IMG/VR virus record: IMGVR_UViG_3300025098_005131
Length of the DNA stretch: 64,000 bases
Source of the DNA: a virus
Taxonomy: Duplodnaviria; Caudoviricetes
Strand: one strand, 5' to 3'
This document shows, piece after piece, positions 1-64,000 of this stretch (position 1 is the first letter of the stretch; the number at the start of each line of letters is the position of its first letter). A program made the position numbers and the translations under genes. The notes beneath the pieces are model-generated. The model was not told where the DNA came from. It searched no databases and worked only from the letters and a program-made list of their open reading frames with translations.

Positions 1-1
1 A

Positions 2-1339
2 GAGATAAATGAAACAAGCAGAGGACAGTATTATTCAATTTTATTAAAAGCAATAGGCATTACAGGCATCACAGACGATTCAACTAGCACTATTCACGGA
101 AACGAGCCGAGTCAATCTGTTTCTTTCGACTTTTCAGGTAATACAATTACACCTATAGGAACATTTAGAAATGTTTTTAAGAAAAATATTAGCAATTTAA
201 AAGAAACTTTCGATGTTATATTAAAAGATTTGATAGACAGTGGGTTAGTAAACTGGTCACCAAAAATAGATAGAAATATTGCAAATTATGACTATGAAAA
301 CTTAAGTCTTAAATCGTTTAATACAGTAGTTAAAACATTAAGTAAAAATGAAGAATTATTTGATTTTATTACAGAAGTGGCAAGACAGAATGTAAACAAA
401 AAAGTATTAAATTTTATATACAATAAATATAAAAACTTTGAATTATCATCAGGACAAAATGTTTTATATTACTTATTAGAAAATAAAAGTATTGATAAAA
501 AAGTAATGTATGATTATTATAATCAATTTGTTAAAGGCTTGTTAAACTCTACTATGTCAAGTGGTGAAATGTATAATGAAGGCTTAGGTTGCATTTTACA
601 ATTTGTATCTAGTCCGTCGTTACCAAAATCAATTCAGCTTGATATAGTGAGAAATTCAGAACTTGTAAATAAAGGAGAGAAAATGGTGTTTCCGGACATT
701 TTAGGCCGACTAGAGTGGTCTCATGTTCTGGACAAAGAAACGTGCATACAAATTTTTAACAAATTTGGTTATGAAAAATCCAGTTTAACTAACAATCGTT
801 ATGCACCAATTGCTAATTATTTAATTAATGATCTTGATGAATTTTTAGATAATGAAAATATATTAGATAAAACTACTGTTATACAGGCTCGAGCAATGAA
901 AAGAATTAACACAATTTTTGTTAACCAAAAAATAACTAAAGATGAGTTGTTATATGTTTCTGAAAAGATAGATAAATTAATAGCTGGGAGGCATTTAAAA
1001 AATAGCACAAGTAATGAACATGGTATAGACACTTGGATAGTGTATTGCACAGTTAGTTTAATTAATAATAAAAACTTTAGCAGAGAAATTTTAGATGCAA
1101 TGAACATTACGCTAGAAGAAGAAATCAACATGCTGTCAACAGTTTTGGAATATGAGAGAGAGTCTGATGAGATGATTGAGGAAGAGGACTACGACGAAGA
1201 TGATGAACCTAAAAAGTTTGATTTAATTAAAGATGGCTTGCCTTACTTAGAGTATTATCCTGGCGGAGAAAATCTTAAGAAAAAATTACCAAGAGCATAC
1301 AATTATTTAAAGAATGCATCAAAGCATGGAATAGGCTAA
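2..1339 (+). CDS. Hypothetical phage protein, 5'-truncated
   Basis: The frame of the 230..1339 ORF has no stop back to position 2 (EINETSRGQYYSILLK...), so the gene starts left of the window. Acidic C-terminal patch; no family recognised. Confidence 0.75.
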   Translation, partial: EINETSRGQYYSILLKAIGITGITDDSTSTIHGNEPSQSVSFDFSGNTITPIGTFRNVFKKNISNLKETFDVILKDLIDSGLVNWSPKIDRNIANYDYENLSLKSFNTVVKTLSKNEELFDFITEVARQNVNKKVLNFIYNKYKNFELSSGQNVLYYLLENKSIDKKVMYDYYNQFVKGLLNSTMSSGEMYNEGLGCILQFVSSPSLPKSIQLDIVRNSELVNKGEKMVFPDILGRLEWSHVLDKETCIQIFNKFGYEKSSLTNNRYAPIANYLINDLDEFLDNENILDKTTVIQARAMKRINTIFVNQKITKDELLYVSEKIDKLIAGRHLKNSTSNEHGIDTWIVYCTVSLINNKNFSREILDAMNITLEEEINMLSTVLEYERESDEMIEEEDYDEDDEPKKFDLIKDGLPYLEYYPGGENLKKKLPRAYNYLKNASKHGIG

Positions 1340-1566
1340 GCTCCAGCCTTAGCAACCCACAGCCCGTCTTGATTTTCCAAGTCAATCGTTTCTCTAGAAG
1401 TTCCATTTAGATAAACAAGCAAACCTTTTATAAAATAGTGGTCTTGAATAATCTCTACAATTAAGCAGTTATTCTTTATTTTTTTACCGTAATAAAATAT
1501 ATCAATCATATCTCCTTCTTTTAACTGTGATACAAATCGTATTTCTTCTTTATGTTTATCTGACAT
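1336..1566 (-). CDS. Small hypothetical protein, putative SH3/KOW-like beta-barrel
   Basis: 76 aa; LKEGDMI and NCLIV...IDLE pattern shared with the small ORFs at 4788-5260. Confidence 0.6.
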   Translation of the reverse strand: MSDKHKEEIRFVSQLKEGDMIDIFYYGKKIKNNCLIVEIIQDHYFIKGLLVYLNGTSRETIDLENQDGLWVAKAGA

Positions 1567-2767
1567 TTATTTTAGTCTTTCCCCATCGCAAAGTAATTTG
1601 TGCATTGCTACTCAACATTTCAGTGCATGCATAAAAAGGTGCTACATCGTAGAATTTAAATATTTTTTCTTCATCGTTGTATGTATAATCAATATTTTCT
1701 TCCAGAAGAGTCAAACCATTAAATATATTTGCTGGGTAATCTGCTAGTACTGGACCAATCTTACACATTATCTCTTCAATAATCGCGTTGAATGCACCAT
1801 TAACTTGTTGTGTATTAACAATATAGTTATAGTCAATTGAGTTTTGATTCAACACGTTACCACTGACACTTTGTAAAGCAGCAACGTTTGCATTGTCTAC
1901 ACCTAGCGTATACGTTGTTATACAAGGATTTTGAACAGTTGTTTGTCTGCAATTATCTGGATTAATACTGAAAATATTATTTTGCACAAAGTCTCGAGAA
2001 GGATCAATGCCTTCATTGGGCGATCCGTCACTAATTAGAATAATATAATAAGATTCATAATCAGTATTTCTAATTTTAGATAGAGCGCTATTTAAAGGGG
2101 AAAGAAAATTAGTTCCTCCTCCAGCGTTGTAAGTATTTAAAATAGACAATACGTTTAATTTGTGTTGCTGACCTTTTCCAATAGGAGTTTCTATTATAAC
2201 ATTGTCGTTGTAAAGAACTACTGAATAGTTTAAATTATAGTCAGCATTTACAAATTGCCTTGCAGTAGTTTTTAGCTGATTTATTCTATTTCCTTGCATA
2301 GAGCCGCTAAAGTCTAGCAAAAGTATAACAGCTGTGTCTATTAACTCAATGTCATGAACTTCTTCGTTTACCTCTAAGATGTTTTCTTTAGAGACATATC
2401 CTCTTCCTGGATCATATGTGGATGTAATTTTAAATCTTCTCTTACACAAATCTTCAGCATTACATTCGAGTCCTAAGTCTTCACAAGAAAAGTCTGGCTC
2501 TGGTGAATCAAGAATTATTGCACATTGGTTTAAAGTATTACTCGAACAAATTGTTTCAATGTCATTTGAATTTCTTATGCCTTCTCCTGCGTCAATACTA
2601 CACGTATCGAGCAGCTGTTTTTCGTAAGATATGTTTAAAGATATTCTTCCATATTGAATTACTATTAAAGAAATGCTAGCCAAGACAGCAGCTAGTAAAA
2701 CTGTTGTTAGTGCTGCAAATCCTTTACTTTGAAGACTTTTTGAGGTATATAAGATGTTTTGTTCCAT
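1556..2767 (-). CDS. TadG-like (Flp/Tad minor pilin) protein with von Willebrand factor A domain
   Basis: N-terminal GFAALTTVLLAAVLASISLIVIQYG hydrophobic helix followed by EKQLLDTCSIDAG (Tad N-terminal pattern). vWA MIDAS motif LLLDFSGSM (DxSxS), GGGTNF, ILISDGSPN. Confidence 0.75.
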   Translation of the reverse strand: MEQNILYTSKSLQSKGFAALTTVLLAAVLASISLIVIQYGRISLNISYEKQLLDTCSIDAGEGIRNSNDIETICSSNTLNQCAIILDSPEPDFSCEDLGLECNAEDLCKRRFKITSTYDPGRGYVSKENILEVNEEVHDIELIDTAVILLLDFSGSMQGNRINQLKTTARQFVNADYNLNYSVVLYNDNVIIETPIGKGQQHKLNVLSILNTYNAGGGTNFLSPLNSALSKIRNTDYESYYIILISDGSPNEGIDPSRDFVQNNIFSINPDNCRQTTVQNPCITTYTLGVDNANVAALQSVSGNVLNQNSIDYNYIVNTQQVNGAFNAIIEEIMCKIGPVLADYPANIFNGLTLLEENIDYTYNDEEKIFKFYDVAPFYACTEMLSSNAQITLRWGKTKINVR

Positions 2768-3494
2768 TGTAATTTTTATTTTCTATATTGTCTATATTCC
2801 AATAATGATTGCTCTGTTTAATCTGAGTATAAAACTCATGCATTAGCAAAACATCAATGTTTACACCCTGCTGTTTTAGAATGTCAGCAGCTAAGAGATT
2901 TGAATTAAACTTCCTGTCTCGACGTATTGCCTTCAACTCTACATATTTACCAGTGTCAGGATGATAAAAGTCCGGTGTGTATTGTTTGTCTCTTCCGTCA
3001 TATTGAACTGTAAATGTTTTGTGCTCATATATATATGGCTTATTTGTAGCTTCACACCACCTTGCATAGTCTGCTTCTAAAGATGATTTAAAGAAATAAT
3101 TTGAAGGTAAATCATACCTAAATCCTAGTCTGCCGTTAGAAGGTATTTCATGAAGACCACTGCTTTGTGCCTTGTTTTGACATTCCTTACCACAATACTT
3201 TGTTTCTCTGCCTTTAGGTCTTTGATATTCTATTGCACAATATTCACATTTAAGATTAACTCTTTCTTTTTTATTCTTTTTTAAATAACAAGCTCTAGAG
3301 CAATAAGTCTTTCCGCGTTTAGACTTAAATTCAATTCCACAAACTTCACATTGTTTTATTTCGTATTTGACGCTTGATTTGTTTTTGCACTCTTTAGAAC
3401 AATATTTAGATGTTTTTGCTCTTGAAGCGGGCTTCTTGTATTCTTTTTTACAACATTCACAAATTAATGTGACTTGGGTTGATGTTCTTGACAT
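2724..3494 (-). CDS. Free-standing PD-(D/E)xK endonuclease with three N-terminal zinc-ribbon repeats (homing-endonuclease-like)
   Basis: Three CxxC...YC(S/G)xxC repeats, then FKSSLEADYA...YIYE...YTPDFY...YVELKA. Confidence 0.75.
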   Translation of the reverse strand: MSRTSTQVTLICECCKKEYKKPASRAKTSKYCSKECKNKSSVKYEIKQCEVCGIEFKSKRGKTYCSRACYLKKNKKERVNLKCEYCAIEYQRPKGRETKYCGKECQNKAQSSGLHEIPSNGRLGFRYDLPSNYFFKSSLEADYARWCEATNKPYIYEHKTFTVQYDGRDKQYTPDFYHPDTGKYVELKAIRRDRKFNSNLLAADILKQQGVNIDVLLMHEFYTQIKQSNHYWNIDNIENKNYNGTKHLIYLKKSSK

Positions 3495-3544
3495 ACTTAC
3501 TCCTTTTAAAATAAGTATGTCTTAGGGTTAAAACCCTGAGTAAA

Positions 3545-4531
3545 CTACTTAGGAAAGAATTGTTTTAGATCGATATCTTGCTCTTTAGCTTGATCTAAAT
3601 ATTTTAAAGGATTATAAAAGTAGATATTTGAATCTTTAATTGATTGCCAAGATTGTCGAATGCCTTCCTTTAAATCTCTTGTCCTACTAAAGCCCAAGGT
3701 ATCTACAAGTTTTTTATTGCTTAACCTATGATTTCCAAGATAATCAGTTTGTGGGTGCCATTGTATTACAGGCTTTAAATTAAGACCAGTTACTTCTTCT
3801 ATTAATTCTACAATTTCCAAAGTATTATGTGGGTTTTCTGCTGTAATATTGAAATCGTCGTTTAATATATTGTTTGTAATTAAGTCCATTATACTACTAC
3901 AAAAGTCCTCAACATGCATATAGTCTTTTATTTTTTCTGGATTTAAAAACATATCTAAACTATTTATTTTGTTTTTTAAACAGAACAAAGACTTAGATAT
4001 AAGAGAGTTCATGTCACCTTCTCCGCCGTAAGCAAATAGCGGTCTCACGACGAGCCAGCTTTTAGCGTTATTTTTAACTGTCATTTCACCTGCATATTTT
4101 TGAATTGCATAGTTTGTCCTAGGTAATATTTTGCTATCTTCAAAAATATCAGATTCTTGATATTGATATGTATCATAAATAACTGTCGTTCCAATATATA
4201 CGATCGTTGTGTTTGTATTATTAGCAGCTTCAGTTAGAACATGTGTGCCTAATATGTTTGTATTAATTGCTCGCTCAGGGTTTAATGCAACTACATCTGT
4301 ACCTACTAGGGCTGCATTGTGAACAATAACGTCAAGCTCTAAGTCTGAAAGTAGTTGTGACCACTCTTCAATAGAATTTCTATATACACAAACTTCTCCT
4401 ACTCCTGTACGAATATAATCTTGTGAATAAATACTTTTATCTAACGATACAAAAGTATGATTATAATTTTCTATTTGATTAGCCAAGTTAGTTGCAATAA
4501 AACCTTTTTCACCAGTGATGCCTATTCTCAT
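3545..4531 (-). CDS. NAD-dependent nucleotide-sugar epimerase/dehydratase (extended SDR)
   Basis: ITGEKGFIA Rossmann motif, DVIVHNAA, NILGT, catalytic YAIQK (YxxxK), KDYMHVED. Confidence 0.9.
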   Translation of the reverse strand: MRIGITGEKGFIATNLANQIENYNHTFVSLDKSIYSQDYIRTGVGEVCVYRNSIEEWSQLLSDLELDVIVHNAALVGTDVVALNPERAINTNILGTHVLTEAANNTNTTIVYIGTTVIYDTYQYQESDIFEDSKILPRTNYAIQKYAGEMTVKNNAKSWLVVRPLFAYGGEGDMNSLISKSLFCLKNKINSLDMFLNPEKIKDYMHVEDFCSSIMDLITNNILNDDFNITAENPHNTLEIVELIEEVTGLNLKPVIQWHPQTDYLGNHRLSNKKLVDTLGFSRTRDLKEGIRQSWQSIKDSNIYFYNPLKYLDQAKEQDIDLKQFFPK

Positions 4532-4779
4532 TAATTGTTTCCTTTAATAATTTTAACGACTTTAATGTCTTTTGTTTTAACGTTATACACTTTATTGCTT
4601 TGTGTATCTAGCATTTTATAGTCAAAAAACTTCTTAATACCATATTTTGTTTTATTCTCAAAAAGATATTCTCTACCTAAAACCAGTGCTGTTCGTGGTC
4701 CTAAAAATTGATTTTTAAAAACTTTATGCATAAATGTTACAAGATCAGAAGATTCCAGTCCTTCTGTGTAAGATGACAT
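4531..4779 (-). CDS. Small hypothetical protein
   Basis: 82 aa, GGGAG RBS upstream, TAATG overlap with the epimerase start. Confidence 0.6.
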   Translation of the reverse strand: MSSYTEGLESSDLVTFMHKVFKNQFLGPRTALVLGREYLFENKTKYGIKKFFDYKMLDTQSNKVYNVKTKDIKVVKIIKGNN

Positions 4780-4787
4780 ATAACTCC

Positions 4788-5045
4788 CTAACTTAGATAT
4801 TTAACTTGTATATCAATTATTTTGTGTATTGTTATATTCTCTACTTTACCATCCCAGAAAATGGTCATTCCGGTGGGTCTAAGACCATCTTTAAGAGATA
4901 ATCCTACTAATAAGCAATTTTCATATTTCTTTGGTTTATTATAATATGAATAATCAATAATTACACTTATCATTTTGCCAATATCGTTTTTGTCTAAATA
5001 AAAGTCTTGATTTAACCTTATAAAATCGCTGTTTATTTTCGTCAT
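4788..5045 (-). CDS. Small hypothetical protein, putative beta-barrel
   Basis: 85 aa, ATGA overlap with the upstream ORF, YENCLLV motif. Confidence 0.6.
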   Translation of the reverse strand: MTKINSDFIRLNQDFYLDKNDIGKMISVIIDYSYYNKPKKYENCLLVGLSLKDGLRPTGMTIFWDGKVENITIHKIIDIQVKYLS

Positions 5046-5260
5046 ACTGTCGTAACGCTAACAAATACATCCTCATCTTCTAAATCAACAGCCTGAAGTC
5101 TGCCTTTTTCTGTCATAAAAAGCAACAAGTCTTTATTTAAATTTCCTTTTTCAATGCATATCAAAAGGCAGTTTTGATAATTAGATATGAAGCTGTAACT
5201 CTTATACTGGATTGATATATTAACTATTTCTTTTATGTGTTGTTTAATTTTTTCTATCAA
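5042..5260 (-). CDS. Small hypothetical protein, putative beta-barrel
   Basis: The track starts it at 5296; TTG at 5260 is more plausible because it overlaps less with the upstream gene. YQNCLL...VDLED motif. Confidence 0.55.
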   Translation of the reverse strand: MIEKIKQHIKEIVNISIQYKSYSFISNYQNCLLICIEKGNLNKDLLLFMTEKGRLQAVDLEDEDVFVSVTTV

Positions 5261-5450
5261 GAACTTTATACTCCATAATGCTATAAGGCACAACATCAGT
5301 TATCTTATTGCCTATTACATAAATCATTGCAGAAAAATTTAGATCTTTTTTAATCTTATAGACTATCCCTAACTTTTCTTCTTCGTTCGAGTAAAGAAAA
5401 TTATATCTAATTAGGTCGCCTATTTTCAGGTCGTGTATATAATCTATCAT
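5244..5450 (-). CDS. Small hypothetical protein (KOW/SH3-like LKIGDLI)
   Basis: 68 aa; ATGA overlap with the Fpg stop. Confidence 0.6.
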   Translation of the reverse strand: MIDYIHDLKIGDLIRYNFLYSNEEEKLGIVYKIKKDLNFSAMIYVIGNKITDVVPYSIMEYKVLDRKN

Positions 5451-6265
5451 TGAAAATCTCTTTTTTTAGCTCCGATCGTTTGTCTTTCTCTAACCCAGTG
5501 TGTTGTCCTTTTATCGAGCGTCGTTTCTTTAATTACATTATGACCATTACAGTCTTTGTTTCTTCCATAAACAACAAAACCTTGAACAGCATTCCCATTA
5601 TTACCATCAAAAGTATAGTAACTTTGAATTGTTGCTCCTTGTTCATTATATGACTTGTTAATTACAAATCTTATCGCTTTATAAAGAGTTATCAGGTTTT
5701 TGTCTGTTAAATCTTTTATTAAAGAATGTGGATTTATACGTGAATACCATAAAGATTCTGCCTTGATATAATTACCAACTCCAGAAATAACCTTTTGATT
5801 CATCAATACATCACATATATTTTTGTTGTTTTTTTGTCTTAAAAATTTAATAAAATCAGATGAAGAAGGGGGATTAGACAACATGTCAGGCCCAATAGAT
5901 TTAAGCTTTTTTGCCAAATCTTTTTGATTTTTAATCTGAACTGTTCCAAAATTTCTAATATCATTGAAATACAATGTATCGTCCTCATAAAAGTTAATCT
6001 CTATTCTAGAATGATCTGTTTTTTTTCTAGACCAGTTTCCTGTCATTCCTAAAGTATTGAAAATAATTATGTCTTCTAAATCAAGCCATATAAACTTGCC
6101 TTTACAATTAAAGCTTTTAATTTCTTTGTCTAATAATGTTTCTAGGTTTGGAATTGGTTTTTTAATATATCTTCCGCTCAATATATTAACTGACTTTATT
6201 TGATAATGTCTAAAATTTTGATTTAGTTTATCAACAAACAATTTAACTTCAGGTCCTTCTGGAAT
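5447..6265 (-). CDS. mutM: Formamidopyrimidine-DNA glycosylase (Fpg/Nei family), ATT start
   Basis: Extending the tracked ORF upstream in frame gives ATT-CCA-GAA-GGA-CCT-GAA-GTT (PEGPEV catalytic N-terminus) behind AGGAAGG. Also KGKFIW, LGMTG, DIRNFG and H2TH NQKVISGVGNYIKAESLW. No Cys4 finger. Confidence 0.92.
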   Translation of the reverse strand: MPEGPEVKLFVDKLNQNFRHYQIKSVNILSGRYIKKPIPNLETLLDKEIKSFNCKGKFIWLDLEDIIIFNTLGMTGNWSRKKTDHSRIEINFYEDDTLYFNDIRNFGTVQIKNQKDLAKKLKSIGPDMLSNPPSSSDFIKFLRQKNNKNICDVLMNQKVISGVGNYIKAESLWYSRINPHSLIKDLTDKNLITLYKAIRFVINKSYNEQGATIQSYYTFDGNNGNAVQGFVVYGRNKDCNGHNVIKETTLDKRTTHWVRERQTIGAKKRDFQ

Positions 6266-6305
6266 AATACACCTTCCTAACTATTTTTCTACAAAATTAA
6301 AGCCT

Positions 6306-6515
6306 TTAATTGTTTAAAATCCTATTGGCTTCTGGGTCATCTAAGTCTGTATTTGCTAAATCTTTTTCATTTTCTTCCAAGTCAGGCAAGGTATTGTCAT
6401 GCACATAATTTGCTAAATCATCTTTTCCGACCCATTTAAGGAATTGCATTAGAGGGTGACCAATTATATTGTGAAATGCATAGTTTTTAATAAATTTTTC
6501 GTATTTAAAATTCAT
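6306..6515 (-). CDS. Hypothetical protein
   Basis: 69 aa ORF packed in the operon (HNIIGHPLMQ...VHDNTLP). Confidence 0.6.
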   Translation of the reverse strand: MNFKYEKFIKNYAFHNIIGHPLMQFLKWVGKDDLANYVHDNTLPDLEENEKDLANTDLDDPEANRILNN

Positions 6516-6518
6516 AGC

Positions 6519-6968
6519 TTATTCAATTGCATCTGCATAAGGTTCATTTGGTAAGATACCTGTTTCAATAATTCTATCAAGATAGTCTTCTAATTGTTCA
6601 AATGTTGTGCAGACCTTAATACCACTTCTCGCGAGCATTAAATTAAATTTTGCGCCTTTAGGAAGTCCGGCACAGAAATAGATTATAGGCTTATTAAATG
6701 CAAAAGCGTATCCTGCTTCCCAAATTGTACCAATATCTTTATCTCTAGTATTTACTAGTAAAAAGTCTGCTGTCTGTATATGATGAAGATTGCCACTAAA
6801 TGTTTCATCTTGCACGCTTTTTGGCGCATTAGGCGGGCAAACAAAAATTCTTCGAGGAGAAGCTAGTTCAAAGTGGTTAACTCGATCATCAAAAATCTTT
6901 TCCAGATGTGTAAGTTCTGCGTCTTGAATAGGATTAAACCAACCGCTTGCTAAATAAATCTTTTTCAT
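6519..6968 (-). CDS. Nucleoside 2-deoxyribosyltransferase family (NDT/Rcl/MilB-like nucleotide N-glycosidase)
   Basis: KIYLASGWF, ADFLLV, DIGTIWEAGYAFAFNKPII, FNLML. Confidence 0.88.
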   Translation of the reverse strand: MKKIYLASGWFNPIQDAELTHLEKIFDDRVNHFELASPRRIFVCPPNAPKSVQDETFSGNLHHIQTADFLLVNTRDKDIGTIWEAGYAFAFNKPIIYFCAGLPKGAKFNLMLARSGIKVCTTFEQLEDYLDRIIETGILPNEPYADAIE

Positions 6969-7021
6969 TAAATTGTTCCTTTTGTAAATAAATTAAATTT
7001 GTTGTTTATAATTGTTTTAGG

Positions 7022-7993
7022 TTAAAATTCATTATCTAGCTGCTGTCTAATTAAACTTACAGCTGCTACGTCATCGTTCCACATCCTTGTAAAGATTTTT
7101 TCTTCACCAGATTTGTTGCCATTAATCTCTTCACGACGACATGCATAAATTGAATCTTTTTCATTAAATTCAAATAAATCGTTCTTTGGTTCTGGCTGAT
7201 AAAGATTTGTGCCTCGTGAAGTAAAGGAACCATCGGGTAATTCAACTCTAAAAGTGCGAACATAATGCATGTCAGGTTTTTCAAAGTTTAAGCATGTAGA
7301 AACTTCTGGAATTGATTCGCAAACAATTTTTGCAATACGCGTTGCAATAATATTGTCTACTTCTGGTTGAATTTGCACATCTTGACGCTGTCTAATAAAA
7401 CCAATTAAATCTTTAAGATTAAATCGAGCAACGTAAAAAGTCTCAAGTGCCTTAGGCAAAATAACTCGTGCATCCATTAAAGACACAACTCGAGAATCAA
7501 CCATATCAGAATAAAGTTGTTTTGCTGCAGAAGCAACTTCAATAAATCGATGATGAAAGTCTGAATTTTCAACAGACTCAGGAACTAAAATGTTGTCATT
7601 CCTAAGATCACGATCACCGGTGCACTGCGCTGCAAATGAACCTGCTCTATGTCTAATTAAATGCGTCACTGTTTGTGTATCAATTCCGCTAATTTTAAAA
7701 GTAAAACCTAAACATTCCATAGGTGTAGGTAATGCTCTAAAATTAAGAACATCTTGTAAGTTAATTGAAGCTTCTTCTGGTAAAGCATTTTCAAATGAAG
7801 TCTCAGAAGGTGTGTCAGCCCAGGTTGCTTTGGTCATGTGCCAAGCAATTTTTTGAGCTTGTTCTCTAGTGGGCCCATCAATCAACTCAATGTTAAGTGA
7901 TTCTAAGTTATTAATGTAATTAGTATTAGGAACTTGATCAAATTTAAGCTCCATAGGAAGTGTGACTTGTTTAAGATCATTATTAATTGGCAA
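7022..7993 (-). CDS. Divergent ThyX-family flavoenzyme (second copy)
   Basis: TTG start with AAAGGAG RBS. PTPME...FTFKI, HLIRHRAGSFAAQCTGDR (RHRx7S with S->C), DARVILP, NLKDLIGFIRQR. Confidence 0.85.
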   Translation of the reverse strand: MPINNDLKQVTLPMELKFDQVPNTNYINNLESLNIELIDGPTREQAQKIAWHMTKATWADTPSETSFENALPEEASINLQDVLNFRALPTPMECLGFTFKISGIDTQTVTHLIRHRAGSFAAQCTGDRDLRNDNILVPESVENSDFHHRFIEVASAAKQLYSDMVDSRVVSLMDARVILPKALETFYVARFNLKDLIGFIRQRQDVQIQPEVDNIIATRIAKIVCESIPEVSTCLNFEKPDMHYVRTFRVELPDGSFTSRGTNLYQPEPKNDLFEFNEKDSIYACRREEINGNKSGEEKIFTRMWNDDVAAVSLIRQQLDNEF

Positions 7994-8020
7994 ATTTATT
8001 CTCCTTTGTATTTACCATTT

Positions 8021-8049
8021 ATTTTAATATTAAAAATTAAAATTTACAC
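8021..8049 (-). promoter_or_regulatory. Sigma70-like promoter GTGTAA-N17-TAAAAT (ThyX-like/NDT unit)
   Basis: Motif and spacing read directly from the sequence. Confidence 0.6.
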
Positions 8050-8051
8050 AT

Positions 8052-8702
8052 TTATGTTTTATTGATCTGGTTTCTTAACTGGATCAAAAGTTCTTTGTCT
8101 TTTCGTGAAGCACTTAAAGTTTTTAATACATCAGTAAAACTGACTTTTTTTAAAATGCAAGTAGTCATAATATATTCGTACAAAGAATCGATATCAGCTT
8201 GGACTGCATCTTTTTTTTCTATATCTAGATGTAAAACATTTTTATTAACGACAAATTGTAGTTCTTTAGCTAGAACGCAAAAAAGCGAGGTCTTGAATTT
8301 ATTTAAATCTTTAATTGTTAAATTCGAGGATATTATACATTCTATAAATCCTTCATCACTTTTATGTTTTTTATCATAATAAAAATTACAATTTAAAACT
8401 TCAAAATAAAAATTTTTAAAAGTATCAATTAAATTTAACGTAATGTCACACATAAAGTCGTAACATACGAGCAAAGAGTGGTTAAAGTTAATCTCATAGG
8501 TTTTATTAAAAATGTTTTTAAAGCTCGAGGTCGCTGTCATTTGTAAAATGTCAGACTCTATATTGATTGTAATGTTTCCGTTGTTTATCATTCCTGAAAT
8601 ATAAATTAAATCAAATTCAATAATTCGCCATATGTTGTCAAGATAATAATAAGACCTAAAGTTATTGTTTCTATATAGTTCTAGATCTTCGTGGAAAAAC
8701 AT
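8052..8702 (-). CDS. Hypothetical protein
   Basis: 216 aa with AAAGGTG RBS; lies between the NTP-PPase and ThyX-like genes. Confidence 0.65.
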   Translation of the reverse strand: MFFHEDLELYRNNNFRSYYYLDNIWRIIEFDLIYISGMINNGNITINIESDILQMTATSSFKNIFNKTYEINFNHSLLVCYDFMCDITLNLIDTFKNFYFEVLNCNFYYDKKHKSDEGFIECIISSNLTIKDLNKFKTSLFCVLAKELQFVVNKNVLHLDIEKKDAVQADIDSLYEYIMTTCILKKVSFTDVLKTLSASRKDKELLIQLRNQINKT

Positions 8703-8716
8703 ATTACACCTTTAGA

Positions 8717-9091
8717 TTAATACCCTTTTGTTAACCTTTCTTTAATTATCTCGTCTTTCTTTTTAAATGCATTGTAAAATTCGTCAACATCTACACCTAT
8801 TAAAATAATAAGAGAATAAAAGTAATTAAAAGCATCAACAATTTCTTCTAAAAACTCTTCTCTATTTATTTCTGGCACTTCTGTTTCTCTATGCGGCTTC
8901 CAGTTTTTTAAATGACCTAGTGCTTCAAACATTTCTTCTACACCTTTAAGAGCTGTTTCACGCAGTAAAGCTTGACTACTTTTACTTGAAATATTTACTG
9001 GCCAAGACGGATATGAATCTTTATATTTTTCTTTAATTAAGTGCATAAAGACTTCTCTTTTTTCAAAGATTTCGTCTAATCTATCTTGCAT
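8717..9091 (-). CDS. All-alpha NTP pyrophosphatase (dimeric dUTPase / T4 gp56 dCTPase / MazG-like)
   Basis: GVEEMFEAL...NWKPH...EEFLEEIVDAFNYF (EExxE...EExxD metal-binding pattern). Confidence 0.8.
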   Translation of the reverse strand: MQDRLDEIFEKREVFMHLIKEKYKDSYPSWPVNISSKSSQALLRETALKGVEEMFEALGHLKNWKPHRETEVPEINREEFLEEIVDAFNYFYSLIILIGVDVDEFYNAFKKKDEIIKERLTKGY

Positions 9092-9094
9092 GTT

Positions 9095-9313
9095 TTAACT
9101 TTCTGTCTCAAAACTAGATTCTTGCGATGCGTCTACCATTTTTTCAACTTGCTCGTTAAATATTTTTTCATATTCACTGTTTAAAACTACCTTATTCTTT
9201 TCATTTACTTCCATCTGCATCATTCTTAAATGATCAACAATGTCTGTTCCTGTTAATAGTGCCATTTGTATAAGTTTGACAATTTGTGCAATTGTTGTAT
9301 CGTCTAAATTCAT
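9095..9313 (-). CDS. Hypothetical phage protein
   Basis: 72 aa with AGGAG RBS. Confidence 0.65.
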   Translation of the reverse strand: MNLDDTTIAQIVKLIQMALLTGTDIVDHLRMMQMEVNEKNKVVLNSEYEKIFNEQVEKMVDASQESSFETES

Positions 9314-9321
9314 TTTTTCTC

Positions 9322-9681
9322 CTAAATTATTATGGGTCTTTTCTTTAAATTTTTATCTATAGTTTGATCGTCATGCTCCATTACTTTAATCATGTCTACT
9401 CCTTCTATCTTCTTGAGGGACTTAATCATATCTAAAAAAGGTTTTCTTGTTTCAATAAACGTGGGTATATAAGAAACGTTAAGCTCAATTAGTCTGTGTC
9501 CGTATGAAGAAACGACGTCTGATATTGGTCGTGTTTGCCTGACAGTTACAACTCCCGGAAGAGCTCTCATATCTGTCATGATGTCTAAAACAGTTGGATC
9601 TTCTCTTTCTTCGATTTTTATTCTACATCTTACTAAGGTGTTAACTAAGTCAGTATGTCTTTCTAGTATTAAGTTTTTCAT
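9322..9681 (-). CDS. Hypothetical protein (ACT/ferredoxin-like beta-alpha pattern; possible head-internal protein)
   Basis: 119 aa, AGGAG RBS, MKNLILE start, MRALPGVVTV and LKKIEGVDMI repeats. Confidence 0.6.
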   Translation of the reverse strand: MKNLILERHTDLVNTLVRCRIKIEEREDPTVLDIMTDMRALPGVVTVRQTRPISDVVSSYGHRLIELNVSYIPTFIETRKPFLDMIKSLKKIEGVDMIKVMEHDDQTIDKNLKKRPIII

Positions 9682-9705
9682 ATAATTCTCCTTCTATTAT
9701 AATAA

Positions 9706-10410
9706 CTATTTATTATTGAGAATATAACTTTCTACTGTGACTGGCCAAAGTTCCTGAATAATCTCAAGCATTTTACTAGCCAATGCTTGAATTTCTAGCT
9801 GTGATCCTTCATGAGTTCTAAGCTTAATAAATTTTAAAATATTATTTAGATTAGCAGTCGCATAATATTCTGTATATAGATTTTGAGGAAGAATCATTCT
9901 TGCTTGCTCACGAGCAATACCTTTTTTAATCATATCATAATATAATTTAACAGAATTTTGTACGTGATAATCTACAGCTTCATTACATAGCCTACTTTCA
10001 AGTAAAATCGGATAAGAATCCATTTGTGGATTAATTTGGTTATCTATGTTAGATGCTTGTCTATTAGACTTATGCTGCGTCCTATAAGATTTTGGAATAT
10101 AAAATTCCATGTTTACATCTGTATATCGACGTGATATTTCATTATAAGACCATGTCCTATGTCTATGGTGTTGTGATCTAACAAATAAAGGAACTTTTAT
10201 TCTAAATGTAGCAATGTTATGTTCTAAAGTAGAAGTATGTTGATGATCAATTAAATAATTGATCAGCTTTTTGTCTTTACTATCTAAAGTTTCTTTCTGG
10301 ACTCCAAAAGAAACACGAGCAGAATTAACAACAGTAATATCGTTACCCATATGTTGTACTAGCTCTATTTTTCCAATATTGTCTTTATAAAGATAATGTG
10401 TATTTGTCAT
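9706..10410 (-). CDS. thyX: Flavin-dependent thymidylate synthase ThyX
   Basis: VVNSARVSF, HTSTLEH, RSQHHRHRTWSYNEISRRY (canonical RHRx7S), REQARMILP, FIKLR. Confidence 0.95.
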   Translation of the reverse strand: MTNTHYLYKDNIGKIELVQHMGNDITVVNSARVSFGVQKETLDSKDKKLINYLIDHQHTSTLEHNIATFRIKVPLFVRSQHHRHRTWSYNEISRRYTDVNMEFYIPKSYRTQHKSNRQASNIDNQINPQMDSYPILLESRLCNEAVDYHVQNSVKLYYDMIKKGIAREQARMILPQNLYTEYYATANLNNILKFIKLRTHEGSQLEIQALASKMLEIIQELWPVTVESYILNNK

Positions 10411-10436
10411 ATAAAACCTTTTATTTAATAATATTG

Positions 10437-10465
10437 ATTATATTAAATTAAAACATAATTTACAC
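10437..10465 (-). promoter_or_regulatory. Sigma70-like promoter GTGTAA-N17-TATAAT (thyX)
   Basis: Perfect -10 box. Confidence 0.7.
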
Positions 10466-10487
10466 AAATATTAAAAATAAATTAAAA

Positions 10488-11282
10488 CTAAACTATATCT
10501 TTATCAATACCGTAATAAAGTTTTTCTGCCCAAGGAATAACATCCCATTTTTTTGCTGAAATATTATGGTGGCCTACTACACTATATTTCGAAGCTTCGG
10601 CAACCGGCATTACATCTAAGCTTTCACATACAGGCTTGTCTTCTAGACCTGTTGCCTCTCTTAAAGATTGTAAAAACTGTCGACAAACATCTGCAAAGTC
10701 ATCACCAATCATTACGAGCTTTCGACCTTTAACTCTGCGATCAGGTATTTTACAAACTTGAAGTGATGCATCTGGGTACCAGTCTTTAGTTTTTTCCCAA
10801 TACTTGTCGTCTGGATGCATGCAAATATCAATACCGATAGAATGCTTATTAAACTTGCCGGCATGATATGCCACAAGCCCTGTGTCTAGACATTGTAGTA
10901 TTTCATATTCATTAGTTTTATGATTTCTGCCAATTAAAAAATGTGAAGATACGTGTCTTCCTCTCGCAAGATTAAATACATTATAACAATGTCTAGAGTT
11001 TAAGCCTCCCCAGTGAACGCATATTGTTGAAGGATCTGCTTTTCTTTTATACCAATTTTTTGTGCCGTCATCTAGCTCATAAAGTGATGCTGACCAGTCG
11101 ACCTCTAATGGCGAATCAATAGGAACAACTTTTCCCATGTGCATCATAATAGGCATTCCGTAATAATTCCTTACAGCTTTATGTGTATTTGGTCCATACA
11201 CTCCGTCTGCCTTGACTCCGACTTCTTGTTGAAGTGAAATTACGTAGTCCTTATTTTTATTTAAAGTTTTAAATTGTTCCAT
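10488..11282 (-). CDS. Endolysin: peptidoglycan-binding domain plus N-acetylmuramoyl-L-alanine amidase (Amidase_2)
   Basis: LQQEVGVKADGVYGPNT binding motif; ICVHWGG, SSHFLIG, AYHAGKFNKHSIGIDI, VGHHNISAKKWD. Confidence 0.88.
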   Translation of the reverse strand: MEQFKTLNKNKDYVISLQQEVGVKADGVYGPNTHKAVRNYYGMPIMMHMGKVVPIDSPLEVDWSASLYELDDGTKNWYKRKADPSTICVHWGGLNSRHCYNVFNLARGRHVSSHFLIGRNHKTNEYEILQCLDTGLVAYHAGKFNKHSIGIDICMHPDDKYWEKTKDWYPDASLQVCKIPDRRVKGRKLVMIGDDFADVCRQFLQSLREATGLEDKPVCESLDVMPVAEASKYSVVGHHNISAKKWDVIPWAEKLYYGIDKDIV

Positions 11283-11293
11283 AATGTTGTTCC

Positions 11294-11899
11294 TTAGTCT
11301 AATTCAATAGCAACAGTGACCTTTCCTTTTAACGAAGGAACTCTTAACTGTTGCACTATATTATGTTCTTTTGCTTCTTCGGCTTCTAAAAACCAATCGG
11401 CATGACCTTTGTCATGTATAAGATCTAAAAAGTAATTATCAGCTTTGCCGCAATTTCTTGCCATCATTGTATATAACTTTTTATTAAGTCTTTCAGCTTC
11501 TCTTGCATCAGCTTTTAATTCTTCAACTTTACCAAATGCCATCGTAGAAACATCATGTATCATTAAGACAGCATCTTTGTCCATAAATCGTAGGCCTTCT
11601 TCTCCAAAAGAAGCAAATAAAGCGCCGCATGACATTGCCTTACCTTTAATTATCGTGGCAATTGGTATTTTTGATGATTTTAATGTTGCTATCATTGATA
11701 ATAACGAATAAGCTTCACCACCGTAAGAGTCAATAACTACAGGAACTACTCTTTGGCCAGTATTTTGAGCAGCACTTATTAGTGACGCAAATTCATTTGC
11801 AGACTCTTCGTCAAACTTATTAACGGTAATAACTACTGGATCACTTCTAAGCTCAATCTCTTTAATTAAGGGCGACACATCTGCAATAAAATTAATCAT
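11294..11899 (-). CDS. clpP: ClpP-family protease
   Basis: IDSYGGE, KAMSCGA (catalytic Ser), LMIHD (catalytic His), DWFLEAEEAKE. Confidence 0.9.
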   Translation of the reverse strand: MINFIADVSPLIKEIELRSDPVVITVNKFDEESANEFASLISAAQNTGQRVVPVVIDSYGGEAYSLLSMIATLKSSKIPIATIIKGKAMSCGALFASFGEEGLRFMDKDAVLMIHDVSTMAFGKVEELKADAREAERLNKKLYTMMARNCGKADNYFLDLIHDKGHADWFLEAEEAKEHNIVQQLRVPSLKGKVTVAIELD

Positions 11900-11947
11900 A
11901 AATAACCTTTCTTTTGTTTTTTAATATAATATTAAAAATAATTTAAT

Positions 11948-12190
11948 TTACATCTTTTGAAGATTTTCAATTGTTGTTGAGCCAATTTTTCTTGATACTT
12001 CAACACCGTCTTTTAAAACTACAAATGTAGGAACTGACATAATCTGATGGCTTGTTGCTAAATCCATGTCTTTTGTTATATCAATTAATTTTATATTTAT
12101 TTCATCTCTAATTTTTTCGTTAAGAGATTCTTTTATTTGTTTACAAGGCTCACACCACGGTGCACTAAAAAATAATATTTCTTTACTCAT
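11948..12190 (-). CDS. trxA: Thioredoxin
   Basis: FSAPWCEPCK, IMSVPTFVV. Confidence 0.92.
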   Translation of the reverse strand: MSKEILFFSAPWCEPCKQIKESLNEKIRDEINIKLIDITKDMDLATSHQIMSVPTFVVLKDGVEVSRKIGSTTIENLQKM

Positions 12191-12202
12191 AATTTTCTTC
12201 CT

Positions 12203-13168
12203 TTAACTCACTAATTCCCAGCCCCAGCTATCTCCGCTCATACCGTCAGCATTATAATCAGTAACAGTTCCTTCAAAAAAGTTTTTAAAGCTATCACCAT
12301 TAATGATCCAGTCAAGCCAATCTAAGGGGTTGTTTTTTACCTTAAAATTAGGTTTTAAACCTAACTGTATTAGTCGTCTGTCTGCAAGGTATCTAATATA
12401 TAATTTTACTTCTTCTTTGTCTAATCCTACAATATGTCCCATTTCGTATGCCAAGTCTATGACTTTATCTTCAAGCTTAACAGCTTCTCTATACATTTTG
12501 TAAATTGACTTTTTAAAAGCATCGTTTACAATTCTTGGATGCTCTTTGACATATTCTCTAAACAATTGCGTCATACCTTGAACGTGCATTGTTTCATCTC
12601 GAATACTCCATTCGACGATTTCACACATCCCCTTCATTTTACCAAAACGTTGATAGTTTAGCAGCATAACAAATGCTGAAAATAGACTCATGCCTTCATT
12701 ACAAGCAGACTGTGCAATTGCAATACCTAATCCTTTTTTAGTGCTTACATCGTTTTGTTGCATAAATTCAATTTTAGCACTCATTTCTTCATATTCTAAA
12801 AAAGCACTGTATTCTTCTTCTGGTAAACCAAGAGTATCGTTAAGAAGAGCATAACTACGTTGATGCGTGCCTTCACGATTTGCAAAGCTTAATAGCATAC
12901 TCCTGATTTCATTATTTTTAAATTTAGGAATAAACAGATCACAATAGTTACCACCTACTTGTACGTCACTTTGTGTAAACAGACGAAGTATTTGTGTAAT
13001 GTGATTTTTTTCTTCTGCAGAAATCTTTCCACCTTTCCATTGATTCACGTCCTCGGCAAGCTTTGCTTCCCAACTACCCCAGTGAATTTTTTCGTGACTT
13101 TCTGCGATTTCCATTGCCCATGCATATTTAAAGGGCTTATATGTTGTATTATATTTAAGTAATGACAT
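12203..13168 (-). CDS. nrdB: Ribonucleotide reductase class Ia beta subunit
   Basis: FTQSD, NREGTH, CNEGMSLF, RDETMH, NFFEG. Confidence 0.95.
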   Translation of the reverse strand: MSLLKYNTTYKPFKYAWAMEIAESHEKIHWGSWEAKLAEDVNQWKGGKISAEEKNHITQILRLFTQSDVQVGGNYCDLFIPKFKNNEIRSMLLSFANREGTHQRSYALLNDTLGLPEEEYSAFLEYEEMSAKIEFMQQNDVSTKKGLGIAIAQSACNEGMSLFSAFVMLLNYQRFGKMKGMCEIVEWSIRDETMHVQGMTQLFREYVKEHPRIVNDAFKKSIYKMYREAVKLEDKVIDLAYEMGHIVGLDKEEVKLYIRYLADRRLIQLGLKPNFKVKNNPLDWLDWIINGDSFKNFFEGTVTDYNADGMSGDSWGWELVS

Positions 13169-13202
13169 CGTTCAACCTTTGTTTAATCCTTGTATAATAT
13201 AA

Positions 13203-14990
13203 TTATCCTTGACAGCTTAAACATTCATCAGGATCTGCAAAGTCTTGTAGTTTATCTTGTTCTACTTTTTGACTTACTTTTTCTGCTGAAGCACCTGCAT
13301 TTGTTCTAAGATAATATAATCCTTTTAATTTCTTTTTCCATGCTCTAATATGTACAGCATTAACAACTGACTTATCTGTTCCTGCTGGAAAGAACAAGTT
13401 AACACTTTGACCTTGACAAATAAACTCTTGTCTATCACCTGCATGATCAACGATCCATCGTTGATCTAATTCAAATGCTGTTTTAAATACTTGTTTATGC
13501 CAATCTGACATGTATTCTAAATGTTGCACAGAGCCTTCTGAAAGTATTATAGACTTCCATTGCTGTTTTAACCATATTTCTGTGTCTTTAACCTCTAAAT
13601 CTTTAGAGTATTGATTTAAAACTTTTTCTAAATGAGGATTCTTAACAAGATAAGATCCTACTCTAGTACGATGAGTATATGCATTTGACTTCCACGGTTC
13701 TATTGAAGGAGATGTTCCTGCAATAATTGAAGAATTTGCATTAGGAGCAATTGCTAGCAAGTGAGCATTTCTAACTCCATGGCCAATTCCGTCAGGACAC
13801 TCACCTTTTAATCTAGCCAACTCTATTGTTTTCTGTTTTGCTTTTTCTTTAATATCCATAAATATCTTTTTATTTGCTACAATAGCAATACTGGATTCAA
13901 ACGGTATATTTTTTTTCTGGAGGTATGCGTGAAAACCCATTGCGCCTAAACCAAGGCTTCGTTCAGCGATTGCCGATCTAATTGCTCGCTCTAAAGACTT
14001 AGGCGCATTCTTAATAAAGTAAGTAATTACGTTGTCAAGATATTCAATTAAATCTTCTACTATTGTAGAGTCTTTCCACTCATCATACTTTTCAATATTA
14101 AGAGAGCTTAAACAGCAAACTGCACTGCGGTCTGGTGATGTTGCCAAGTGGATTTCATTGCAAAGATTACTACCATGAATTTTAAGACCTAAGTCTTTTT
14201 GAAACTTTGGCAAGTGTTTATTTGCTTCATCAATAAAGTTAATATAAGGTTCGCCAGTTCTAAATCTTACTTGTAATATTCTTTGCCAAAGCTGCCTAGC
14301 ATCAACTGTGTCTCTAACTGTATTTTCATTCGGGTCTTTTAGGTTCCACGTCTCACCATTAACCACAGATTCCATAAACTCATTTGTTACATTTACAGCA
14401 TTGTTTAAGTTAAAACATTTTCGATTAATGTCACCGCCAGTTGGAACTCTAATGTTAAGGAACTCTACAATATCAGGATGGGAAACATTCATGTAAGCTG
14501 CATATGAGCCTTTTCTAGTCTTACCTTGACGATAAGCTGTCATGTCGCTGTCAACAGTCTTTAAAAAAGGCATAGGTCCTGGAGAAATAGAGCTATTGGA
14601 TCTAACGTCACTCCAGTGACCGCCAACTCCACCGCCTTTAACAGACATCCACCTTAGCTCGTCTGAATGTGATATTAATCCTTCAAGTGAATCGTCAACG
14701 TAAGTTAAGAAACATGATATTGGCAATCCTCGAGTTGTCTCATTAGGTCTTGGCGCATTTGACAAGATTGGCGAGCTAAACATAAACCAACCTTTAGACG
14801 CGTAGTCGTATATTCGCTGGGATAAATCTAAACAATTACCAGAAAATGCTACAGCGGCTCTTGCAAAGCTTTCTTGAGGTGACTTCTCATATTCGTTCAT
14901 ATAGTAGTCACGTAACAAGTTTTTTGAAAATTCTGTGAGTGAGTCGTCTCTATCTAAATCTATAGTAATACCATAGCATTCTTTTTTCAT
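13203..14990 (-). CDS. nrdA: Ribonucleotide reductase class Ia alpha subunit (no ATP cone)
   Basis: PISCF, GGGVG, GSNLCNEI, AIAPNANSS, LYYLR, C-terminal CLSCQG. Confidence 0.96.
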   Translation of the reverse strand: MKKECYGITIDLDRDDSLTEFSKNLLRDYYMNEYEKSPQESFARAAVAFSGNCLDLSQRIYDYASKGWFMFSSPILSNAPRPNETTRGLPISCFLTYVDDSLEGLISHSDELRWMSVKGGGVGGHWSDVRSNSSISPGPMPFLKTVDSDMTAYRQGKTRKGSYAAYMNVSHPDIVEFLNIRVPTGGDINRKCFNLNNAVNVTNEFMESVVNGETWNLKDPNENTVRDTVDARQLWQRILQVRFRTGEPYINFIDEANKHLPKFQKDLGLKIHGSNLCNEIHLATSPDRSAVCCLSSLNIEKYDEWKDSTIVEDLIEYLDNVITYFIKNAPKSLERAIRSAIAERSLGLGAMGFHAYLQKKNIPFESSIAIVANKKIFMDIKEKAKQKTIELARLKGECPDGIGHGVRNAHLLAIAPNANSSIIAGTSPSIEPWKSNAYTHRTRVGSYLVKNPHLEKVLNQYSKDLEVKDTEIWLKQQWKSIILSEGSVQHLEYMSDWHKQVFKTAFELDQRWIVDHAGDRQEFICQGQSVNLFFPAGTDKSVVNAVHIRAWKKKLKGLYYLRTNAGASAEKVSQKVEQDKLQDFADPDECLSCQG

Positions 14991-15004
14991 ATATATTCCT
15001 TTAT

Positions 15005-15490
15005 TTAATCTGAACTACCAATCTTCCCATGATTTCTCTGAGAAGATGTTGTAATGTTTAAATATTCTTCTTTGTCTACAATAGAGAATTGATTGTCACA
15101 TTTAACAACAACAATTTGAACGGGTAATTTTACGTTTGAGTCTAATATAAATTCTTCTGAACCTACGTTAACTAAATTAACAAAAACTTCACCTGTATAC
15201 CCATAGTCAATAACACCTGCTCTTACTTTAAGTGGTGTCTTTGTAATCGATCCTCTTTCTTGAATTAGCGCAACATAACCTTTAGGCACTTGCATTTTTA
15301 AACCGGTTGGAATTAATGTTTTATTGTTTTTAGGTAAGACTGATTGTGGGCAAATTGTTACTTTATTACCTGCATTGTATAGATCGAGACCAGCGCTTTC
15401 TCCATTATATGCAGGAGAGTAATCTTCTACAGCTATTTTATTTGTCCCTAAAGTAAACTTTAAACTTTCCATTAAAAAAATATTAACCAT
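15005..15490 (-). CDS. dut: Trimeric dUTPase (start may be ATG 15472)
   Basis: AGLDL, IPTGL, AGVIDYGYTGE, RNHGKIGSS. Confidence 0.93.
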   Translation of the reverse strand: MVNIFLMESLKFTLGTNKIAVEDYSPAYNGESAGLDLYNAGNKVTICPQSVLPKNNKTLIPTGLKMQVPKGYVALIQERGSITKTPLKVRAGVIDYGYTGEVFVNLVNVGSEEFILDSNVKLPVQIVVVKCDNQFSIVDKEEYLNITTSSQRNHGKIGSSD

Positions 15491-16859
15491 CTTTTTGATT
15501 TACCTCTTTCCACTTTTCTCTTAATTTTTCTTTCATTGTGTTATTGTCTTGAGCGACTGCTTCATTCAATGACATTTCAGTATCATCAAGAATTTCAAAT
15601 TTTGATTTAGCTGTGTCTATGTTTATTGGAAATAACAATCCATCTCTTCCAGCACGATTCTTAGCTACAAATATTCGACCTCCGCCTGTAGACTTTTCCA
15701 TTGGCTTACGACTTATCGATAAAACTACGTCTGCAACTTGTGCCTTGCCATAAGACTCACCTAGATTTTCTAAGCCTACAACGTCAGACTTTGAAGAATC
15801 TTTGTTCGCTTGTGAAGCAGTCCAAATAGGTATTTGCAATTCCACAGCAAGATTTCTTAATTCTGTATAAATTAACTTTAACTCGTGCCTTAAAGAATCG
15901 TATGCTTTAGAAGACTTCATTACGTCAGCATAGTCAACAGTCACCAAACTAGGTTTAAAACCTTTCAGTGTAAGCTTTTCAATATGATTTCTTAATGTCA
16001 TAACTGAAGCTGAACCTGTTGGGTACTCTTTTATAATAAGCTTTCCTAGCTCCATTTTTTTGTATTTGTTAACTACTTCAAGTTTTCTTTCAATAATCTC
16101 GTTACTTGGTATATCACAAAGATTTGAATCATACCGCTTGCCTGTGTCATGTTCTGATAGTTCGAATGTATAGTGTATTACATTTTTGCCAGCTCTCATA
16201 GCTGCACAGCCCATTGCAACTAAGAAGTGTGATTTACCTACGCCTGTGTTTGCTGCAATGACGCCTAGTTCACCTCTGCCTAAACCGCCTCTTAATATGT
16301 CTTGCGAGTCAATCTTGTCTAAACCAGTCGGACAAACTTGCCTGTTTATTTGAACAAATCTTGCTTCAATGTCATCAAAGAAATTATGACCTGCTGTGTT
16401 AGGCATACCAACAGAAATAGCTTCTTTCATAATTTTTAAGACTGATTCATACTTTTCTGTTTGAATTAGTTCAACACTTTGTTCTAATGCATCTCTAAAT
16501 GCTTGACGTTTGCAGAATTCAAGAGACTTATCTTTAACATATTGCAAATCGCCAATATCTGGGTTAGTTTTCATTCTATGAAGATATTCTATAATCTGAT
16601 CTCTCAATACATGATCTTTTGATTTTGATAAATCTTCTTTAATGATTGTGATAAGAATTGTTAGCGTTGGAAATGTCTTGTATTTATTATAATAAGAATA
16701 GTATCTTTCGCAAAGAAAAGAAAGATACTTTAAATCAAAATAGTCGTGACTCATTACCTCAATCATTTGAGCTGACCAGTTTATATCTGTAAGCATGCTT
16801 TGGAAGACTTTTTCCTGAAATGGCTTGCCAAACTTAGAAAAGTTTTTGTTTTGACTCAT
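15483..16859 (-). CDS. dnaB: Replicative DNA helicase (DnaB / T4 gp41-like)
   Basis: Walker A AANTGVGKS, HYTFELS, VDYAD, IWTASQAN, KNRAG. Confidence 0.93.
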   Translation of the reverse strand: MSQNKNFSKFGKPFQEKVFQSMLTDINWSAQMIEVMSHDYFDLKYLSFLCERYYSYYNKYKTFPTLTILITIIKEDLSKSKDHVLRDQIIEYLHRMKTNPDIGDLQYVKDKSLEFCKRQAFRDALEQSVELIQTEKYESVLKIMKEAISVGMPNTAGHNFFDDIEARFVQINRQVCPTGLDKIDSQDILRGGLGRGELGVIAANTGVGKSHFLVAMGCAAMRAGKNVIHYTFELSEHDTGKRYDSNLCDIPSNEIIERKLEVVNKYKKMELGKLIIKEYPTGSASVMTLRNHIEKLTLKGFKPSLVTVDYADVMKSSKAYDSLRHELKLIYTELRNLAVELQIPIWTASQANKDSSKSDVVGLENLGESYGKAQVADVVLSISRKPMEKSTGGGRIFVAKNRAGRDGLLFPINIDTAKSKFEILDDTEMSLNEAVAQDNNTMKEKLREKWKEVNQKDG

Positions 16860-17827
16860 TGAATTTTGTTCCTTAGAGATGATTTAAGTGCAATTAGAAA
16901 TGTGTGAATATTAAAAAAGTTTAAGCCTTCACGATTCATAATTTTAAGAAGATTCATTTTGTTAATGCTTGACTCTTTATTGTCATATTGATGATTGATT
17001 TTTTTAACTTGATCAGCGCTTAACATAGCAGAGTCTAAATACATTAATTTCCAGTTTTTATGTAATAGTAATTTGTTATTTATTATATTCTCATAAAGCT
17101 TTATTTTACACTTTAAGTTAACTTTTTTACTTGATTCATTAATTATATCACTTATTGACATTTCTTTTTGCTGTGTTAATTCTGGAAATCGTTTGACCAT
17201 GGTTTTTATACCAGCACCTTTTATACCTTTAATACCGTCGCTAGTGTCACCTGCAAAGCATCTTACTAAACAAAAATTATATGCTGGTACGCTCCACTTG
17301 TCTAATACATATTTTTTATCAATCAGTATTTTCTTGTTAGGCGACCAAATTTTTGTATTTTCATCTAAAAGTTGATAGTAGTCTTTGTCAGAGGTAACAA
17401 TTATTTTTTCATGATCAACATTTTTAGTCTTAGTTAGATATGAAATAACATCATCAGCTTCGCAATCACTAACATAGATTTGTGTTACTGGAGTTTCGTA
17501 TAATATTTCAATAAGTATTTTAAGTTGATTGTTTCTGTTCTCAGAAGTATCAGGTATATCGCTATAATAAGAACTTCTATTAAGTCTGACTGGTCGCCTG
17601 CCATTTTTATAGTCAGGATCAATACTTCTTCGTCTTAAAGAACCTCCACCTTCCCACGCAACTACGATTTTTTGAGGATTAAACTTGGCTGATAAATGCT
17701 CTATGTTACGCAAAAACCCAACAATGGCTCCACATAAATTACCGTTAAGAGACTTTGTTGGGTTTGCTGCAAAGTGTCGCATAAAAACATTCAAGCCGTC
17801 AATATAGATAACAGGCTTGTTGCTCAT
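16856..17827 (-). CDS. 5'-3' exonuclease / T4 RNase H-like flap nuclease
   Basis: IDGLNVF, YKNGR, EADDVI, TSDKDYYQL, GDTSDGIKGIKGAGIKT. Confidence 0.92.
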   Translation of the reverse strand: MSNKPVIYIDGLNVFMRHFAANPTKSLNGNLCGAIVGFLRNIEHLSAKFNPQKIVVAWEGGGSLRRRSIDPDYKNGRRPVRLNRSSYYSDIPDTSENRNNQLKILIEILYETPVTQIYVSDCEADDVISYLTKTKNVDHEKIIVTSDKDYYQLLDENTKIWSPNKKILIDKKYVLDKWSVPAYNFCLVRCFAGDTSDGIKGIKGAGIKTMVKRFPELTQQKEMSISDIINESSKKVNLKCKIKLYENIINNKLLLHKNWKLMYLDSAMLSADQVKKINHQYDNKESSINKMNLLKIMNREGLNFFNIHTFLIALKSSLRNKIQ

Positions 17828-17834
17828 TATACTC

Positions 17835-19034
17835 CTATTTTAACATTTCAAAAGCTTCAGAGTGTTCTTCCATAATATGATCATGAACAGCTTTAATGTC
17901 TGTATAGCTTTCTGTGTCAATCTCAGGATCTTCAGTCTCATTTTTACGAATCATAGCTTTTTCAAGAATCATATCAACATATTGACCAAATTCAGGATGA
18001 GAAATAATTTGATCAAAGTCTGCCTTGTAGAATTTCTTATCTACAATAACTTCACCTGTATCTAAAGTAGAAACTATTAAGTTTTTCCATGCACCATTAC
18101 CAGATATTTCAATATGATAGTTATCGATTTCTTCTGGTCCATGCTTTCTTAACAAATCAAACATCTGTTCATGCTCTTTAATACCTTTGCCAAAATGTAT
18201 CTCAAAGTTACATGTTCTAAAAGGAGCTGATACTTTGTTTTTGATTATCTTTGCAGAGACATTAATACCAATCGGCTCTTTTTCTTTGTTTACGATTTGA
18301 GAACCAGCCCCAAGTTTAATCCTAACAGAGCTGTGAAAAGGTATTGCCATACCACCTGGCGTAGTTGTAGGGTCACCGTACATTACACCAACTTTTGTTC
18401 TGATTTGATTTAAACAAACCATTAGAACTTTTTCATTAGCAATAACGCCTGTAATCTTTCGCATACCTTTTGATATCGCGCGGGCTTGAAGCCCTATACT
18501 CTCCTTATCATAGTCACCTACTAGCTCTGCTTTAGGACTAGTTGCTGCAACGGAGTCCCATATAATAGTAACTGGGACATCCTTGTCCATTGCTTTAGCT
18601 TTGATAATAGTAGACTCTGCGATAGAAAGCACTTCTTCTGTGCAGTGTGTGTCTACGTAGACAAATCTTTTTGATATGTCAACCCCTAGTATTCTAAGAT
18701 TCTCTACAGAAGTAGCGTTTTCTGTGTCAATATAAACAACTATTCCACCCATTTTTTGTGTAGATCTAGCTATTTGAGTTGCAATGTGTGACTTACCAAT
18801 AGAAGGAGGACCAAATATTTCTACAATTCTACCTTCTGGCAAGCCCCCACTTTTTTGGTTTGAAATGATATAGTCTAATTGTTTAGAACCTGTACTTATC
18901 CATCTTTTAACATGAGTAGGGGACTCATCTGTGCTTAGATTGTAAGCTACTCTAGCGCCTCTTTCTTTATTTAAAGACTTAATTAAGTCAGAAGTAAAGT
19001 CGTCTAACTCTTCTTTTTTTTTAGATTTAGCCAT
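17835..19034 (-). CDS. recA: RecA/UvsX recombinase
   Basis: WISTGS, GLPEGRIVEIFGPPSIGKS, YIDTE, IWDSVAA, NQIR, TPGG, KNKV. Confidence 0.95.
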   Translation of the reverse strand: MAKSKKKEELDDFTSDLIKSLNKERGARVAYNLSTDESPTHVKRWISTGSKQLDYIISNQKSGGLPEGRIVEIFGPPSIGKSHIATQIARSTQKMGGIVVYIDTENATSVENLRILGVDISKRFVYVDTHCTEEVLSIAESTIIKAKAMDKDVPVTIIWDSVAATSPKAELVGDYDKESIGLQARAISKGMRKITGVIANEKVLMVCLNQIRTKVGVMYGDPTTTPGGMAIPFHSSVRIKLGAGSQIVNKEKEPIGINVSAKIIKNKVSAPFRTCNFEIHFGKGIKEHEQMFDLLRKHGPEEIDNYHIEISGNGAWKNLIVSTLDTGEVIVDKKFYKADFDQIISHPEFGQYVDMILEKAMIRKNETEDPEIDTESYTDIKAVHDHIMEEHSEAFEMLK

Positions 19035-19055
19035 TATGATCGTTAACTTTCTTTG

Positions 19056-19844
19056 TTATAGTGAGTCCAAGTCAGCAAATGCGTCATCAAGGCTTTTATA
19101 TTTTCCGTTAATTGCATCAGGAGAATTGTCATCAGCTTGAGTTGTCTTCTGATTAAATCCTCCACGAGTTGTTTCTTTAACTTCTTCTTCGTCACCGTTT
19201 AGCCATTCGTTAATGATTCTTTCTAAGTCTTCATAGGTCTTAAGTTCAAATAAGTTGTTAACGTCTGGAATGTTATCTAGCCACTGCTTTGACTTTGATG
19301 AGTCTTCTGAAAGAGGGGAATCTTTTCCTCGAGGCCTCACATCAGTTGTTGCCCATTGCTGTCCTGGATTTTTTTGACAACTAATACGAACATCACGGCC
19401 TTCATGTGGGTCTGTAATGTCGCCGTAATCTTCATCAAGCATGTAGTTCAAAAGTGTTTGATAAACAGTCTTTCCAAATGCCCATAAACGCACGCCTTTT
19501 TCTTCTTCACCTCTTACAACAACTGGAGCATAACAACGCATCTTTGGGTATAACTTTTTTGCTAGCTCATATGATTCTTTTGAACCTTCATCACGAAGCT
19601 TTGTAATAAGCTCCTGGATAGGATCTGGCTTGTCAAATTGATAAGGTGCTAAAAGACCAGGATTATTGCCAATGTTGTAATAGAACATTAGCTCTTTAAA
19701 TGGTTGACCGTCATTATTTGGGTATGCCATAAGACGAACAGTAGTCTCTGCACCTTCTTCAGGACGCCACATAGTGTTTTTCTTTGAATTTTGTCCGCTT
19801 AGTTGTCCAAGTTTCTTGCGAATTGCTGCTAGGTCGATAGCCAT
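19056..19844 (-). CDS. Single-stranded DNA-binding protein (T4 gp32-like)
   Basis: MAIDLAAIRKKL, GVRLWAFGKTVY, DYGDITDPHEGRD, acidic tail DDAFADLDSL. Confidence 0.85.
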   Translation of the reverse strand: MAIDLAAIRKKLGQLSGQNSKKNTMWRPEEGAETTVRLMAYPNNDGQPFKELMFYYNIGNNPGLLAPYQFDKPDPIQELITKLRDEGSKESYELAKKLYPKMRCYAPVVVRGEEEKGVRLWAFGKTVYQTLLNYMLDEDYGDITDPHEGRDVRISCQKNPGQQWATTDVRPRGKDSPLSEDSSKSKQWLDNIPDVNNLFELKTYEDLERIINEWLNGDEEEVKETTRGGFNQKTTQADDNSPDAINGKYKSLDDAFADLDSL

Positions 19845-19887
19845 ATTATTTAATACCTTTCATAGTATTTGTTTAAATTTTTAATTG

Positions 19888-19908
19888 GTTATTTGTTATT
19901 TGTTATTT
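19888..19908 (-). repeat. AAATAAC x3 heptamer in the SSB leader
   Basis: gttattt at 19888, 19895 and 19902. Confidence 0.85.
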
Positions 19909-19941
19909 TTTTAATTTGTTTTGATCACCAATTGTGATACC

Positions 19942-19970
19942 ATTATATTATAGATTTTTAATTTTTACAC
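19942..19970 (-). promoter_or_regulatory. Sigma70-like promoter GTGTAA-N17-TATAAT (SSB-RecA replication operon)
   Basis: Perfect -10 box. Confidence 0.7.
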
Positions 19971-19999
19971 ATTAAATTAATTTATTTTTATAACTCTTC

Positions 20000-21649
20000 T
20001 CAGCTAAGCCTTTCAGCTTTTTCTTTAGCTTTCTTCTCAGCTTTTAGCCTTTTAATCTCTTCTATCTTAGAACATAAGTTGTCAAATGCTTGAGTTATAA
20101 TTGCAATATTTTCATTGTTATAGTTATCGCTTGGCTCAACAATCCGCCAAGCTCTTTTGTTTCTTACAACTCCTAACATTGTTTTCATTATCTTAGAAGC
20201 CAAGCTTTTATTTGGATTGTTTAACAAGTCAACAATATCACTTGTAAATTCATAAAAACTTTCAGGTGTAAAGAAGACCCTTAGTTTAGGCCTTAGGTTT
20301 ATGTTGCCAAGTGTCACTGCGTAGTTTAAAGTATTATATCCTGATGAGTTTTTTCTTATTTGATCACTTGAATCTAAGGTTACATCTTGTAGTTTTATTG
20401 CTTCAGCAACTTCAAACAAGCTTTGAGAAGCTGATCTTATGTTGATAGCTCCATACTCAAATGATGATGCAAATGGACTTTGGATTCGTTGTAAGTCTCC
20501 ATAGGCTGGATTAGGTATCTTAAATCCTATTTGATCTTTTATAGAAACAAAAAGACCTTCAAAAGGAGAGTTAGGTGCAATTAAAGATCCACTTAGAGAA
20601 GTCATAAGCAATTCAGTTAGCTGTGGTTTTATGTTTTCTAAAACAAACTGCTTAAAAGATCCTGTTGAATGACTTTGAATTTTCTGTTTTAAAGAAGAAA
20701 GTATATCAATATATTCCTGAGTTAACTCAGGAAATCTTTTTGCTTGATTTGGTCCCATAAAATAAATATTGTATTTTGGATTTGTCATTGCTTTTGCATC
20801 TTCTTCGGTAAATTCTCCTGAGTATACAACTGCATATTCTTTTCTACCAGGTATACTATAAGATATGTAGTCACCTTTTCTATCATCTGACTTAAGTGAT
20901 TCAACGCCAAAGTATTTATAAGTTCCTTCTGGCATTTTATGAGGATAAGAATATTTAAAAGCATTATAAATACTACTAGAAGCTCCGGATCTATTTAAAA
21001 ATAGATACCAATTATACCCAGCACGTCTACTATATTTTTCTTTTTTAAACTCATCATATGTATATAAGTCGCTATATTTTGTTTTCATAATATCAACATT
21101 AGATACTGGCAGACCTTTGTTTAACCTATCAGACTTTGCTTTATCAAAAGATTTTTTTGTCGCAATAAAAATCTGTGGTCCTGTGTTTATAGTTTTATTA
21201 GTCTTTTTGTCTTTTTTGTAACCATCTGGTCCAACCAAAACTGAAACGTGTTGACCACTAAACTTTTCTGTCATACTTATTTGATAGCCTTCAACAGCAT
21301 TACCTAACATATGCTCTATAAAAGCTAAGATCTGATCTTTAGAAAGATTTTCTAGCTGTGGTGTTTTTTTTGCTTCAAACAAAAAAGAATAATTTTCTTT
21401 TAGTGTCCTCTTTCTACCTTTTTCTCCGCCGTGTTTAAGATACCACTGTACAGATCTTGTATATGTCTTTTTCTTTTTACCTTTTGATCTATGCTTTTTA
21501 TCTGTTGCCGTAGACTTTTTATATATGTTTACACCACGAGATCCAGCTTTAGGGCCTGTGCCTAGAGGGGTTGATACGCCACCTACTGCGCCGGCGCCAC
21601 TAAATTCTCTAACTAAAGCTTCTAAAACTCTACTATAAATATCTTGCAT
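20000..21649 (-). CDS. Hypothetical protein, probable head-internal protein with a degenerate ligase-like EKxSG motif
   Basis: 549 aa; Gly/Lys-rich N-terminus, LKE/LFE motifs, MTEKFSGQ resembling nucleotidyltransferase KxDG; ATAAATA motif upstream. Confidence 0.55.
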   Translation of the reverse strand: MQDIYSRVLEALVREFSGAGAVGGVSTPLGTGPKAGSRGVNIYKKSTATDKKHRSKGKKKKTYTRSVQWYLKHGGEKGRKRTLKENYSFLFEAKKTPQLENLSKDQILAFIEHMLGNAVEGYQISMTEKFSGQHVSVLVGPDGYKKDKKTNKTINTGPQIFIATKKSFDKAKSDRLNKGLPVSNVDIMKTKYSDLYTYDEFKKEKYSRRAGYNWYLFLNRSGASSSIYNAFKYSYPHKMPEGTYKYFGVESLKSDDRKGDYISYSIPGRKEYAVVYSGEFTEEDAKAMTNPKYNIYFMGPNQAKRFPELTQEYIDILSSLKQKIQSHSTGSFKQFVLENIKPQLTELLMTSLSGSLIAPNSPFEGLFVSIKDQIGFKIPNPAYGDLQRIQSPFASSFEYGAINIRSASQSLFEVAEAIKLQDVTLDSSDQIRKNSSGYNTLNYAVTLGNINLRPKLRVFFTPESFYEFTSDIVDLLNNPNKSLASKIMKTMLGVVRNKRAWRIVEPSDNYNNENIAIITQAFDNLCSKIEEIKRLKAEKKAKEKAERLS

Positions 21650-21679
21650 AATATACCTCTTTAATATATTATATATTTA

Positions 21680-22285
21680 TCAAAAAGGAATTTTATATAT
21701 ACCTAAAATTTTATCTCTTTCATCTTTTAGCACAGATTCATGTGCCATCTGTACAACTAAAGAAAGTCTAGACTTGTATGCATTGTAAAATTTATTGTCT
21801 TCAGAAGTCATATCTTTCATTAGTGACAAAGCTTCCCATTCTTCCCAGGTTAAATTAATTTTATACCTTTGAAGTAGAAAAAGTGTCATATCATTTACCT
21901 GATACTTTGGACATTTTTCATTCCAGTCATAATATTGACCAAGTTTTTCTTTATGCCAGTCTGATGTACATTCGACATATCTATCTTGTGTTTCGTTGCC
22001 TACTCTACCTAAGATAGACAGTAAAGAACATTTAATAATAGACATTGGGTTTGTATCGTAATTAAGAGCTTTTAAGATATTATTTGAAGCTTTTGCTAAT
22101 TCTAAAGAATATTCAACTAATCCTCCAATGCCACAAAAAGGCTCTTTTTCTCTTTGTGAGTAAGAAGACGTAATTATTCTTTGGTCCCACTTATTTATTA
22201 GATTGTCCACGTTTTCATCGTTTAGCTTATTTAATAAATTACTATACTTGTTCCATAAAGTTTCAACGTCACGTTCTTTGTACAT
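21680..22285 (-). CDS. HD-domain-like protein with lost metal ligands
   Basis: GGLVEYSL (vs GGLxxHSL), SLLSILGRVG (vs LLHDLGKxG), DWHKEKLGQYY, QMAH (vs HxAD). Confidence 0.65.
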   Translation of the reverse strand: MYKERDVETLWNKYSNLLNKLNDENVDNLINKWDQRIITSSYSQREKEPFCGIGGLVEYSLELAKASNNILKALNYDTNPMSIIKCSLLSILGRVGNETQDRYVECTSDWHKEKLGQYYDWNEKCPKYQVNDMTLFLLQRYKINLTWEEWEALSLMKDMTSEDNKFYNAYKSRLSLVVQMAHESVLKDERDKILGIYKIPF

Positions 22286-22293
22286 TTATTTCC

Positions 22294-22542
22294 TTATAAT
22301 TTCCATTCAATTCCTGTAAGGTCTTGAAATTTTTTAGTGTAAATTTTTTTTTTGTTTGCAAGTTCTAAAACTTCATCTAAAGAGTTTTCTTTGCAAAGAG
22401 ATTCTCTAAGTTTTTTTGATGTATCTAAAAGATTTTGAAACACTTCTAATTGAATTTTTTCTCCTGATAATTCTGCCTCAATATTATTTCCAACTATATA
22501 GTTGGCAGCAACTTGATGTAAAAAACTACTTTTGTTTTTCAT
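22294..22542 (-). CDS. Hypothetical protein
   Basis: 82 aa, GAAGGA RBS. Confidence 0.65.
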   Translation of the reverse strand: MKNKSSFLHQVAANYIVGNNIEAELSGEKIQLEVFQNLLDTSKKLRESLCKENSLDEVLELANKKKIYTKKFQDLTGIEWKL

Positions 22543-22551
22543 AATATTCCT

Positions 22552-23613
22552 TCAAATAAAGTCTTCTATGCTAAGAGGAAAATATCCTAGACCTTTTTCT
22601 AAATATCCTTTATCTACTATAACATTTAACTCTTTTATGTAATTACTACTTACGTCAAAAATAATTGCATCATGCAAAACATAAATTGGTCTACATAAGT
22701 TTTTGTCAATTGTGTTAGACAATTCTGAAAAACATTTTAAAGATATATCTACTGCAGTTGATTGTATGTAGTTATTTACTATTATGTTTTCTTTTATTTC
22801 TTTAATATTATGCAAAGGTCTTCCGAAATAGTTTCTTCTAAAAGAATTATTCTTTTTACTTTCAGCAATATTTAAAAGATTTGGAATATTAAAATAACTT
22901 TTTAACATATTAAATACTTCTTCAGACCTAGCATGCGTTAAGTCTGCTAAATTATTACTTTTTGCTCCGTAGAGAATAGAAATAACTGCTCTTTTAATAA
23001 CTGATCTGTCTACGTTAAACGATACCTTATCTCTAAAGTATTCGTATATATCTTCATTGTTGCTTTTATCAAGAAGGTGCAATGCAAGACGAGGCTCTAG
23101 ATTGCAAAAGTCGACTGATACTATTTTACCATTTAAAAATGAAGATTTTAATATGTTTCTACACCTTTTAGGTAAGGTTAATATTCTTGGGCCTTCTTTT
23201 ACAGTTAATCTTCCTGTTACTGTATTGTTTGCATACTCTATTTTACTTGCAAAACTATTTGTAGGCTTAAAAGATTTAATTGACGACTTTACTGTTTCAT
23301 TACTTTCTATCTCAAGAAAAGCTTTGTAAGCTAAAATATCGATTTTGGACTCTACGAAACTATTAAGAAAATCTTCATATAAATCATACCTTTTCAAGAA
23401 GCTAAAGTCTTTATCTAAATCGCTTAGTCTATTTTTAATTAAATCAATATCGTCGTAAAAATCTTCTAAAAAGTGATCAGGTAAAATAGACTGCCAATCT
23501 AAACTTTTTATTTCTTTCTTAAGAAATTTTAGATTTAAACTGTAGAGTCTTGGTAAGTCTAAATTATAAATCTTTGCAAAATTAATTGTTTTATTTATAT
23601 CTTTTATGTTCAT
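22552..23613 (-). CDS. Minimal family-A DNA polymerase domain (no exonuclease domains)
   Basis: TVTGRL, motif A VDFCNLEPR, motif B RSVIKRAVISILYG, NYFGR, NNYIQSTAVD, motif C VLHDAII. Confidence 0.88.
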   Translation of the reverse strand: MNIKDINKTINFAKIYNLDLPRLYSLNLKFLKKEIKSLDWQSILPDHFLEDFYDDIDLIKNRLSDLDKDFSFLKRYDLYEDFLNSFVESKIDILAYKAFLEIESNETVKSSIKSFKPTNSFASKIEYANNTVTGRLTVKEGPRILTLPKRCRNILKSSFLNGKIVSVDFCNLEPRLALHLLDKSNNEDIYEYFRDKVSFNVDRSVIKRAVISILYGAKSNNLADLTHARSEEVFNMLKSYFNIPNLLNIAESKKNNSFRRNYFGRPLHNIKEIKENIIVNNYIQSTAVDISLKCFSELSNTIDKNLCRPIYVLHDAIIFDVSSNYIKELNVIVDKGYLEKGLGYFPLSIEDFI

Positions 23614-23619
23614 ATTTAA

Positions 23620-23648
23620 ATATTAAAAACAAATAATATAATTTACAC
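23620..23648 (-). promoter_or_regulatory. Sigma70-like promoter GTGTAA-N17-TAATAT giving a leaderless transcript for the mini-polymerase
   Basis: The predicted +1 coincides with ATG 23613; no Shine-Dalgarno sequence. Confidence 0.55.
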
Positions 23649-23663
23649 TATTTTATTTAAATT

Positions 23664-24761
23664 TTAACTATGACTATGCTCATCTTTAAGTGCCTTAAGC
23701 CAAGGCGCCAAGTTTTTACCTCTAGCACTTGATCCTCGCCCCCAAGCTTTGACGTTGTTTGTGTTTTTTATTTTTTTAGCAATTAATTGTGATAAATTAC
23801 TTACAAGCTTGTCTTTAGCAATATCTTGCAATATTTTTCTTTTTGTTATTACATCAAGCTGATCCATGGTAATTTTTTTATACGGACTATCTTCTCCTGT
23901 GACTTCTACGTTTCTTTTTGCTATATCGATATGAAAGCCTATTCCTTTGGAATATTCTGCGTGCGCGCCTATACCATGTGCTCCTAACATATAACAGTAT
24001 CTTGCAAATGTTTTTATTATTTTTGCATCTTTTTCTATTTTTAAAGACATGTTTTTGCCACTTTTATCTTTAAGTCTTACATCACATGCAAAGCCTTTAT
24101 CATGTCTAATAGTTCTAGATGCAAGTCTCGGTGGCACTTTTATCTCTTGTTTACCAATCTTTAAAGTTTTTCCAGCTTCGTACAAAGGAAATTGTCCACC
24201 GCTATAAATTACAATATGATCTAAGTCATTAAAAGCTTCATTCGTTAAAAGAAAAGCAAAATGAACAAGTTTAAACAATACTGGTTGAACCAAAAGTCTT
24301 CTAACTTGATTAGGTTTAGGAAAATCTATTTTGTTATTCTTTCCTACCCTATTATATATAACTTTTCCGCCTGTTTGTTTTTCCATTACAGTTAATTTAT
24401 TTTTATCTGTTAAAAACTCATAAGACATTTCGAGGCTTATTTTGTTTAGCTCTTCAATATAGCCATTTATCTTTGCATCACTTGTTTTTGATATTTTTGG
24501 AAGTAAGTCTTCACTTGAATAATAATATCTTTGACTTGATCGTGACGCTTTAATTGCAGACAATTTTTTTGATGGGCCTTTAACAACTCTTAAGTTTAAA
24601 CTAAGACCAGCCAAAGCTTTGTCGTCAATTTCTTTGACGTCAACAGGAGCGCTTGCTGCGCGAGGAAGAGGTAGACTTATTTGTGGCGTAGAATCAGTCA
24701 AGTATGTGCGTGCAAGTGTTTCTATTATTGATTTTATTTTGTTTTGATCTATATTTGCCAT
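23664..24761 (-). CDS. Tail-associated peptidase M15 (LAS-type zinc cell-wall peptidase) domain protein
   Basis: SGGQ...RHDKGFACD (Hx6D)...GFHIDI; directly follows the baseplate hub gene. Confidence 0.7.
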   Translation of the reverse strand: MANIDQNKIKSIIETLARTYLTDSTPQISLPLPRAASAPVDVKEIDDKALAGLSLNLRVVKGPSKKLSAIKASRSSQRYYYSSEDLLPKISKTSDAKINGYIEELNKISLEMSYEFLTDKNKLTVMEKQTGGKVIYNRVGKNNKIDFPKPNQVRRLLVQPVLFKLVHFAFLLTNEAFNDLDHIVIYSGGQFPLYEAGKTLKIGKQEIKVPPRLASRTIRHDKGFACDVRLKDKSGKNMSLKIEKDAKIIKTFARYCYMLGAHGIGAHAEYSKGIGFHIDIAKRNVEVTGEDSPYKKITMDQLDVITKRKILQDIAKDKLVSNLSQLIAKKIKNTNNVKAWGRGSSARGKNLAPWLKALKDEHSHS

Positions 24762-24762
24762 G

Positions 24763-27700
24763 TTACTTGTAAAACTCCGAAGAATATTCTATTTCTTTAA
24801 ACTGATTTATAAATTCTCTTAACGACAAAGAATATGTATATTCTTTTTTATGCGCTATAATTTCTCCTTTGTCATTTACTACATTTTCTATTATATTTTC
24901 ATCTTTTTTGTTAAAGTCTAATTTGAAAAAATTCGTATATAATGTTAGCACTGGAACTTTACAAACAAAACCTTCATTCATTACTTCGTCCTTTACTTTA
25001 AATAACTTAGCTATATTGCGCTCATCACTAAAATAAGTATTTAAGATAATAATTATCTCTTCTTCGTCTGTATTTAAAGAAAGATTCATGTCAAAAAGTT
25101 GACCATCATTTATATTTTTTATATTTTTATCAAATTTAATTTCAACTTTATTGATCAATTCGCTTCCGATGTTTTTTACGATATTTCTGCTTTCAACCAT
25201 AAACTGGTTTTTTGTTTTATAAAATATTTTAAAATATGAACTTTCTTTTTTGTCAAACAGTTCTTTTGTAAAATTTTTTGTTTTAATCTTTGAATAATAA
25301 AAATTATCATTATCAGATGCAATTTCTTCAAATTCATCAGGTGCATCTTCTGCCTTAGATCTTGGTGAGTCATTAATAATTTTTGTTGTAGCTTCTACTT
25401 CAAGCCATACAGACTTTTTATCAATTGTGTTTATTAGAGAAACAATGTCTTCTCCGTTTAGTTGTTTTTGTATTACTGGTTTTATTTCTTTAAATTTATC
25501 AATATGAAAACTAGACTTTGAAATATCAATAAAAAAGTCTAAACCTGTATTTAAACTTTCTGAATCTTCTATGAAAAAGCTAGGTTTGTACTTAGGATTG
25601 ACTTTGCAATTTAATGATTTTGTTTGAACAAAAGGGTACTTACCAGCTTCAGTTATTATATTGTTTTGATCAGAAGCTAAAGTAAATTTAACAGGAGATT
25701 TCAAGTGTTTATCTTCAATTACTTTAAAAAAAATACTTCTCTCTCTAAAAGTATTTAAATAATAACTAATTACGCTTGAAAGATTTTTACCTTTATCAGG
25801 TTTAGATTTTGAAGCTTTTGTAAAACTAAAGTTGCGTTTATTGTTTTTTGTGTCAAAACTTTTCATTTCTTTTAAAATATCAGCAGATTTTACTAATTTT
25901 TCTAAAAAGCTATTGTTGTAAATCAAAAAACAGAAAATACTTCTAAACTGGGTGATAATGTCAGAATATATAGGTACTTCTATCGATTTTGCGTCTAGAG
26001 CTATAAGTGCTGTATTGATAAATCCTGTGCCGGCAAGATCAGACTTCCACGTTTTTCTTATAGGTATTGCATTAATTGGAACACCAAAATCACTTTCAGT
26101 CAAAGTTTCTTCTGCATTGCTACTAAATACCTCAAGACCTTCACCTCCTGTTTCTTTGAGTAGTTTATCTATTAAGTCTGCAGAAGATTCAAACTGTCCG
26201 TAATTGTCACCATAAGAAAGCTTTAGACTTGTAGTAAACTTACCAGGAGAAAGATTATGCGTAATTCCAGTTACTACATACTTGTTGTCAATTGTTGTGC
26301 CTGTTTCAAAATCAAGAAAAATACTTTGTCCAAAGTTAATCCATGGGCAGCCTACTATTTCAACGCTTGCTTGAGTAGGTAATATTCTTAACGGAAGATC
26401 AGCATTTACTCTATTGTTTATCTCGTTTTGATTATTTCTATCTGGTCTTGTAAGAAATATTGTTTGCAATTTGTTTTCGTTTATGGTTGAAACATTTGCG
26501 CTTATTAATGCCGTATTTTGTGTACCAAATGTTAAAGAAGGATATATCTGCTTGTAAAAATCTTTTGTATTACCTATAAAGCTAGACGACAGTTTGCTGT
26601 TTTTTGAAATATTTTCGTGATTAATAAAATATTTTTTGCCTTTTTTTAGGAGAATTCCTTCTTTTTCGAGCTTTTGTATTTCTTTTTTTGCATTTTCAAT
26701 GTAACTTTTTCTTGTTCCTTTTCCTGACTTTAAATCTTTTCTAGTTTTTGCAAGTAAATTAATAGGTTTTAACAAGTTTTCGCCATATATCTGCTCTAAA
26801 ATATTAGCTGAAGATGCAAAAGGTATTTCAGTTCTGTCATAAATAGATATTCTTAATACTGTTCTTTCAAAATTAGAATGTTTTTTCTCTGTAAGGCAAT
26901 CAAAATTCATACTAATTTGTGGTATAATAAACTTAACATCATTTTCTTTGTTATAAGGCTCATCTGGGTAATAAATTTCATGCAACTTTCTAGCTAGCTT
27001 AAGTTGATATCTTTGAGATTCATCTTGTGCGTCTTTCGGTTTAACAGGGTCAAAAACACTTTCTCTTTCTTCGTAAAGATCTTTTAATCCGTAAGAAGGA
27101 TTGTCTTTATGCTGAATGCACCTTAATATTATTTGTGTTATTAATGACTCTGGAGTGATTACTGTTCTCTTGCTAAATATACCTAAAAGCAATTCTTTGA
27201 GTTCAAACTTTGATACTAAAAGAGTCGCAATATTGTAACAAGACATTGCACCACAAAACTCATTTGTATTATAAAAAATAGTTTGAACTTCATCAAAGTT
27301 TCCAGAGTTTGCGACATATCCTTGCACTATTGTATTGATTATAGTGCCTAAAGAAACATAGTCACCTTCGCTTTCTACGTTTTCTGGTAAATCAATTGGA
27401 AAAAAAGGGTCGATTAGTCCATATCCGCCTACAACACTTTGTATTATTTCTTTTTCTCGCTCTTCTTCTTCAGCATCTTGATCTACTACTTTTTTTAATG
27501 TTTGTATTATATTCGAAAAAGACTCCTTTACTTCTTCAAAAGACCTAGTTAGAGCTGACACGTCGTAATCATCGTTTAATTGTAAAATACCCTTTGATCC
27601 GGTCAATCCTAACAAACCCATTATTTTAGGAAAATTATTATTACCAAATCCATTAAGATCGATTTTTTTTTGATCATCTATAATAAAAGTGCTGTCTTCT

Positions 27701-29358
27701 TGAAAAAAAGACCAGTTATCAATAAATACTCTTATGTTTTCAATACTAGACTCAGAAATTCTTTGTGTGCTACTAAATATATCTGTAAAGTTATTAAGAA
27801 TAGCATTAGATATTGTGTCTAATTTTTCTGAATTGTCTATTGATGACGACTTTACTAGTATTTTTCTATTATGTCTTATTAAATTAAAGTAGTTAGAAAT
27901 TTCTTTTATAGTTATTCTATTGGCAATTGATGTTTCTATTTGCTGAGCTTTAAACTCATAAGGACCTTTCATTGCTATAGAAAGATCAATGTTGACAAGA
28001 CCAGAGTTGTCTATACTCATAGAAGAATTAACAATCATATACTTTTCTGTAACTCTTGAATTGCCTAAAAAGTAACTAAGTGGATTGTTTTTATTATCGA
28101 CGTCAGAATTAATCCAGCCGTATTCCAAAACAAGTTCAGCGCCAAAAACACCGAACAAATCAGGCTTTACAAAAGGTGCGATGTCATTCATTCTTGTTCT
28201 ATCATGTAAAACTAGACTTAGCTTTCCAGTTTTATAGGACATTAATCCTTTTGTTGGCGCTGCATTTATGCTAAAGTTTTTAAGCGTCATAAAAGGCTTT
28301 GCAGGATCGTGTACTGTTGTTAGTCTATTTTTTACTTTATGATTTTGTGCATGCCCTATAGGCTCATTCATATTGACTATAGATTGAGGCGTGCTAAATA
28401 AAGATAGATTTGTTCTAATTCTATTTTTACCGAGGTGATCTCCTTCGAAGCTTGTGTAATTACTCGTAACTTCACCAGAATTTCTTGTCCCAAAAAGAAA
28501 TTGATTCATGGTTGATGTTCTTAGCTTTGCATGAGAATCTTGAGGAGACCCTTTGTCTGATATGTTTGGCAAGACAAAAGTGGCATCAAGAAAAGGATAA
28601 GCTTTACTCAACTCTATGCTATTCATAGAATTAAAAAAGGCAGAAAGCTCTAGCGCATTTTGGGTGCCAACTTTCATGTCTGGATTTGTCACTAAAATAC
28701 TTGAAACAGAAGTTTTGGTCTTGGATGGATTTTTTATGTTTTTATTAAAAGAACTTGCCTTAAAACTCTGAGCAATAGATTTTTCTATTGCTTTACCTGT
28801 TGTAGTAGTTGTATTTACAAGAGCAGCATTTGCTGCATTAAAATTTGCAAACGCTGAGAGAGTCTTGAGGTCTCTTTTATAAGCTGGTTTTTTTGAGAGC
28901 AGGCTTGCCCCAGTAGCAGATGTATAAGCACCTAAGTTAGACTTTACGTGGTTAAATAAAAAGTTTTTTGCGACACTATAATTTCGGCCGTCAAGCTTTC
29001 CTTCATAATTAGAGTGATAAATCATTATTGACTTTTTAAGATAATCAATTACTTCTGGTTTTACAGACTTAAGTTGAGTATTAATTGTTTGACTAATAAA
29101 TGTAACTATTTCGTAAGTAGTATATCCAGTGTTTGTTAAGGATTGAAAAAGATTTGAAATAAATGTATAAAACTGTTTTTGATCAAGCTTCTTGTTAATT
29201 TTTTTACTATTTGTTTCGAAAAGTATTTCTTCGTTTGTAACAAGCTGCAAATAGTTTATTAAGCCTGAGTCATCAATTACTTTATGCACTTTTCCGTAAT
29301 TAGTTGAATCACTTACATTACTGTAAATTGATTTTTTTGGAATTAACCCAGTTGACAT
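24763..29358 (-). CDS. Baseplate hub protein (gp27/gpD/VgrG-like) with a long C-terminal extension
   Basis: GKLSLVLHD, LVLEYGW, ASVEIVGCPWINFGQSIFLDF...YVVTGITHNLSPGKFTTSLKL. Confidence 0.72.
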   Translation of the reverse strand: MSTGLIPKKSIYSNVSDSTNYGKVHKVIDDSGLINYLQLVTNEEILFETNSKKINKKLDQKQFYTFISNLFQSLTNTGYTTYEIVTFISQTINTQLKSVKPEVIDYLKKSIMIYHSNYEGKLDGRNYSVAKNFLFNHVKSNLGAYTSATGASLLSKKPAYKRDLKTLSAFANFNAANAALVNTTTTTGKAIEKSIAQSFKASSFNKNIKNPSKTKTSVSSILVTNPDMKVGTQNALELSAFFNSMNSIELSKAYPFLDATFVLPNISDKGSPQDSHAKLRTSTMNQFLFGTRNSGEVTSNYTSFEGDHLGKNRIRTNLSLFSTPQSIVNMNEPIGHAQNHKVKNRLTTVHDPAKPFMTLKNFSINAAPTKGLMSYKTGKLSLVLHDRTRMNDIAPFVKPDLFGVFGAELVLEYGWINSDVDNKNNPLSYFLGNSRVTEKYMIVNSSMSIDNSGLVNIDLSIAMKGPYEFKAQQIETSIANRITIKEISNYFNLIRHNRKILVKSSSIDNSEKLDTISNAILNNFTDIFSSTQRISESSIENIRVFIDNWSFFQEDSTFIIDDQKKIDLNGFGNNNFPKIMGLLGLTGSKGILQLNDDYDVSALTRSFEEVKESFSNIIQTLKKVVDQDAEEEEREKEIIQSVVGGYGLIDPFFPIDLPENVESEGDYVSLGTIINTIVQGYVANSGNFDEVQTIFYNTNEFCGAMSCYNIATLLVSKFELKELLLGIFSKRTVITPESLITQIILRCIQHKDNPSYGLKDLYEERESVFDPVKPKDAQDESQRYQLKLARKLHEIYYPDEPYNKENDVKFIIPQISMNFDCLTEKKHSNFERTVLRISIYDRTEIPFASSANILEQIYGENLLKPINLLAKTRKDLKSGKGTRKSYIENAKKEIQKLEKEGILLKKGKKYFINHENISKNSKLSSSFIGNTKDFYKQIYPSLTFGTQNTALISANVSTINENKLQTIFLTRPDRNNQNEINNRVNADLPLRILPTQASVEIVGCPWINFGQSIFLDFETGTTIDNKYVVTGITHNLSPGKFTTSLKLSYGDNYGQFESSADLIDKLLKETGGEGLEVFSSNAEETLTESDFGVPINAIPIRKTWKSDLAGTGFINTALIALDAKSIEVPIYSDIITQFRSIFCFLIYNNSFLEKLVKSADILKEMKSFDTKNNKRNFSFTKASKSKPDKGKNLSSVISYYLNTFRERSIFFKVIEDKHLKSPVKFTLASDQNNIITEAGKYPFVQTKSLNCKVNPKYKPSFFIEDSESLNTGLDFFIDISKSSFHIDKFKEIKPVIQKQLNGEDIVSLINTIDKKSVWLEVEATTKIINDSPRSKAEDAPDEFEEIASDNDNFYYSKIKTKNFTKELFDKKESSYFKIFYKTKNQFMVESRNIVKNIGSELINKVEIKFDKNIKNINDGQLFDMNLSLNTDEEEIIIILNTYFSDERNIAKLFKVKDEVMNEGFVCKVPVLTLYTNFFKLDFNKKDENIIENVVNDKGEIIAHKKEYTYSLSLREFINQFKEIEYSSEFYK

Positions 29359-29359
29359 T

Positions 29360-29635
29360 TTAAATACTATCCTTTATTTGTTCTATATCACTTAAGTTTA
29401 AAGGTATCTTTAAAACAACACCTTCAGGCACTTGTAACCACCAACCTACACCACTAGCTGCAGCAATTATCCACCACAAAGATCCATCTTCATAGTAATC
29501 ATATGCATAGTGATCTAGTCGTTTACCACTTTGCGTAATAACTAAATCATAATCTATCTCTTCGTTGTTAACAGATTTGTATATATAAGGTGAAATATTG
29601 ACTTCAGTGTCATTAACTAATTTATACTTTTCCAT
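29360..29635 (-). CDS. LysM-like baseplate wedge protein (gp53/gpX-like)
   Basis: RLDHYAYDYYEDGSLWWIIAAAS...VPEGVVLKIP. Confidence 0.8.
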   Translation of the reverse strand: MEKYKLVNDTEVNISPYIYKSVNNEEIDYDLVITQSGKRLDHYAYDYYEDGSLWWIIAAASGVGWWLQVPEGVVLKIPLNLSDIEQIKDSI

Positions 29636-29638
29636 GAA

Positions 29639-32305
29639 CTAGCTTCTTTCTTTCATGTCAGTGATAACATCTCTATATATTTCTGCACGATTAACACCTG
29701 TTGCATCAATCCCCGGTGGTATATCGTGAATAGGTGCAAATTGTACTGTTATTTTGGCACCCATTGGCAATGAAACATCTCCCTCAAATCGTCCTTCAAC
29801 ATTTGTTGTTTCCCAAAGTTGGTTGTTTGTATCTATGCTTAAAGAAGTTATAAATCCAGCAAGACCCAAGCCTTGAGTCGACTCAAATGCTTTTTGATAA
29901 GGATTGTTAATTCTTTTGTCACTATTTAAATGTGCAGGAAAAACGCTTTCTAGTTTTCTCTCGTCAGAGTCTTCTGCTAAATCATAGACATTTTTATATA
30001 CTGCCTGTCTAACACTAGTTATTTCATTTTCGTGTATTAAAAAAGCATTTCCGTTATTAATTTCTTTAATTTTAAATATATAATACTTTTGTCTAAAGCT
30101 TTTATTACCCTGGGAAATAAAGGTTTTTACCTTAAATTTGTCTTTGAATGTATACATTTTTTTTGGATTAGTAACTTCCAAAGAATTTTCTTGGTTACTT
30201 CCCGAAAGATAAAAATCACTCACGCCTCTGGAACTTAAACCCTTATTCAAAAACATACTTAAGTCACCTGAAATTGTTGACATGTCAGAATTATATATAT
30301 TCTCACTATCATCATTGAAAACATAAAAAAACTTTGACTTATCAAAATCTTTAGTAATGTTAAAGCTTACTTCGCCTTCTCTAACAAGTAATTCTTTTTT
30401 AAATACTTTGTTAAATTTGTTTTTAATTCCTTTTGAATAGAGTTTTTTCATGTCATACTCAGTATAGTTTGAGCGTATAAGATCGCCGACTTTAAGTCTT
30501 ATTAAAGGTGAAGCTGTTGGAACTTGCGTAAAAGGAAATCTAAAACTTCTATTTTCTTTAAAATCTCCTGTATTTGCTGGCAGACCGTCTGACCATTGTG
30601 GATAAACTAAAGTCACTAGTTTGTTAATTTGCTGCCACATTAAAGCAAAGTCTTCTTCGTTCATTGTAACAAGAGAGAAAGATACGCTAATACTTCGTGT
30701 TGTTTTTGTATAATGCTGTGCATCATCAATTCTACCAAAACCAGTAATTGGACTATACTGAGGTTGGAAGCTATCTGAGATATTGTCTATAAAAGCATGA
30801 AAAGAAAGCATTTCATTTGTTCTAAGATCATGAAAATAAAAAGGTGCCATTTCTCTATTAAAAGCTTTTTCTATTTGATCTTTTAACTTTTTACTAAATC
30901 TTTTGTTTTGAGATGCAGCACCTTTGTATTTATATTTTTTAAAGTCTTCTCTATTAGTTGTTAATAACTCGAAATCGTATTTTATAAGTTGTTGTAACGT
31001 TGACGAAGATATGTCAGAAACGATTTTAGTCTCAGCGTCACTTGACCGGGCTTTGTCAACATATAACTCTTTTTCTCCACCTTTACCGTAACCATCTTTA
31101 AATTTTAAATCACCATAGTCATAAAAGCCTTGTGGGTCTTTTAAAGTTGAAAGACCATTTGTATAAAAAACTGATCTTTTATTTGCTGAATATCTGTTGG
31201 TATTACTAAGCAAGCCAAAATTAGCAGAATTCTGATCTGCAAAAATGGTAAATACGTTTTCTCCTTGCAAACTTTTAAAAGATCTATATCCGGCACTTAT
31301 CTTTCCAATTTGTACTCTTTCTATAATAAACTTAAAATAATATCTACTAAACTCAACAAAAAATTTATCAATAGGATTCTCTTGAGATATAGAGTTTCTT
31401 CCAATGTAATCACTTTCTGTAGTTTTAGCCTTATAAAGTATATTTGTGTGCCAATAAGACTGCATTTGAAATTTTCTTATAAGCATATTAAGTCTATTAT
31501 AACCTTGTTTAGAAAAGCTTAAGACTGTTCGAACAAATTGTTGCACAGCTGAGTCAAATGGACTCTCCTTAGTTGCCATTGGATTTTTTTTAAGCCAGTT
31601 AACGTTTTTTGGATCTGTGTTTAAAAATAAATCAAACCCGTGTATAAAACTAACAATAACTTGTGTCAAAGTCATTTCATCAAATCCAAAAAATCTTAAT
31701 CCTAAGTGGTCTGAAAAAAATCTTTCAAAGTTTGTAAATTTATCACTATTTACACCACTAATATTGTCTGTTATGAAAAAATTGTAAATTTCATTTGCAA
31801 CAATTATATAAACAATTGTGTTAATTAGATATTGAGTAACAAAGAAAAGAGCAGTTAAGTCTGCGCCTTTAGCTGAAATAAAGCCTAATGAATTAAAATC
31901 ATATCCAGCAAGTATTTCTAATTCGTCTGCAAAAACTGAAGAGGTTTGAAAATCACCATTAAAGCTATCAAACGAAGTATAATTTTTTAGTGGGCTGTCG
32001 TTATCAAAACCAAACGAGCTATTAACTAAACTTCCAAAAATATTTTCAGGAAAAATACTGTCGGTTTTCAAAGTAGCTTTTTGTTCGTCTGTAATATTTA
32101 CATCTGTAAGTGCAGCTGCTATACCACCAAGTGGTAAAACATTAAAGCCTAACTTAACGTCAGCTAAGCTAATGCTTTCTTTGTAATTCTTTTGTCTAGA
32201 AAGATAATCTTTACTAACGTTGTAAGCGTCTTCTAAAGAATTTCCATCTGTGTCGTCTTTTTTTAAAATCTTTCCGCTAGGATCTAAGATATATTTGGTT
32301 GCCAT
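29639..32305 (-). CDS. Baseplate tube-initiator protein (gp48/gp54-like domain in the C-terminal half)
   Basis: FHAFIDNISDSFQPQY...GRID...TTRSISVSF...PLIRLKVGDL...GFITSLSI...WE...ITVQFAPIHD. Confidence 0.7.
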   Translation of the reverse strand: MATKYILDPSGKILKKDDTDGNSLEDAYNVSKDYLSRQKNYKESISLADVKLGFNVLPLGGIAAALTDVNITDEQKATLKTDSIFPENIFGSLVNSSFGFDNDSPLKNYTSFDSFNGDFQTSSVFADELEILAGYDFNSLGFISAKGADLTALFFVTQYLINTIVYIIVANEIYNFFITDNISGVNSDKFTNFERFFSDHLGLRFFGFDEMTLTQVIVSFIHGFDLFLNTDPKNVNWLKKNPMATKESPFDSAVQQFVRTVLSFSKQGYNRLNMLIRKFQMQSYWHTNILYKAKTTESDYIGRNSISQENPIDKFFVEFSRYYFKFIIERVQIGKISAGYRSFKSLQGENVFTIFADQNSANFGLLSNTNRYSANKRSVFYTNGLSTLKDPQGFYDYGDLKFKDGYGKGGEKELYVDKARSSDAETKIVSDISSSTLQQLIKYDFELLTTNREDFKKYKYKGAASQNKRFSKKLKDQIEKAFNREMAPFYFHDLRTNEMLSFHAFIDNISDSFQPQYSPITGFGRIDDAQHYTKTTRSISVSFSLVTMNEEDFALMWQQINKLVTLVYPQWSDGLPANTGDFKENRSFRFPFTQVPTASPLIRLKVGDLIRSNYTEYDMKKLYSKGIKNKFNKVFKKELLVREGEVSFNITKDFDKSKFFYVFNDDSENIYNSDMSTISGDLSMFLNKGLSSRGVSDFYLSGSNQENSLEVTNPKKMYTFKDKFKVKTFISQGNKSFRQKYYIFKIKEINNGNAFLIHENEITSVRQAVYKNVYDLAEDSDERKLESVFPAHLNSDKRINNPYQKAFESTQGLGLAGFITSLSIDTNNQLWETTNVEGRFEGDVSLPMGAKITVQFAPIHDIPPGIDATGVNRAEIYRDVITDMKERS

Positions 32306-32307
32306 AA

Positions 32308-32577
32308 TTAACCCTTAATTACAGTTTTACCTGTTAAATAGTCTTCAGTGTTAACTTCTTCATAGCTTTTATGATTTTTATTAAAATCATATTGTTTTGC
32401 ACTTTCAACTTTTTCTATAAAGTCATCTTTAAAATAATTCATTTTTTTCTCAACAAGACTTTCAGCATCTTCTTTTGACATTTTAAAAAGTTCCATATAT
32501 AAAGTTGCTAGGCCAGAAACTATTTCTTTTGTGCTCTCATTTTTTTTAAAATCTAATTTTTTAACTTTTTCAAACAT
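32308..32577 (-). CDS. Hypothetical tail-region protein
   Basis: 89 aa with AAGGA RBS, between tape measure and baseplate genes. Confidence 0.6.
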   Translation of the reverse strand: MFEKVKKLDFKKNESTKEIVSGLATLYMELFKMSKEDAESLVEKKMNYFKDDFIEKVESAKQYDFNKNHKSYEEVNTEDYLTGKTVIKG

Positions 32578-32592
32578 ATATATTCCTTTATT

Positions 32593-35500
32593 TTAATATG
32601 AAGCGTCTTCTGTAGAACCGAAAGAAGAGTTTCTTGTTGTGCCGTCTCCTAGTGTATCGTATGAACCGCCAAGATTTCTATCCTTTGCAAAAGCTACTAT
32701 GTTTGCTTTAACACACTGCTTTGCAATCATTTCTCCATCCAGATTAACAGAAAGTTCTATTTTGTCAACGTGTTTAACTTGACCAGCACCTTGTGTATTA
32801 CCACTAGCAGCAGGAGAAACCATTCCTGCGATTAAACTATAAACTTCTGCAGCCATATCTCCACTATATCTTATTGCAGCATCAATAGGCCCACCACTCA
32901 TTCCTGCCATTATTTGGTCTGCAGGATTAAACAAAGTCATGTCAAAGCCATTAAGACCTCCTTGCAACAAAGCTTTACCTCCTCCTAACAAGTCTGAAAG
33001 AAAATCATTTGCTTGCCTAACTTGAATTGTTGTATTGTTTTTATTGTTTTTATTGTTTTCAGCAATCATGTCAAGTTGTTGCAACATTGCTCTTCCTATT
33101 TGGTTAGACGTTACATCCTGGTCAGAAGAGGAAGATTCAAGAGCTTTATCGACGTCTAGTCTATGAACATATTTTATTCTTTTATTTTTACTTCTAAGCT
33201 CAGCTTTAGCGTTAAGTATTTCCTTATTAGAATCAGACTGCTGTTTTTTAAATGCTTCACGCATGTATTGCAGCATACCTTGTGCTCTCATTTGATTTTG
33301 ATCTCCCGATCCTCCTCGGAAGTCTTTTGATGCAACCATATCTCTTATATCTTGAGCAGAAACTGCGCCTCTATAAAGCTTTTTAGCTCTATTAAAACCT
33401 ACTTCTTTAAGTTCTGCGTTACTTTTACTCATGCCTTCAAATGGATTTAGTCTTTCGTTAAGAATTTCTCCGACCTCACCAGCAATATCAAAAGCCATAC
33501 CTAGCACTTTTTTATTAACCCATACGAAAAAACTCATAAAAGGACCACTTGACTTTTTAAGTTCTTCAAATAACGTTTTAAAAGTATTTCTAATTGCTTC
33601 AACATCAGTTTTTCCAAGTTTGAAAAAGCTTGTAAACATAGTTGATACACTGTTTTTTTCTCCGCCATACCCTTGTAGCCAAGCAACCAAATCTCTAAAG
33701 CCTTTACCTACAAACTTAATAATGCCCGGGCCAATCGCCGCAAATCCTTTCAAGAACTTTCCTATAAGTTCTCCAGAAGCTTCCATCAACTTTGACGCAA
33801 CTGAGCCACCGGGTTTAAGGCCGCCTTGTATAGCTCTTATTGTTTTTAAAGAAAAAGTGTCTTGAACTTCTAAAAGGTCACTGTCATCTTTAAATGCTTT
33901 AATTAAAGAGTCTCCAAAAAAGTCAACGAAAGAGTTTGTAGCTTTATTTAAATCTTTTGTATTAAAAATTCCTCCTTCTTTAGACCCGGGTTTTCCGACA
34001 AGTTTTTCAAAAGTTTCTGTAATTGGTGAAAATATGCCTTTTATTTTTTTCGTAGTACTTTTATCTAAAGTCAATCCTGAAATATAAAAATCTTGCATTC
34101 TTTTTGATATTCTTTTAAAAATAGGGTCAAGACCAGATCCCAGTGTAATTGTTGCAGTTAGTCCTTTCTTGAAAGATTCAAAAAATGAGGTATCTGTAAT
34201 TACTTTTTGCATTTCTTTCAATGAGTCTGTCATGGACTTAATATTTTTTGTTTGTTGAACAGTTGGGTCATCTTCAGCCATTTTCTTTTGAATTTCAGCA
34301 TACGTCATTCCCATGTTTTTATAATTCATAACAGACTTAAGAGCTTCTGCTGAAAGACCTGTATGTTGTGCCATTACAGCTTTTTCATGACGATTAAGCT
34401 CATCAAAAGATCTGCCTGTCGCAAACATTGCATCACTAAACATTTCAATGATTTCTTCAGGTTTTTCTGCTCTTATTAATTGCAAAGCATCGACATTCAT
34501 TCCAAAAGTCTGTGATAGTAATGCTGCAGAATTGGCTGCATCTTCAAAAGTTCCAAACTTATTAAACATAGCAGATGCTTCTTTTACAGAAACACCCATT
34601 TGTGTTACTTTTGCAACAGTCTCAGAAAGTTCTTCATTTGTCAAGTGCCCAAAATTAATGATATCATTTCTTAAAACAAAGAAATTCTTTCTAACAAGCT
34701 TAACATTGAGACCAAATTCTTTAGAAACAGTCGCAGTTGATCCTGCAATGTCATCAAGCGTCTTAAATAAAGATTCACCGTTTTTTGCTGATTCCAGTGC
34801 AACATAACTAAAATCTTGCGTCGACACGCCTAAAGCTCGAGTTGCTTTAGTCAATAATATCAAATTATCAGGTGTTCCTTCTTTACTTATTTTAGCAACA
34901 TTCTCAGCAAAGATATCAGCAAACACGCCGGCATTTGTCAAAACCGACGTATACTCCTTTATTAAAGCAGTCACTCCACCGGCGCCGGAGCCAAAAAGTT
35001 TAACAAAATCATTTGTTACATTTTTAAACTTTAGTAATGTTGTAGTACTTTGCGCAAATTGTACAAGCCCTTTTGTTGCTTGACCTATTTTTCCGCCAAG
35101 TCTATCTGACATATCAAACAACTCTTTTGTTTCTTGCGCAGCATTTCCAATAGTTTCAACTATGTCTCTTCTAATAGAATTACCAATCTTTGCAGCAGAA
35201 GCTGCCATAGTCAAAGGTAAAGCAATAAAAAACTTTGTCAACTTCGCGCCTACCTTCATTGTCTGCATAAAGACTTTAACCATTGTACCACCAATTGCTG
35301 CAATGGCTACTCCTATAGGACCTAGAACTGCAGCTACTCTTGTAGCTCCAAATTTTGCAAGAGCACTAAACCTGGCAAAATTTGAAGTTGTGTTTACAAG
35401 ACCGTTATTAAGAGCATCAAGATCTTTTCCTGAATTCTTAAATGCTGAAAAGCTTTTTCTTATACCGCCTGTAAATTTGAATAATTTTTTGCCGTATTTT

Positions 35501-35856
35501 TGTAGTTTTCCGCCAAAAACGTCGTCAAGAACTTTTCCGTATGCTAGCGTTGATTTATTAAGACCTAAAAAGCTTTTTTCTCCTGATTCTGCAAAGTTTT
35601 TCATTTTTTCGCCGTATGACAAAAATTCTTTTACATTTTCAGATGCTATGTTAACAGCTTTTCCATGATCTTCCATTGCTGCTGTTTGATTTTTTAGCGC
35701 GTCTGTAGAAGCTTCCGCATCAGCATCTAGTGAAGCTGCCGCACGATTGGCCACATCAGACTGTGAGCTCTTATTTTTGGTGCCGGCTTGGGCGCCTTTA
35801 GCTGTGTTTCTTTCTATTTTCTTAAGAAGATCAACCATAAGCTCAGACTGTAACAT
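32593..35856 (-). CDS. Tape measure protein
   Basis: 1087 aa, Ala/Gly/Lys-rich amphipathic helices, FGTFEDAANSAALLSQTFG segment; canonical position after the tail chaperones. Confidence 0.85.
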   Translation of the reverse strand: MLQSELMVDLLKKIERNTAKGAQAGTKNKSSQSDVANRAAASLDADAEASTDALKNQTAAMEDHGKAVNIASENVKEFLSYGEKMKNFAESGEKSFLGLNKSTLAYGKVLDDVFGGKLQKYGKKLFKFTGGIRKSFSAFKNSGKDLDALNNGLVNTTSNFARFSALAKFGATRVAAVLGPIGVAIAAIGGTMVKVFMQTMKVGAKLTKFFIALPLTMAASAAKIGNSIRRDIVETIGNAAQETKELFDMSDRLGGKIGQATKGLVQFAQSTTTLLKFKNVTNDFVKLFGSGAGGVTALIKEYTSVLTNAGVFADIFAENVAKISKEGTPDNLILLTKATRALGVSTQDFSYVALESAKNGESLFKTLDDIAGSTATVSKEFGLNVKLVRKNFFVLRNDIINFGHLTNEELSETVAKVTQMGVSVKEASAMFNKFGTFEDAANSAALLSQTFGMNVDALQLIRAEKPEEIIEMFSDAMFATGRSFDELNRHEKAVMAQHTGLSAEALKSVMNYKNMGMTYAEIQKKMAEDDPTVQQTKNIKSMTDSLKEMQKVITDTSFFESFKKGLTATITLGSGLDPIFKRISKRMQDFYISGLTLDKSTTKKIKGIFSPITETFEKLVGKPGSKEGGIFNTKDLNKATNSFVDFFGDSLIKAFKDDSDLLEVQDTFSLKTIRAIQGGLKPGGSVASKLMEASGELIGKFLKGFAAIGPGIIKFVGKGFRDLVAWLQGYGGEKNSVSTMFTSFFKLGKTDVEAIRNTFKTLFEELKKSSGPFMSFFVWVNKKVLGMAFDIAGEVGEILNERLNPFEGMSKSNAELKEVGFNRAKKLYRGAVSAQDIRDMVASKDFRGGSGDQNQMRAQGMLQYMREAFKKQQSDSNKEILNAKAELRSKNKRIKYVHRLDVDKALESSSSDQDVTSNQIGRAMLQQLDMIAENNKNNKNNTTIQVRQANDFLSDLLGGGKALLQGGLNGFDMTLFNPADQIMAGMSGGPIDAAIRYSGDMAAEVYSLIAGMVSPAASGNTQGAGQVKHVDKIELSVNLDGEMIAKQCVKANIVAFAKDRNLGGSYDTLGDGTTRNSSFGSTEDASY

Positions 35857-35923
35857 AAAAAAATCCTTTAGTTAGTAACTATCAAATATGTTATAAGTAT
35901 GTTTATCTTAAATAACTCTAAAA

Positions 35924-36145
35924 CTAAAAAGACTTTTTAAACATGTTATTTGCTCTTTTGCTTTGTTGGGGTAAAGGATTATTGTTTTGCTGAGACTGTT
36001 TTTCTAAGTCTGTCTTAAGTTTTCTTATAAACCATATTCTTTTCCAAATAGGTAATTTATATGCGTCTGCATAAGAAAAACTTAAATGTTGCATTAAGAC
36101 ATATATTTGTTCTAAAACAATGTCTTTATTTTCAGGCGTCAGGCC
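35924..36145 (-). CDS. Tail chaperone C-terminal extension (gp51/GT-like), probably expressed by frameshift
   Basis: GLTPENKDIVLEQIYVLMQHLSFSYADAYKLPIWKRIWFI; no credible independent start. Lies in the +1 frame of the upstream gene at UUU UUU UGG. Confidence 0.7.
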   Translation of the reverse strand, partial: GLTPENKDIVLEQIYVLMQHLSFSYADAYKLPIWKRIWFIRKLKTDLEKQSQQNNNPLPQQSKRANNMFKKSF

Positions 36146-36974
36146 AAAAAAATGTAGGTCCGATTGGCAACTCAACCTCACTTTCTTCGAAGCAGTGGGT
36201 GCATTCCATAGTTGCTTTCATATCAACACCAGGCTCGTGGTTATCCAAAAATCTTCTAAGCGCCAAAGAATCTCTTGCAGGCATGTTTTGAACAAAAAGT
36301 TTAATCTTGTTTTTATCTTTAATGTTTTCAATTTGTAGAATAGATCTATTTAAGCGATCAGTCACGCTATTGTCTGTATTTAAACCGCTCTTTTTCTTTC
36401 GATCATTTGTAATCATCATTTCTTTTTCGTCATGACCAGTTAAAAACTTAACTTTAACATTCTTTTTCGTTACAGGTAAGACAACATTAAAAACGTTTTC
36501 ACCTAAAACATCTGGCTCTACTTGCAATCTTTTAATCTTTAATTCAGACAAATTAAAAGTTGACTTATTTGACTTACTACAAGCAGGACAATTTATGTCA
36601 AGCTCATAATCAGCACCGTATCCTGTAATTCTTAGCGCGACTAATAAAGCGTTTCTGTCACCTGATATTAGATCGTCGGGGTCAATTGACTTGTCGACTA
36701 AACAGCTTTTGATTAGTTTTGAAATCACTGTTCCGTTCTTAATATAAGCTCTAGAAGTAAGAATATCTTCTTCCTTAGCTGTCATAGGTTTAATATCTAA
36801 AGTTTCAGTATCATAAATACCTTTATCTTCAGAGTATATAACACCTCTAGAAGGAAGTGGAACAGATTCAATAGCTAGTTCAAAGCCAAAGTCATCTAAC
36901 ATTACATTATTTTTTTTAATTGGGCTGCTGTCTGCAATTTCTGCAGCGTCTAGCGGCTTATCAAGATTATTCAT
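36132..36974 (-). CDS. Tail/baseplate assembly chaperone (T4 gp26-like)
   Basis: LPSRG, KPMTAKEEDIL, GDRNALLVALRITGYG, CPAC, CTHC, LPIGPTFFWP. Confidence 0.82.
   Translation of the reverse strand: MNNLDKPLDAAEIADSSPIKKNNVMLDDFGFELAIESVPLPSRGVIYSEDKGIYDTETLDIKPMTAKEEDILTSRAYIKNGTVISKLIKSCLVDKSIDPDDLISGDRNALLVALRITGYGADYELDINCPACSKSNKSTFNLSELKIKRLQVEPDVLGENVFNVVLPVTKKNVKVKFLTGHDEKEMMITNDRKKKSGLNTDNSVTDRLNRSILQIENIKDKNKIKLFVQNMPARDSLALRRFLDNHEPGVDMKATMECTHCFEESEVELPIGPTFFWPDA
36144..36155 (-). other. Putative programmed +1 (or -2) ribosomal frameshift site ACA UUU UUU UGG
   Basis: A U7 run joins FFWPDA* (frame 0) to FF-GLTPE (+1 frame) immediately upstream of the tape measure gene. Confidence 0.65.
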
Positions 36975-36986
36975 TAAGTACTCCTG

Positions 36987-39900
36987 CTATACAGATTCTA
37001 TTATTATATTATTATCTTCTTCAAAATTGTTAACAAAGTTTAGTAAATTATTTGTGCTTATTAAATTAAATAAATCACTACTTTGTGAACCTTTAAAGTT
37101 AATACCTATCTCTCCGCTAAACTCATTTCTAAACTTTTGTTGTCTAGCTCTTTCTGAATTTAATTTTACAGTATTAACATAATAATCATTTATTATTTCT
37201 CTATCAACGTAGCTTAACATAAATTCATCTAAACTTAAAAATAAATTAACATCTACTCTATTATCATTACTATCTATAGTATTAGGAGAGAATAACATAG
37301 GCGAGCCATTTATTAAAGGAGCTGTGAATAATATATTTCTAAGATTTCTAGTTATATCATGATAAATTCTAATATTATGAAAACTTCTAAATACAGATCT
37401 ATTATTTGTACTTAAAGTATTAGAAGAAAGAGGTTTTACAAATCTATTTTGACTCATTAGACCTATAGGATTAATACTACAATCAAAGCTTTTTGTCTGC
37501 TTAAGTAAACTATCAAAATTATTACAATTAAACTTAAATTGCATGTTTAAAGTTGAACTTACTGAAAGTGTGTCATCAGTATTATCATAGTTTACTGTTG
37601 CTATAGGTTGAGCTAATTGTGACTTTGAGAGTGACTTAAGATAAACAGTGCTAGGAGGAATTTCAACATTAAACTCATTTGAAACTACAGCCTCACAATA
37701 ATTGTACAAAGCTAGACTATATTTTGAGTTTATAGACATTAATTTAAAATTATTAATTGTCTCGTTTATATTACTAATATCATTTAGATCATCTTTGACT
37801 GTTTCATCAAAGTTTAGTAAATCACTAGGTCTATTATTAAAATCTAAAAAGTAATAAGATTTGTCTCTTTGCTTTGAACCTGTAACAATTTCAGGAACAT
37901 CAAATATATAATTAAAGCTTCTTTTTGTTTCTGCTAAGTCTACAATTTCTTTAATCAAACTTTGAGAAGATATTCCTGGCATGCAAAACAAATCAACTCT
38001 ACAATCTGTCTCTTCTGTTGCAATTTTATATGCAGTTCTATAAATCTCTGTGGTTTGCATTTCTGCATTTGGATCTGCAGCATTATTTGTTTCTCTTGCC
38101 ACAGAAAATCCTGACATGTCTTTTTTATAATAATCTAAAATATTAACGCCATCGAAGCCACCATAACTAAAAAAGTCAAAAGAAAGAAACAAATGATTAT
38201 CAGAATAATTTTCGTCGTTTGAATAAAGAAGCTTGTTTATATCCACATATTTAAAATTATTTTTTTCATCTAACGATGTAATTTGAGATATATCTTTACC
38301 ATCTCTTCTGTAAAATGAATAGTCCCATCTTTTTGAAACGTTTATATCATCTGCGGCGTTATATAAAATCTTTTCTAGATGAAAGAAGTTATATTGGGTA
38401 TTTTGATCTAGTTCTTCTTTCCATACACTATATTCGTCTCTATAACTACTAAAATATTTTGAATATTGTGATGCTTGATCAAAACTATTTGTTACGTTAT
38501 CGTTGTATAATTCCATTATAAAATTATAATTTTCACCATCTACTAAAACGTCTCTGACTTTAGTTAACTCTGTCTGATCAAATAGCACGCCCCACGATGC
38601 ATCTTCTTTAAAAATAGGTTTTATACCTTCAAATCTTAAAATCTGTCTATTTCCAGCAAACCTCATTGGGTTTTGAATAATCGGTGTGCTGTTAGTATTT
38701 TTACGAAGATTGTTTGTGTTTATAATAGGATAGTTTTTAAAGCCGGAAGGCATCAAAGTTGTTTGGATTACTTTATCTTCAACGTCATTTGTTACTTCTA
38801 CATAAATATGATTATTTGTTTTTTTATAGTTGCCAGCAGTTACTATTTTTCCTAAATCAAAATCATAATACTCATGCTCAGTGCCTATAACCTTGCAAAT
38901 ATAATCATCGCTTTCTGGGTTTAAGTTTAAATCAATATACTTCGCAATAGAATTATATCTGTTTTGAGTTTTAAGACAATAAAAAACTTCAACATCAAAC
39001 TTAGAATATAACTTATTAGGATCTATATTGTTATAATTTCCTAATCTTTTAGGCGTTATTCTAAATCTATATTTATTTCCTTCTTCACCGTCTGAATAAG
39101 TATGAAATCTAAATAATTCAACACACTCTTTCCATATACTTTCTTTACTAGTGTCTGAAGACTGTATTGTATTGACTGGTTGCGATACTACCCAAGGCGT
39201 CTTTGCTTTTCTAAAAACATCTTTAAAACTTTGATAGTTAATAGCATCTTGGACAGCTGAGTTTTGAAATGTTATAAATGATGCTGTTGAAGCTTTTTTT
39301 GTTTTCTCATTAGGATAATCAAATAAATCAATATCTCTAAACGAGCAATAATTTAAGTGGCCTCTGTTTAAATTAAAATAACTGCTTGTATTTAACTTGT
39401 CTTCATACATACTAAATCTTTTATAAGAATCAGTTTTAAGAGGCGTTTCAATAATACTTTTGCTCGAGTCACTCAATCCTTTAATATAAATGTAAGGATA
39501 AGATATGTCAGATTCGATGATTGCACTAGGATTGTCAGACTGGTAAGTTCCTAGTTCTTGCCTTTTTTGACTTAAATCTAGCTCATCTAGCAAATCTTTT
39601 TGTAGATCTAACTTTATTCCTTGTGCTGCAAATATAACATTTGTTATAATTCCTATTGTGTCATCTGTTTGTCCTATTTGATCAAAGTAGTTTTCAAAAG
39701 AAGAAGTATATACAACTTCTTGATCGTCGTGTCCATCTGGCCCAACAAAAGATCTTTCAGAAACATATTTGCCTTCAAAATAGCATAAACCGTTAATTAA
39801 ATCATTACTGCTTTTAACGGCATATTCATTAGGGTCAAAAAAAATTTGATTTCCGACTGTAAATCCTGCGTGATCGTATTCACCTGCTTGATTTTTTTCA

Positions 39901-40214
39901 AAACTACCGTTGCCTACGCCTAACACTCGAGTATAACTAAGCTGACTACCGTTATTTTCTAGCCAGACTTTTGAAGAAATTGGGCTTGCATGTTGTTTTT
40001 GAAAATTAAAGTCACCAAAGATATTTTCCCAAGTGTTGAGTATACTAGAATCTTGCGCAAAAGAGACGACTTGTTGTGGAACAAAAGCAGGGCCTCTCAT
40101 TGCTGTGCCGACAAGACTTAGCGTTTCGTCAGTTAAAGAAATAGTTTCTTCTTCTAGAAATATTCTTTGCGTAACTATGTCGCCTGTAATTTGTGCATTA
40201 TTTCTGTTTGACAT
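36987..40214 (-). CDS. Tail sheath paralogue 3 (divergent)
   Basis: GTAMRGPAFVP, YTRVLGVG, PWVVSQP, LNLNPESDDYI, GGFDG, LFCMPGI; the gp18 C-terminus is degenerate. Confidence 0.8.
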   Translation of the reverse strand: MSNRNNAQITGDIVTQRIFLEEETISLTDETLSLVGTAMRGPAFVPQQVVSFAQDSSILNTWENIFGDFNFQKQHASPISSKVWLENNGSQLSYTRVLGVGNGSFEKNQAGEYDHAGFTVGNQIFFDPNEYAVKSSNDLINGLCYFEGKYVSERSFVGPDGHDDQEVVYTSSFENYFDQIGQTDDTIGIITNVIFAAQGIKLDLQKDLLDELDLSQKRQELGTYQSDNPSAIIESDISYPYIYIKGLSDSSKSIIETPLKTDSYKRFSMYEDKLNTSSYFNLNRGHLNYCSFRDIDLFDYPNEKTKKASTASFITFQNSAVQDAINYQSFKDVFRKAKTPWVVSQPVNTIQSSDTSKESIWKECVELFRFHTYSDGEEGNKYRFRITPKRLGNYNNIDPNKLYSKFDVEVFYCLKTQNRYNSIAKYIDLNLNPESDDYICKVIGTEHEYYDFDLGKIVTAGNYKKTNNHIYVEVTNDVEDKVIQTTLMPSGFKNYPIINTNNLRKNTNSTPIIQNPMRFAGNRQILRFEGIKPIFKEDASWGVLFDQTELTKVRDVLVDGENYNFIMELYNDNVTNSFDQASQYSKYFSSYRDEYSVWKEELDQNTQYNFFHLEKILYNAADDINVSKRWDYSFYRRDGKDISQITSLDEKNNFKYVDINKLLYSNDENYSDNHLFLSFDFFSYGGFDGVNILDYYKKDMSGFSVARETNNAADPNAEMQTTEIYRTAYKIATEETDCRVDLFCMPGISSQSLIKEIVDLAETKRSFNYIFDVPEIVTGSKQRDKSYYFLDFNNRPSDLLNFDETVKDDLNDISNINETINNFKLMSINSKYSLALYNYCEAVVSNEFNVEIPPSTVYLKSLSKSQLAQPIATVNYDNTDDTLSVSSTLNMQFKFNCNNFDSLLKQTKSFDCSINPIGLMSQNRFVKPLSSNTLSTNNRSVFRSFHNIRIYHDITRNLRNILFTAPLINGSPMLFSPNTIDSNDNRVDVNLFLSLDEFMLSYVDREIINDYYVNTVKLNSERARQQKFRNEFSGEIGINFKGSQSSDLFNLISTNNLLNFVNNFEEDNNIIIESV

Positions 40215-40224
40215 TCAAGTCTCC

Positions 40225-40266
40225 TGCATAAATAGTTTTTTTTTTGTGCTTATAACTATTTATGCA
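40225..40266 (-). promoter_or_regulatory. 13-bp perfect hairpin abutting the RBS of sheath paralogue 3
   Basis: TGCATAAATAGTT (40225-40237) / AACTATTTATGCA (40254-40266). On the minus strand the stem ends in the A of AGGAG, and its 5' arm contains ATAAATA. Confidence 0.6.
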
Positions 40267-40292
40267 AAAAGTAAGTTGACAGAATCAATTAA

Positions 40293-40781
40293 TTAATATT
40301 GTAGAACGCAGTTATCGAACCTGATGCTTAAAGAAATATCTGTTGGATCGTCACCGTCGTAACTAAGGTCACCGTAAGCAGCACTTGTTAAAAATGCGCC
40401 TTTGATGTCCCAAAGCTCTACAACAGTCCCAACTGGGTCAAGCATCTTAAGCTGAATATCGCGCTTATAAAAGTCTGCATATCCTGCACGACCACTAACT
40501 GATTCGTAGTGTGTTCTAATCCATTCCATTACTTGCTGAGCTCCGCTTGGTGCAATAGGATCATGAATAGTAACAGAAAGTGAATCAAAAGTCATCTTAC
40601 CTGCGATGTATCTTTTCGCATTAATAAAGTTGATTTCAGTTTCGCCTATTTGGAATGTAGGTCTTGCAGCTGATTTAATAAGAAAAGCGTCGATGCCTTC
40701 GATTGCCAAGATCCATCGATTCTTTCTTTTTGGCTCAAACTTATTTGGAATCATTTCCGTGACTGAAAGTGTCTCTGGCAT
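40293..40781 (-). CDS. Tail tube protein (T4 gp19-like)
   Basis: FEPKRKNRW, AARP, YIAGK, QQVMEW, YKRDI, LDPVGTVVELW, SIRFDNC. Confidence 0.92.
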   Translation of the reverse strand: MPETLSVTEMIPNKFEPKRKNRWILAIEGIDAFLIKSAARPTFQIGETEINFINAKRYIAGKMTFDSLSVTIHDPIAPSGAQQVMEWIRTHYESVSGRAGYADFYKRDIQLKMLDPVGTVVELWDIKGAFLTSAAYGDLSYDGDDPTDISLSIRFDNCVLQY

Positions 40782-40807
40782 TTTATTTTCTCCTAATAAT
40801 TCTTATG

Positions 40808-40815
40808 TATTTATA
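40808..40815 (-). promoter_or_regulatory. T4-type late promoter TATAAATA
   Basis: Exact consensus 27 nt upstream of the tail tube ATG. Confidence 0.6.
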
Positions 40816-40817
40816 TA

Positions 40818-43800
40818 TCAATCAATTGAGTTAGTTACAACAAAGTCAAGTGAAATAAACTCTACAGACTTAGTAGGCTGTAAGTATACCTTACCTCTTA
40901 TTGTATTGTTTTCAACATCGTTTTGTGTTGTTGTAGAAGTATCAATTTGTACTTTATATCTATCAACACCCTGTCTTGCTTGAATTTCTGCCATAATTGG
41001 CTCAACAAGCGCACTAAACTTAGCTAGAGTAGATGCTCTATTAGGCTCAAAGAGTAACGTGTTTGCAACTGCTTTAACTCTTCTTCTAACATTGATCAAT
41101 AACCTTCTAACGTTAATTCGATCTAACGCAGATTGATTCTGTAACAATGTCTTTTGTCCAAACGCATAAACTTCGCCAGGACGACCTGATGGTTCGTATA
41201 TTGGATTTATATCTTCATCATAAAGATCATCCAGAACGTCGCGATTCATCTGCACCTTTGAGTTAAGAGCATTAAGCTTTCCTCTACTAAGACCTGCAGG
41301 AGCAAACCAAGGGTCTGCAAGGAAGTCGTTTTGACTCATAACACCTAACATACTTACAGATGGTGGAACCTCAACAGGCGTTCCATTTGAAGGTCTTCTA
41401 ATAATTACATTAGGGAAGTAAGCTGCTGCAAATGACGTATCCAAACTTCTGTTTCTAAATCTATTAATTGTATTCGCTACATTAGGTAATGATTCATCAG
41501 TTGTAGGCAAAGTATTACCCTCAGCTACTTCTTCAATGTCAACCAACAACATCGCGTCAAATCTGCTTTCGCAAGCTGTAATTGCGTAATCTGTAATTAA
41601 AGGCTCACGCATTCCTGGAACTGCCAAAAGCTGGAACTCAGTTGCACTCTTGTCACTTAATACGTCAATTGCTTTCTTATATGAATCCACTGTTACACCG
41701 GTAAATTTGGCATTATCAGTTTCATCATTAGCTTCTCTAAATGCTGCTACTGAACTCATCTTAGATTTTTCTTCATTAAAGATATCTAATCCATCAAATC
41801 CGCCTTGCATCATAAATCTAAACTTAAGATATCTAGAGTTTTTACCTACAGCATGTGTTCCAACATTTAATTGAGTTGTTAAAGAACCTGCTTCACCATC
41901 ACGTCGATACTCAGCAGTTGACCAGTCAAGCTCTCCATCAGAATCTAAATTTAGATAGATGTTATTTAAGCTAAACTTACTGTTTTGATGAGTATCTGCT
42001 GTAGAGTCTGATACTAAATTTGGCAAGAATTTTGTCCAAGATGGCATACTAGTATTTGTTCTTATTTCAGTTAACTCGTTAGGCTCGTCGTCGCGCTTAG
42101 TCTTTTTAGCAAACTTAACACCCCAAGAAAGCTTTGCATCAGCAACTTTAGAAGAACCTGATTTCTTAGCTATTGATTTAACATAAGGAACCGGTAAAAC
42201 TTGATGTCTATCATAAGAAGCATCTGACACGACCTTGCCTGCGCCATCTCCATCTGTTCCACTTTCTACTATTGCAAGTGGTGCATAGCTAAGTCCTCTA
42301 AATCCGCAGGGCATTGTTACAAATGTAATGTCTCCAGCATCAACAGACGGATCCATCTCAACTCTAATATAATCATTAGTTACATCGTAAGTTCCTTCTT
42401 CAACAAGTCTTTGTCGGGATTCTGCTGCATCAAAGTTATAATAAATGTGTTTATCACCTATTACTCTAGCAATATAATTTCTGCTATCAGGGTCTAAAGT
42501 AAGGTTTCTCCAAGATGCAATTACTTCGCCTGAAATAGGATCGCTGTCAAATCTCTCTAGTGCTAATGTAAATGTCGCATAATCACTTGCAGAGTTGCCA
42601 AGCTTTAAGTCAGATATTTGAACTCTAAATCTACTATTTGCTACTTCACCATCGTCAAGTGCATATACCTTAAATAAATCCTGATCAGTTTGCGAAATAA
42701 CCCAAGGTGACTGTGCAGTCTTAAATGATTCTCTAAAAGTTCTATAGTTTTCACTAGCCTTACTACAGAAAGCGTAATTAACATCTATTGCAGCTCCACT
42801 TGGTGCTGTAACACCATCATTACTTGGAACGGCACAAGCTTTGTCAATATCCCAATTTAGATATAGATAATGGCCTAACTTTTCAATCTTTGTAGGATCT
42901 GTGTTTAAAACCTTTGCAAAGTAATTTGGGCTCTCTGGATCAAAAGAACAAGACAAAGTATTTAATTCAGATGAATTGTTAAAACCATTTAACAATAAAC
43001 TAAATGCTTGAGTATCATCTGCTATTTCTCCTAGCTCATAACCAATTAACTTTGTATCGTCTCCTACGTCTGGAGAAGCAAAGTTTTTAAGCGCACCGCT
43101 ACTTGTAACCGCAACATTAAGGCGAGAATCAGTATCTGCTTGATTAAATGTCGTGTTTGCTAAAGCAGGAACAACGCCTTGTGGCACCATCAAGACACCT
43201 CTAACTAAAGGAGCTGCTGCACCGCCACCGCCTACAAAGTTTTCTTGCTTTTTACCAAAGTTACCAACTACAACTTCACCTTCACTATTAGAAATAGTCA
43301 CTGTGCTTGTCGCAGATAACTTATTCTTTAACTTAGCTCTTACTCCTTTTTCAGTTGAGGCTTGTTGTAAAGAAATGGTGCCGCTATCTGATACTATGTC
43401 TAGCGGTGTGACATTATCACTTTCAAACAATACCAAGTTATCTTTTAAGTTTTGAACTGATGTGGAAATTAAACAATTTTTAAGATTATAAAGCGTCTCT
43501 AATATATCAGAGCCAATCTTACAGTTTGTAACTCTTAATCCATTGTTATCACTAAACTGTGTAATTTCCGCATTGACGCCAGCGTCAGTAGCAAAATCTG
43601 CAACTTCTGATCCATACTCACCTGTCAAGTCTTGCTCGAATATAACTTTATCAAGGTCATTGCCGGGGTCAGCAATAGCAGTTATTTTTAATGGATTAGA
43701 TAAATCATTAAATCCTGCAATTAGTCGTGTAGCTCGATTAGCATCTGAATCATTAGCAACATCAAAACCAATAGTCAAAGTTGATGAAGGTACATCAAAA

Positions 43801-45824
43801 GATACATTTGCATCAGCTATGCCGAAAGCAACGTTAATAGTTGTACCTTCTAGATCTGTAAGTGCTGTTATGTTTTTGCCATCAACACTAACGTTACCTT
43901 TAAACTTAAAGCTTGCTGTTGCCTTAGTACTGTCTGTAGTATTTACCGAAGCATTTGTCACAGCACTACTTGTAGTAAACTTGATTTTTTCTTTATCTAT
44001 TTGATCAGTCTCTGCATTATTAACTGTTTGAAGTTCTAAGACATCATTGTTATTAGGTTGACCTGATAGTGATAAATCAAATGATACAGGATCAGCGTCT
44101 CTACCATTTTTCATAAACTTTACTTTGTCTTCTTCACCTTGTGTAGATACTAAATTAAAATCTTCAGTAGTTTGCTGTGTTCCATTCGTTAAGTTAGTAT
44201 CGGCATCTGATGCACATTCTATAATAAGACTATTTTCACCAACAGCACCTTTAAGCACAATATTTCCAGTGTTGTTTGTCCTTTTAATGCCTGCGTTGCC
44301 TTTATAGACACTTACAATTCTTAAACTTAATCCATTAGGAGAAATCGTAGTTTCAAATAATCCTCTATGCACTAAAGTATGATCATCTATTGATGTTCTA
44401 TCGATAGCAGACTTAAGATTTAATAATGTTTCTTTTATAGTTCCACCGCTGTATATTGTAACAGCATTTGCACTTGTAACTTCATATCGATTTGCAACAT
44501 CGTCAGCACCTGCAACGTCTGCAGCAATTGCTGTATCATCAAATTCATAAGTTACATGATTCCCGTCAATTGTAAAAGTTCCATCACCTTCATTTTTTAA
44601 CCCAAAAAACTTTATCGAAGTATCATCTTTTGGTTTGCTCACACCATCTCTAGAACTAATTGTAAACTCAGCAGCAACAGCGTTATCTAAGCCCCAGAAA
44701 AAGTCTCTTTCAGAAGAAGCTATTCCATCTTGAACTGTTATGTCTGATTCTGAGCCTCCTGAAGTTGAATTTGTTATGTTATAATCAACTGTAAAACTAT
44801 TAGAAGAAGGAAACTGTGTTGAGTGGATTGATCGTATCTCTAAAGAAGCTTGATCTAAGTCTTCTACAAGCTTAACAGTTGTGAGTGCATTGAAGCCTTG
44901 GTTGGCAGTGCTTGTAAGAACAAACTCGCCACCCACAGCGGCTTCTGCTGCGCCTAAAGTGCTGATGTTTGCAAAAAAGCCAATGTCGCCTGCATTAATA
45001 TTTACAATTTTATATGTAGCGCCAACAAAAATGCCTGCGATATCACCGCCACCATCATTTAAAGGAATTGCGTCTGCTTTTGCTATCTCTCCATCGCTAA
45101 ATCTTGTTGGAATAAAAGTTGCTGTAAGGTCGGTAAGTGCATCAATTTTTTGACTTAAGTTACGTACACTTTCAACAGATTTTGTTCCTTTTGTTGACTG
45201 GCTAGCGTTTCCAGCAGAAGCAACAAATGTTATTGTTGATTCAACGTCAACACCTACATCATCTTTATGTTTAATTTTAAACGTATCGTCAATAGTAGGA
45301 AGTGCACCGTTTTTAAGTGAATATGTCAAAACACCAGATGTCGATTCTGTTGTGACGCCTGAATCTTTTAAGTATGTGCTTTCGTTTGTATCTTTCATGA
45401 AGCAGCCTAGGAAATATGTGTCTCCATCAATTAAGCCTTCTCCGGATTCTTTAGCGGCATGTGGATTATCTTGTAGTTTATCGTCACCATCATATGATAC
45501 TTGATTACCTACAACAAAACCTGCGTCATCACCTACACCTAAAACTCTGAGATAAGTACCTGCTTGTGCTTGGCGCATCCATTCGTTAAGTGCTAGAGGT
45601 CCAAACTTATTTGAGTTGCTATCTTTGTGAACTTCTTGCATTGAGCCAAAACATTTATTAAATTGTTCCATTGTCGCAAATGTTTTAGGCACAAAAGCCG
45701 GTCCACGACGTGAAGGCCCAACAACAGCTGCAGGAACGCCAACAGGTAGTTGTTCTAAGCTACTTACGTCTGATCTATCTATTTCATTAAGTGTAACTCT
45801 TGCTGAGCCTTGTCTATTAGACAT
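40818..45824 (-). CDS. Tail sheath paralogue 2 with a ~700-aa insertion
   Basis: GPSRRGPAFVP at the N-terminus; canonical gp18 C-terminus INPIY...FGQKTL...ALDRINVRRLL...PTKSVEFISLDF. Confidence 0.92.
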   Translation of the reverse strand: MSNRQGSARVTLNEIDRSDVSSLEQLPVGVPAAVVGPSRRGPAFVPKTFATMEQFNKCFGSMQEVHKDSNSNKFGPLALNEWMRQAQAGTYLRVLGVGDDAGFVVGNQVSYDGDDKLQDNPHAAKESGEGLIDGDTYFLGCFMKDTNESTYLKDSGVTTESTSGVLTYSLKNGALPTIDDTFKIKHKDDVGVDVESTITFVASAGNASQSTKGTKSVESVRNLSQKIDALTDLTATFIPTRFSDGEIAKADAIPLNDGGGDIAGIFVGATYKIVNINAGDIGFFANISTLGAAEAAVGGEFVLTSTANQGFNALTTVKLVEDLDQASLEIRSIHSTQFPSSNSFTVDYNITNSTSGGSESDITVQDGIASSERDFFWGLDNAVAAEFTISSRDGVSKPKDDTSIKFFGLKNEGDGTFTIDGNHVTYEFDDTAIAADVAGADDVANRYEVTSANAVTIYSGGTIKETLLNLKSAIDRTSIDDHTLVHRGLFETTISPNGLSLRIVSVYKGNAGIKRTNNTGNIVLKGAVGENSLIIECASDADTNLTNGTQQTTEDFNLVSTQGEEDKVKFMKNGRDADPVSFDLSLSGQPNNNDVLELQTVNNAETDQIDKEKIKFTTSSAVTNASVNTTDSTKATASFKFKGNVSVDGKNITALTDLEGTTINVAFGIADANVSFDVPSSTLTIGFDVANDSDANRATRLIAGFNDLSNPLKITAIADPGNDLDKVIFEQDLTGEYGSEVADFATDAGVNAEITQFSDNNGLRVTNCKIGSDILETLYNLKNCLISTSVQNLKDNLVLFESDNVTPLDIVSDSGTISLQQASTEKGVRAKLKNKLSATSTVTISNSEGEVVVGNFGKKQENFVGGGGAAAPLVRGVLMVPQGVVPALANTTFNQADTDSRLNVAVTSSGALKNFASPDVGDDTKLIGYELGEIADDTQAFSLLLNGFNNSSELNTLSCSFDPESPNYFAKVLNTDPTKIEKLGHYLYLNWDIDKACAVPSNDGVTAPSGAAIDVNYAFCSKASENYRTFRESFKTAQSPWVISQTDQDLFKVYALDDGEVANSRFRVQISDLKLGNSASDYATFTLALERFDSDPISGEVIASWRNLTLDPDSRNYIARVIGDKHIYYNFDAAESRQRLVEEGTYDVTNDYIRVEMDPSVDAGDITFVTMPCGFRGLSYAPLAIVESGTDGDGAGKVVSDASYDRHQVLPVPYVKSIAKKSGSSKVADAKLSWGVKFAKKTKRDDEPNELTEIRTNTSMPSWTKFLPNLVSDSTADTHQNSKFSLNNIYLNLDSDGELDWSTAEYRRDGEAGSLTTQLNVGTHAVGKNSRYLKFRFMMQGGFDGLDIFNEEKSKMSSVAAFREANDETDNAKFTGVTVDSYKKAIDVLSDKSATEFQLLAVPGMREPLITDYAITACESRFDAMLLVDIEEVAEGNTLPTTDESLPNVANTINRFRNRSLDTSFAAAYFPNVIIRRPSNGTPVEVPPSVSMLGVMSQNDFLADPWFAPAGLSRGKLNALNSKVQMNRDVLDDLYDEDINPIYEPSGRPGEVYAFGQKTLLQNQSALDRINVRRLLINVRRRVKAVANTLLFEPNRASTLAKFSALVEPIMAEIQARQGVDRYKVQIDTSTTTQNDVENNTIRGKVYLQPTKSVEFISLDFVVTNSID

Positions 45825-45863
45825 ATTGTTAGTCTCCTATTTTTAAATCTATAAAACTATATA

Positions 45864-48800
45864 TTACGGAAATTCAACACCTGAGTTAGTAATTACAAAA
45901 TCAATTGCAATAAATTCAATAGCTCTTGTAGGCACAATAACAATTTGTCCGTTAAGTCTATTATTATCTACGTCCTGTGCTGTATTGTTTGTATCGTCCA
46001 TAATAACTCTAAAGTCTTCGATACCTTGATTAATCTGAATATTTGCAAGTTGACTGCTAGCAGAAGAAATAAATCTATTTCTAGTCTTTGAGTTGTTTTG
46101 CTCAAATAGTAAACCTTGCGCAATTAACTCTATTCTTCTCTTAATCTCTAAAACAAGTCTTCTTACGTTAACTCTATCAAGTGCAGTTCTCTTTAGCTGT
46201 GTTGTCTTCTGTCCAAATATAACAAATTGTTTATTTGGGAAGTTTGCAATTGGATTAATTCTAGACTCATACAATGTATCTCTATCTTCAGCGTTAAGTC
46301 TAACTGAAATTGAAGAAATAGATTCTAATGCACCTCTTGAAAATCCTGCTGGAGCAAACCAAGGCTGCGAAATGGAATCAGTCAAAGCTAATGCACCAAG
46401 TGCAACAATCGATGAAGGCACCAACACAGATCTTCTAGAATTAACAGCAGCTTCGTCAGAGTCACCGCTATCCAAAACTTTTACGTCCGGAAAGTAAGAT
46501 GCTACATAAGATGAATCCACTTCACGAGTATCAAAATCACCAGCTGTAAGCACAACGTCAGGCTTTGAACTCTCAGTGCCTCTTGCATCAACAAAAACTC
46601 TTTTACTATCTTTGTCATACTGCTCTAAGTCCATTAAGTAAATTGCTTTACCATACTCTTCTTCAATTCTATCCTTAACGAGATCTGTTACAAATCTATC
46701 GCGAATATTTGGTATAGCCAAGACATTATGATTAACAACGAGATCATCTGTCATTATTCTGATCGCGTTTTTATAAGAAGCAATAACATTGTTTAGGTCT
46801 TCACTACCTTGCATAACAGAACCAACGTCAGCCTTTAAAGTTCCATGTATTCCACTTTCAAATCCTTCAATAGCGCCTTTACCTTTTGGTGTGGTTGAGG
46901 TATGAACTGAAGCTGCTCTGTCTGTCATAAAGTAAGAGTCTCTATCAAAGATGTTTAACCCATCAAAACCACCACCCATCGGTGCAGTAAACTTTGCCAT
47001 AACTGAATATTTGTTAAACTTTAAAGTGTCTTCTGCTAAAAGCTTTGCTAAAGAAACTCTGTCAGCTGCATCAATATCGTCATTAGTTCCACCCATTTTA
47101 ATTAAATGTGCTGAAGCGTCATAAACGTCAGAATTAGAAACTTCTGCATTTCTTACGTAAACTGCGCTTTTAAAAACATCGTTTGTTGTCCCAGTTACTC
47201 CGTTAACAGTAGCACCTTTAAGAGCAACCTTTGCCAAAGAAAACTTATTGTTATTATGACTGTCTGATAGTGAGCCAGAAGTAATCACTGTTTGATCTAC
47301 ACCAAAAAACTTTGTATAGTTTGAAAGAAGCTCGTTAAACTCTGTGCTTTTATTTGCATTATTAATGTCTAAAACGCGTGTAGACATAAGACCCCAGTGT
47401 AGAGCAAAGTTAACACTTTCAGACGGAGATGCATCACCTAAGAAAGTTTGTTCGTAAGATTGATTTGTTCTAATGTCACCGTTTGTTACTTTAAATCTAT
47501 AAGGCAGAGGAGGCAAAATAGAATCTAAAAGTTCGTTAACTTTAGCATCACCGGCGCCCGAGTCTACTGCAAAAAGACTGTAATTGGTGTCTGAGTCTTT
47601 TGCTGTCGCATTAAAGTGCAAAGCGTCAATGCCTCTAAACCCAAAAGGAAGTGTTTTTGCTGGAACTTCGCCTTGCATAATTGCATCGCTAACAACAACT
47701 CTTACTTTCTGTGAATTGTTCTTAAACGTACCTTCTCTTACAAGTCTTCTTTCGTTTTCGCTTGCAGCATCAAAGTTAAAGTATACCTTTTGATCACCAA
47801 TTACTCTGCTTATAAAGTTGCTAGAATTAGGATCTAAAGAACACTGGTTGAATGTTTCGTAAATAATAGGTGATTCATCTGTATCTTTTAAATCTCTAAC
47901 TGTAACTGTAAACGTTCCATACTCATCAGTTGGATCTGTGCTTGCTCTTAAGTTAGATATAGATATTTTATATTTGTCGTTTGCGTAAGCACCGTCGTCC
48001 AAAGAATCGAAATGAAACAAGTCATATTCACGTGAACCAAAAGGTTGCGAAATAAACATTGGTGAAGTTGCTGATTTAAATCTTGACTCAAAGTTTTCAA
48101 AAGCGCCTGCAAAGCCATCTGTTTTTTCTTGTAAAAGAGAATATGGCGAGTTTGCAGCAGGTTCTGCAACTTCTGAATCAATAGGGAAATGTGCGTAGAG
48201 AAAATGCTTTTTACTTTCTAAAGCAAAAGGATCTGTATTAAGAACCTTTGATATATACTTGTCGCTACCTGGATCTAAAGAAAAAACGTAGTCTAAACTA
48301 TCTCCCGCTTGGCCTGCATCATCTTTAAATCTAATGTAAAAAAGTTTATTTTGATTGACATGATAGCTGTTTATTTGCTCGGTAAAAGATCCGCTAGCTT
48401 CTTGCAAAGGAATGATAGAGTAGTCTTTGTGAGTAATAATCATTGCTCTAACTATATTGACAAGATTATCGTTACCATTTGGAGCATTTGGGCCACCATC
48501 ATCGTCCATATTTGTAGTAAAAGAGTCGTTATCGTTTATAGATCCTAAACCAAGCCATTCTCCAGCGCTAACCGTGTGTGTAGATGCAAGAAAATAAGAA
48601 GCACCAATTAGCCTTCCGGCTGTACCGCCACCAACAGCATCAGTTCTCGGTGTAAATTTAAATCCAGCGTTTTCTTGGCTTTTGAGTCCGCTGCCTAAAA
48701 CTCTGCAGAAAGTTAGTGCAGAGTTAGTTGTGCTATTTCTAAAATATTCTGCTGCTGCATGACCGCCGAGTCTATTTGGGTCAGGTTCACCAAAAATTCT

Positions 48801-48965
48801 AATATATTCTTCTCTAGATGTAACTGTAGTGGGTACGAATGCAGGACCTCTTTTTGACGTTGATATAACTCCAACAGGCGTCGCTTTTGTTCTGCTTATT
48901 GGTCTGCTTATTATCTCAATTTCTCGTTCAAAAAAGCCTGGAGACTTAAATGTCTGCTCTGCCAT
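45864..48965 (-). CDS. Tail sheath paralogue 1 (T4 gp18-like)
   Basis: MAEQTFKSPGFFEREI, PWFAPAGFSRG, RINPIA, FGQKT, ALDRVNVRRL, PTRAIEFIAIDF. Confidence 0.94.
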   Translation of the reverse strand: MAEQTFKSPGFFEREIEIISRPISRTKATPVGVISTSKRGPAFVPTTVTSREEYIRIFGEPDPNRLGGHAAAEYFRNSTTNSALTFCRVLGSGLKSQENAGFKFTPRTDAVGGGTAGRLIGASYFLASTHTVSAGEWLGLGSINDNDSFTTNMDDDGGPNAPNGNDNLVNIVRAMIITHKDYSIIPLQEASGSFTEQINSYHVNQNKLFYIRFKDDAGQAGDSLDYVFSLDPGSDKYISKVLNTDPFALESKKHFLYAHFPIDSEVAEPAANSPYSLLQEKTDGFAGAFENFESRFKSATSPMFISQPFGSREYDLFHFDSLDDGAYANDKYKISISNLRASTDPTDEYGTFTVTVRDLKDTDESPIIYETFNQCSLDPNSSNFISRVIGDQKVYFNFDAASENERRLVREGTFKNNSQKVRVVVSDAIMQGEVPAKTLPFGFRGIDALHFNATAKDSDTNYSLFAVDSGAGDAKVNELLDSILPPLPYRFKVTNGDIRTNQSYEQTFLGDASPSESVNFALHWGLMSTRVLDINNANKSTEFNELLSNYTKFFGVDQTVITSGSLSDSHNNNKFSLAKVALKGATVNGVTGTTNDVFKSAVYVRNAEVSNSDVYDASAHLIKMGGTNDDIDAADRVSLAKLLAEDTLKFNKYSVMAKFTAPMGGGFDGLNIFDRDSYFMTDRAASVHTSTTPKGKGAIEGFESGIHGTLKADVGSVMQGSEDLNNVIASYKNAIRIMTDDLVVNHNVLAIPNIRDRFVTDLVKDRIEEEYGKAIYLMDLEQYDKDSKRVFVDARGTESSKPDVVLTAGDFDTREVDSSYVASYFPDVKVLDSGDSDEAAVNSRRSVLVPSSIVALGALALTDSISQPWFAPAGFSRGALESISSISVRLNAEDRDTLYESRINPIANFPNKQFVIFGQKTTQLKRTALDRVNVRRLVLEIKRRIELIAQGLLFEQNNSKTRNRFISSASSQLANIQINQGIEDFRVIMDDTNNTAQDVDNNRLNGQIVIVPTRAIEFIAIDFVITNSGVEFP

Positions 48966-49020
48966 GCTATTTCTCCTATTTAGTATTATTATTTGACATT
49001 ATAAATATACATCAATTTTA

Positions 49021-50247
49021 CTAATTATCATTATTTGATATATTAAAAATTAATTCAGCATATTTTTCGTCATAGACTGTTTCACCTGAAGTATTTTGAA
49101 CTGCTCTTACTTTAACGATATTTCCATCTTGATCTTTTACGTTTACTTTTGTGTGCTTTCTTTCGTTTGTATATTTTTCTGCAACAGCATCATATTTTTG
49201 CAAATTGCCGGGTTCTGCAACAAAAGCATGTGATTTGTCATATTCTAAAAGATTTTGTAAATTATCAATATCAGTTACACCTGTAATTTGTGAAATAAAA
49301 CCGTCATTACTATTTACGTCTTCAAGCAACATTCGAGCGTCTGCAGTATTTGCAGGAATTCCTTTGATTTTTGGATCAATATCTTTAGCACTTTGTAAAA
49401 CTTCAAAAGAAAACTTTGGTGCACTTATAAGAGACTTAATTCCTACTTTTCCGCCTCGTATATTAGGAGCAAGAATGTAACCTGTTGTAGATATTGTCAT
49501 CGAGTATTTGATGTACCTGTGCGCGTCTGTATAATCTGCGTAGTTTGTATCTTGCGAAAAAGAACTTTCAACAAAAGCAGGAAACCAATATCCTTTCTGG
49601 CTTTCAACTCTAAATTGTTGACCAGGATTAAGCGTGTAAGCGCTCATTATCGTTTCCAATAGTTTGTTCATTTGTTGCGTAAAAGATGACCACACAGTAA
49701 TCTCGTATGTCGTACCAAAGTATTTTACAGGTGGTATTTCTATGGTTTCATAGATATTATTTTCAAGATCAGGTTTTAAACTAAAGTTTGGATTTTTTAG
49801 ATCGCTTTCTTTAGATGTATAAGAAAGATTTTGAATGCCTTCAAAGTTATTTAGCTGTCGCCATGCGGCATTATTGCTAGCAACTCTTCGTGCAACAACT
49901 TCAGGAAACATTTGATTATTTGCAATTCCTTTCGAAGGATTATTTTCAATTGCACCTCTTGAAATAGAAATAAGCGGAAGAATTAATGCGCCTCTTTTAT
50001 CAGTAATAGGCATTTTTCTTCTTAAGAGCGCAAATCTCTCACCGGTTGCAAAAACAACTGGGACTTTTTTTGTTTCTCCCTCAAGATCGTAGTAAAGAGG
50101 TATTTGTTTATCGAATAAAGAAAAGACAGCGAAGTCAAGATCTTCTAAACCACATGACGGGATAACATAGTCATATGACTTTTCGTCTTCATAGCCTGAT
50201 ATTACTTTGTTATCTTGTTCTGTATTGCTATCAAATCTTGTTGCCAT
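49021..50247 (-). CDS. Tail terminator / sheath stabiliser (T4 gp15-like)
   Basis: LEDLDFAV, VPVVFATGER, LILPLISI, YEITVWSSFTQQMNKLLE; position after the neck genes. Confidence 0.75.
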   Translation of the reverse strand: MATRFDSNTEQDNKVISGYEDEKSYDYVIPSCGLEDLDFAVFSLFDKQIPLYYDLEGETKKVPVVFATGERFALLRRKMPITDKRGALILPLISISRGAIENNPSKGIANNQMFPEVVARRVASNNAAWRQLNNFEGIQNLSYTSKESDLKNPNFSLKPDLENNIYETIEIPPVKYFGTTYEITVWSSFTQQMNKLLETIMSAYTLNPGQQFRVESQKGYWFPAFVESSFSQDTNYADYTDAHRYIKYSMTISTTGYILAPNIRGGKVGIKSLISAPKFSFEVLQSAKDIDPKIKGIPANTADARMLLEDVNSNDGFISQITGVTDIDNLQNLLEYDKSHAFVAEPGNLQKYDAVAEKYTNERKHTKVNVKDQDGNIVKVRAVQNTSGETVYDEKYAELIFNISNNDN

Positions 50248-50903
50248 TATTCATCTCCGTAAAAAGAAGACCCGATTCCATTAATACTCTTTGTAGTGCC
50301 GTCAGGTGCTACTTTTTTAGGACCGCTAATTGGTTCTTCTAAAACACCGTCTTCTCTTAGCTGGCGTTTATCAGTTTCTGTTGTTCCTCTTTGCTGTTTA
50401 AATGTAGTCTGAATTGCATCTTTTTCTGTGTAACCTTCATATGTAGGTCCAATTGCATTCTTGAATATATGTTCAGCACGTGCCTGCTTAGCTGTAAGTT
50501 TTATTGATGCAACGCGTTCAATTTGACCGTAAACTAGCTTATCGTATATGAGTGATGTTATTTCAAAGAAAAATTCACCATAAGATAAATAGTCACCTTG
50601 TCTAATGTTAAGATTTCTGTCGATAATATCTCTATCATGTATGTAAACTGTAATTGTTTTTATTTGTTCATGTCCAAACTGTGTAGTCTTAACTTCAGAC
50701 GGTTGCCATTCCACAAGACATTCTATTTCAACAGGAGGATTAAATATTTTATAGACAGACTCTTCGTAAACGTCATGTATGTCACTCAAATCTTCTCTAA
50801 TTGTATAGTAATATATTTTTTGCCCTGCTACGTCTTTAATAAGCTCTTTGGTAATATCAGCAAAAAAATCAACTTCTTTTTGTCCTATAAATAAACGCGC
50901 CAT
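50247..50903 (-). CDS. Neck / head-closure protein (T4 gp14-like)
   Basis: KELIKDVAGQKIYYY, DVYEES, PPVEI, GDYLSYGEFFFEI. Confidence 0.78.
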   Translation of the reverse strand: MARLFIGQKEVDFFADITKELIKDVAGQKIYYYTIREDLSDIHDVYEESVYKIFNPPVEIECLVEWQPSEVKTTQFGHEQIKTITVYIHDRDIIDRNLNIRQGDYLSYGEFFFEITSLIYDKLVYGQIERVASIKLTAKQARAEHIFKNAIGPTYEGYTEKDAIQTTFKQQRGTTETDKRQLREDGVLEEPISGPKKVAPDGTTKSINGIGSSFYGDE

Positions 50904-50908
50904 CTTTA

Positions 50909-52354
50909 TTATCCTATTATAATTGCTTTGCCATTAGGCACAGGTACTCGCTTTAATATATTAAGCATTGTTTCGCTCTGAGCAGCATCAGCTTCTAATA
51001 ACTTCTGGTATGTTAATTTGTCAAGCTGCTCATTTAAAGAGTCTATAAGCTTTTGCTGATCATCTCTACCTTGGCTTAGCAAATCAGAGCCATTTAACTG
51101 GACATCGCTACCAGGAATAGGCACAGAACTAAACTTTGATCTAATAAGTCCTAATGTTTCTTTGCATAGTGCAAGTGTATACTGTCTTATCCATTGTCTA
51201 GACATTTGATTAATTTTACTATAAGTAATATTTCCAAAAGGAACGTTTGACAAGTTTGAAACGCCGTCTATAGATTCGTCCCCATACGGCAGATTAGGCG
51301 AAAAAGGATCTGTAGGGAAAGAAAATTTAATGAAAAGATTCATAGGATTATCTTGTGTAGGTCGAGGATAAATTCTTAAATTTTGCCCTTGTAACTTATA
51401 TGAGTAATTACTTCTTCTAACTCTATTTGATATGTCTAATTGACCTGCTCTTAATAAATCTTCAAAAACAGGCAAAACATAAAATACAGTTTCTGGTGTA
51501 AAAGATTCAAATGCAAATTGATTATTTAAGTAGTTAATTGCTGACGTTGTATCAAAAAATCGATATGCAGCTTGAGGAGAAAAGTGAAATATCTCATTTA
51601 CTTTAATCTTTGTCATTGAAGCAGTCGGCAAAACTTTTTCTTTATAGACTGGATTAAATAAAGATTTTTGTGCTGGATCGTTATTGTACTTATCTAAGTT
51701 TAAGACAACATCGTCTGTAGGTATTTGGAGTTCTTTATAGATGTTATAATCTTGTTTGTTGTGTTGTAACTCTATAAATCCGTCCAAAGAATTGTTTACA
51801 CCACCAACAAAAGCTTCGCTAGCATAAGGTTCAGCTCTTCTTAATAAATATTCTAAAGTCTCTCTAGGAAATCTTTGCTCTTGTCCATTAGGACCTACTT
51901 TTTTATCTTCAATAGGCACTGCTGGAGGATTATTATCTTTAGCAACAATTTCACCATTGTCGTATTGACCTTCAACATTTTGTGCTAAAAACCGAGGATC
52001 GTTTACGTTTTGTATTAACAAAGGTTGCGTATTAGCATCCAATTCATCACCGTAATAATAATTTCCAAGCGCATTTTTTTTATATGTTTCAGTTGGTCCA
52101 GTCTTGAGACCAAGTATGTTAGACATATAAGATTCAGCCTGATGAGCATTTATTTTTTTTGAAAACTCAAATGTAGCCTCTTCAAAGTTTGCCCATATTT
52201 GCTTATTTGTCAACTCTACCGACATTACATCATCACCTAATCGACGTTTAACGTATAAAACAATTTTATCTGCATCTTCTTGAAAGTGGCTATCACTATC
52301 AAATGAGCCAAAAGGCGTCGGCTGATTACTTAGCATGCTTAAAAATGAAGCCAT
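50909..52354 (-). CDS. Neck / head-tail adaptor (T4 gp13-like)
   Basis: VELTNKQI, NLRIYP, WIRQYTLALCKETLGLIRSKF...PGSDVQLNG. Confidence 0.85.
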   Translation of the reverse strand: MASFLSMLSNQPTPFGSFDSDSHFQEDADKIVLYVKRRLGDDVMSVELTNKQIWANFEEATFEFSKKINAHQAESYMSNILGLKTGPTETYKKNALGNYYYGDELDANTQPLLIQNVNDPRFLAQNVEGQYDNGEIVAKDNNPPAVPIEDKKVGPNGQEQRFPRETLEYLLRRAEPYASEAFVGGVNNSLDGFIELQHNKQDYNIYKELQIPTDDVVLNLDKYNNDPAQKSLFNPVYKEKVLPTASMTKIKVNEIFHFSPQAAYRFFDTTSAINYLNNQFAFESFTPETVFYVLPVFEDLLRAGQLDISNRVRRSNYSYKLQGQNLRIYPRPTQDNPMNLFIKFSFPTDPFSPNLPYGDESIDGVSNLSNVPFGNITYSKINQMSRQWIRQYTLALCKETLGLIRSKFSSVPIPGSDVQLNGSDLLSQGRDDQQKLIDSLNEQLDKLTYQKLLEADAAQSETMLNILKRVPVPNGKAIIIG

Positions 52355-52435
52355 ACATAACTCCTATAATCTTTTATATACATATCTAATTATAAAAGTC
52401 TTTGCTAAAGAATAAGATTTCAAACAGCAAATACT

Positions 52436-52477
52436 AAAAAACCTCTACAGATAACATAAGAAATCTTGCAGAGGTTT
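52436..52477 (-). terminator. Rho-independent terminator
   Basis: AAACCTCTGCAAGAT / ATCTGTAGAGGTTT stem followed by a U-run on the minus strand. Confidence 0.65.
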
Positions 52478-52505
52478 AATAGATATTAATAAGATTATCT
52501 ATTAA

Positions 52506-52871
52506 TTAACATTTTTTACAAACAGAAACGTTTAAGTATGAAATTGCATATTGCAAACCATTTTCCCACGATACAGTTAATTTTGTTGCAAACCCTTGCT
52601 CGTTAGATTTAAAGCTTAAAACTCTACCTTTTAATCCATCTCTTAAATTATTTTGAACGCAATCACCAGCAGAAACTTTCAAGCTTGAAGAAGCAACGCT
52701 TTTTACAGCTGCTTTTTTAGGCGCAGGCTTAGCTTCTGCTTTTTTAGGAGCAGGCTTAGCTTCTGCTTTTTTAGGCGCAGGCTTAGCTTCTGTCTTCTTA
52801 GAAGCAGGTTTCTCATCTGGTTTTTCTAAATTAACCTTTTTATCTTCTTCTGATTTTTTAGCTCTCGACAT
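52506..52871 (-). CDS. Lys/Ala/Pro-rich (histone-H1-like) repeat protein with a C-terminal SH3-like domain
   Basis: EAKPAPKKA x3, then VSAGDCVQ...KGRVL...VSWENG. Confidence 0.65.
   Translation of the reverse strand: MSRAKKSEEDKKVNLEKPDEKPASKKTEAKPAPKKAEAKPAPKKAEAKPAPKKAAVKSVASSSLKVSAGDCVQNNLRDGLKGRVLSFKSNEQGFATKLTVSWENGLQYAISYLNVSVCKKC
52711..52791 (-). repeat. 27-bp tandem repeat x3
   Basis: gcttttttaggMgcaggcttagcttct at 52711, 52738 and 52765. Confidence 0.95.
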
Positions 52872-52890
52872 TTTAGTTTACTCCTTTAAA

Positions 52891-53826
52891 TTATGCAAAT
52901 GTTAACGCAGCGCCATTAGCTGACTGAATTGCTCCGCTAACATACCATTTTGGTGCTGCAGCTCCATCACATAGAAGCTCAAAAAAGTCTCCTGCAGTGT
53001 CGTGAGCATTTACAATTGTCATAGCATCACCTGATACTTCCTCTACTCCTCCTGCATTAAGAACTGTACCAACCAGAGAGCCTTCGTCTCGGGCAGCTAG
53101 CGCGTCATCTTTTGGAATTTCTACAACAATATTTCCATCAATAGCAGCTGCTACCAATCTAATTCTTAAACCAGAAGCATCAGCAATTGCATCTTGTCCT
53201 TGATTAGGAATAATATTAGCAGTTAAGTTTGTAGCAATTACACCTGCAGTTGTTAGTGCAGCTTCGTCTTTATCTACAAGTACTCCGTTTCTATTTCCAG
53301 GTAAAGTTGAGTCAATTTGAAAATTAGTTCCACCTTGAACAGCTTGCACAGCTACTCCACTCAAAGGAGAGAAATCGTTTGCGCCTGTTCCTAGCAAAGT
53401 ATGCAAATTTGTAATTGCTCCGTCGATATCAAGGCCTCGCTCGAGCTGAAATGTACTTACTCCAGACGAATCTGTTGAAACTAATTTACCGTTGTTAGCG
53501 TCAGCAGCGTCTGCAACGACTTTTAGTTTAAATTTCCTACCAAATCCTTCAAATGTAAATACTTCATTTACAGTAAATGGTCCATTAGCAGCTGTAAATT
53601 TTACAGATGTTCTAACTCCAGCAACTGCAGGAAGTAAAACTGATCTGACGTTTGCGCCTAAAAGCAATTCTTTTCCACTGTCAGCAACAGATAGTTGTTC
53701 TGTTGCAGTTGCTAATGTTCGAACAGCTTGACGATGACCTGATAACTCACCACGAAGATCAAGTGATGAAGATGTTGATGATTTTTGAACTAAACCTTTT
53801 TCTTTTGTATATTCTACGCTTGGCAT
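52891..53826 (-). CDS. Virion fibre/decoration-like protein, long paralogue
   Basis: MPSVEYTKEKGLVQKSS...LDLRGELSG; DSGK...LLPA; ends AGDFFELLCDG...KWYVSG. Confidence 0.6.
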   Translation of the reverse strand: MPSVEYTKEKGLVQKSSTSSSLDLRGELSGHRQAVRTLATATEQLSVADSGKELLLGANVRSVLLPAVAGVRTSVKFTAANGPFTVNEVFTFEGFGRKFKLKVVADAADANNGKLVSTDSSGVSTFQLERGLDIDGAITNLHTLLGTGANDFSPLSGVAVQAVQGGTNFQIDSTLPGNRNGVLVDKDEAALTTAGVIATNLTANIIPNQGQDAIADASGLRIRLVAAAIDGNIVVEIPKDDALAARDEGSLVGTVLNAGGVEEVSGDAMTIVNAHDTAGDFFELLCDGAAAPKWYVSGAIQSANGAALTFA

Positions 53827-53856
53827 ATTATTTTTCCTTTTTATTTTTATATTAAA

Positions 53857-54366
53857 TTATACTACAAATATTAATCCGCCAGCTGCTTGGCTTACGCCTT
53901 GAACTGACCATTTTGAGCCTGTGTAAAATAGCTCAATAAAATCTCCTGCTTTGGCTGTGTCTGCTACAAACCGAATTTTCGAATCATCTTCTGGGTCATT
54001 GTTAACAGCTAAATTTGCTCTATCAACTGCTGCGCCTCCTTGATATAAAGTTCCAGCAAAATCGTGAGCACCATCACCTTGGATTACTTCTATTGTTTTT
54101 CCTGCTGCAACATCTATAGCAGTTATAACTCTATATTTAACACCTGTTTCAGGGGCAGCTGGTAATGTTATATCAATATCGTTATCTGCGTTATGAGTAA
54201 CAAGAAAAACTTTTCCTGAATCTTCATTTTTTAAAGTATTAGCTGCTGCTGATATTGGCACAATTTTTTTTCTAAATCCTGATAATTCACCACGCAAGTC
54301 TAGAGCAGCATCTGTCGATGACTTTTGCACTAACCCTTTTACTTGCGTATATTCTACACTTGGCAT
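53857..54366 (-). CDS. Virion fibre/decoration-like protein, short paralogue
   Basis: ATG 54366 follows AAGGAGG (the track starts at 54399). MPSVEYTQVKGLVQKSS...LDLRGELSG; DSGKVF...TLPAA; AGDFIELFYTGSKWSVQG. Confidence 0.62.
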   Translation of the reverse strand: MPSVEYTQVKGLVQKSSTDAALDLRGELSGFRKKIVPISAAANTLKNEDSGKVFLVTHNADNDIDITLPAAPETGVKYRVITAIDVAAGKTIEVIQGDGAHDFAGTLYQGGAAVDRANLAVNNDPEDDSKIRFVADTAKAGDFIELFYTGSKWSVQGVSQAAGGLIFVV

Positions 54367-54451
54367 AACTTCCTCCTTTTCGGATAAACTTGTCCGCATG
54401 ATTCCGATGCACTGGCGGGGTCAGCTGTTATGTTTGCATCGGGCCTAATGC
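54366..54451 (-). ncRNA. Putative structured cis-regulatory RNA leader
   Basis: GC-rich island in an AT-rich intergene: 8-bp CCGAUGCA/UGCAUCGG stem enclosing CUG-ACCCCGC-CAG, outer GCAU/AUGC pairing, and CGGA/UCCG next to the RBS. Confidence 0.55.
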
Positions 54452-54461
54452 TATATATTAC

Positions 54462-54490
54462 AAAAAAGGTGCATTTTTTACGTGCACCTT
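54462..54490 (-). terminator. Rho-independent terminator
   Basis: AAGGTGCA/TGCACCTT stem followed by a U-run on the minus strand. Confidence 0.7.
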
Positions 54491-54527
54491 AATTTATTTA
54501 ACGTTAAAAATACGTAATAAGCTAATA

Positions 54528-54788
54528 TTACTCAGAGTCACCGGCAGGTTCTGCATCAACAACCTCGTCAGACTCAGGCATACTTACTGCTTCAGCCTCA
54601 TCGCCACTCGCATCGGCAGCTTGTGCCTCTGCTGCTTGTCTCTCTTGCTCTTCACGAGGTACTAGTCGATCAATTGCTTCTTGCAATGTTGAAGCATCTT
54701 GCAAAGAAAAGGCTCCTCGTCGTTGCGCTACTTGTACTGCCGAGAGAAGAATATTTATTGATTGAACTTGTTCTGGTGATAATTGCAT
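54528..54788 (-). CDS. Hypothetical phage protein with an acidic tail
   Basis: 86 aa (QSINILLSAVQVAQRRGAFSLQDA), AAAGGA RBS, own promoter and terminator. Confidence 0.7.
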   Translation of the reverse strand: MQLSPEQVQSINILLSAVQVAQRRGAFSLQDASTLQEAIDRLVPREEQERQAAEAQAADASGDEAEAVSMPESDEVVDAEPAGDSE

Positions 54789-54844
54789 TTGTTAATCCTT
54801 TCATTTAATATTAGATTTTTTTGTTCGCGATTAAATGCAGGTAT

Positions 54845-54873
54845 ATAATAAACACAAATTAATAAATGTACAC
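54845..54873 (-). promoter_or_regulatory. Sigma70-like promoter GTGTAC-N17-TATTAT
   Basis: Same spacing and motif as 8021, 10437, 19942 and 23620. Confidence 0.55.
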
Positions 54874-54892
54874 TCTTTTTTTATTTTTTTTA

Positions 54893-55114
54893 TTAGTAGT
54901 AATAAGAGCTTCTAGCTCTTCGGCGCCGGCTTCTAGCTTCTGCTAGACGCTGTTGTTTTTGATGCGCTGCATACTCTTCTTTGATAACTCTGTTAAGATA
55001 TTCTGCTGTAATTCTTACAGGTCTTTCAGTAGTTCCTTCTACAAGTCTACTTCTCTCAAGGTTACGCATTTCTTGCATAATCATTCTTCTTAACATTCTT
55101 GGGCTTAATCTCAT
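54893..55114 (-). CDS. Small Arg-rich protein (probable head/core protein)
   Basis: RMLRRMIMQE...RLVE...YLNRVIKEE...RRRRAR; AGGAG RBS. Confidence 0.65.
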   Translation of the reverse strand: MRLSPRMLRRMIMQEMRNLERSRLVEGTTERPVRITAEYLNRVIKEEYAAHQKQQRLAEARSRRRRARSSYYY

Positions 55115-55152
55115 TGTATTCTCCTGTTAAACTATTACTATATTATATATTA

Positions 55153-55440
55153 CTAAATGTCGCTTTTTTCTTTTAAGATATTAATGTCTTTTTCTATAAT
55201 TGTCATTTTTGTTTCTATTTTAGCTAAAGTGACTTTAATTTCTTGGACAGATGCTAATAGTTCTTGTAGAACACTTTCTGTAACTTTTGCTTTGTCTTCT
55301 AAAGTATTCACTCTTGCTTTTAAATCTGCCATTTCTTCGGCATTTTTTTTTGAGTCTTTATGCCAAGAGTAAAACAAACCTAAAACTGATAAAACTGTAC
55401 CTATTGATAACACTAAGTTTGGTTGCATATCCACATGCAC
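55153..55440 (-). CDS. Single-TM coiled-coil protein (holin/XhlA-like candidate)
   Basis: LVLSIGTVLSVLGLFYSW followed by heptad repeats; AGGAGG RBS. Confidence 0.5.
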   Translation of the reverse strand: MHVDMQPNLVLSIGTVLSVLGLFYSWHKDSKKNAEEMADLKARVNTLEDKAKVTESVLQELLASVQEIKVTLAKIETKMTIIEKDINILKEKSDI

Positions 55441-55483
55441 CTCCTAATTTTAATATACTTTATTAATTATCACAAAAAAGTTG

Positions 55484-55996
55484 TTATTTTGAAATCTCGT
55501 AAATTAAAATACCTAGGCCAGCTCCACTCACAGCTGATATTGTTGCCCAGATTATTTTGCTTCTTTTTTCAGACTTTAAGCTTCTTAAAAGATCTTTGTT
55601 TTTATTTTTAAGTAAATCATTGTCTAATGTGATTATCTTTATTCTTTTATTACAGCTACTTTGACATTGCGAAAGTTTAAGCTCGTATTCGTTTTTAATT
55701 ATGTTAACTAAAGAATCACAGCTACTTTGACAGCCTGTTACTATGTCTTTCATTCTTATAGTATCTCTTATTCCAATCAAGTAACCTTGCCTTGGCGCTA
55801 CCTCACCTTTATAAATAAATGGTGCATATATTTCCAAGTCACCAACTGTAATTTTTACGTCTTTATGCTGAATTATTATTGACTCAGTTTGTCTATCTGA
55901 GTTAGTAGTTGGAATATTGACAGAAACTTGAGCGTTAACTTTTGTTAATGTTAAAGAAAAAATTAAAGCTAAACTTAAAATAGTGTTTTTAATCAT
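55484..55996 (-). CDS. Signal-peptide, coiled-coil and C-terminal TM protein (spanin-like candidate)
   Basis: ATG 55996 overlaps the upstream TGA. MIKNTILSLALIFSL...VNA signal peptide; C-terminal IIWATISAVSGAGLGILIY. Confidence 0.5.
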   Translation of the reverse strand: MIKNTILSLALIFSLTLTKVNAQVSVNIPTTNSDRQTESIIIQHKDVKITVGDLEIYAPFIYKGEVAPRQGYLIGIRDTIRMKDIVTGCQSSCDSLVNIIKNEYELKLSQCQSSCNKRIKIITLDNDLLKNKNKDLLRSLKSEKRSKIIWATISAVSGAGLGILIYEISK

Positions 55997-56352
55997 TGCG
56001 AACAAACTCCTCTAGCTACACAAATAGGACAATGTAAATCTTCACTAAATTCACAGTGACCAATTGCTTCATCAATTCTTAGTGCACAGTCTTTGTTAAG
56101 ATCACTCGTCAGAGTCTGCAAGGATTTGACTTTTTCTGTTTGACATTTACTTCTTTCTTCTGTAAGTTGAGATGAAAGTATATCACGATCTCTAATGATA
56201 TCTGAACATATTATTGTCTGTTTACATTCAGGTGCTGTAGCTTTTCCTGCAAAAAAAGAACAGACAACCAAGACTAATCCAATAAATACTTTCTGAAAAG
56301 TATTGTCTTTTATGATTTTCAAAAAATCTTCTGCATCTATGTTAATAGGCAT
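55993..56352 (-). CDS. N-terminal TM, Cys-rich coiled-coil protein (i-spanin-like candidate)
   Basis: VFIGLVLVVCSFFAG TM segment, then a coiled coil with 8 Cys. Confidence 0.5.
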   Translation of the reverse strand: MPINIDAEDFLKIIKDNTFQKVFIGLVLVVCSFFAGKATAPECKQTIICSDIIRDRDILSSQLTEERSKCQTEKVKSLQTLTSDLNKDCALRIDEAIGHCEFSEDLHCPICVARGVCSQ

Positions 56353-56406
56353 ATTTATCTCCTTTGTTTTAATTAATTATAAAAATTATTATAACTTTAT
56401 ATAATA

Positions 56407-56435
56407 TTGTAATACATATTTAAATGATTTATATT
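56407..56435 (+). promoter_or_regulatory. Sigma70-like promoter TTGTAA-N17-TATATT
   Basis: Directly upstream of the AAGGAG RBS and ATG of the lipoprotein gene. Confidence 0.55.
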
Positions 56436-56452
56436 TCAAAAAGGAGATAAAT

Positions 56453-56860
56453 ATGTCAAGAATTAGAACAATTGTTTTAGCCCTTTTAGTTTCAATGTTT
56501 GCGTTTTTTGCAGGATGTGATGATGATGAAACAGAAGAAGAACCTCAAGCCGGCCAAGTAGTAGAGTGTGTAGTTTCTGAAGATGAGACTTGTGAAGAGG
56601 CACCTCAAGAAATGCCTTGCGAGGAACTTCCTGAGGCACCGCCTGCTGGTGAAGAGATGCCTGATGATTTGGACATGGAGGTTCCTGAAGAGGTTCCTGC
56701 TGGTGAAGAGGCTGATATGGAGGTTCCTGCTGGTGAAGAGGCTGATATGGAGGTTCCTGCTGGTGAAGAATCTACTGAAGAAGATCCTGTAGGGGGAGAA
56801 GAGGAAGTTCCTGCTGGCGAGCAGTCTGAAGAAGATCCTGAGGCAGAGGGTGACGAATAA
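56453..56860 (+). CDS. Highly acidic, disordered lipoprotein with tandem repeats
   Basis: Lipobox FAG|C at Cys22; EVPAGEEADM repeats; no Lys or Arg in the mature chain. Confidence 0.82.
   Translation: MSRIRTIVLALLVSMFAFFAGCDDDETEEEPQAGQVVECVVSEDETCEEAPQEMPCEELPEAPPAGEEMPDDLDMEVPEEVPAGEEADMEVPAGEEADMEVPAGEESTEEDPVGGEEEVPAGEQSEEDPEAEGDE
56690..56769 (+). repeat. 30-bp tandem repeat, ~2.7 copies
   Basis: gaggttcctgctggtgaagaggctgatatg at 56690 and 56720, partial copy at 56750. Confidence 0.95.
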
Positions 56861-57095
56861 GATAATCAATTTTCTTTCTGCGGCTTAGCTGCTTAAATTG
56901 ATATTCTAACTTAGAAGCGATGGAGCGATTCATCGCTTTTTTTATATACACAATTCGATGAGGTCCTCTTCCCCTAGTATATTTGGCGCCTCCTTTGATC
57001 TCTCCGTTATGCTGCTTTAATCTTTTTTGAAGATTTGTAGTTATACCGCAGTAAAGAGAATTATCAGCACATAACAAAACGTAAACATACCACAT
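56772..57095 (-). CDS. GIY-YIG nuclease (short UPF0213/YazA-like)
   Basis: WYVYVLLCADNSLYCGITTNLQKRLKQHNG...GAKYTRGRGP...RSIASKLE. Confidence 0.9.
   Translation of the reverse strand: MWYVYVLLCADNSLYCGITTNLQKRLKQHNGEIKGGAKYTRGRGPHRIVYIKKAMNRSIASKLEYQFKQLSRRKKIDYLIRHPLPQDLLQTARQQELPLLPLQDLLQ
56915..56943 (+). terminator. Rho-independent terminator of the lipoprotein gene, inside the antisense GIY-YIG CDS
   Basis: AAGCGATGGA-GCGA-TTCATCGCTT followed by a T-run. Confidence 0.7.
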
Positions 57096-57250
57096 TATAT
57101 TTATCTACTTTTCCTTCTTGCTAATGAAAGTGTGAAAACCTAGCAAGTCAAACGGCATTATGACACTTCTTATACACTGACACACTTCTTCTTCGCTTTA
57201 TATATAAGACGCATCAATAGATAAATATAACGTAATACTTCTATATATTA

Positions 57251-57778
57251 CTAGCTTTTCTTAACTTTGTAATATTTTTCTTTAGATATTGTCGGACTAA
57301 AAAAAGCCAAACGATTCCCTTCAGGGTCTGTTATGTGGAACGAAGCATCTCCCCAAGGATTTTCTATTAACTCACCAATTTGAATATTCTTTTTTTGCAT
57401 TTTTTCGTAAAGCTTATAAACATCACTTACTTTGACTGATAATGATACGTTGCCATAAAAAGCTTTATTTGAATAGTTTCTTGGACCTTTAGAAAAAAGC
57501 TCAATAAGATTGCCTCCTACATTTATTTGTGTCCCATCGCCATCACTATATCTCCAATACCTAACAACAGGAAACTCGAGTATCTTATTATAAAACCTAA
57601 CCATTTCTTGCATGTTTTTAACATAGATATGCACTCTTACTTCTTTTGAATACGCATTCCAGCTTTTGCCTAAATCAATACCAATTTCTTTTGCTAATTG
57701 AATTTCTGATTTTGAAGGTGAAGTATTAATACTTTTTCTTTTATTTTCTTTTTTTTGGTATTGATTTAAAAATGGCAT
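57251..57778 (-). CDS. VOC/glyoxalase-bleomycin resistance family protein
   Basis: Start set to ATG 57778. HIYVKNMQEMVRFY, IELF, ENPWGDASFHITDPEGNRLAF. Confidence 0.85.
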   Translation of the reverse strand: MPFLNQYQKKENKRKSINTSPSKSEIQLAKEIGIDLGKSWNAYSKEVRVHIYVKNMQEMVRFYNKILEFPVVRYWRYSDGDGTQINVGGNLIELFSKGPRNYSNKAFYGNVSLSVKVSDVYKLYEKMQKKNIQIGELIENPWGDASFHITDPEGNRLAFFSPTISKEKYYKVKKS

Positions 57779-57780
57779 AA

Positions 57781-58158
57781 TTAACTTTCTTTCTTTGCGC
57801 CGCCTAAAGGATAACTTTTCCAAGCAAACTTTTCTCGTTTTTCAATATAATCCTCAAATTCATCGCAGTTCCAAGCTTCTTGCTCAAACCTTATGGAAAG
57901 GTAAGATTCACGCGAAAACCCTTTTCTGCTTAAAACTGCAGCCCATAAATAATCAAATAGATAAACAAGTAAAAACCCAATAAACCAAAGTTCTCTATAT
58001 TGTAAATAGTGTATTGTTTCATGCCTCTTCGTCTGTTCAGCAAGCTCTCCTCGACAAAAAACCCATGGGCCTAAAGTTATTGCCCATATGTCAATAGGCG
58101 CAAATTTGCTTAATATTGCAGGCAACCTGCTGTTTTCGTAAAACTTTGGATATTTCAT
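57781..58158 (-). CDS. HExxH zincin-like hypothetical protein
   Basis: TKRHETIHYLQYRE...FEQEAW. Confidence 0.65.
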   Translation of the reverse strand: MKYPKFYENSRLPAILSKFAPIDIWAITLGPWVFCRGELAEQTKRHETIHYLQYRELWFIGFLLVYLFDYLWAAVLSRKGFSRESYLSIRFEQEAWNCDEFEDYIEKREKFAWKSYPLGGAKKES

Positions 58159-58178
58159 TATTACTTTAATTTTTCTTG

Positions 58179-58565
58179 TTAAGGCATTCTATCTAGGCTG
58201 TCATCAAAAGGCATGGTTTCATTAGCTGTATCTTCGCCAGGTGCAGGTCTTCCACCGCGTGAAGCATAGTATTCTTCTTCTTCTTCGTCATATGAAGTGT
58301 AATCATAATCATCTTCACGGTCTAAGCCTTCTGGCGGTATTGGAGAGTTTTCGTAAGGATTAAACTCACCCATATCATCCATACCATGCATTCTATCGAT
58401 CATATTCCTGTCGCTCTCAAGATCTTCATCCTCTACAGGAGATCGATCAGAAGCATTAACCTCTTCTTCTTCATCTACAACCATTCCGTCTGGGTCAATG
58501 CCTTCAGGTCCTTCTTTTAAAAATCTTCTCCAAGTTTCCATTATGAGCTTAGTGTTGTTTTTCAT
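58179..58565 (-). CDS. Acidic hypothetical protein with a head-protein-like N-terminus
   Basis: MKNNTKLIMETWRRFLKEG followed by a D/E-rich disordered chain. Confidence 0.65.
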   Translation of the reverse strand: MKNNTKLIMETWRRFLKEGPEGIDPDGMVVDEEEEVNASDRSPVEDEDLESDRNMIDRMHGMDDMGEFNPYENSPIPPEGLDREDDYDYTSYDEEEEEYYASRGGRPAPGEDTANETMPFDDSLDRMP

Positions 58566-58609
58566 TATATTTCCTTTTTTATAAGTATAGTTTATAATTA
58601 TAATGCAAC

Positions 58610-58617
58610 TATAAATA
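58610..58617 (+). promoter_or_regulatory. T4-type late promoter TATAAATA
   Basis: Exact consensus 18 nt upstream of ATG 58636. Confidence 0.55.
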
Positions 58618-58635
58618 TTATCTTAAGGTTATAAA

Positions 58636-61600
58636 ATGACAAAATATTCTTTAAAACAAGTTTTTTATAAAAATAGTGCTTTATTAAATGAAATGGCACT
58701 AATAACACCTAAAAACTTTTTAGAAAAAGTAATAAAACTCTGCAAAGAAAAACCTCAATTAATTGGCGATCCTACAATAAGTTCTGTAGAAGAAGCTTTC
58801 GACAAAATAGATGATAATTTATATAAAAAAAGAAAATATTTGACAGCGATGCAAACAAATGAGTTTTTATATAAATTAAAAGCTGAATATGAGTCAAAAG
58901 AGAAAGATAGACAAAAAAGTGTTGATATTAGAAAAAGTAAAGGTATTAAAGTAAACGAAAAAGACTTAACACCAATTACACTATCTGAGAAAGAAAAGGA
59001 ATATCAACTTGAACTTTACGAGGCAACTTCTGTAAAAGAGAAAAACATTGCTTTAGAAATTATAAAAATAGTACATGTAACAAAACTGCTAGAGCTTAAA
59101 GGAAAAGAAAACAAAAGCAAACTCAAAGAAGCAGAAGAAATTTTAATTAAACAGCTTAGGAAACATAAAAATTCTGACGGTGAGTTTATCGAATTTAAAA
59201 AAGTTCTTCCAATGTTTGACAGCATAATACAATATATTGAAAAATCTGTTGACGTAGATATTGATACTTGTATTAAAGCTGCTGATCTTTATATGCGTGT
59301 TTATTATGACATTGCAAGAAAAGAAGAAAAAGATGAGATCGAAAAGGGAAACTTTGACTTTAATATCATAATGAAAAGAATGACATTTGCAAAAGGCTAT
59401 AAAAAGATAGCTGCAGTTGGGAAAATGTTGTCTGAATCATTGTTAAAAGTATATGAAGACGATGATATGTTAATTGTTTATCCAACAAATTACAAAGCAT
59501 TCAAACATATGCTTGGAAGTGTATTAGGAGCGAGCGAATTAACTTGGTGCACGTATAGAAGCGAATCAACTTGGAGCAGTTATAATTCAAGTCAGTATGT
59601 AGCAGTTGCCCATTCAAAAAAAGATGGCTTTGGCGAAGACGCTTATGCAATTAGCCTTAAAGTACGAAAAGACGGAACCATTGATGTAGAAGGAACTTGC
59701 GACTTTCACAATAATCACGTTGATGACGAATTTCTGGATGAATACATAACAAATGAAATGAAAACAGAAATTTCAAATCTGCCAGAACAAGTTAGCTTGC
59801 AATCAAACATTTCTGAGATTGAAGATAATGTAATAGGACTTAGTAAACTTAACGATGTCAACGAATTAAAAAATTGTTTTTCACAATCACTCGCATTCTC
59901 AGGTGTTGAACAGACTATGGGATTATATGAGTTAATGTGCACAGAAACACAGCTCTCTAAAGAAGATGCAGCTGAAGTAATTGTTGATAGTGTAGCTTAT
60001 TATATATTTGATAATTTAGACGCTGAGACGCTGTATTTTACTGACTTTTTCCTTACTCAGGGCATGTATCCTAGAGAAGAAATTTATAATAATTTAAAAA
60101 ATAAAATACTAAATCAAAGATCTCACCCAAGATATTTTAATGCTTTTGCAGAAATTCAAAAAAAAACGACGTCTGTTTATAGTTTTAAGCAACTCAACTT
60201 TAATGAGTTTAAAAGTGCCTTAGGCATTGCATGTAATACAAACAACGCAAATAACTTAAAAAGAATAATAAAGCTAGCGCTAGATAGTGATGAGTACAGT
60301 TCATATTTAAATCCCTATAAAGTTCAAAATAAATCAGCAGGTCTTACAAAGCAAAACATAGAAATATATGACATGATAATGAAATCGCAAGGAATAAAAT
60401 CTTACATTTCAGAATTTGGAACGAATTCACTAAATAAAATTACAGGAGGTTTATCCTCTGGGAGATCGTTTAGACCTGATGTATTTATCTCACATTTAAT
60501 TTTTAGATATCCTGAGATATTTGTTAATAATCTACAAGAAAAAAGTGAAGACTCAAGTGAAGATTTAATAGTAAGTATCGATTTAAGTCTTGTGACAAGA
60601 TATATTATTAAAGATGCAAGTGCAAAGCCAAGTGAATACCTAAGCGAAGAAAGCAACGACGAAAGAAGATTTTTAAGTCTTGACAAAAATGCTTATCAAG
60701 AAATAAAAGAAAATGTATTAACAGAATACAAAACTTTTAGACTAATAAAAGACTATTTAGGAAGTAGAGATGCTTATGTGCTATACAGACTAATTGGTAG
60801 CAATATCGAAAAAGGTAATCCACTTAATGTGTCTTATAATCAAGATGAATTTGACATATTTAATGATTTAACTTCGTACAAAGACGTTTTTAAAAGTAAT
60901 GACTATTTTGCAAACTTTATAACATTCTTAAGTGCATACAAGAAAAACGCTACTGACTTAAACACAAAAACTCTAAAAAATATTGCTGATCATATTGATA
61001 GATCATATAACAATGATGAATTAGCAGACACAGCGACTTGTCAATCGTTTTTTGAAACAGTTATATTAGACAACGCAACGAGAGACTTTGACTTTGAATA
61101 TGCATATGAAATATTTAAAACTTTGCCTGATAGTTTGAGAGCGTTTATTATTACTAAAACTTTTCATAAAGCTCGTATAAGTATTCTGCGAGGCAAAAGA
61201 AATATTGATAACGTTATAAACCATATTCAAAATAAATCTAAAATATTTGTAAAGTCATCAAACTTTATTGACAATTACTATTCTTTGCATAGACTTCAAA
61301 TACCAAAATTTACGTTTTTAATATTGACATTTTTAGATTTTATACCTATGGAAAAAAGAAAAGTTTATTTTAGTCAATTTGTAGAACAATTATTTTCTAG
61401 AGACAACACCAACTATGAATCAACACATGAAAGAAGTTTAGCAACAAACGCAATTCAAAAGATTGATATGGAAATAATAGGAAGTGATGAAACAATAAAT
61501 GCCTTGAGGAAAAAAATAAATCATGTTATAAGTCATTACGGAAAAGTGGAGTTACATACACTCTTTACAAATAGTTTAATTAATATATTCACTCAGAATA

Positions 61601-62004
61601 ACAAAGCTTTTCCTAAAGATATTATGCAAAAAATCGCTACATTATCTACAGGTCAAAACTACAATTCAGCTAACGGTATAAAAAACTTCTTTAAAAACTT
61701 TATCGGTATATCTGAAGATGGTAGTAATAGTTTATACGGTAAAGAGCTCACAATTGTAAGAGAAACGCTTAAAGAATTGTTTAGAGATAGAAAATTCAAC
61801 AGTAATAGTAGTATGTTTGGCACTCGATATTCAAAAGAAATAGCTTTTGAAATTGTCCAGAAAATGGGCAAGCATGCAAGAATGCACATGGGAATGGCTT
61901 TTCCTGATGAAGCATCAAACTTAAGCGCAAATACACCAGAAGAAGAAGCAGAGTTACAAATGGACTCACTTATTAGACAATACGTCAAAATGCTGTTATC
62001 TTAA
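58636..62004 (+). CDS. Large hypothetical protein (probable virion-internal protein)
   Basis: 1122 aa; LLNE N-terminal motif, LIVYP...TWCTYR...WSSY segment, C-terminal LIRQYVKMLL; late promoter upstream. Confidence 0.7.
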   Translation: MTKYSLKQVFYKNSALLNEMALITPKNFLEKVIKLCKEKPQLIGDPTISSVEEAFDKIDDNLYKKRKYLTAMQTNEFLYKLKAEYESKEKDRQKSVDIRKSKGIKVNEKDLTPITLSEKEKEYQLELYEATSVKEKNIALEIIKIVHVTKLLELKGKENKSKLKEAEEILIKQLRKHKNSDGEFIEFKKVLPMFDSIIQYIEKSVDVDIDTCIKAADLYMRVYYDIARKEEKDEIEKGNFDFNIIMKRMTFAKGYKKIAAVGKMLSESLLKVYEDDDMLIVYPTNYKAFKHMLGSVLGASELTWCTYRSESTWSSYNSSQYVAVAHSKKDGFGEDAYAISLKVRKDGTIDVEGTCDFHNNHVDDEFLDEYITNEMKTEISNLPEQVSLQSNISEIEDNVIGLSKLNDVNELKNCFSQSLAFSGVEQTMGLYELMCTETQLSKEDAAEVIVDSVAYYIFDNLDAETLYFTDFFLTQGMYPREEIYNNLKNKILNQRSHPRYFNAFAEIQKKTTSVYSFKQLNFNEFKSALGIACNTNNANNLKRIIKLALDSDEYSSYLNPYKVQNKSAGLTKQNIEIYDMIMKSQGIKSYISEFGTNSLNKITGGLSSGRSFRPDVFISHLIFRYPEIFVNNLQEKSEDSSEDLIVSIDLSLVTRYIIKDASAKPSEYLSEESNDERRFLSLDKNAYQEIKENVLTEYKTFRLIKDYLGSRDAYVLYRLIGSNIEKGNPLNVSYNQDEFDIFNDLTSYKDVFKSNDYFANFITFLSAYKKNATDLNTKTLKNIADHIDRSYNNDELADTATCQSFFETVILDNATRDFDFEYAYEIFKTLPDSLRAFIITKTFHKARISILRGKRNIDNVINHIQNKSKIFVKSSNFIDNYYSLHRLQIPKFTFLILTFLDFIPMEKRKVYFSQFVEQLFSRDNTNYESTHERSLATNAIQKIDMEIIGSDETINALRKKINHVISHYGKVELHTLFTNSLINIFTQNNKAFPKDIMQKIATLSTGQNYNSANGIKNFFKNFIGISEDGSNSLYGKELTIVRETLKELFRDRKFNSNSSMFGTRYSKEIAFEIVQKMGKHARMHMGMAFPDEASNLSANTPEEEAELQMDSLIRQYVKMLLS

Positions 62005-62093
62005 TGATCACTGTTTTAACTTTTTAGCCTAACACACTTATTCATATTAGCTTCTAAAAAAGTCAAAACTAACGTTACTTCTCCAAGCAAATA

Positions 62094-62118
62094 CAAAAAA
62101 ACCAGCATAAGCTGGTTT
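62094..62118 (-). terminator. Rho-independent terminator of the capsid gene
   Basis: AAACCAGC-TTAT-GCTGGTTT followed by a U-run on the minus strand. Confidence 0.75.
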
Positions 62119-62154
62119 ATCGTCACCCTAAGGTGTCAACCACTAGAACTTATC

Positions 62155-63999
62155 TTAGATAATGTTCATGTCGAGGCATGTAACTGATCCGTAGAAGTCA
62201 GCGCGAACCATCTTCTTACCGTAACGAGTCATCACGCCCTTACGTGGTGTGAAGTCCTCAGGCTGGAAGATTGTAGGAGTAACGATCAATGGAACATACG
62301 GAGCGTAAACGAAACCAGTCTCTAGGTAAGAACCACCCTTGTAACCAACAAGGATCTTGTTGCGTGGGAAGTATGGGTCTTTGTAAACTGTGAAGCGGTT
62401 AGAAAGAGTACCAACCTTCTCAGCGCCCATTGTGAAAGGAGCACCAACTTGTCCGTCACCGTCAATGCTATAGCTAGGACGATAAAGAACTGAAGCCTCA
62501 AGAATTGTTGCAACATCAGGAGAAACTACGATAAAGTTTGCAGAACCACGTAGAGTCTTACGGTGAATCTCATTAGCAACGTCAATAACTGTCTCAGTCA
62601 AAGTCTCATACCACTCACGAACTGTACCAGTGAAAGCTGGTCCAGGGTTAAGTGTTGATGTACGAGCAACCTCTGCACCAGTACGCTTGTTAACAAATTT
62701 ACCAGGTGAACGACTCCAGAAGAAGTTAGCACCCTTAGCACCTGTTAGAAGATCACCAAGAATCTCGCGATCAATCTCTAGAGCAATTTGCTCAGAAAGA
62801 ATCTGAGTAAGCTCTACCTCAGCATCCATTGAGTGGTATGCGTTAAGGTCTTGAGCAAGCTCAGGGCTCCAACGTGCACGTAACTTACGTGTTTGTGCAG
62901 TTACAGGAATCGACTCAATCTTAATATCAATCTCTGGGATTGTAGGTGTACCGTCAGTGGTGAAGTCTGCCTCAAATGCTGGAGCACCAGCAACCTCACC
63001 AAAGCCTTGAGCTGTAGCCATTGACGCGCCGTCAGCCTTAACAAAAGAAACTGTTACAGCAGAAAGATCTTCTGCAGCAAGTGTTGCTGCACCGTTAGTT
63101 CTTATTACAAAGCGAATTGCTGCATTTGCTGCTGTAAGATCTTGATCAACGTCTGCAACAAACTTACCTGTAGCGACATCAAACGTACCTAGCTGGTTTA
63201 GTCTTCTTACATTTAATAAAGAACCTTGCTGAACTGCTCCTGCTACTACTTTAAGTTTGCCACCATCTCCTGCTAAGTGTAATGCAACGTCTTTAATTGC
63301 TGTCTTATCAAGACCCTCAGAAGAAAATGGATTTGTAGTTGCATTATCAATACGTAAAGAGTTTAATGTGAGGTGTAAAAGTGAATATTTGTCAGCAATT
63401 GATGCGTCTGCAATTCTTTCAATAAGTTGTGAATCAAATTGCAAAGCTTTAAGGTCAGCAAGTGATGTAGTATTTAAAGAATTAACACCAGTTAAAGGGG
63501 CCTCTGCGTCTGCGTTATACGAACCTAATTGTGCATCAGCGATAGTAAATCTATTATTAACATCACCGGCTGCTGCCTGTCCTAGCTTAGCAGCAACTTT
63601 AGGATCTTGTCCATCTAGAACTGTAATGTGGCGACGTGAAAAACCACTACCAGCAAGGTCATATTGACCGCCAACAGCATCGGCGCCGTCTTGGATTTTT
63701 CTACCTGCGGGAGATCCGTAAATAGACTCACCAGCCTTGTAACCACCTTGGTCACTGCCGTATGTGTAGTCTAGATAAAAGAGAAGACCACTTGGAAGAC
63801 TCATAGGTTGAATTGAAACTAGCTCGTTTGCTACGAGACCACCGAAAACACGGCGAACAATTGGGAATGCGATGTTAGTGAAACCACCAACGTCACCGCT
63901 ACCCATTGAGTTACTCTCGCGAAGAGCTTGTGCTGCCTGGTTCTCAAGAAGAGTAGCCATATTCTCACGATTTACTTCTTCCATACCGCGAAGAAGACC
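62155..63999 (-). CDS. Major capsid protein (T4 gp23-like), 5'-truncated
   Basis: The frame is open to the edge (GLLRGMEEVNRENMA). FPIVRRVFGGLVANELVSIQPMSLPSGLLFYLDY, TRKLRARWSPELAQDLNAYH, YAPYVPL, PRKGVMTRYGK. Confidence 0.97.
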   Translation of the reverse strand, partial: GLLRGMEEVNRENMATLLENQAAQALRESNSMGSGDVGGFTNIAFPIVRRVFGGLVANELVSIQPMSLPSGLLFYLDYTYGSDQGGYKAGESIYGSPAGRKIQDGADAVGGQYDLAGSGFSRRHITVLDGQDPKVAAKLGQAAAGDVNNRFTIADAQLGSYNADAEAPLTGVNSLNTTSLADLKALQFDSQLIERIADASIADKYSLLHLTLNSLRIDNATTNPFSSEGLDKTAIKDVALHLAGDGGKLKVVAGAVQQGSLLNVRRLNQLGTFDVATGKFVADVDQDLTAANAAIRFVIRTNGAATLAAEDLSAVTVSFVKADGASMATAQGFGEVAGAPAFEADFTTDGTPTIPEIDIKIESIPVTAQTRKLRARWSPELAQDLNAYHSMDAEVELTQILSEQIALEIDREILGDLLTGAKGANFFWSRSPGKFVNKRTGAEVARTSTLNPGPAFTGTVREWYETLTETVIDVANEIHRKTLRGSANFIVVSPDVATILEASVLYRPSYSIDGDGQVGAPFTMGAEKVGTLSNRFTVYKDPYFPRNKILVGYKGGSYLETGFVYAPYVPLIVTPTIFQPEDFTPRKGVMTRYGKKMVRADFYGSVTCLDMNII

Positions 64000-64000
64000 A

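What the first reader, a model, noticed from the sequence alone, without database searches (positions are those of the whole stretch)
3545..10410. Candidate undescribed pyrimidine-modification pathway built on a re-purposed ThyX
Seen in sequence: a canonical ThyX (RHR-TWSYNEI-S-RRY) and a second ThyX-fold gene (7022-7993) reading RHR-AGSFAAQ-C-TGD. In the second copy the active-site Ser is Cys and the following dUMP-binding Arg/Tyr are lost. It is clustered with an all-alpha NTP pyrophosphatase (although a trimeric dUTPase already exists at 15005), an NDT-family N-glycosidase, an SDR nucleotide-sugar epimerase/dehydratase, Fpg and a 216-aa unknown. Established: T4 gp56 dCTPase removes the canonical nucleotide so that a modified one is incorporated. 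NDT-family members (MilB, BlsM, DNPH1/Rcl) cleave CMP/hmCMP/hmdUMP. PolB (polyoxin) is a ThyX paralogue with altered substrate. Inference: the phage makes a non-canonical pyrimidine nucleotide, possibly glycosylated afterwards with an unusual sugar, as anti-restriction/anti-CRISPR armour. No kinase or glycosyltransferase is visible in this window.
Basis: partly seen in the sequence, partly recalled or inferred. Interest (0 to 1): 0.8.

Follow-up and report, generated by a model that had tools for sequence, protein, structure and literature searches.

The report
Rewired ThyX–deoxyribosyltransferase phage nucleotide module
A giant marine phage has a normal thymidylate synthase and also a rewired copy; that copy sits next to a deoxyribosyltransferase gene in many unrelated uncultured phages, which suggests an undescribed route to an unusual DNA pyrimidine, but the chemistry is untested.

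Summary
9706-10410 is a textbook ThyX. 7022-7993 is a 323-aa ThyX-fold paralogue (RHRAGSFAAQCTGDR), flanked by an all-alpha NTP pyrophosphatase (8717-9091) and an NDT-family gene (6519-6968).

Comparative genomics shows these three genes form a real unit. I examined 174 phage loci in 13 paralogue lineages, on PolA, PolB and Pol III backbones. The paralogue lies beside the NDT gene wherever the contig allows. It usually also has a 5'-deoxynucleotidase (HD, or HAD in the marine lineage), an all-alpha PPase and a thymidylate-kinase-like protein. NDT::kinase and glycosyltransferase::paralogue fusions exist.

The paralogue is almost absent from 185,579 prokaryote genomes and occurs in one cultured phage, Geobacillus GR1. 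SDR, Fpg and the 216-aa ORF do not travel with it outside this lineage.

The paralogue keeps the FAD, phosphate and O4 arginines but lacks Ser88, Arg90-Tyr91 and His53. It coexists with a canonical ThyX or ThyA in 4 of 14 complete genomes.

- **Best reading (0.4):** a pool-level pathway to a non-thymine, probably hydroxymethyl-type, deoxyuridylate.
- **Main rival (0.27):** a divergent dTMP-supply module.

No paper on this family was found. First-stage notes of this scan flagged the same paralogue in six other genomes.

The parts
7022..7993 (-). ThyX paralogue (ThyXp), the core enzyme. It has the ThyX fold with signature RHRxxSFSAQC[TS][GA]D[RK] and a C-terminal extension of about 90 aa.
   Evidence: Pfam Thy1 5.1e-19. 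AF2 pLDDT 95.3, and Foldseek hits only ThyX and PolB. Family alignment A1. Alignment to TmThyX.
6519..6968 (-). Nucleoside 2'-deoxyribosyltransferase-family protein, the obligate partner of ThyXp.
   Evidence: Pfam 4.1e-12; PDB 6evs 1.3e-8. 40% identical to the Geobacillus phage GR1 copy. Within 6 kb of ThyXp in 163 of 174 loci and 11 of 13 lineages; ten of the eleven exceptions are loci cut at a contig end, the eleventh is the short L093. Catalytic Y5, D78, E84, N109 and the C-terminal Glu are invariant.
8717..9091 (-). All-alpha (MazG / dimeric-dUTPase-like) NTP pyrophosphatase, a frequent module member.
   Evidence: PHROG 12184 3.7e-16. EMFE...EIVD metal motifs. Same family within 6 kb of ThyXp in 9 of 13 lineages. 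Homologous to the N-domain of the 311-aa PPase-HAD fusion found in relatives.
9095..9313 (-). 72-aa ORF that always sits beside the PPase in the marine lineage. Function unknown.
   Evidence: tblastn hit in 65 of 81 loci of the first set, next to the PPase wherever both are seen. No Pfam or PHROG match.
9706..10410 (-). Canonical ThyX. This is context: an ordinary dTMP synthase kept alongside ThyXp.
   Evidence: Thy1 1.3e-49 with all signature residues. Present with ThyXp in the complete relatives G025 and G029.
15005..15490 (-). Trimeric dUTPase. This is context: it makes a second, dUTP-specific PPase redundant.
   Evidence: Pfam dUTPase 5.1e-13.
8052..8702 (-). 216-aa AT-rich ORF inserted between the PPase and ThyXp. 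Not part of the unit.
   Evidence: No Pfam or PHROG hit. 25-50% identity or absent in most close relatives, and absent from all other lineages.
3545..4531 (-). SDR epimerase/dehydratase. A neighbour specific to this lineage and a possible accessory; its role is unproven.
   Evidence: Pfam 8.3e-24. Directly downstream of NDT in the most diverged marine relatives such as L071. Absent near ThyXp in all other lineages.
5447..6265 (-). Fpg/Nei DNA glycosylase, probably starting at ATT 6265. A neighbour only within this lineage.
   Evidence: Pfam H2TH 1.4e-15. Upstream in-frame I-PEGPEV preceded by AGGAAGG. Not found near ThyXp outside the marine lineage.

Best explanation
The real unit in the window is three genes: the all-alpha NTP pyrophosphatase (8717-9091), the ThyX paralogue (7022-7993) and the nucleoside deoxyribosyltransferase (6519-6968). 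It is a reduced form of a phage-specific module. Elsewhere the module also carries a 5'-deoxynucleotidase (HD YfbR-like, or a PPase-HAD fusion), a thymidylate-kinase-like P-loop protein, often a dCMP deaminase, and in one lineage a GT-A glycosyltransferase fused to the paralogue.

Proposed mechanism:
1. ThyXp still binds FAD and a uracil-type deoxynucleoside monophosphate, but it no longer completes the ThyX reaction as a reductive methylation.
2. Having lost the Ser88/Tyr91 'lid' and Arg90, it releases a C5-substituted deoxyuridylate with an acceptor hydroxyl. 5-hydroxymethyl-dUMP is the simplest candidate.
3. The PPase (plus the nucleotidase where present) and NDT take the competing canonical pyrimidine nucleotide down to the nucleoside and base, and pass its deoxyribose on to uracil.
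4. A kinase raises the product to the triphosphate, and it enters phage DNA in place of part of T.

Shown: gene identities, residue pattern, family-wide linkage, gene fusions, phage-only distribution.
Inferred: substrate, product, direction of the NDT reaction, incorporation into DNA.
For: (1) Residues. RHR, S83, R147 and R174 are kept. S88, R90, Y91, H53, N85 and E86 are replaced by a different conserved motif, C[TS][GA]D[RK]. Ser88 and Tyr91 are described as strictly conserved and critical, and Tyr as the solvent lid over C5/N5 (PMC11940539, PMC6514825).

(2) Linkage. NDT lies within 6 kb in 163 of 174 loci and 11 of 13 lineages. HD nucleotidase is in 11 lineages, all-alpha PPase in 9, TMPK-like P-loop in 7 and dCMP deaminase in 4. 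These are on Pol III-alpha, PolA and PolB backbones.

(3) Non-orthologous replacement. In 54 loci (53 marine-lineage, plus L165) a PPase::HAD 5'(3')-deoxynucleotidase fusion sits directly upstream of ThyXp, where other lineages have HD.

(4) Fusions. NDT::P-loop in L113. GT-A::ThyXp in five diverged proteins, with IPxYKRE and DND motifs, Foldseek hits to GT-A transferases and the ThyXp signature. A glycosyltransferase fused to the enzyme makes sense only if the product carries an acceptor group.

(5) Coexistence with a full ordinary dTMP route. Canonical ThyX or ThyA is present in 4 of 14 complete genomes. dCMP deaminase is present in the four large relatives searched, and the window itself carries a trimeric dUTPase. 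ThyXp is better conserved than canonical ThyX among close relatives: 92-94% against 69-70%.

(6) Distribution. Only 3 hits in 185,579 species genomes, all on MAG contigs. Among 50,697 phage records only GR1 has ThyXp. NDT homologues occur in only 23 of those records, whereas the same ThyXp query hit 346 records, all but GR1 weak partial matches that read as ordinary ThyX. The NDT link is therefore specific to ThyXp.

(7) The partner enzymes are of the dU/dT type: NT5C-like, TMPK-like, dUTPase_2 and UDG.
Against: - No product, substrate or DNA chemistry was measured. Only assembled contigs, not raw reads, were available.
- In 10 of 14 complete genomes ThyXp is the only TS-like gene, as expected for an ordinary phage thymidylate synthase.
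- A canonical ThyX in the same genome as a putative dT-clearing branch would be a futile cycle, unless replacement of T is partial or the cleared nucleotide is not dT.
- Neither the window nor its closest complete relative has a recognisable TMPK-like kinase or GT2. The window also lacks any nucleotidase.
- The gained Cys plus Asp would suit a cytosine substrate better.
- The GT-A fusion is confined to one PolB-phage lineage, and its model is of moderate quality (pLDDT 68).
- All ThyXp phages are AT-rich, at most 47% GC, which also fits a high thymidylate demand.
Confidence: 0.4

Rival explanations
1. Thymidylate-supply and salvage module. ThyXp is a divergent but genuine flavin-dependent dTMP synthase. 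The nucleotidase, NDT and kinase move deoxyribose from surplus host dNMPs onto uracil or thymine. dUTPase_2 and dCMP deaminase feed dUMP. Together they serve AT-rich phage genomes.
For: - ThyXp is the sole TS-like gene in 10 of 14 complete genomes.
- Every partner is a classical dU/dT-metabolism enzyme.
- All loci are 25-47% GC. GR1 is 32% GC, reportedly well below its host (PMC10237291).
- The S88C mutant of T. maritima ThyX exists as a solved structure and is the best sequence match.
Against: - Loss of Tyr91, Arg90 and His53, which are described as conserved and critical.
- Long-term coexistence with canonical ThyX or ThyA plus a trimeric dUTPase.
- A GT-A glycosyltransferase fused to the enzyme has no role if the product is dTMP.
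- A fused PPase-nucleotidase degrades one nucleotide to the nucleoside instead of supplying it.
- The family is absent from cellular genomes.
Confidence: 0.27
2. T4-like logic on a ThyX scaffold. ThyXp methylates or hydroxymethylates dCMP, using the gained Cys as the C6 nucleophile and the gained Asp to hold N3/N4. The all-alpha PPase is a dCTPase like T4 gp56, and the modified dC replaces C.
For: - The Cys-x-x-Asp gained in the substrate loop is conserved in most members. From established knowledge, all known cytosine-C5 enzymes use a Cys plus a carboxylate.
- It coexists with an intact dTMP route.
- T4 gp56 belongs to the dimeric d(C/U)TPase group (recalled, not tested).
- GT fusion as in glucosyl-hmC phages.
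Against: - The O4-binding Arg174 equivalent is nearly invariant.
- The partners are of dU/dT type: NT5C-like, TMPK-like, UDG and dCMP deaminase beside the gene.
- The Cys is replaced by G, S, A or T in some members.
- A nucleotidase plus NDT has no obvious role if dCMP is the substrate.
Confidence: 0.15
3. The module makes a free modified base or nucleoside rather than a DNA precursor. This would resemble MilA/MilB or BcmA/BcmB, where a TS-like enzyme is followed by an NDT-family enzyme that releases the base. The product could be an antimetabolite or a signalling molecule.
For: The TS-like plus NDT-family pairing matches those antibiotic pathways (established knowledge). The order nucleotidase then NDT would take a modified dNMP to the nucleoside and then the base.
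Against: - The NDT protein is of the nucleoside-transferase type, not the MilB/DNPH1 type.
- The kinase fused to NDT points towards re-phosphorylation.
- The module sits among replication genes in every backbone.
- No transporter or tailoring cluster is present.
Confidence: 0.08
4. ThyXp is catalytically dead or has a non-nucleotide role, such as a regulatory or structural flavoprotein. The neighbourhood would then be ordinary clustering of early genes.
For: Several canonical catalytic residues are missing.
Against: - The replacement motif, the phosphate- and FAD-binding residues and the C-terminal extension are all strongly conserved.
- 92-97% identity among relatives in which the canonical ThyX copy is only 69-70% identical.
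- The linkage recurs on unrelated backbones and in gene fusions.
Confidence: 0.03

Closest known systems
Flavin-dependent thymidylate synthase ThyX (EC 2.1.1.148; T. maritima TM0449, M. tuberculosis ThyX)
   Same: Same fold (Foldseek prob 1.0, target-normalised TM 0.65-0.77). Keeps the RHR motif, the first Ser, and the Arg147 and Arg174 equivalents.
   Different: - Ser88 is Cys. Arg90-Tyr91 is replaced by G-D-R. His53, Asn85 and Glu86 are lost.
- About 40 extra residues at the N-terminus and about 90 at the C-terminus.
- Found only in phages.
- Always linked to NDT.
PolB, the UMP/dUMP methylase of polyoxin biosynthesis (a ThyX paralogue; PDB 4p5a, 4p5b)
   Same: A ThyX-fold paralogue recruited to a new pathway. 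It is a structural hit at E about 5e-11.
   Different: PolB still methylates and differs mainly in sugar recognition. It belongs to a Streptomyces antibiotic cluster, not to a phage replication module. No specific sequence relationship to ThyXp was seen.
Pool-level pyrimidine replacement in phages: T4 (gp42 dCMP hydroxymethylase, gp56 dCTPase, gp1 kinase, glucosyltransferases) and the Bacillus hmU phages SPO1, SP8 and phi-e (dUMP hydroxymethylase, dTTPase-dUTPase, dTMP nucleotidase, dCMP deaminase, hmdUMP kinase)
   Same: The same set of activities is predicted: a C5 one-carbon enzyme, an NTP pyrophosphatase, a 5'-nucleotidase, dCMP deaminase, a TMPK-like kinase and sometimes a glycosyltransferase.
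   Different: The known hydroxymethylases all have the ThyA fold and use a Cys nucleophile with folate only. Here the enzyme has the ThyX (flavin) fold. An NDT enzyme is not part of any described system. In this window a canonical ThyX is retained.
MilA/MilB and BcmA/BcmB (TS-like hydroxymethylase plus NDT-family N-glycosidase); DNPH1 (hmdUMP N-hydrolase)
   Same: A pyrimidine C5 one-carbon enzyme paired with an NDT-family protein.
   Different: Those TS-like enzymes have the ThyA fold. Those NDT-family members act on 5'-phosphates. The phage protein matches a true nucleoside transferase best (6evs 1.3e-8, against DNPH1 at about 0.02-0.2) and lacks the GSIRGG-type phosphate loop.
Z-genome phages (PurZ with the HD dATPase DatZ and the MazG-like MazZ)
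   Same: The same logic: a small HD phosphohydrolase and a MazG-like PPase clear or convert canonical nucleotides beside the enzyme that makes the new one.
   Different: That system replaces a purine. It has no ThyX or NDT component, and no sequence relationship was tested beyond family level.

Membership tests
ThyX / FDTS (dTMP synthase) | Thy1 fold | tested here: met
   Pfam PF02511 5.1e-19, above its cut-off. The AF2 model (pLDDT 95) hits only ThyX and PolB structures.
ThyX / FDTS (dTMP synthase) | ThyX motif RHRxxSxxxxSxR(Y): the RHR and the first Ser | tested here: met
   R114-H115-R116 and S119. Nearly invariant among close family members.
ThyX / FDTS (dTMP synthase) | Second Ser (Ser88), Arg90 and Tyr91 of the motif | tested here: not met
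   C124, G126 and D127 in the pairwise alignment to T. maritima ThyX. The family signature is C[TS][GA]D[RK]. An Arg follows one position later.
ThyX / FDTS (dTMP synthase) | Folate-stacking His53 | tested here: not met
   TPMEC aligns to TPFEH. The family consensus at this site is LETI, with no His.
ThyX / FDTS (dTMP synthase) | dUMP phosphate and O4 arginines (Arg147, Arg174) | tested here: met
   R176 and R203 are at least 90% conserved across 45 diverse members.
ThyX / FDTS (dTMP synthase) | Converts dUMP to dTMP | not testable with these tools
   Needs an enzyme assay or thyA complementation.
Nucleoside 2'-deoxyribosyltransferase (NDT) family | Catalytic Glu with the Asp, Asn and N-terminal Tyr that hold the deoxyribose; C-terminal residue reaching into the neighbouring active site | tested here: met
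   Y5, D78, E84, N109 and the C-terminal E149 are conserved at 94% or more in 136 distinct sequences. Pfam PF05014 4.1e-12. PDB 6evs 1.3e-8 over the full length.
DNPH1 / MilB-type nucleotide N-glycosidases | 5'-phosphate binding loop (GSIRGG-type) and Ser in place of the NDT Asp | tested here: not met
   The N-terminus reads YLASGWFNPIQ and Asp78 is kept. DNPH1 chains match only at E 0.02-0.2 over about 50 residues. Invariant T74, K77 and S115 could still bind a phosphate, so action on nucleotides is not excluded.
All-alpha NTP pyrophosphatases (MazG / HisE / dimeric dUTPase) | Four-helix protein with ExxE ... ExxD metal motifs | tested here: met
   EMFE at 53 and EIVD at 83. PHROG 12184 3.7e-16. 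Cluster members reach dUTPase_2 at 8.9e-14. Pfam PRA-PH on the window protein itself is below its cut-off.
All-alpha NTP pyrophosphatases (MazG / HisE / dimeric dUTPase) | Which dNTP it hydrolyses | not testable with these tools
   Needs an enzyme panel. A trimeric dUTPase in the same window argues against pure dUTP specificity.
Known phage hydroxymethyl-pyrimidine pathways (T4, SPO1 type) | ThyA-fold pyrimidine hydroxymethylase | tested here: not met
   No PF00303 match in the closest complete relatives G025 and G029. The candidate enzyme has the ThyX fold.
Known phage hydroxymethyl-pyrimidine pathways (T4, SPO1 type) | Dedicated dNMP kinase and DNA glycosyltransferase | tested here: inconclusive
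   Neither is in the window. G025 has no PF02223 or PF00535 hit. Both are present beside or fused to ThyXp in other lineages. Other kinase and GT families were not searched.
Thymidine hypermodification systems (5-HMUDK, aGPT-Pplase) | hmU DNA kinase and amino-acid:DNA transferases | not tested
   No model for these families was available in the searches run. GR1 has an amidoligase and a gamma-glutamylcyclotransferase 11 kb away by its deposited annotation only.

The most novel reading that the evidence does not exclude
ThyXp would be the first ThyX-fold enzyme that makes a DNA-modification precursor. It would be a flavin-dependent synthase of 5-hydroxymethyl-type deoxyuridylate. One possibility is that water captures the exocyclic-methylene intermediate. 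Another is a folate-independent flavin oxidation of the dTMP methyl group, in the manner of p-cresol methylhydroxylase; this would explain the lost folate-stacking His and the retained canonical ThyX. With NDT, a nucleotidase or PPase and a kinase, it would form a new and widespread pathway that puts a non-canonical, sometimes glycosylated pyrimidine into the DNA of abundant marine jumbo phages and at least ten other phage lineages.
Probability: 0.4. Interest if true: 0.85.

Novelty: new variant of a known kind. Interest (0 to 1): 0.72.

Why it matters
- **New scaffold for a known strategy.** Phage DNA hypermodification shapes restriction, CRISPR and glycosylase-based defence. It also supplies enzymes for biotechnology. 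All known pool-level C5 pyrimidine pathways use ThyA-fold enzymes. A ThyX-fold, flavin-based route with an obligate deoxyribosyltransferase would be a new biochemical solution.
- **Abundance and effect on sequencing.** The family has hundreds of clusters at 50% identity and is very common in Tara, ENA and JGI marine data, including jumbo phages of about 240-280 kb. An unrecognised base there would affect how marine viromes are sequenced, amplified and interpreted.
- **It is testable.** One cultured phage, Geobacillus GR1, carries the module.
- **Value if the ordinary reading is right.** The family would still be a ThyX that works without Tyr91, Arg90 and His53. That bears on the debated ThyX mechanism and on ThyX as a drug target.

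Tried and rejected
- **DNA similarity.** blastn of 3545-10410 against 50,697 phage records found no match.
- **Genome and reads.** No whole genome is held for the window. The public runs that hold the DNA are available only as assembled contigs, so no test for a modified base at read level was possible.
- **Scan failure.** The first related-loci run with the 45-sequence alignment failed because no stretch was conserved enough. Smaller alignments worked.
- **216-aa ORF.** No Pfam, PHROG or GR1 counterpart. The Atlas feature hits to cap methyltransferase-like clusters score in the range of chance for an AT-rich protein. Dropped.
- **SDR and Fpg as pathway members.** Rejected for lack of any co-occurrence outside the marine lineage. 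Within that lineage the link cannot be separated from shared ancestry.
- **Cys as an essential nucleophile.** Weakened: it is G, S, A or T in several members.
- **GR1 'glycosyltransferase' (459 aa).** No Pfam hit and no similarity to the fused GT-A domain, so it is not used as evidence.
- **P0282 as a GT-A::kinase fusion.** Only a P-loop-level match (E 0.005), so it is treated as weak.
- **DUF6378 protein beside ThyXp in five lineages.** No solved relative.
- **The window PPase against the GR1 all-alpha 'dUTPase'.** Not significantly similar pairwise (E 0.067). The link rests on family-level HMMs.
- **Literature.** Searches for a described ThyX paralogue with NDT in phages found nothing relevant.
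- **Complex prediction.** Not run, because no physical binding is claimed.

Full report
**1. What is in the window**

All genes from about 1.3 kb to 58 kb are on the minus strand. They form the replication and nucleotide block of a T4-like myovirus:
- a gp23-like capsid protein at 62155-63984;
- sheath, baseplate and gp15-like proteins;
- gp32, RecA, DnaB, a PolA fragment, RNR alpha and beta, and a trimeric dUTPase.

The nearest relatives are marine (Tara, ENA, JGI) contigs. The closest complete one is a 239.5-kb genome with terminal repeats, so this is a marine jumbo phage.

- The canonical ThyX (9706-10410) reads RHRTWSYNEISRRY.
- The paralogue, here called ThyXp (7022-7993), reads RHRAGSFAAQCTGDR.
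- Around ThyXp lie an all-alpha NTP pyrophosphatase (8717-9091), a 216-aa orphan ORF (8052-8702), an NDT-family gene (6519-6968), an Fpg/Nei gene (5447-6241) and an SDR (3545-4531).

**2. The paralogue itself**

Alignment to T. maritima ThyX shows the following:
- Kept: R78/H79/R80, S83, R147 and R174.
- Changed: H53->C, N85->A, E86->A, S88->C, R90->G and Y91->D, with an Arg one position later.

An AlphaFold model built on 45 family members is confident (pLDDT 95.3). It matches only ThyX and PolB structures. It has an N-terminal addition and a C-terminal addition of about 90 residues.

The published work read here calls Ser88 and Tyr91 strictly conserved and critical. It places them at the flavin-carbinolamine and describes the Tyr as a lid that shields uracil C5 and flavin N5 from solvent (PMC11940539, PMC6514825).

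ThyXp therefore fails part of the membership test for a canonical dTMP synthase, while keeping the parts that bind FAD, the 5'-phosphate and O4.

**3. It is a family, not a one-off**

A full HMMER scan of 1.84 billion representatives gave 722 hits at E <= 1e-3, of which 138 were at E <= 1e-10.
- The full-length relatives of about 290-350 aa share the motif RHRxxSFSAQC[TS][GA]D[RK], an invariant ATW near residue 58, and the C-terminal extension.
- The Cys is common but not universal.

The family is essentially restricted to phages:
- One scan of 185,579 prokaryote species genomes found three hits, all on MAG contigs.
- Among 50,697 sequenced phage records only Geobacillus phage GR1 carries it, at 42% identity over 94% of the length.

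Homing endonuclease and intein insertions occur in some members.

**4. The neighbourhood test**

I collected 174 loci from IMG/VR scans, exact-protein look-ups and GR1. I then called ORFs, grouped ThyXp into 13 lineages (single linkage at 55% identity), and clustered every ORF within 6 kb.

| Neighbour within 6 kb | Lineages (of 13) | Notes |
|---|---|---|
| NDT | 11 | 163 of 174 loci |
| HD phosphohydrolase, YfbR/HDDC2/OxsA type | 11 | |
| All-alpha PPase | 9 | |
| Small P-loop protein, weak but repeated thymidylate-kinase/dNK similarity | 7 | |
| dCMP deaminase | 4 | |
| Canonical ThyX | 2 | |

Ten of the eleven loci without NDT have ThyXp within about 1 kb of a contig end. The eleventh is the short, divergent L093.

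The usual gene order is [PPase]-NDT-HD-[P-loop]-ThyXp-[PPase]. The backbones differ:
- Pol III alpha: GR1, L084, L089, L126.
- PolA: the window, L087.
- PolB: L092, L093, L178.

As a control, NDT homologues occur in only 23 of 50,697 phage records. By contrast, the ThyXp query hit 346 phage records, and all but GR1 were weak partial matches that read as ordinary ThyX. The NDT link is therefore a property of ThyXp, not of phage ThyX in general.

**5. What does not belong**

SDR, Fpg and the 216-aa ORF are found near ThyXp only in the marine lineage.
- The 216-aa ORF is 25-50% identical or absent in most close relatives.
- SDR lies directly after NDT in the most diverged marine relatives, for example L071. 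Those phages share many other genes with the window, so this cannot be separated from common descent.

**6. Extra evidence from replacements and fusions**

(a) In 54 loci (53 of them in the marine lineage, plus L165), a 311-aa gene sits directly upstream of ThyXp.
- Its C-terminal half carries the HAD motifs (DiDD, LLTxRP, EK, AIDDSPKH) and matches 5'(3')-deoxyribonucleotidases.
- Its N-terminal half is homologous to the window's all-alpha PPase.
- It is therefore a PPase::nucleotidase fusion standing where other lineages have HD.
- The window lacks this gene.

(b) In L113 the NDT gene is fused to an N-terminal P-loop domain.

(c) In a PolB-phage lineage ThyXp is fused to an N-terminal domain.
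- The domain has IPxYKRE and D-N-D motifs and reaches the Pfam GT2 cut-off when searched alone.
- Its model (pLDDT 68, core above 80) hits GT-A glycosyltransferases.
- Five fusion proteins are only 36-40% identical in that domain, and all carry the ThyXp signature.
- Their operons read dUTPase_2-NDT-HD-P-loop-GT::ThyXp-dCMP deaminase.

(d) L126 adds a UDG-superfamily gene and a divergent ThyA-like gene to the same operon.

**7. Relation to ordinary thymidylate synthesis**

Fourteen ThyXp genomes are complete: GR1, plus 13 with a CheckV estimate of at least 90%.
- Ten have no other TS-like gene.
- Three also have a canonical ThyX, including both complete relatives of the window.
- One also has a ThyA.

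All four large relatives of the window that were searched carry a dCMP deaminase, and the window itself carries a trimeric dUTPase. A full standard dTMP route therefore stands beside the ThyXp unit.

Among close relatives ThyXp is 92-94% identical where the canonical ThyX is only 69-70%. ThyXp is thus under at least as strong constraint.

No thymidylate-kinase-like gene and no GT2 was found in the closest complete relative.

**8. Interpretation**

The shown facts are:
- a conserved, phage-only ThyX derivative with a rebuilt C5/N5 environment;
- an obligate link to an apparently active nucleoside-type deoxyribosyltransferase;
- a usual link to enzymes that take a deoxynucleotide down to the nucleoside;
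- kinase and glycosyltransferase fusions.

My preferred reading (0.4) has four elements:
- ThyXp makes a non-thymine, acceptor-bearing C5-substituted deoxyuridylate, with 5-hydroxymethyl-dUMP the simplest candidate.
- The retained O4 arginine and the dU/dT-type partners favour a uracil ring.
- The lost Tyr lid would allow water in, and the GT fusion needs an acceptor group.
- The PPase, nucleotidase and NDT branch clears a competing canonical nucleotide and recycles its deoxyribose.

From memory, this mirrors the classical enzymology of the Bacillus hmU and uracil-DNA phages.

The main weakness is that a canonical ThyX in the same genome makes full exclusion of T implausible. Replacement would have to be partial, or the cleared nucleotide is not dT, or dTMP is itself the substrate. 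The last case is the folate-independent oxidation idea given under the novel case.

The rivals are:
- **Divergent but ordinary dTMP-supply and deoxyribose-salvage module for AT-rich phages (0.27).** It is helped by ThyXp being the sole TS in most small genomes and by the uniformly low GC.
- **dCMP-directed enzyme (0.15).** It is helped by the gained Cys and Asp.
- **Free base or nucleoside product (0.08).**
- **Dead or regulatory paralogue (0.03).**

**9. Novelty and status**

No paper in the searchable library describes this family or its NDT link. The GR1 paper reports nothing about its DNA chemistry.

First-stage notes of this scan flagged the same paralogue in this genome and six others, without tests. 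The comparative evidence here is new to the scan.

The kind of system, pool-level reprogramming for a modified base, is known. A ThyX-fold core with an obligate NDT partner is a new variant.

Nothing here proves a modified base. The decisive experiments are listed separately, and GR1 makes them feasible.

Noticed in passing
window 6230-6310 (minus strand): The Fpg/Nei ORF called from TTG 6241 lacks the catalytic N-terminal Pro-Glu. In frame just upstream the sequence reads I-P-E-G-P-E-V, preceded by AGGAAGG. The gene therefore probably starts at an ATT codon (6265-6263), which would restore the N-terminal Pro.
   Followed up: partly
L040:2761-3696, L071:8758-9696 and 52 other loci (all but L165 marine-lineage): A 311-aa fusion of an all-alpha NTP-PPase domain and a HAD 5'(3')-deoxyribonucleotidase domain sits directly upstream of ThyXp. 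The window and its nearest relatives (for example L002) lack it.
   Followed up: yes
L092:7726-9381, L179:923-2641 (proteins P0139, P0278-P0281): GT-A glycosyltransferase::ThyXp fusion proteins of 541-577 aa in PolB phages. In L178 the same gene appears cut off by a DDE transposase insertion directly after the GT part.
   Followed up: yes
L113:6567-7490: The NDT gene is fused to an N-terminal P-loop (AAA_14-like) domain, giving 307 aa.
   Followed up: partly
L126:5453-9947: One operon holds dUTPase_2, a TMPK-like gene, a UDG-superfamily gene, NDT, HD, ThyXp and a divergent ThyA-like gene of 302 aa. The same genome (G012) also has a canonical ThyX, so it carries three TS-like genes.
   Followed up: partly
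proteins P0158 and P0275: ThyXp genes invaded by selfish elements: an HNH / His-Me homing endonuclease in P0158 and an intein in P0275.
   Followed up: no
L001 (Geobacillus phage GR1) 11286-11885: A nitroreductase-family flavoprotein lies directly upstream of ThyXp in GR1 and could be its flavin reductase. An amidoligase and a gamma-glutamylcyclotransferase lie 11 kb downstream by the deposited annotation.
   Followed up: no
window 2724-3494: A 256-aa ORF conserved in the marine lineage matches HNH-endonuclease PHROGs (phrog_1271, E 4.8e-17). A VWA-domain protein follows at 1556-2767.
   Followed up: no
all ThyXp loci L001-L177: Every locus that carries ThyXp is AT-rich to moderate, at 25-47% GC. 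None comes from a GC-rich phage, although canonical ThyX is common in such phages.
   Followed up: partly
L071:5122-6340 and L126:6296-7012: DNA glycosylase genes (HhH-GPD, Fpg/Nei, UDG-superfamily) recur next to the module in different phages. Whether they police the phage's own base composition is unknown.
   Followed up: no
window 23664-58565 (exact ORF not mapped): One of the 20 large ORFs in the structural region is a glyoxalase/bleomycin-resistance/dioxygenase superfamily protein (Pfam E 6.7e-15).
   Followed up: no

Follow-up and report, generated by a model that had tools for sequence, protein, structure and literature searches.

The reference model of contractile tails is phage T4, whose sheath is a homopolymer. 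More elaborate sheaths have been described elsewhere. In PVC, a single initiator ring of Pvc4 sits on the gp25-like adaptor Pvc9, and layers of Pvc2 alternate with layers of Pvc3, which bears an additional surface knob (PMC12546770). In Afp, three proteins (Afp2, Afp3, and Afp4) polymerise into the sheath (PMC12961389). Phage PaBG is described, in the paper that cites the original study, as having two sheath paralogues, gp76 and gp213, which are 38% identical, arose by duplication, and are both found in its structural proteome (2018, Virology 515:46, as cited in PMC7412058). Thus far multi-component sheaths are known from PVC, Afp, and one Pseudomonas phage, and not from T4-like phages. The first-pass annotation of the locus described here, which suggested that its three sheath paralogues would be an architecture not seen in the standard models, overstated the case, as position-specific multi-paralogue sheaths have been solved in PVC and Afp and a two-component sheath is reported for PaBG.

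The locus lies in a 64,000-nt stretch of DNA (the window) from an uncultured marine phage, IMG/VR record IMGVR_UViG_3300025098_005131. Along the minus strand the genes run gp13, gp14, gp15, a first sheath gene (SH1), a second (SH2), the tube gene, a third sheath gene (SH3), and a gp26-like hub gene. The same window encodes the gp23 major capsid protein (PF07068, 6.5e-80), RecA, and RNR, and with its capsid and neck genes it is the neck-tail module of a T4-like jumbo phage. The features are as follows.

50909..52354, minus strand: gp13-like neck or head-tail adaptor gene, 481 aa (phrog_211, 1.2e-10)
50247..50903, minus strand: 218-aa gene located where T4 has gp14 (neck), assigned by position
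49021..50247, minus strand: gp15-like tail sheath stabiliser or terminator gene, 408 aa (PF16724 T4-gp15_tss, 1.2e-7)
45864..48965, minus strand: SH1, canonical gp18-type tail sheath paralogue, 1033 aa (PF04984, PF17482, phrog_23)
40818..45824, minus strand: SH2, second gp18-type sheath paralogue, 1668 aa (PF17482, phrog_23)
43123..45407, minus strand: surface insertion of variable length in SH2, covering about aa 140-900 and flanked by the GCFMKD and PVIRG blocks
40293..40781, minus strand: tail tube gene, 162 aa (phrog_4542, 1.9e-27, and a weak match to PF06841 gp19)
40225..40266, minus strand: predicted hairpin between the tube gene and SH3, formed by a perfect inverted repeat of 13 bp that ends at GGAG, part of the ribosome-binding site of SH3
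36987..40214, minus strand: SH3, divergent sheath-fold paralogue with a degenerate C-terminal domain, 1075 aa (homology to SH2 and AlphaFold fold)
36132..36974, minus strand: T4 gp26-like baseplate hub gene, 280 aa, directly 3' of SH3 (PF12322, 9e-18; phrog_150, 1.5e-22)

The neck assignments differ in their basis. The position of the gp13-like gene is conserved, and its orthologue in one related locus (L003) bears the PF26809 Phage_T4_gp13 domain. Family searches of PHROG and Pfam returned no match for the 218-aa protein, an orthologue of which lies between the gp13-like and gp15-like genes in every long locus. The gp15-like protein scores 31.7 bits against PF16724, for which the cut-off is 25, and its match to phrog_227 is weak.

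Open reading frames and pairwise homology bear out the first-pass reading of three sheath-family genes, of 1033, 1668, and 1075 aa, around a single 162-aa tube gene. The motifs then listed as shared, namely GPAFVP, RVLG(S/V)G, (S/T)P(M/W)xxSQ...DG, L(D/N)PxSxx(F/Y)I, and GGFDG, are all found in SH1, SH2, and SH3. SH1 lies above the curated Pfam cut-off for both PF04984 (31.8 bits) and PF17482 (38.2 bits) and matches phrog_23 at 1.8e-54. Its last 184 residues align with residues 468-651 of T4 gp18 (E 7e-33), an alignment that includes QPWFAPAGFSRG in SH1 and QTWMSPAGYNRG in gp18. SH2 is likewise above the curated cut-off for PF17482 (29.1 bits), matches phrog_23 at 7e-42, and aligns with SH1 over 819 columns at 31% identity (E 3e-100). 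Four motifs, W-x-x-PAG-x-x-RG, G-x-KT, DR-x-NVRRL, and LFE-x-N, occur in both proteins, aligned to T4 gp18. Core identity across 8 genomes is 67-75% for SH1 and 81% over the last 200 residues of SH2.

The stretch of SH2 that separates the GCFMKD block from the PVIRG block varies in length: it comprises 58 aa in two loci (L039 and L083), about 220 aa in several, and about 500-570 aa in a further set, reaching 695 aa in L026 and 761 aa in the source phage. The insertion contains a weak internal repeat (hhalign probability 79%), its AlphaFold model is poor (pLDDT 48), and the part of SH2 that contains it appears to be fast evolving, with a dN/dS of 0.47.

SH3 has no match in Pfam or PHROG, and a profile of its family found none among PDB sequences at E<=0.01, so that its homology is visible through its paralogues only. 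BLASTP relates it to SH2 at E 5e-35 and to SH1 at E 4e-19, and hhalign places SH3 residues 236-1039 onto SH2 residues 937-1649 with an E-value of 5.5e-80. The AlphaFold model of SH3 (pLDDT 79, pTM 0.83) was searched with Foldseek, and all top matches were sheaths, including T4 gp18 (9mkb, E 5e-12). In the VIA comparison residues 9-1046 of the model matched whole sheath chains at Z 17-22; the solved sheaths matched include T4 gp18, KP1, pyocin R2, and Pvc4 (9qgl_4A, Z 17.8). The model has both the N-terminal and the C-terminal domain of the sheath core fold, and on this predicted structure SH3 is a full-length sheath homologue. Two of the gp18-type C-terminal motifs, W-x-x-PAG-x-x-RG and G-x-KT, are lost from SH3 and the other two are degenerate (HN-I/V-RI and LFS), in keeping with the earlier description of two canonical gp18 C-termini and a degenerate third. 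The family, with about 45 full-length members, is now annotated as hypothetical and could receive a name.

SH3 is present in 60 IMG/VR loci. The tube gene lies directly upstream in 57 of these, the gp26-like gene follows in 46, and the full order SH1, SH2, tube, SH3 is found in 21. A complete relative (G001; 239,550 bp with direct terminal repeats) has exactly three sheath homologues, one tube gene, and one gp25-like gene (PF04965). In trees SH1 forms a clade with a support of 100, SH2 and SH3 group together with a support of 97-99, and SH3 is monophyletic on a long stem of 1.1-1.5. A distant group of 22 loci carries SH1 and SH2 only, and the split between these two is older than the divergence from that group. 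The distant group makes its tails without SH3, which is thus not essential to this type of tail. The cultured relatives Mel-JY01 and RM378 have one sheath gene each, and at least four independent duplications of the sheath gene are seen among large T4-like phages.

Conservation within SH3 is inverted relative to that of its paralogues. For the same 8 genomes identity in the N-terminus, middle, and C-terminus is.73/.56/.67 for SH1,.75/.49/.75 for SH2, and.40/.38/.26 for SH3, and the polymerisation core of SH3 is by this measure relaxed (26% identity vs 67-81% in SH1 and SH2). SH3 also evolves about three times faster, and its amino-acid composition is shifted. Together with the missing family matches, these traits might be taken to mean that at least one copy is a decaying or unexpressed duplicate, an outcome that would have undone the first-pass proposal and that now seems extremely improbable. 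The SH3 orthologues are intact at 1042-1231 aa even where identity falls to 26%, and about 75 of their residues never vary; the position of the gene, its ribosome-binding site, and its hairpin are conserved, the model is confident, and a dN/dS of 0.15-0.37 indicates that SH3 is under purifying selection, not decaying. All the paralogues have been kept in dozens of contigs.

The relaxed core and the lost gp18 motifs could instead mean that SH3 does not join the lattice at all, and that it is no longer a sheath subunit but a baseplate or peripheral component or an assembly factor, with SH1 and SH2 alone making up the sheath. Such a role would fit several observations: conservation within the protein is lowest in the C-terminal polymerisation domain, matches in Pfam, PHROG, and PDB sequences are absent, the gene lies at the beginning of the hub and baseplate genes, and the distant group has no SH3. 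The explanation is nevertheless considered unlikely, for the sheath core fold is intact in the model, 34 SH3 orthologues share an invariant N-terminal GPAFVP/RVLGxG block, and a long basic C-terminal helix (residues 941-964, in which R949 never varies) corresponds in the alignment to the DRINVRRL helix of SH2. The equivalent odd paralogue of PVC, Pvc4, belongs to the lattice.

The spacers from SH1 to SH2 and from SH2 to the tube gene are about 43 nt long and unstructured (MFE about -0.5 to -0.9), and a Shine-Dalgarno AGGAG is common to SH1, SH2, tube, and SH3. This arrangement bears on whether SH1 and SH2 may be alternatives used one per particle, either as two types of tail or as redundancy against sheath-targeting host defences. 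Each has a complete gp18-type core and could polymerise by itself, and the highly variable, rapidly changing insertion of SH2 would suit such a use. The genes are however adjacent, and the short spacer between them has no switch element; both have been kept since before the split of the two deep groups with very conserved cores, which fits non-redundant roles, and the structural proteome of PaBG, as summarised in the citing paper, contains both of its sheath paralogues. Alternative use is on these grounds a rather improbable explanation.

The tube-SH3 spacer is the only one of the spacers predicted to be structured. Among 44 distinct spacers from relatives the medians are 87 nt in length, an MFE of -27.8, and a z of -5.4. 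In the source phage the hairpin folds at -19.9 kcal/mol (z -3.67). The equivalent elements in relatives are hairpins in some and terminators in others. In an alignment of the hairpin, 7 of the 15 pairs show compensatory changes and pairing holds in 91.6% of cells; covariation, at 0.306, compares with 0.06-0.08 in slid controls, and the 3' arm spans AGGA up to the ATG of SH3. The hairpin could set the timing of SH3 expression rather than reduce its level. Low G+C is typical of genes of low abundance, an indirect proxy, and across 15 loci G+C is 0.25-0.33 in SH3, 0.32-0.39 in SH1 and SH2, and 0.34-0.41 in the tube gene, which itself has a dN/dS of 0-0.06. The earlier suggestion that the third paralogue is a low-copy special ring gains from the relaxed core, the low G+C, and the separation by hairpin or terminator, all of which are consistent with low copy number and fix no end of the sheath. 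The same evidence would serve equally well if SH3 were the final, head-proximal ring, touching the gp15-like terminator instead of the baseplate. There is little to recommend that placement, as the genes are ordered from neck to baseplate with SH3 on the baseplate side, the Pvc4 precedent is at the baseplate end, and PVC has plain Pvc2 in its apical layers.

The explanation preferred here, to which slightly better than an even chance is given as a whole, makes SH1 and SH2 trunk subunits that are expressed together, and SH3 a specialised ring of low copy number, probably next to the baseplate. Two duplications of the sheath gene have occurred in this lineage, with all three copies retained. An old duplication gave SH1 and SH2, both with a highly constrained gp18-type core; they would be expressed with the tube gene as one unstructured block and would both be abundant trunk subunits of a two-component sheath, their rings perhaps alternating or segregated; SH2 would additionally display its variable surface insertion of 58-761 aa. 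SH3 branched from the SH2 lineage, keeping the whole sheath fold, the N-terminal block, and the basic C-terminal helix. Its expression would be set apart from that of the tube gene by the hairpin, which covers the SH3 ribosome-binding site, or in other relatives by a terminator, and its product would form a position-specific ring, most likely at the baseplate end, between the gp25-like adaptor and the first trunk ring. The choice of the baseplate end follows from gene order and the analogy with Pvc4 alone. This account draws on the homology, fold, synteny, purifying selection, inverted conservation, and RNA structure observed for these genes, and by it the paralogues would be expected in virions, co-polymerising in the stoichiometry and positions given above.

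A broader claim, assigned somewhat less than an even chance on the gene-level evidence, is that a clade of T4-like marine jumbo phages has three position-specific sheath paralogues, two co-polymerising in the trunk and a low-copy initiator whose dose is set by a hairpin or terminator, as part of a recurrent duplication of sheath genes in large T4-like phages and independently of eCIS. If this is true, sheaths that are layered and position-specific, as in PVC and Afp, are not confined to headless devices and have evolved again within true phages, in a T4-like lineage that is large and globally distributed. The lineage would then offer natural material for studying what specifies the identity of a ring, how surface insertions of 60-760 aa are accommodated in a sheath subunit, and what sets the stoichiometry of a rare ring protein encoded in a polycistronic late message.

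Among known contractile systems, the T6SS also builds its sheath from more than one polypeptide; TssB and TssC are however halves of one protomer and not paralogues, whereas here all three genes code for a complete protomer each. T4 shares with this phage the gene order 13, 14, 15, sheath, tube, the sheath C-terminal domain aligned in SH1, and the gp15-, gp26-, and gp25-like partners, but has one sheath gene of 659 aa in place of three, each with large extra domains. PaBG is, like the source phage, a jumbo myovirus with duplicated sheath paralogues, though it belongs to an unrelated lineage that is not T4-like. Its paralogues, as given in PMC7412058, number two and not three and are about 58 kDa each, their gene numbers are far apart and the genes thus unlikely to be adjacent, and that account describes no degenerate third copy or regulatory hairpin. 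PVC and Afp particles are headless and have sheath proteins of about 350-470 aa, vs about 1000-1700 aa here in a phage with capsid, neck, and replication genes; the arrangement of layers, solved in PVC, is here a prediction. All three phage paralogues cluster with T4-type sheaths, which argues that their duplications were independent of those in eCIS; the phage is not an eCIS, and its sheath is eCIS-like in its working at most. The likeness to PVC and Afp lies in three gp18-fold sheath paralogues at one locus with one main tube protein, a set that the complete relative pairs with its gp25-like gene, and in two paralogues of trunk type, one with a surface insertion, beside one that is divergent, the roles in the phage being those its genes suggest.

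A T4-type neck-tail module lies on the minus strand of the window, with three tail-sheath paralogues, here called SH1, SH2 and SH3, arranged around one tube gene. Its genes are as follows:

50909-52354, minus strand: gp13-like adaptor
between the gp13-like and gp15-like genes, minus strand: 218-aa gene in the gp14 position
49021-50247, minus strand: gp15-like sheath stabiliser (PF16724)
45864-48965, minus strand: SH1, sheath protein of 1033 aa (Pfam sheath models)
40818-45824, minus strand: SH2, sheath protein of 1668 aa (Pfam sheath models)
40293-40781, minus strand: tube gene (phrog_4542 at 2e-27)
36987-40214, minus strand: SH3, 1075 aa, with sheath homology through its paralogues and predicted fold
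36132-36974, minus strand: gp26-like hub gene (PF12322)

The window also encodes a gp23 major capsid protein, RecA/UvsX, a DnaB-type helicase and ribonucleotide reductase, and therefore derives from a phage rather than a tailocin. The nearest deposited phages are remote, with major capsid protein identity of at most 54%, and include the uncultured, 484-kb LR756508, the Flavobacterium 'immuto' phages, Microcystis phage Mel-JY01 and Rhodothermus phage RM378. The gp23-type capsid protein (62155-63984, minus strand; 609 aa) appears to carry a large N-terminal or internal extension, since its Pfam match is limited to residues 300-599 and its tblastn matches fall in two pieces; the gene has a G+C content of 44% against a background of 30-37%. 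A 353-aa ORF (22552-23613, minus strand) matches positions 79-354 of the 381 in PF00476, the family-A DNA polymerase model, and may represent a split polymerase gene; in RM378, too, a 'DNA polymerase' is annotated that is short, at about 313 aa. Downstream of the gp26-like gene, at 24763-36181, small genes (85-94 aa) alternate with giants (1087, 888 and then 1531 aa), none of which matched Pfam or PHROG. One related locus (L002) has three such small/giant pairs, and the 1087-aa gene is tandemly duplicated in several relatives (L035, L036, L040, L042, L051 and L053).

Homology among the three sheath genes, proposed in the first-pass annotation, is borne out by pairwise comparison: SH1 and SH2 match at E 3e-100 (31% identity over 819 columns), SH2 and SH3 at 5e-35, and SH1 and SH3 at 4e-19, and each of the shared motifs listed in that annotation occurs in all three proteins. 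SH1 and SH2 pass Pfam sheath models, and the C-terminal 184 residues of SH1 can be aligned with residues 468-651 of T4 gp18 (E 7e-33), the two having in common the motifs W-x-x-PAG-x-x-RG, INP, G-x-KT, DR-x-NVRRL and LFE-x-N. SH3 has no match in Pfam, PHROG or PDB sequences. Profile-profile alignment equates its residues 236-1039 with residues 937-1649 of SH2 (probability 100%, E 5.5e-80), and an AlphaFold model built from 34 orthologues (pTM 0.83, pLDDT 79) has sheath proteins as all of its top structural matches by Foldseek and VIA. These include T4 gp18 (9mkb; Foldseek E 5e-12) and, over model residues 9-1046 with VIA Z of 17-22, the sheaths of KP1, Streptomyces CIS, pyocin R2, AlgoCIS, Pvc4 and phage 812. 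Because of this alignment and these model matches, SH3 is predicted to be a complete sheath-fold protein with a C-terminal domain that is homologous yet degenerate, as the earlier reading of its C-terminus had it. SH3 keeps the invariant N-terminal block. It also retains a long, basic helix at residues 941-964, in which R949 is invariant; this helix falls opposite the DRINVRRL helix of SH2 in the alignment, and we infer that it corresponds to the helix by which Pvc2, Pvc3 and Pvc4 attach to the tube.

Conservation of SH3 extends well beyond the window. Used alone as a locus-search query SH3 recovered only one close locus, and alignment-based searching was needed for the rest; a profile-guided scan of IMG/VR gave 80 loci, whose gene content was mapped by BLAST. 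SH3 is present in 60 of the 80, the tube gene lies directly upstream of it in 57 of these 60, and the gp26-like gene then follows in 46. The full order SH1, SH2, tube, SH3 is found in 21 loci, the ones long enough to display it. In one relative with a complete genome of 239,550 bp (direct terminal repeats; CheckV 100%), the sheath homologues number exactly three, and there is a single tube gene and a single gp25-like gene (PF04965). The first-pass annotation had raised the possibility that the additional paralogues are decaying copies, which for SH3 is contradicted by about 45 full-length orthologues (1042-1231 aa, identity down to about 26%) with about 75 invariant residues, and by dN/dS of 0.15-0.37 in five pairs. 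The corresponding values are 0-0.06 for the tube gene and 0.32-0.47 for SH2, insertion included.

SH3 differs from its paralogues in where constraint falls. In the same eight genomes, identity across the N-terminal, middle and C-terminal regions is.73/.56/.67 for SH1,.75/.49/.75 for SH2 and.40/.38/.26 for SH3. Judged from these alignments, constraint is inverted: SH1 and SH2 are best preserved in what would be the tube-contacting, polymerising core, and this core is the least preserved part of SH3. SH3 is also low in G+C, with 25-33% in 15 loci, where SH1 and SH2 have 32-39% and the tube gene has 34-41%. In this respect it resembles the polymerase gene and the large genes further downstream in the baseplate region; the low value hints indirectly at reduced abundance or constraint.

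The history of the duplications was examined in a 77-row FastTree and a 31-row IQ-TREE phylogeny (LG+C20 PMSF), and the following points are common to both. SH1 forms a single clade (support 100), and SH2 and SH3 together form another (97-99), within which the trees do not fix the order of the SH3 branch, SH2 of the window's group and SH2 of a distant group. SH3 is monophyletic; its stem is long (1.1-1.5), and its terminal branches exceed those of SH1 and SH2 about threefold. SH1 and SH2 separated before the window's group diverged from the distant group, which comprises 22 loci from larger genomes with SH1 and SH2; an SH3-like gene was found neither in the distant-group loci nor elsewhere on five large contigs (records 39-74% complete). 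The sheath-profile matches on one 269,547-bp contig (G005, the record of L077) lie at 96-995 and 268801-269046; SH1 thus seems to cross the contig ends, suggesting a circularly permuted or circular assembly, although the contig is labelled linear. Six distant-group loci carry an independent, recent SH2 duplicate in front of the tube gene, three of the six being placed in the tree. SH2-derived third paralogues preceding the tube gene in this distant subgroup are located at:

L064, 13194-16259
L067, 14357-17476
L070, 13197-16262
L075, 4413-7448

LR756508 has its own sheath pair, two 824-aa genes (L001, 7479-9953 and 10968-13442), and Mel-JY01 and RM378 have one sheath gene each. From the window-group paralogues, the distant-group SH2 duplicates, the LR756508 pair and these single genes, it follows that the sheath gene has been duplicated at least four times in the wider lineage.

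Of the spacers in the sheath operon, only the one between the tube gene and SH3 (40215-40292, minus strand; loci L002-L061) is structured. Those between SH1 and SH2 and between SH2 and the tube gene measure about 43 nt and are unstructured (median MFE -0.9 and -0.5), and the tube-SH3 spacer has a median length of 87 nt and an MFE of -27.8 kcal/mol (z -5.4; 44 distinct sequences). In the closer relatives a hairpin pairs the SH3 Shine-Dalgarno sequence, its 3' arm spanning AGGA and reaching as far as the start codon; it comprises 15 pairs, 7 with compensatory changes, with 91.6% of cells paired and covariation of 0.306 vs 0.06-0.08 in slid controls. The window itself has a 13-bp perfect inverted repeat (40225-40266) ending at GGAG (-19.9 kcal/mol, z -3.67), and in the more distant relatives a terminator-like site, made up of a stem with a T-run behind it, lies 3' of the tube gene. 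The same AGGAG site precedes SH1, SH2, the tube gene and SH3, and therefore only SH3 is set apart. The T4 late-promoter motif TATAAATA lies upstream of the tube gene (40808-40815), with near-matches in many spacers; it is not claimed as a promoter there, as it occurs in the window no more often than chance predicts (10 found, 10.06 expected) and one-mismatch matches in AT-rich spacers are, by a rough estimate, not above expectation. An ATAAATA-like element, likewise a motif not above chance, occupies the hairpin loop of the tube-SH3 spacer in many loci and would permit a layout like that of T4 gene e, in which a promoter lies within the hairpin.

The sequences suggest a two-component sheath in which SH1 and SH2 would both be abundant trunk subunits, SH2 would also display a modular surface insertion, and SH3 would form a low-copy specialised ring. 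The insertion (43123-45407; SH2 residues ~140-900) grows stepwise among relatives, L003 among them, from 58 aa (L039 and L083) through ~220, ~500-570 and 695 aa (L026) to 761 aa in the window. By hhalign it has a weak repeat within it (probability 79%), and it has no BLASTP similarity to any other window protein; its AlphaFold model (pLDDT 48) is too poor for a fold search. By analogy, the SH3 ring may be placed at the baseplate end, because of the neck-to-baseplate gene order, the separate gp25-like adaptor and the solved layout of the PVC extracellular contractile injection system. There, gp25-like Pvc9 is followed by a single ring made of the odd paralogue, Pvc4, and then by alternating layers of Pvc2 and Pvc3, the latter carrying an extra knob (PMC12546770).

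The first-pass annotation correctly described T4, Mu, P2, R-pyocins and T6SS but omitted the extracellular contractile injection systems and phage PaBG, and its view that such an architecture had not been seen in those models is overstated. Three-paralogue sheaths of injection systems are already solved (PMC12546770, PMC12961389), and PaBG is reported to have two duplicated sheath proteins, each of them identified in its structural proteome (PMC7412058). For phages, phrase searches on three, multiple or second tail-sheath proteins returned PaBG-related papers only. A recent description of the large aquatic T4-related 'moraphages' has the tail sheath among the shared genes, and the passages retrieved from it by term do not mention paralogues (PMC12619734). 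From its genes, the window's module would represent the first sheath with three paralogues that our searches reveal in a lineage of T4-like phages; its SH3 family lacks annotation, and a conserved putative regulatory RNA precedes SH3. Its likeness to PVC lies in three paralogues, including an odd one, and, in the complete relative, a gp25-like gene.

Follow-up and report, generated by a model that had tools for sequence, protein, structure and literature searches.

HDV-like self-cleaving ribozymes are built as a nested double pseudoknot in the order P1, P2, P3, L3, P3', P1', P1.1', (P4), P2', with a 2-bp P1.1 that adjoins P1, and in the HDV and CPEB3 ribozymes the G at +1 forms a G.U wobble at the base of P1. 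Their catalytic cytosine occupies the first position of J4/2, where changes from C to U, C to A and C to G are reported to give inactive molecules, and both minimal HDV-like ribozymes without P4 and the 'theta' ribozymes of phages have been described (PMC10879173). Translational pseudoknot riboswitches (preQ1-II, SAM-II/SAM-V and fluoride) are small pseudoknots of 5' leaders whose weak helices hide the ribosome-binding region and whose junction nucleotides are invariant. In phages, cis-acting RNA structures at or near the initiation region form the operators of T4 gene 32 (a pseudoknot), T4 gp43, RegA and the MS2 coat protein (a hairpin).

The locus considered here is an 83-nt mRNA leader on the minus strand of a phage sequence of 64 kb (the window, meaning the whole 64,000-nt stretch of DNA that was analysed). 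Like the pseudoknot riboswitches, it is a small 5'-leader pseudoknot with weak helices, in which a near-invariant AAUCAU junction accompanies an overlap with the ribosome-binding region (helix P2 over the AUG), and like SAM-V it is marine. It differs from them in having no sequence or model match, in being a double rather than a single pseudoknot and in preceding virion-appendage genes, which encode spike/fibre-like virion proteins and a lysine-rich (K-rich) protein, rather than genes with a single metabolic or transport theme that would point to a ligand. With the phage operators it shares a cis RNA structure at or near the initiation region, and with the T4 gene 32 leader specifically a 5' pseudoknot in a T4-type phage. 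In contrast to those operators, it belongs to a late virion-appendage operon and not to replication genes, pairs with the AUG itself, is unrelated in sequence and has, at most, a candidate repressor.

Position and transcript context

When the sequence was re-read, the minus-strand letters of the leader matched exactly those given in an earlier note on this DNA, which had proposed a structured, HDV-ribozyme-like control RNA ahead of fibre-like genes. The whole element spans 83 nt (54364–54446, minus strand): it opens with the A predicted as +1 (54446) and closes with the last base of the start codon, G (54364), so that its 5' edge is the predicted start site of a late-type promoter and its 3' edge the AUG of a gene for a 169-aa protein. 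Covariance model R1 scores this element at 115.8 bits, against 12.8 bits for the runner-up match in the window, of which the GC content is ~32%. Sequence conservation between loci begins exactly at A 54446, five bases past a TATATA block, and an AT-rich block of TATATA type lies at an equal distance from the leader in all related loci. The terminator and the AT-rich promoter-like stretch that the earlier note had seen before the leader are both present: a terminator-like hairpin with a U run, of the intrinsic type (54466–54490, minus strand), closes the upstream 86-aa gene (54528–54788), and the late-promoter-like motif GTAATATATAG (54451–54461, minus strand) stands 5 nt upstream of the first conserved base. 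The terminator stem shows compensatory changes of its own between loci (GGUGCA/UGCACC versus GGCGCA/UGCGCC, among the window, L006–L008 and L016–L022), and this hairpin is therefore also under selection. The small acidic-tailed protein encoded upstream of the terminator (window 54528–54788; MQLSPEQV..LLLAAVQ.AQ.RGAF.L) is kept in the most divergent leader-bearing loci (L103:131–319 and L109:2954–3169).

The 11-mer GTAATATATAG recurs with 0–1 mismatch on the coding (minus) strand ahead of other genes, at 45857–45867, 55143–55153 and 57241–57251. The motif GTAATATATA[G/A] is found just upstream of three other minus-strand genes besides that of the leader and, judged from this recurrence, is probably the late-promoter consensus of the phage, unlike the TATAAATA of T4; in two more distant relatives (L112 and L120) the same promoter position is occupied by CTATTTATCG. 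In T4 late promoters TATAAATA lies at −13 to −6, and since the spacing from the motif matches that of T4 late-promoter transcription starts, 54446 is the likely +1; both the promoter role and this start site are read from the motif and from T4 late-promoter geometry. The sheath protein encoded further downstream is ~31% identical to that of Microcystis phage Mel-JY01, the nearest cultured phage, which places the source as an uncultured, distant T4-type myovirus.

A start-codon-spanning double pseudoknot conserved among relatives

Altogether, 28 distinct versions of the leader were found in marine metagenomic and IMG/VR phage contigs. Four marine metagenome contigs encode a homologue of the 169-aa protein with only 37–51% identity behind a leader that is identical nearly letter for letter, and metagenomic homologues of this protein reach down to 35% identity. 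Pattern scans of IMG/VR DNA with four different sub-patterns returned 26 further loci. In a search with the conserved gp14-like neck protein, the loci of 80 of 498 relatives were examined, among which R1, a covariance model built from the core set, finds ten clearly divergent leader copies (29–101 bits); two copies that are more divergent still, L103 and L109, were recognised by eye. Mean pairwise DNA identity is 92.6% in the leader, compared with 70.9% in the gp13-like gene, 74.7% in the gp14-like gene and 63.4% in the 83 nt upstream. The 64-kb window has a single copy of the leader, as does every one of five phage records of 36–153 kb, and it co-occurs with a cassette of K-rich and MP..KGLVQ genes upstream of the neck genes, while relatives without the cassette have no leader. 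A comparison with Rfam, which the earlier note had suggested, matched no family in the leader at E ≤ 10, either on the minus strand (1.2-kb search) or on both strands (131-nt search), and blastn and tblastn against cultured phage genomes found nothing related to the leader region or to the 169-aa protein. The single prokaryotic match in a scan of 185,579 genomes lies in high-GC coding sequence of a Terriglobia MAG, has no P1/P3 and was set aside as chance. These sequence comparisons provide good support for a new structured RNA family that is, so far, confined to uncultured marine T4-like phages.

Single-sequence folding energy is not significant (z = −1.2), and RNAfold returns the nested stems of the earlier note, so that folding energy alone could not decide whether the structure was real. 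Comparison of homologous leaders, likewise suggested in that note, revealed both conservation and covariation. For the core set, aligned as 19 distinct rows, the share of paired cells is 99.6%, compared with 26–40% in slid controls, and eight pairs show double changes, with at least one double change in every helix. In the covariance-model alignment of the broad family, P1, P3 and the loop pseudoknot have 99.4% of their cells paired (30–37% in slid controls); both partners are changed in 11 of the 15 pairs, and covariation scores 0.436 where shuffled data give 0.134. Compensatory changes back five helices, namely P1, P3, the loop pseudoknot, P2 and, confined to the core subfamily, a Shine-Dalgarno (SD) hairpin. 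Only the sense strand tolerates G.U pairs (10 GU at P1 pair 4 and 11 GU at the closing pair of P3); as a G.U on the sense strand would be a C.A mismatch on the other, selection acts on the transcript and not on duplex DNA.

All members share a common geometry, in which four bases, A[AG]G[CU], are followed by a 7-bp P1 and by a single-stranded stretch that carries the 5' strand of P2 and stops one base short of P3. P3 has 4 bp and a loop of 6–7 nt, and the 3' strand of P1 comes immediately after that of P3. The 6-nt junction AAUCAU then leads to four bases pairing with the last four loop bases, and an A-rich linker with the Shine-Dalgarno sequence leads to the 3' strand of P2 at the start codon. 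The calculated helix energies are −13 kcal/mol for P1+P3, −5.0 kcal/mol for the loop pseudoknot, −3.5 kcal/mol for the P2 duplex and −2.6 kcal/mol for the SD hairpin. The 5' AGGC, the AAUCAU junction and the first loop base are near-invariant even where every helix is rewritten.

P1 is formed by CCGAUGC (54436–54442, minus strand, as for all strands given here) and GCAUCGG (54404–54410), the latter directly continuous with P3. It occurs in 12 sequence types that keep 6–7 of the 7 pairs, with double changes in five of the seven, and its first pair is C-G in 27 of 28 elements, C.U in one and U-A in L103 and L109. The outer stem of the earlier note therefore stands as 7 bp, CCGAUGC/GCAUCGG, but its eighth pair, A-U, is not conserved. 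P3 pairs GCUG (54422–54425) with CAGU (54411–54414) and covaries at its closing pair, seen as G.U, G-C, A-U, U-A and C-G, while the rest is CUG/CAG; what had been taken as a 3-bp inner helix thus holds in sequence and is actually 4 bp long with the closing pair. The 7-nt loop L3, ACCCCGC (54415–54421), is as originally described, and its last four bases (CCGC, 54415–54418) form the 5' strand of the loop pseudoknot, pairing with GCGG (54394–54397) at a P1.1-like position. All four pairs of this helix show double changes, in six compensatory forms (CCGC/GCGG, CCAC/GUGG, UCGC/GCGA, UUGC/GCAA, CCCA/UGGG and UCGA/UCGA), to which L103 and L109 add another, AUAC/GUAU. A pairing of the 5' GG with the CC of the loop was considered and rejected as inconsistent across variants. 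Between the 3' strand of P1 and that of the loop pseudoknot lies the AAUCAU junction (54398–54403), with A27/A28/U26/C28/A26/U28 of 28 elements, and it is unchanged in L103 and L109.

The earlier note could find no canonical P2, but the helix is there: CAUAAC (54427–54432) forms a pseudoknot with GUUAUG (54364–54369), which includes the start codon AUG (54364–54366). P2 falls into seven covarying classes, whose cognate helices have a mean of 5.7 bp compared with 2.3 bp for non-cognate combinations. Five pairings are distinct (CAUAAC/GUUAUG, UAUAAC/GUUAUA, UGAUC/GAUCA, UAUAAUC/GAUUAUG and CAUGAU/AUCAUG), that of L120 is near-identical to one of them (UGUAAUC/GAUUAUG) and the seventh class, L099, has 3 bp only. 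L103 and L109 contribute the form UUGAC/GUCAA, in which the 3' strand abuts the AUG. The 3' strand always starts 3–5 nt ahead of the A of the AUG and always abuts or overlaps the start codon.

At the P4 position, UCC-GAAAA-GGA (54374–54384) forms the SD hairpin, in which the first three bases of GGAGG (54372–54376) are paired; it alternates between C-G and A-U (UCC/GGA versus UCAC/GUGA) in 8 of 19 core variants. Because this hairpin is restricted to the core subfamily and missing from divergent members, SD pairing is not universal. The CGGA/UCCG hairpin that the earlier note had placed next to the ribosome-binding site is broken in 6–9 of 17 variants and was rejected on covariation. A switch between GGA/UCC and the SD hairpin was dropped because variants with UCAC/GUGA cannot form the alternative. 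The in-frame upstream AUG at 54399, to which that note had also drawn attention, is UUG in L033 and L034 and out of frame in indel variants, and a leader peptide starting from it was rejected since neither codon nor frame is conserved.

The observation itself is real, in that the leader has this fold, is conserved, lies at the start codon and is linked in single copy to the cassette. The central proposal of the earlier note, an unannotated, conserved and structured cis-element in a 5' leader, is borne out by covariation and conservation across relatives, and its interpretation as a whole is partly supported.

The variable cassette downstream

Directly upstream of the neck genes, the leader is followed by a cassette that varies from phage to phage in the number, order and sequences of its genes. 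In the window it comprises three cistrons on the minus strand: the 169-aa MPSVEYT..KGLVQ protein (53857–54366), with a spike/fibre-adaptor-like fold in its structural model; a 311-aa paralogue with the same N-terminus (52891–53826); and a 121-aa lysine-rich protein with a C-terminal small beta-barrel (52506–52871), which is present in every cassette, first or last. None of the cassette proteins has a match in PHROGs or Pfam. Past the cassette lie neck and tail genes, recognised by one weak head-tail adaptor match in PHROGs and by a gp15-like protein and a sheath protein in Pfam. The AlphaFold model of the 169-aa protein (pLDDT 78) combines an all-beta body with an N-terminal arm of low confidence, on which the conserved MPSVEYT..KGLVQ motif lies, and it resembles tailspike N-terminal domains, a capsid spike, Mtd-N and tail-fibre proteins. 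Its likeness to tailspike N-terminal and capsid-spike domains makes 'fibre-like', the term used in the earlier note, a reasonable description of the downstream genes. For the K-rich protein the model gives a confident five-strand small barrel at the C-terminus (pLDDT 86), with weak Tudor/KOW/SH3 matches (E about 0.01).

Across loci (window 52506–54366 and L005–L035) the cassette is hypervariable and holds one to three proteins of 72–323 aa plus the lysine-rich protein. The only part that the cassette proteins have in common is an N-terminal arm, M-P-x-[VI]-x-[YIV]-[TS]-x-x-K-G-L-V-Q, which, as far as the sequences indicate, appears to be a shared peptide that attaches interchangeable surface domains to the virion. 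In L120 (2745–2770) the first gene after the leader hits a stop after seven codons (MPKVSYL, then stop); either decay of the cassette or a mistake in assembly could account for this. On unrelated phage contigs (L001, L009 and L010), proteins distantly homologous to the C-terminal domain of the 169-aa protein are encoded between scaffold-like and capsid-like genes, a slot that is the usual site of head-decoration proteins. Such distant homologues in other phage types (L001, L009–L011) were discounted as further cases of the leader, as they adjoin capsid genes and have no such leader.

Proposed translational control and its alternatives

The strand order P1, P2, P3, loop pairing, P1-3', P1.1-like 3', optional P4, P2-3' is that of the HDV-like ribozymes, and the leader also shares with the HDV-like and theta ribozymes a 7-bp P1, a short P3 directly continuous with P1 without a linker, a 6–7-nt loop pairing downstream of P1 and an occurrence in tailed phages. 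Its P4 is dispensable, as in minimal HDV-like and phage theta ribozymes (PMC10879173), and its near-invariant junctions are typical of catalytic cores. If the leader were a self-cleaving ribozyme, be it a divergent HDV-like one or one of a new class that has this fold, the cut would fall close to the 5' base of P1, leaving a 5'-OH structured mRNA end or splitting read-through transcripts from the upstream gene. We regard such a ribozyme as improbable in view of the residues on which HDV-type catalysis relies: across the 28 elements the bases ahead of P2-3' are GGAA, GAAA or UAAA (AAAC in L099), so that the first J4/2 position is never C, and P1 has at its base the C-G described above, or U-A in L103 and L109, instead of G.U. 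In place of a 2-bp P1.1 adjoining P1 there is a 4-bp helix, built on the 3' end of L3 and set off from P1 by the 6 nt of the invariant AAUCAU, and the P2-3' strand is itself the start-codon region of an mRNA. With a start at 54446, moreover, cleavage would remove just the 4 nt before P1, which are themselves conserved; the leader does not adjoin tRNAs, and no Rfam ribozyme model, HDV-type covariance models included, matches at E ≤ 10. Because the catalytic C, the G.U, an adjacent P1.1 and an Rfam match are all missing, the leader is, by the tests run on its sequence, an HDV-type fold outside the HDV family. Of the HDV-like resemblance described in the earlier note, the helix order holds, while membership of the family is not supported. 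Other residues of the leader may provide catalysis, and the leader may be the ribozyme relic that the earlier note listed among its readings. A new RNA class with an HDV-type fold and a different active or binding core, acting as a riboswitch-like sensor through which a small molecule would gate late virion-appendage synthesis, or as a ribozyme without the canonical catalytic cytosine, is unlikely on balance.

The predicted 5' end lies 4 nt before the fold, its P1+P3 stack is stable (−13 kcal/mol) and 5'-terminal stem-loops stabilise bacterial and phage mRNAs, all of which would suit a knotted domain that blocks 5'-end-dependent RNases and pairs with the start codon only incidentally, in closing the knot. 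A plain 5' hairpin would suffice for this purpose, however, and the compensatory upkeep of P2 at the start codon in seven classes is left unexplained, as is the invariant junction, so that stabilisation of the mRNA is a doubtful account of the element as a whole. A role at the level of DNA, as a boundary that promotes homologous recombination and shuffles the hypervariable cassette in the manner of T4-type promoter/stem-loop cassettes, would fit a leader ~93% identical beside a cassette that varies in gene number, order and sequence, and L043 and L044, which share a pseudoknot variant and differ in P2 type, hint at recombination within the element. We consider it very unlikely nonetheless, as compensatory changes and G.U pairs confined to the sense strand indicate selection on RNA pairing, divergent members keep the fold and not the sequence, and there is one copy per genome (in the window and the five records of 36–153 kb), whereas T4-type mobile cassettes occur as several dispersed copies. 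Both roles, stabiliser and recombination boundary, could coexist with translational control.

Our preferred reading, which we hold to be rather more probable than otherwise, is that the leader is a new cis-acting translational control RNA, a start-codon-masking double pseudoknot at the 5' end of a late phage mRNA. As the knotted leader pairs with the start codon of the following gene, control of the output of the variable virion-appendage protein set is its most likely function. In the mechanism proposed, a late-type promoter would fire and the transcript would start at ~54446, its first 83 nt folding into a compact nested double pseudoknot with P1 stacked with P3. The P3 loop would pair with the GCGG 6 nt past P1 and the internal CAUAAC with GUUAUG at the AUG; members of the core subfamily would additionally tie up the Shine-Dalgarno sequence in a short hairpin. 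Once folded, the leader would occlude the region where translation of the cassette's first cistron initiates, and this translation would consequently be throttled or gated. Weak pseudoknot helices combined with a near-invariant AAUCAU, 5' AGGC and loop start are typical of RNAs in which a tertiary core or a bound partner keeps such helices together. The combination suggests a trans-acting partner that, by specific tertiary contacts, either holds the fold or releases it. This partner could be a protein of the phage or of its host, the lysine-rich small-barrel protein of the cassette being one example, or else a small ligand. The repressive effect of the folded leader, and the existence and identity of such a partner, are what we infer from these features.

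The position of the leader in the initiation region fits an operator bound by a repressor protein, and every cassette encodes the K-rich small-barrel protein. The small barrel and its weak Tudor/KOW/SH3 matches make this protein a possible binder of nucleic acid and, by extension, a candidate autogenous regulator, although only as a lead; small barrels are common in virion proteins, which counts against it as the partner. Against translational control itself, the ribosome might open P2 easily, as this helix has just 5–7 AU-rich pairs (3 in L099); for mere attenuation a fold so elaborate and invariant would be superfluous, and an RNA of HDV-type topology may be catalytic.

The leader offers unusually clear comparative evidence for a double pseudoknot and, at 83 nt, is small enough for direct biochemical and structural work with clear-cut outcomes (cleavage, or binding of a ligand or protein). 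It ties an HDV-type fold to start-codon masking and not to the known catalytic signature, and so bears on how this fold has evolved and been reused. For the phages that carry it, the leader marks a control point for hypervariable virion surface proteins, which probably shape the interaction with the host.
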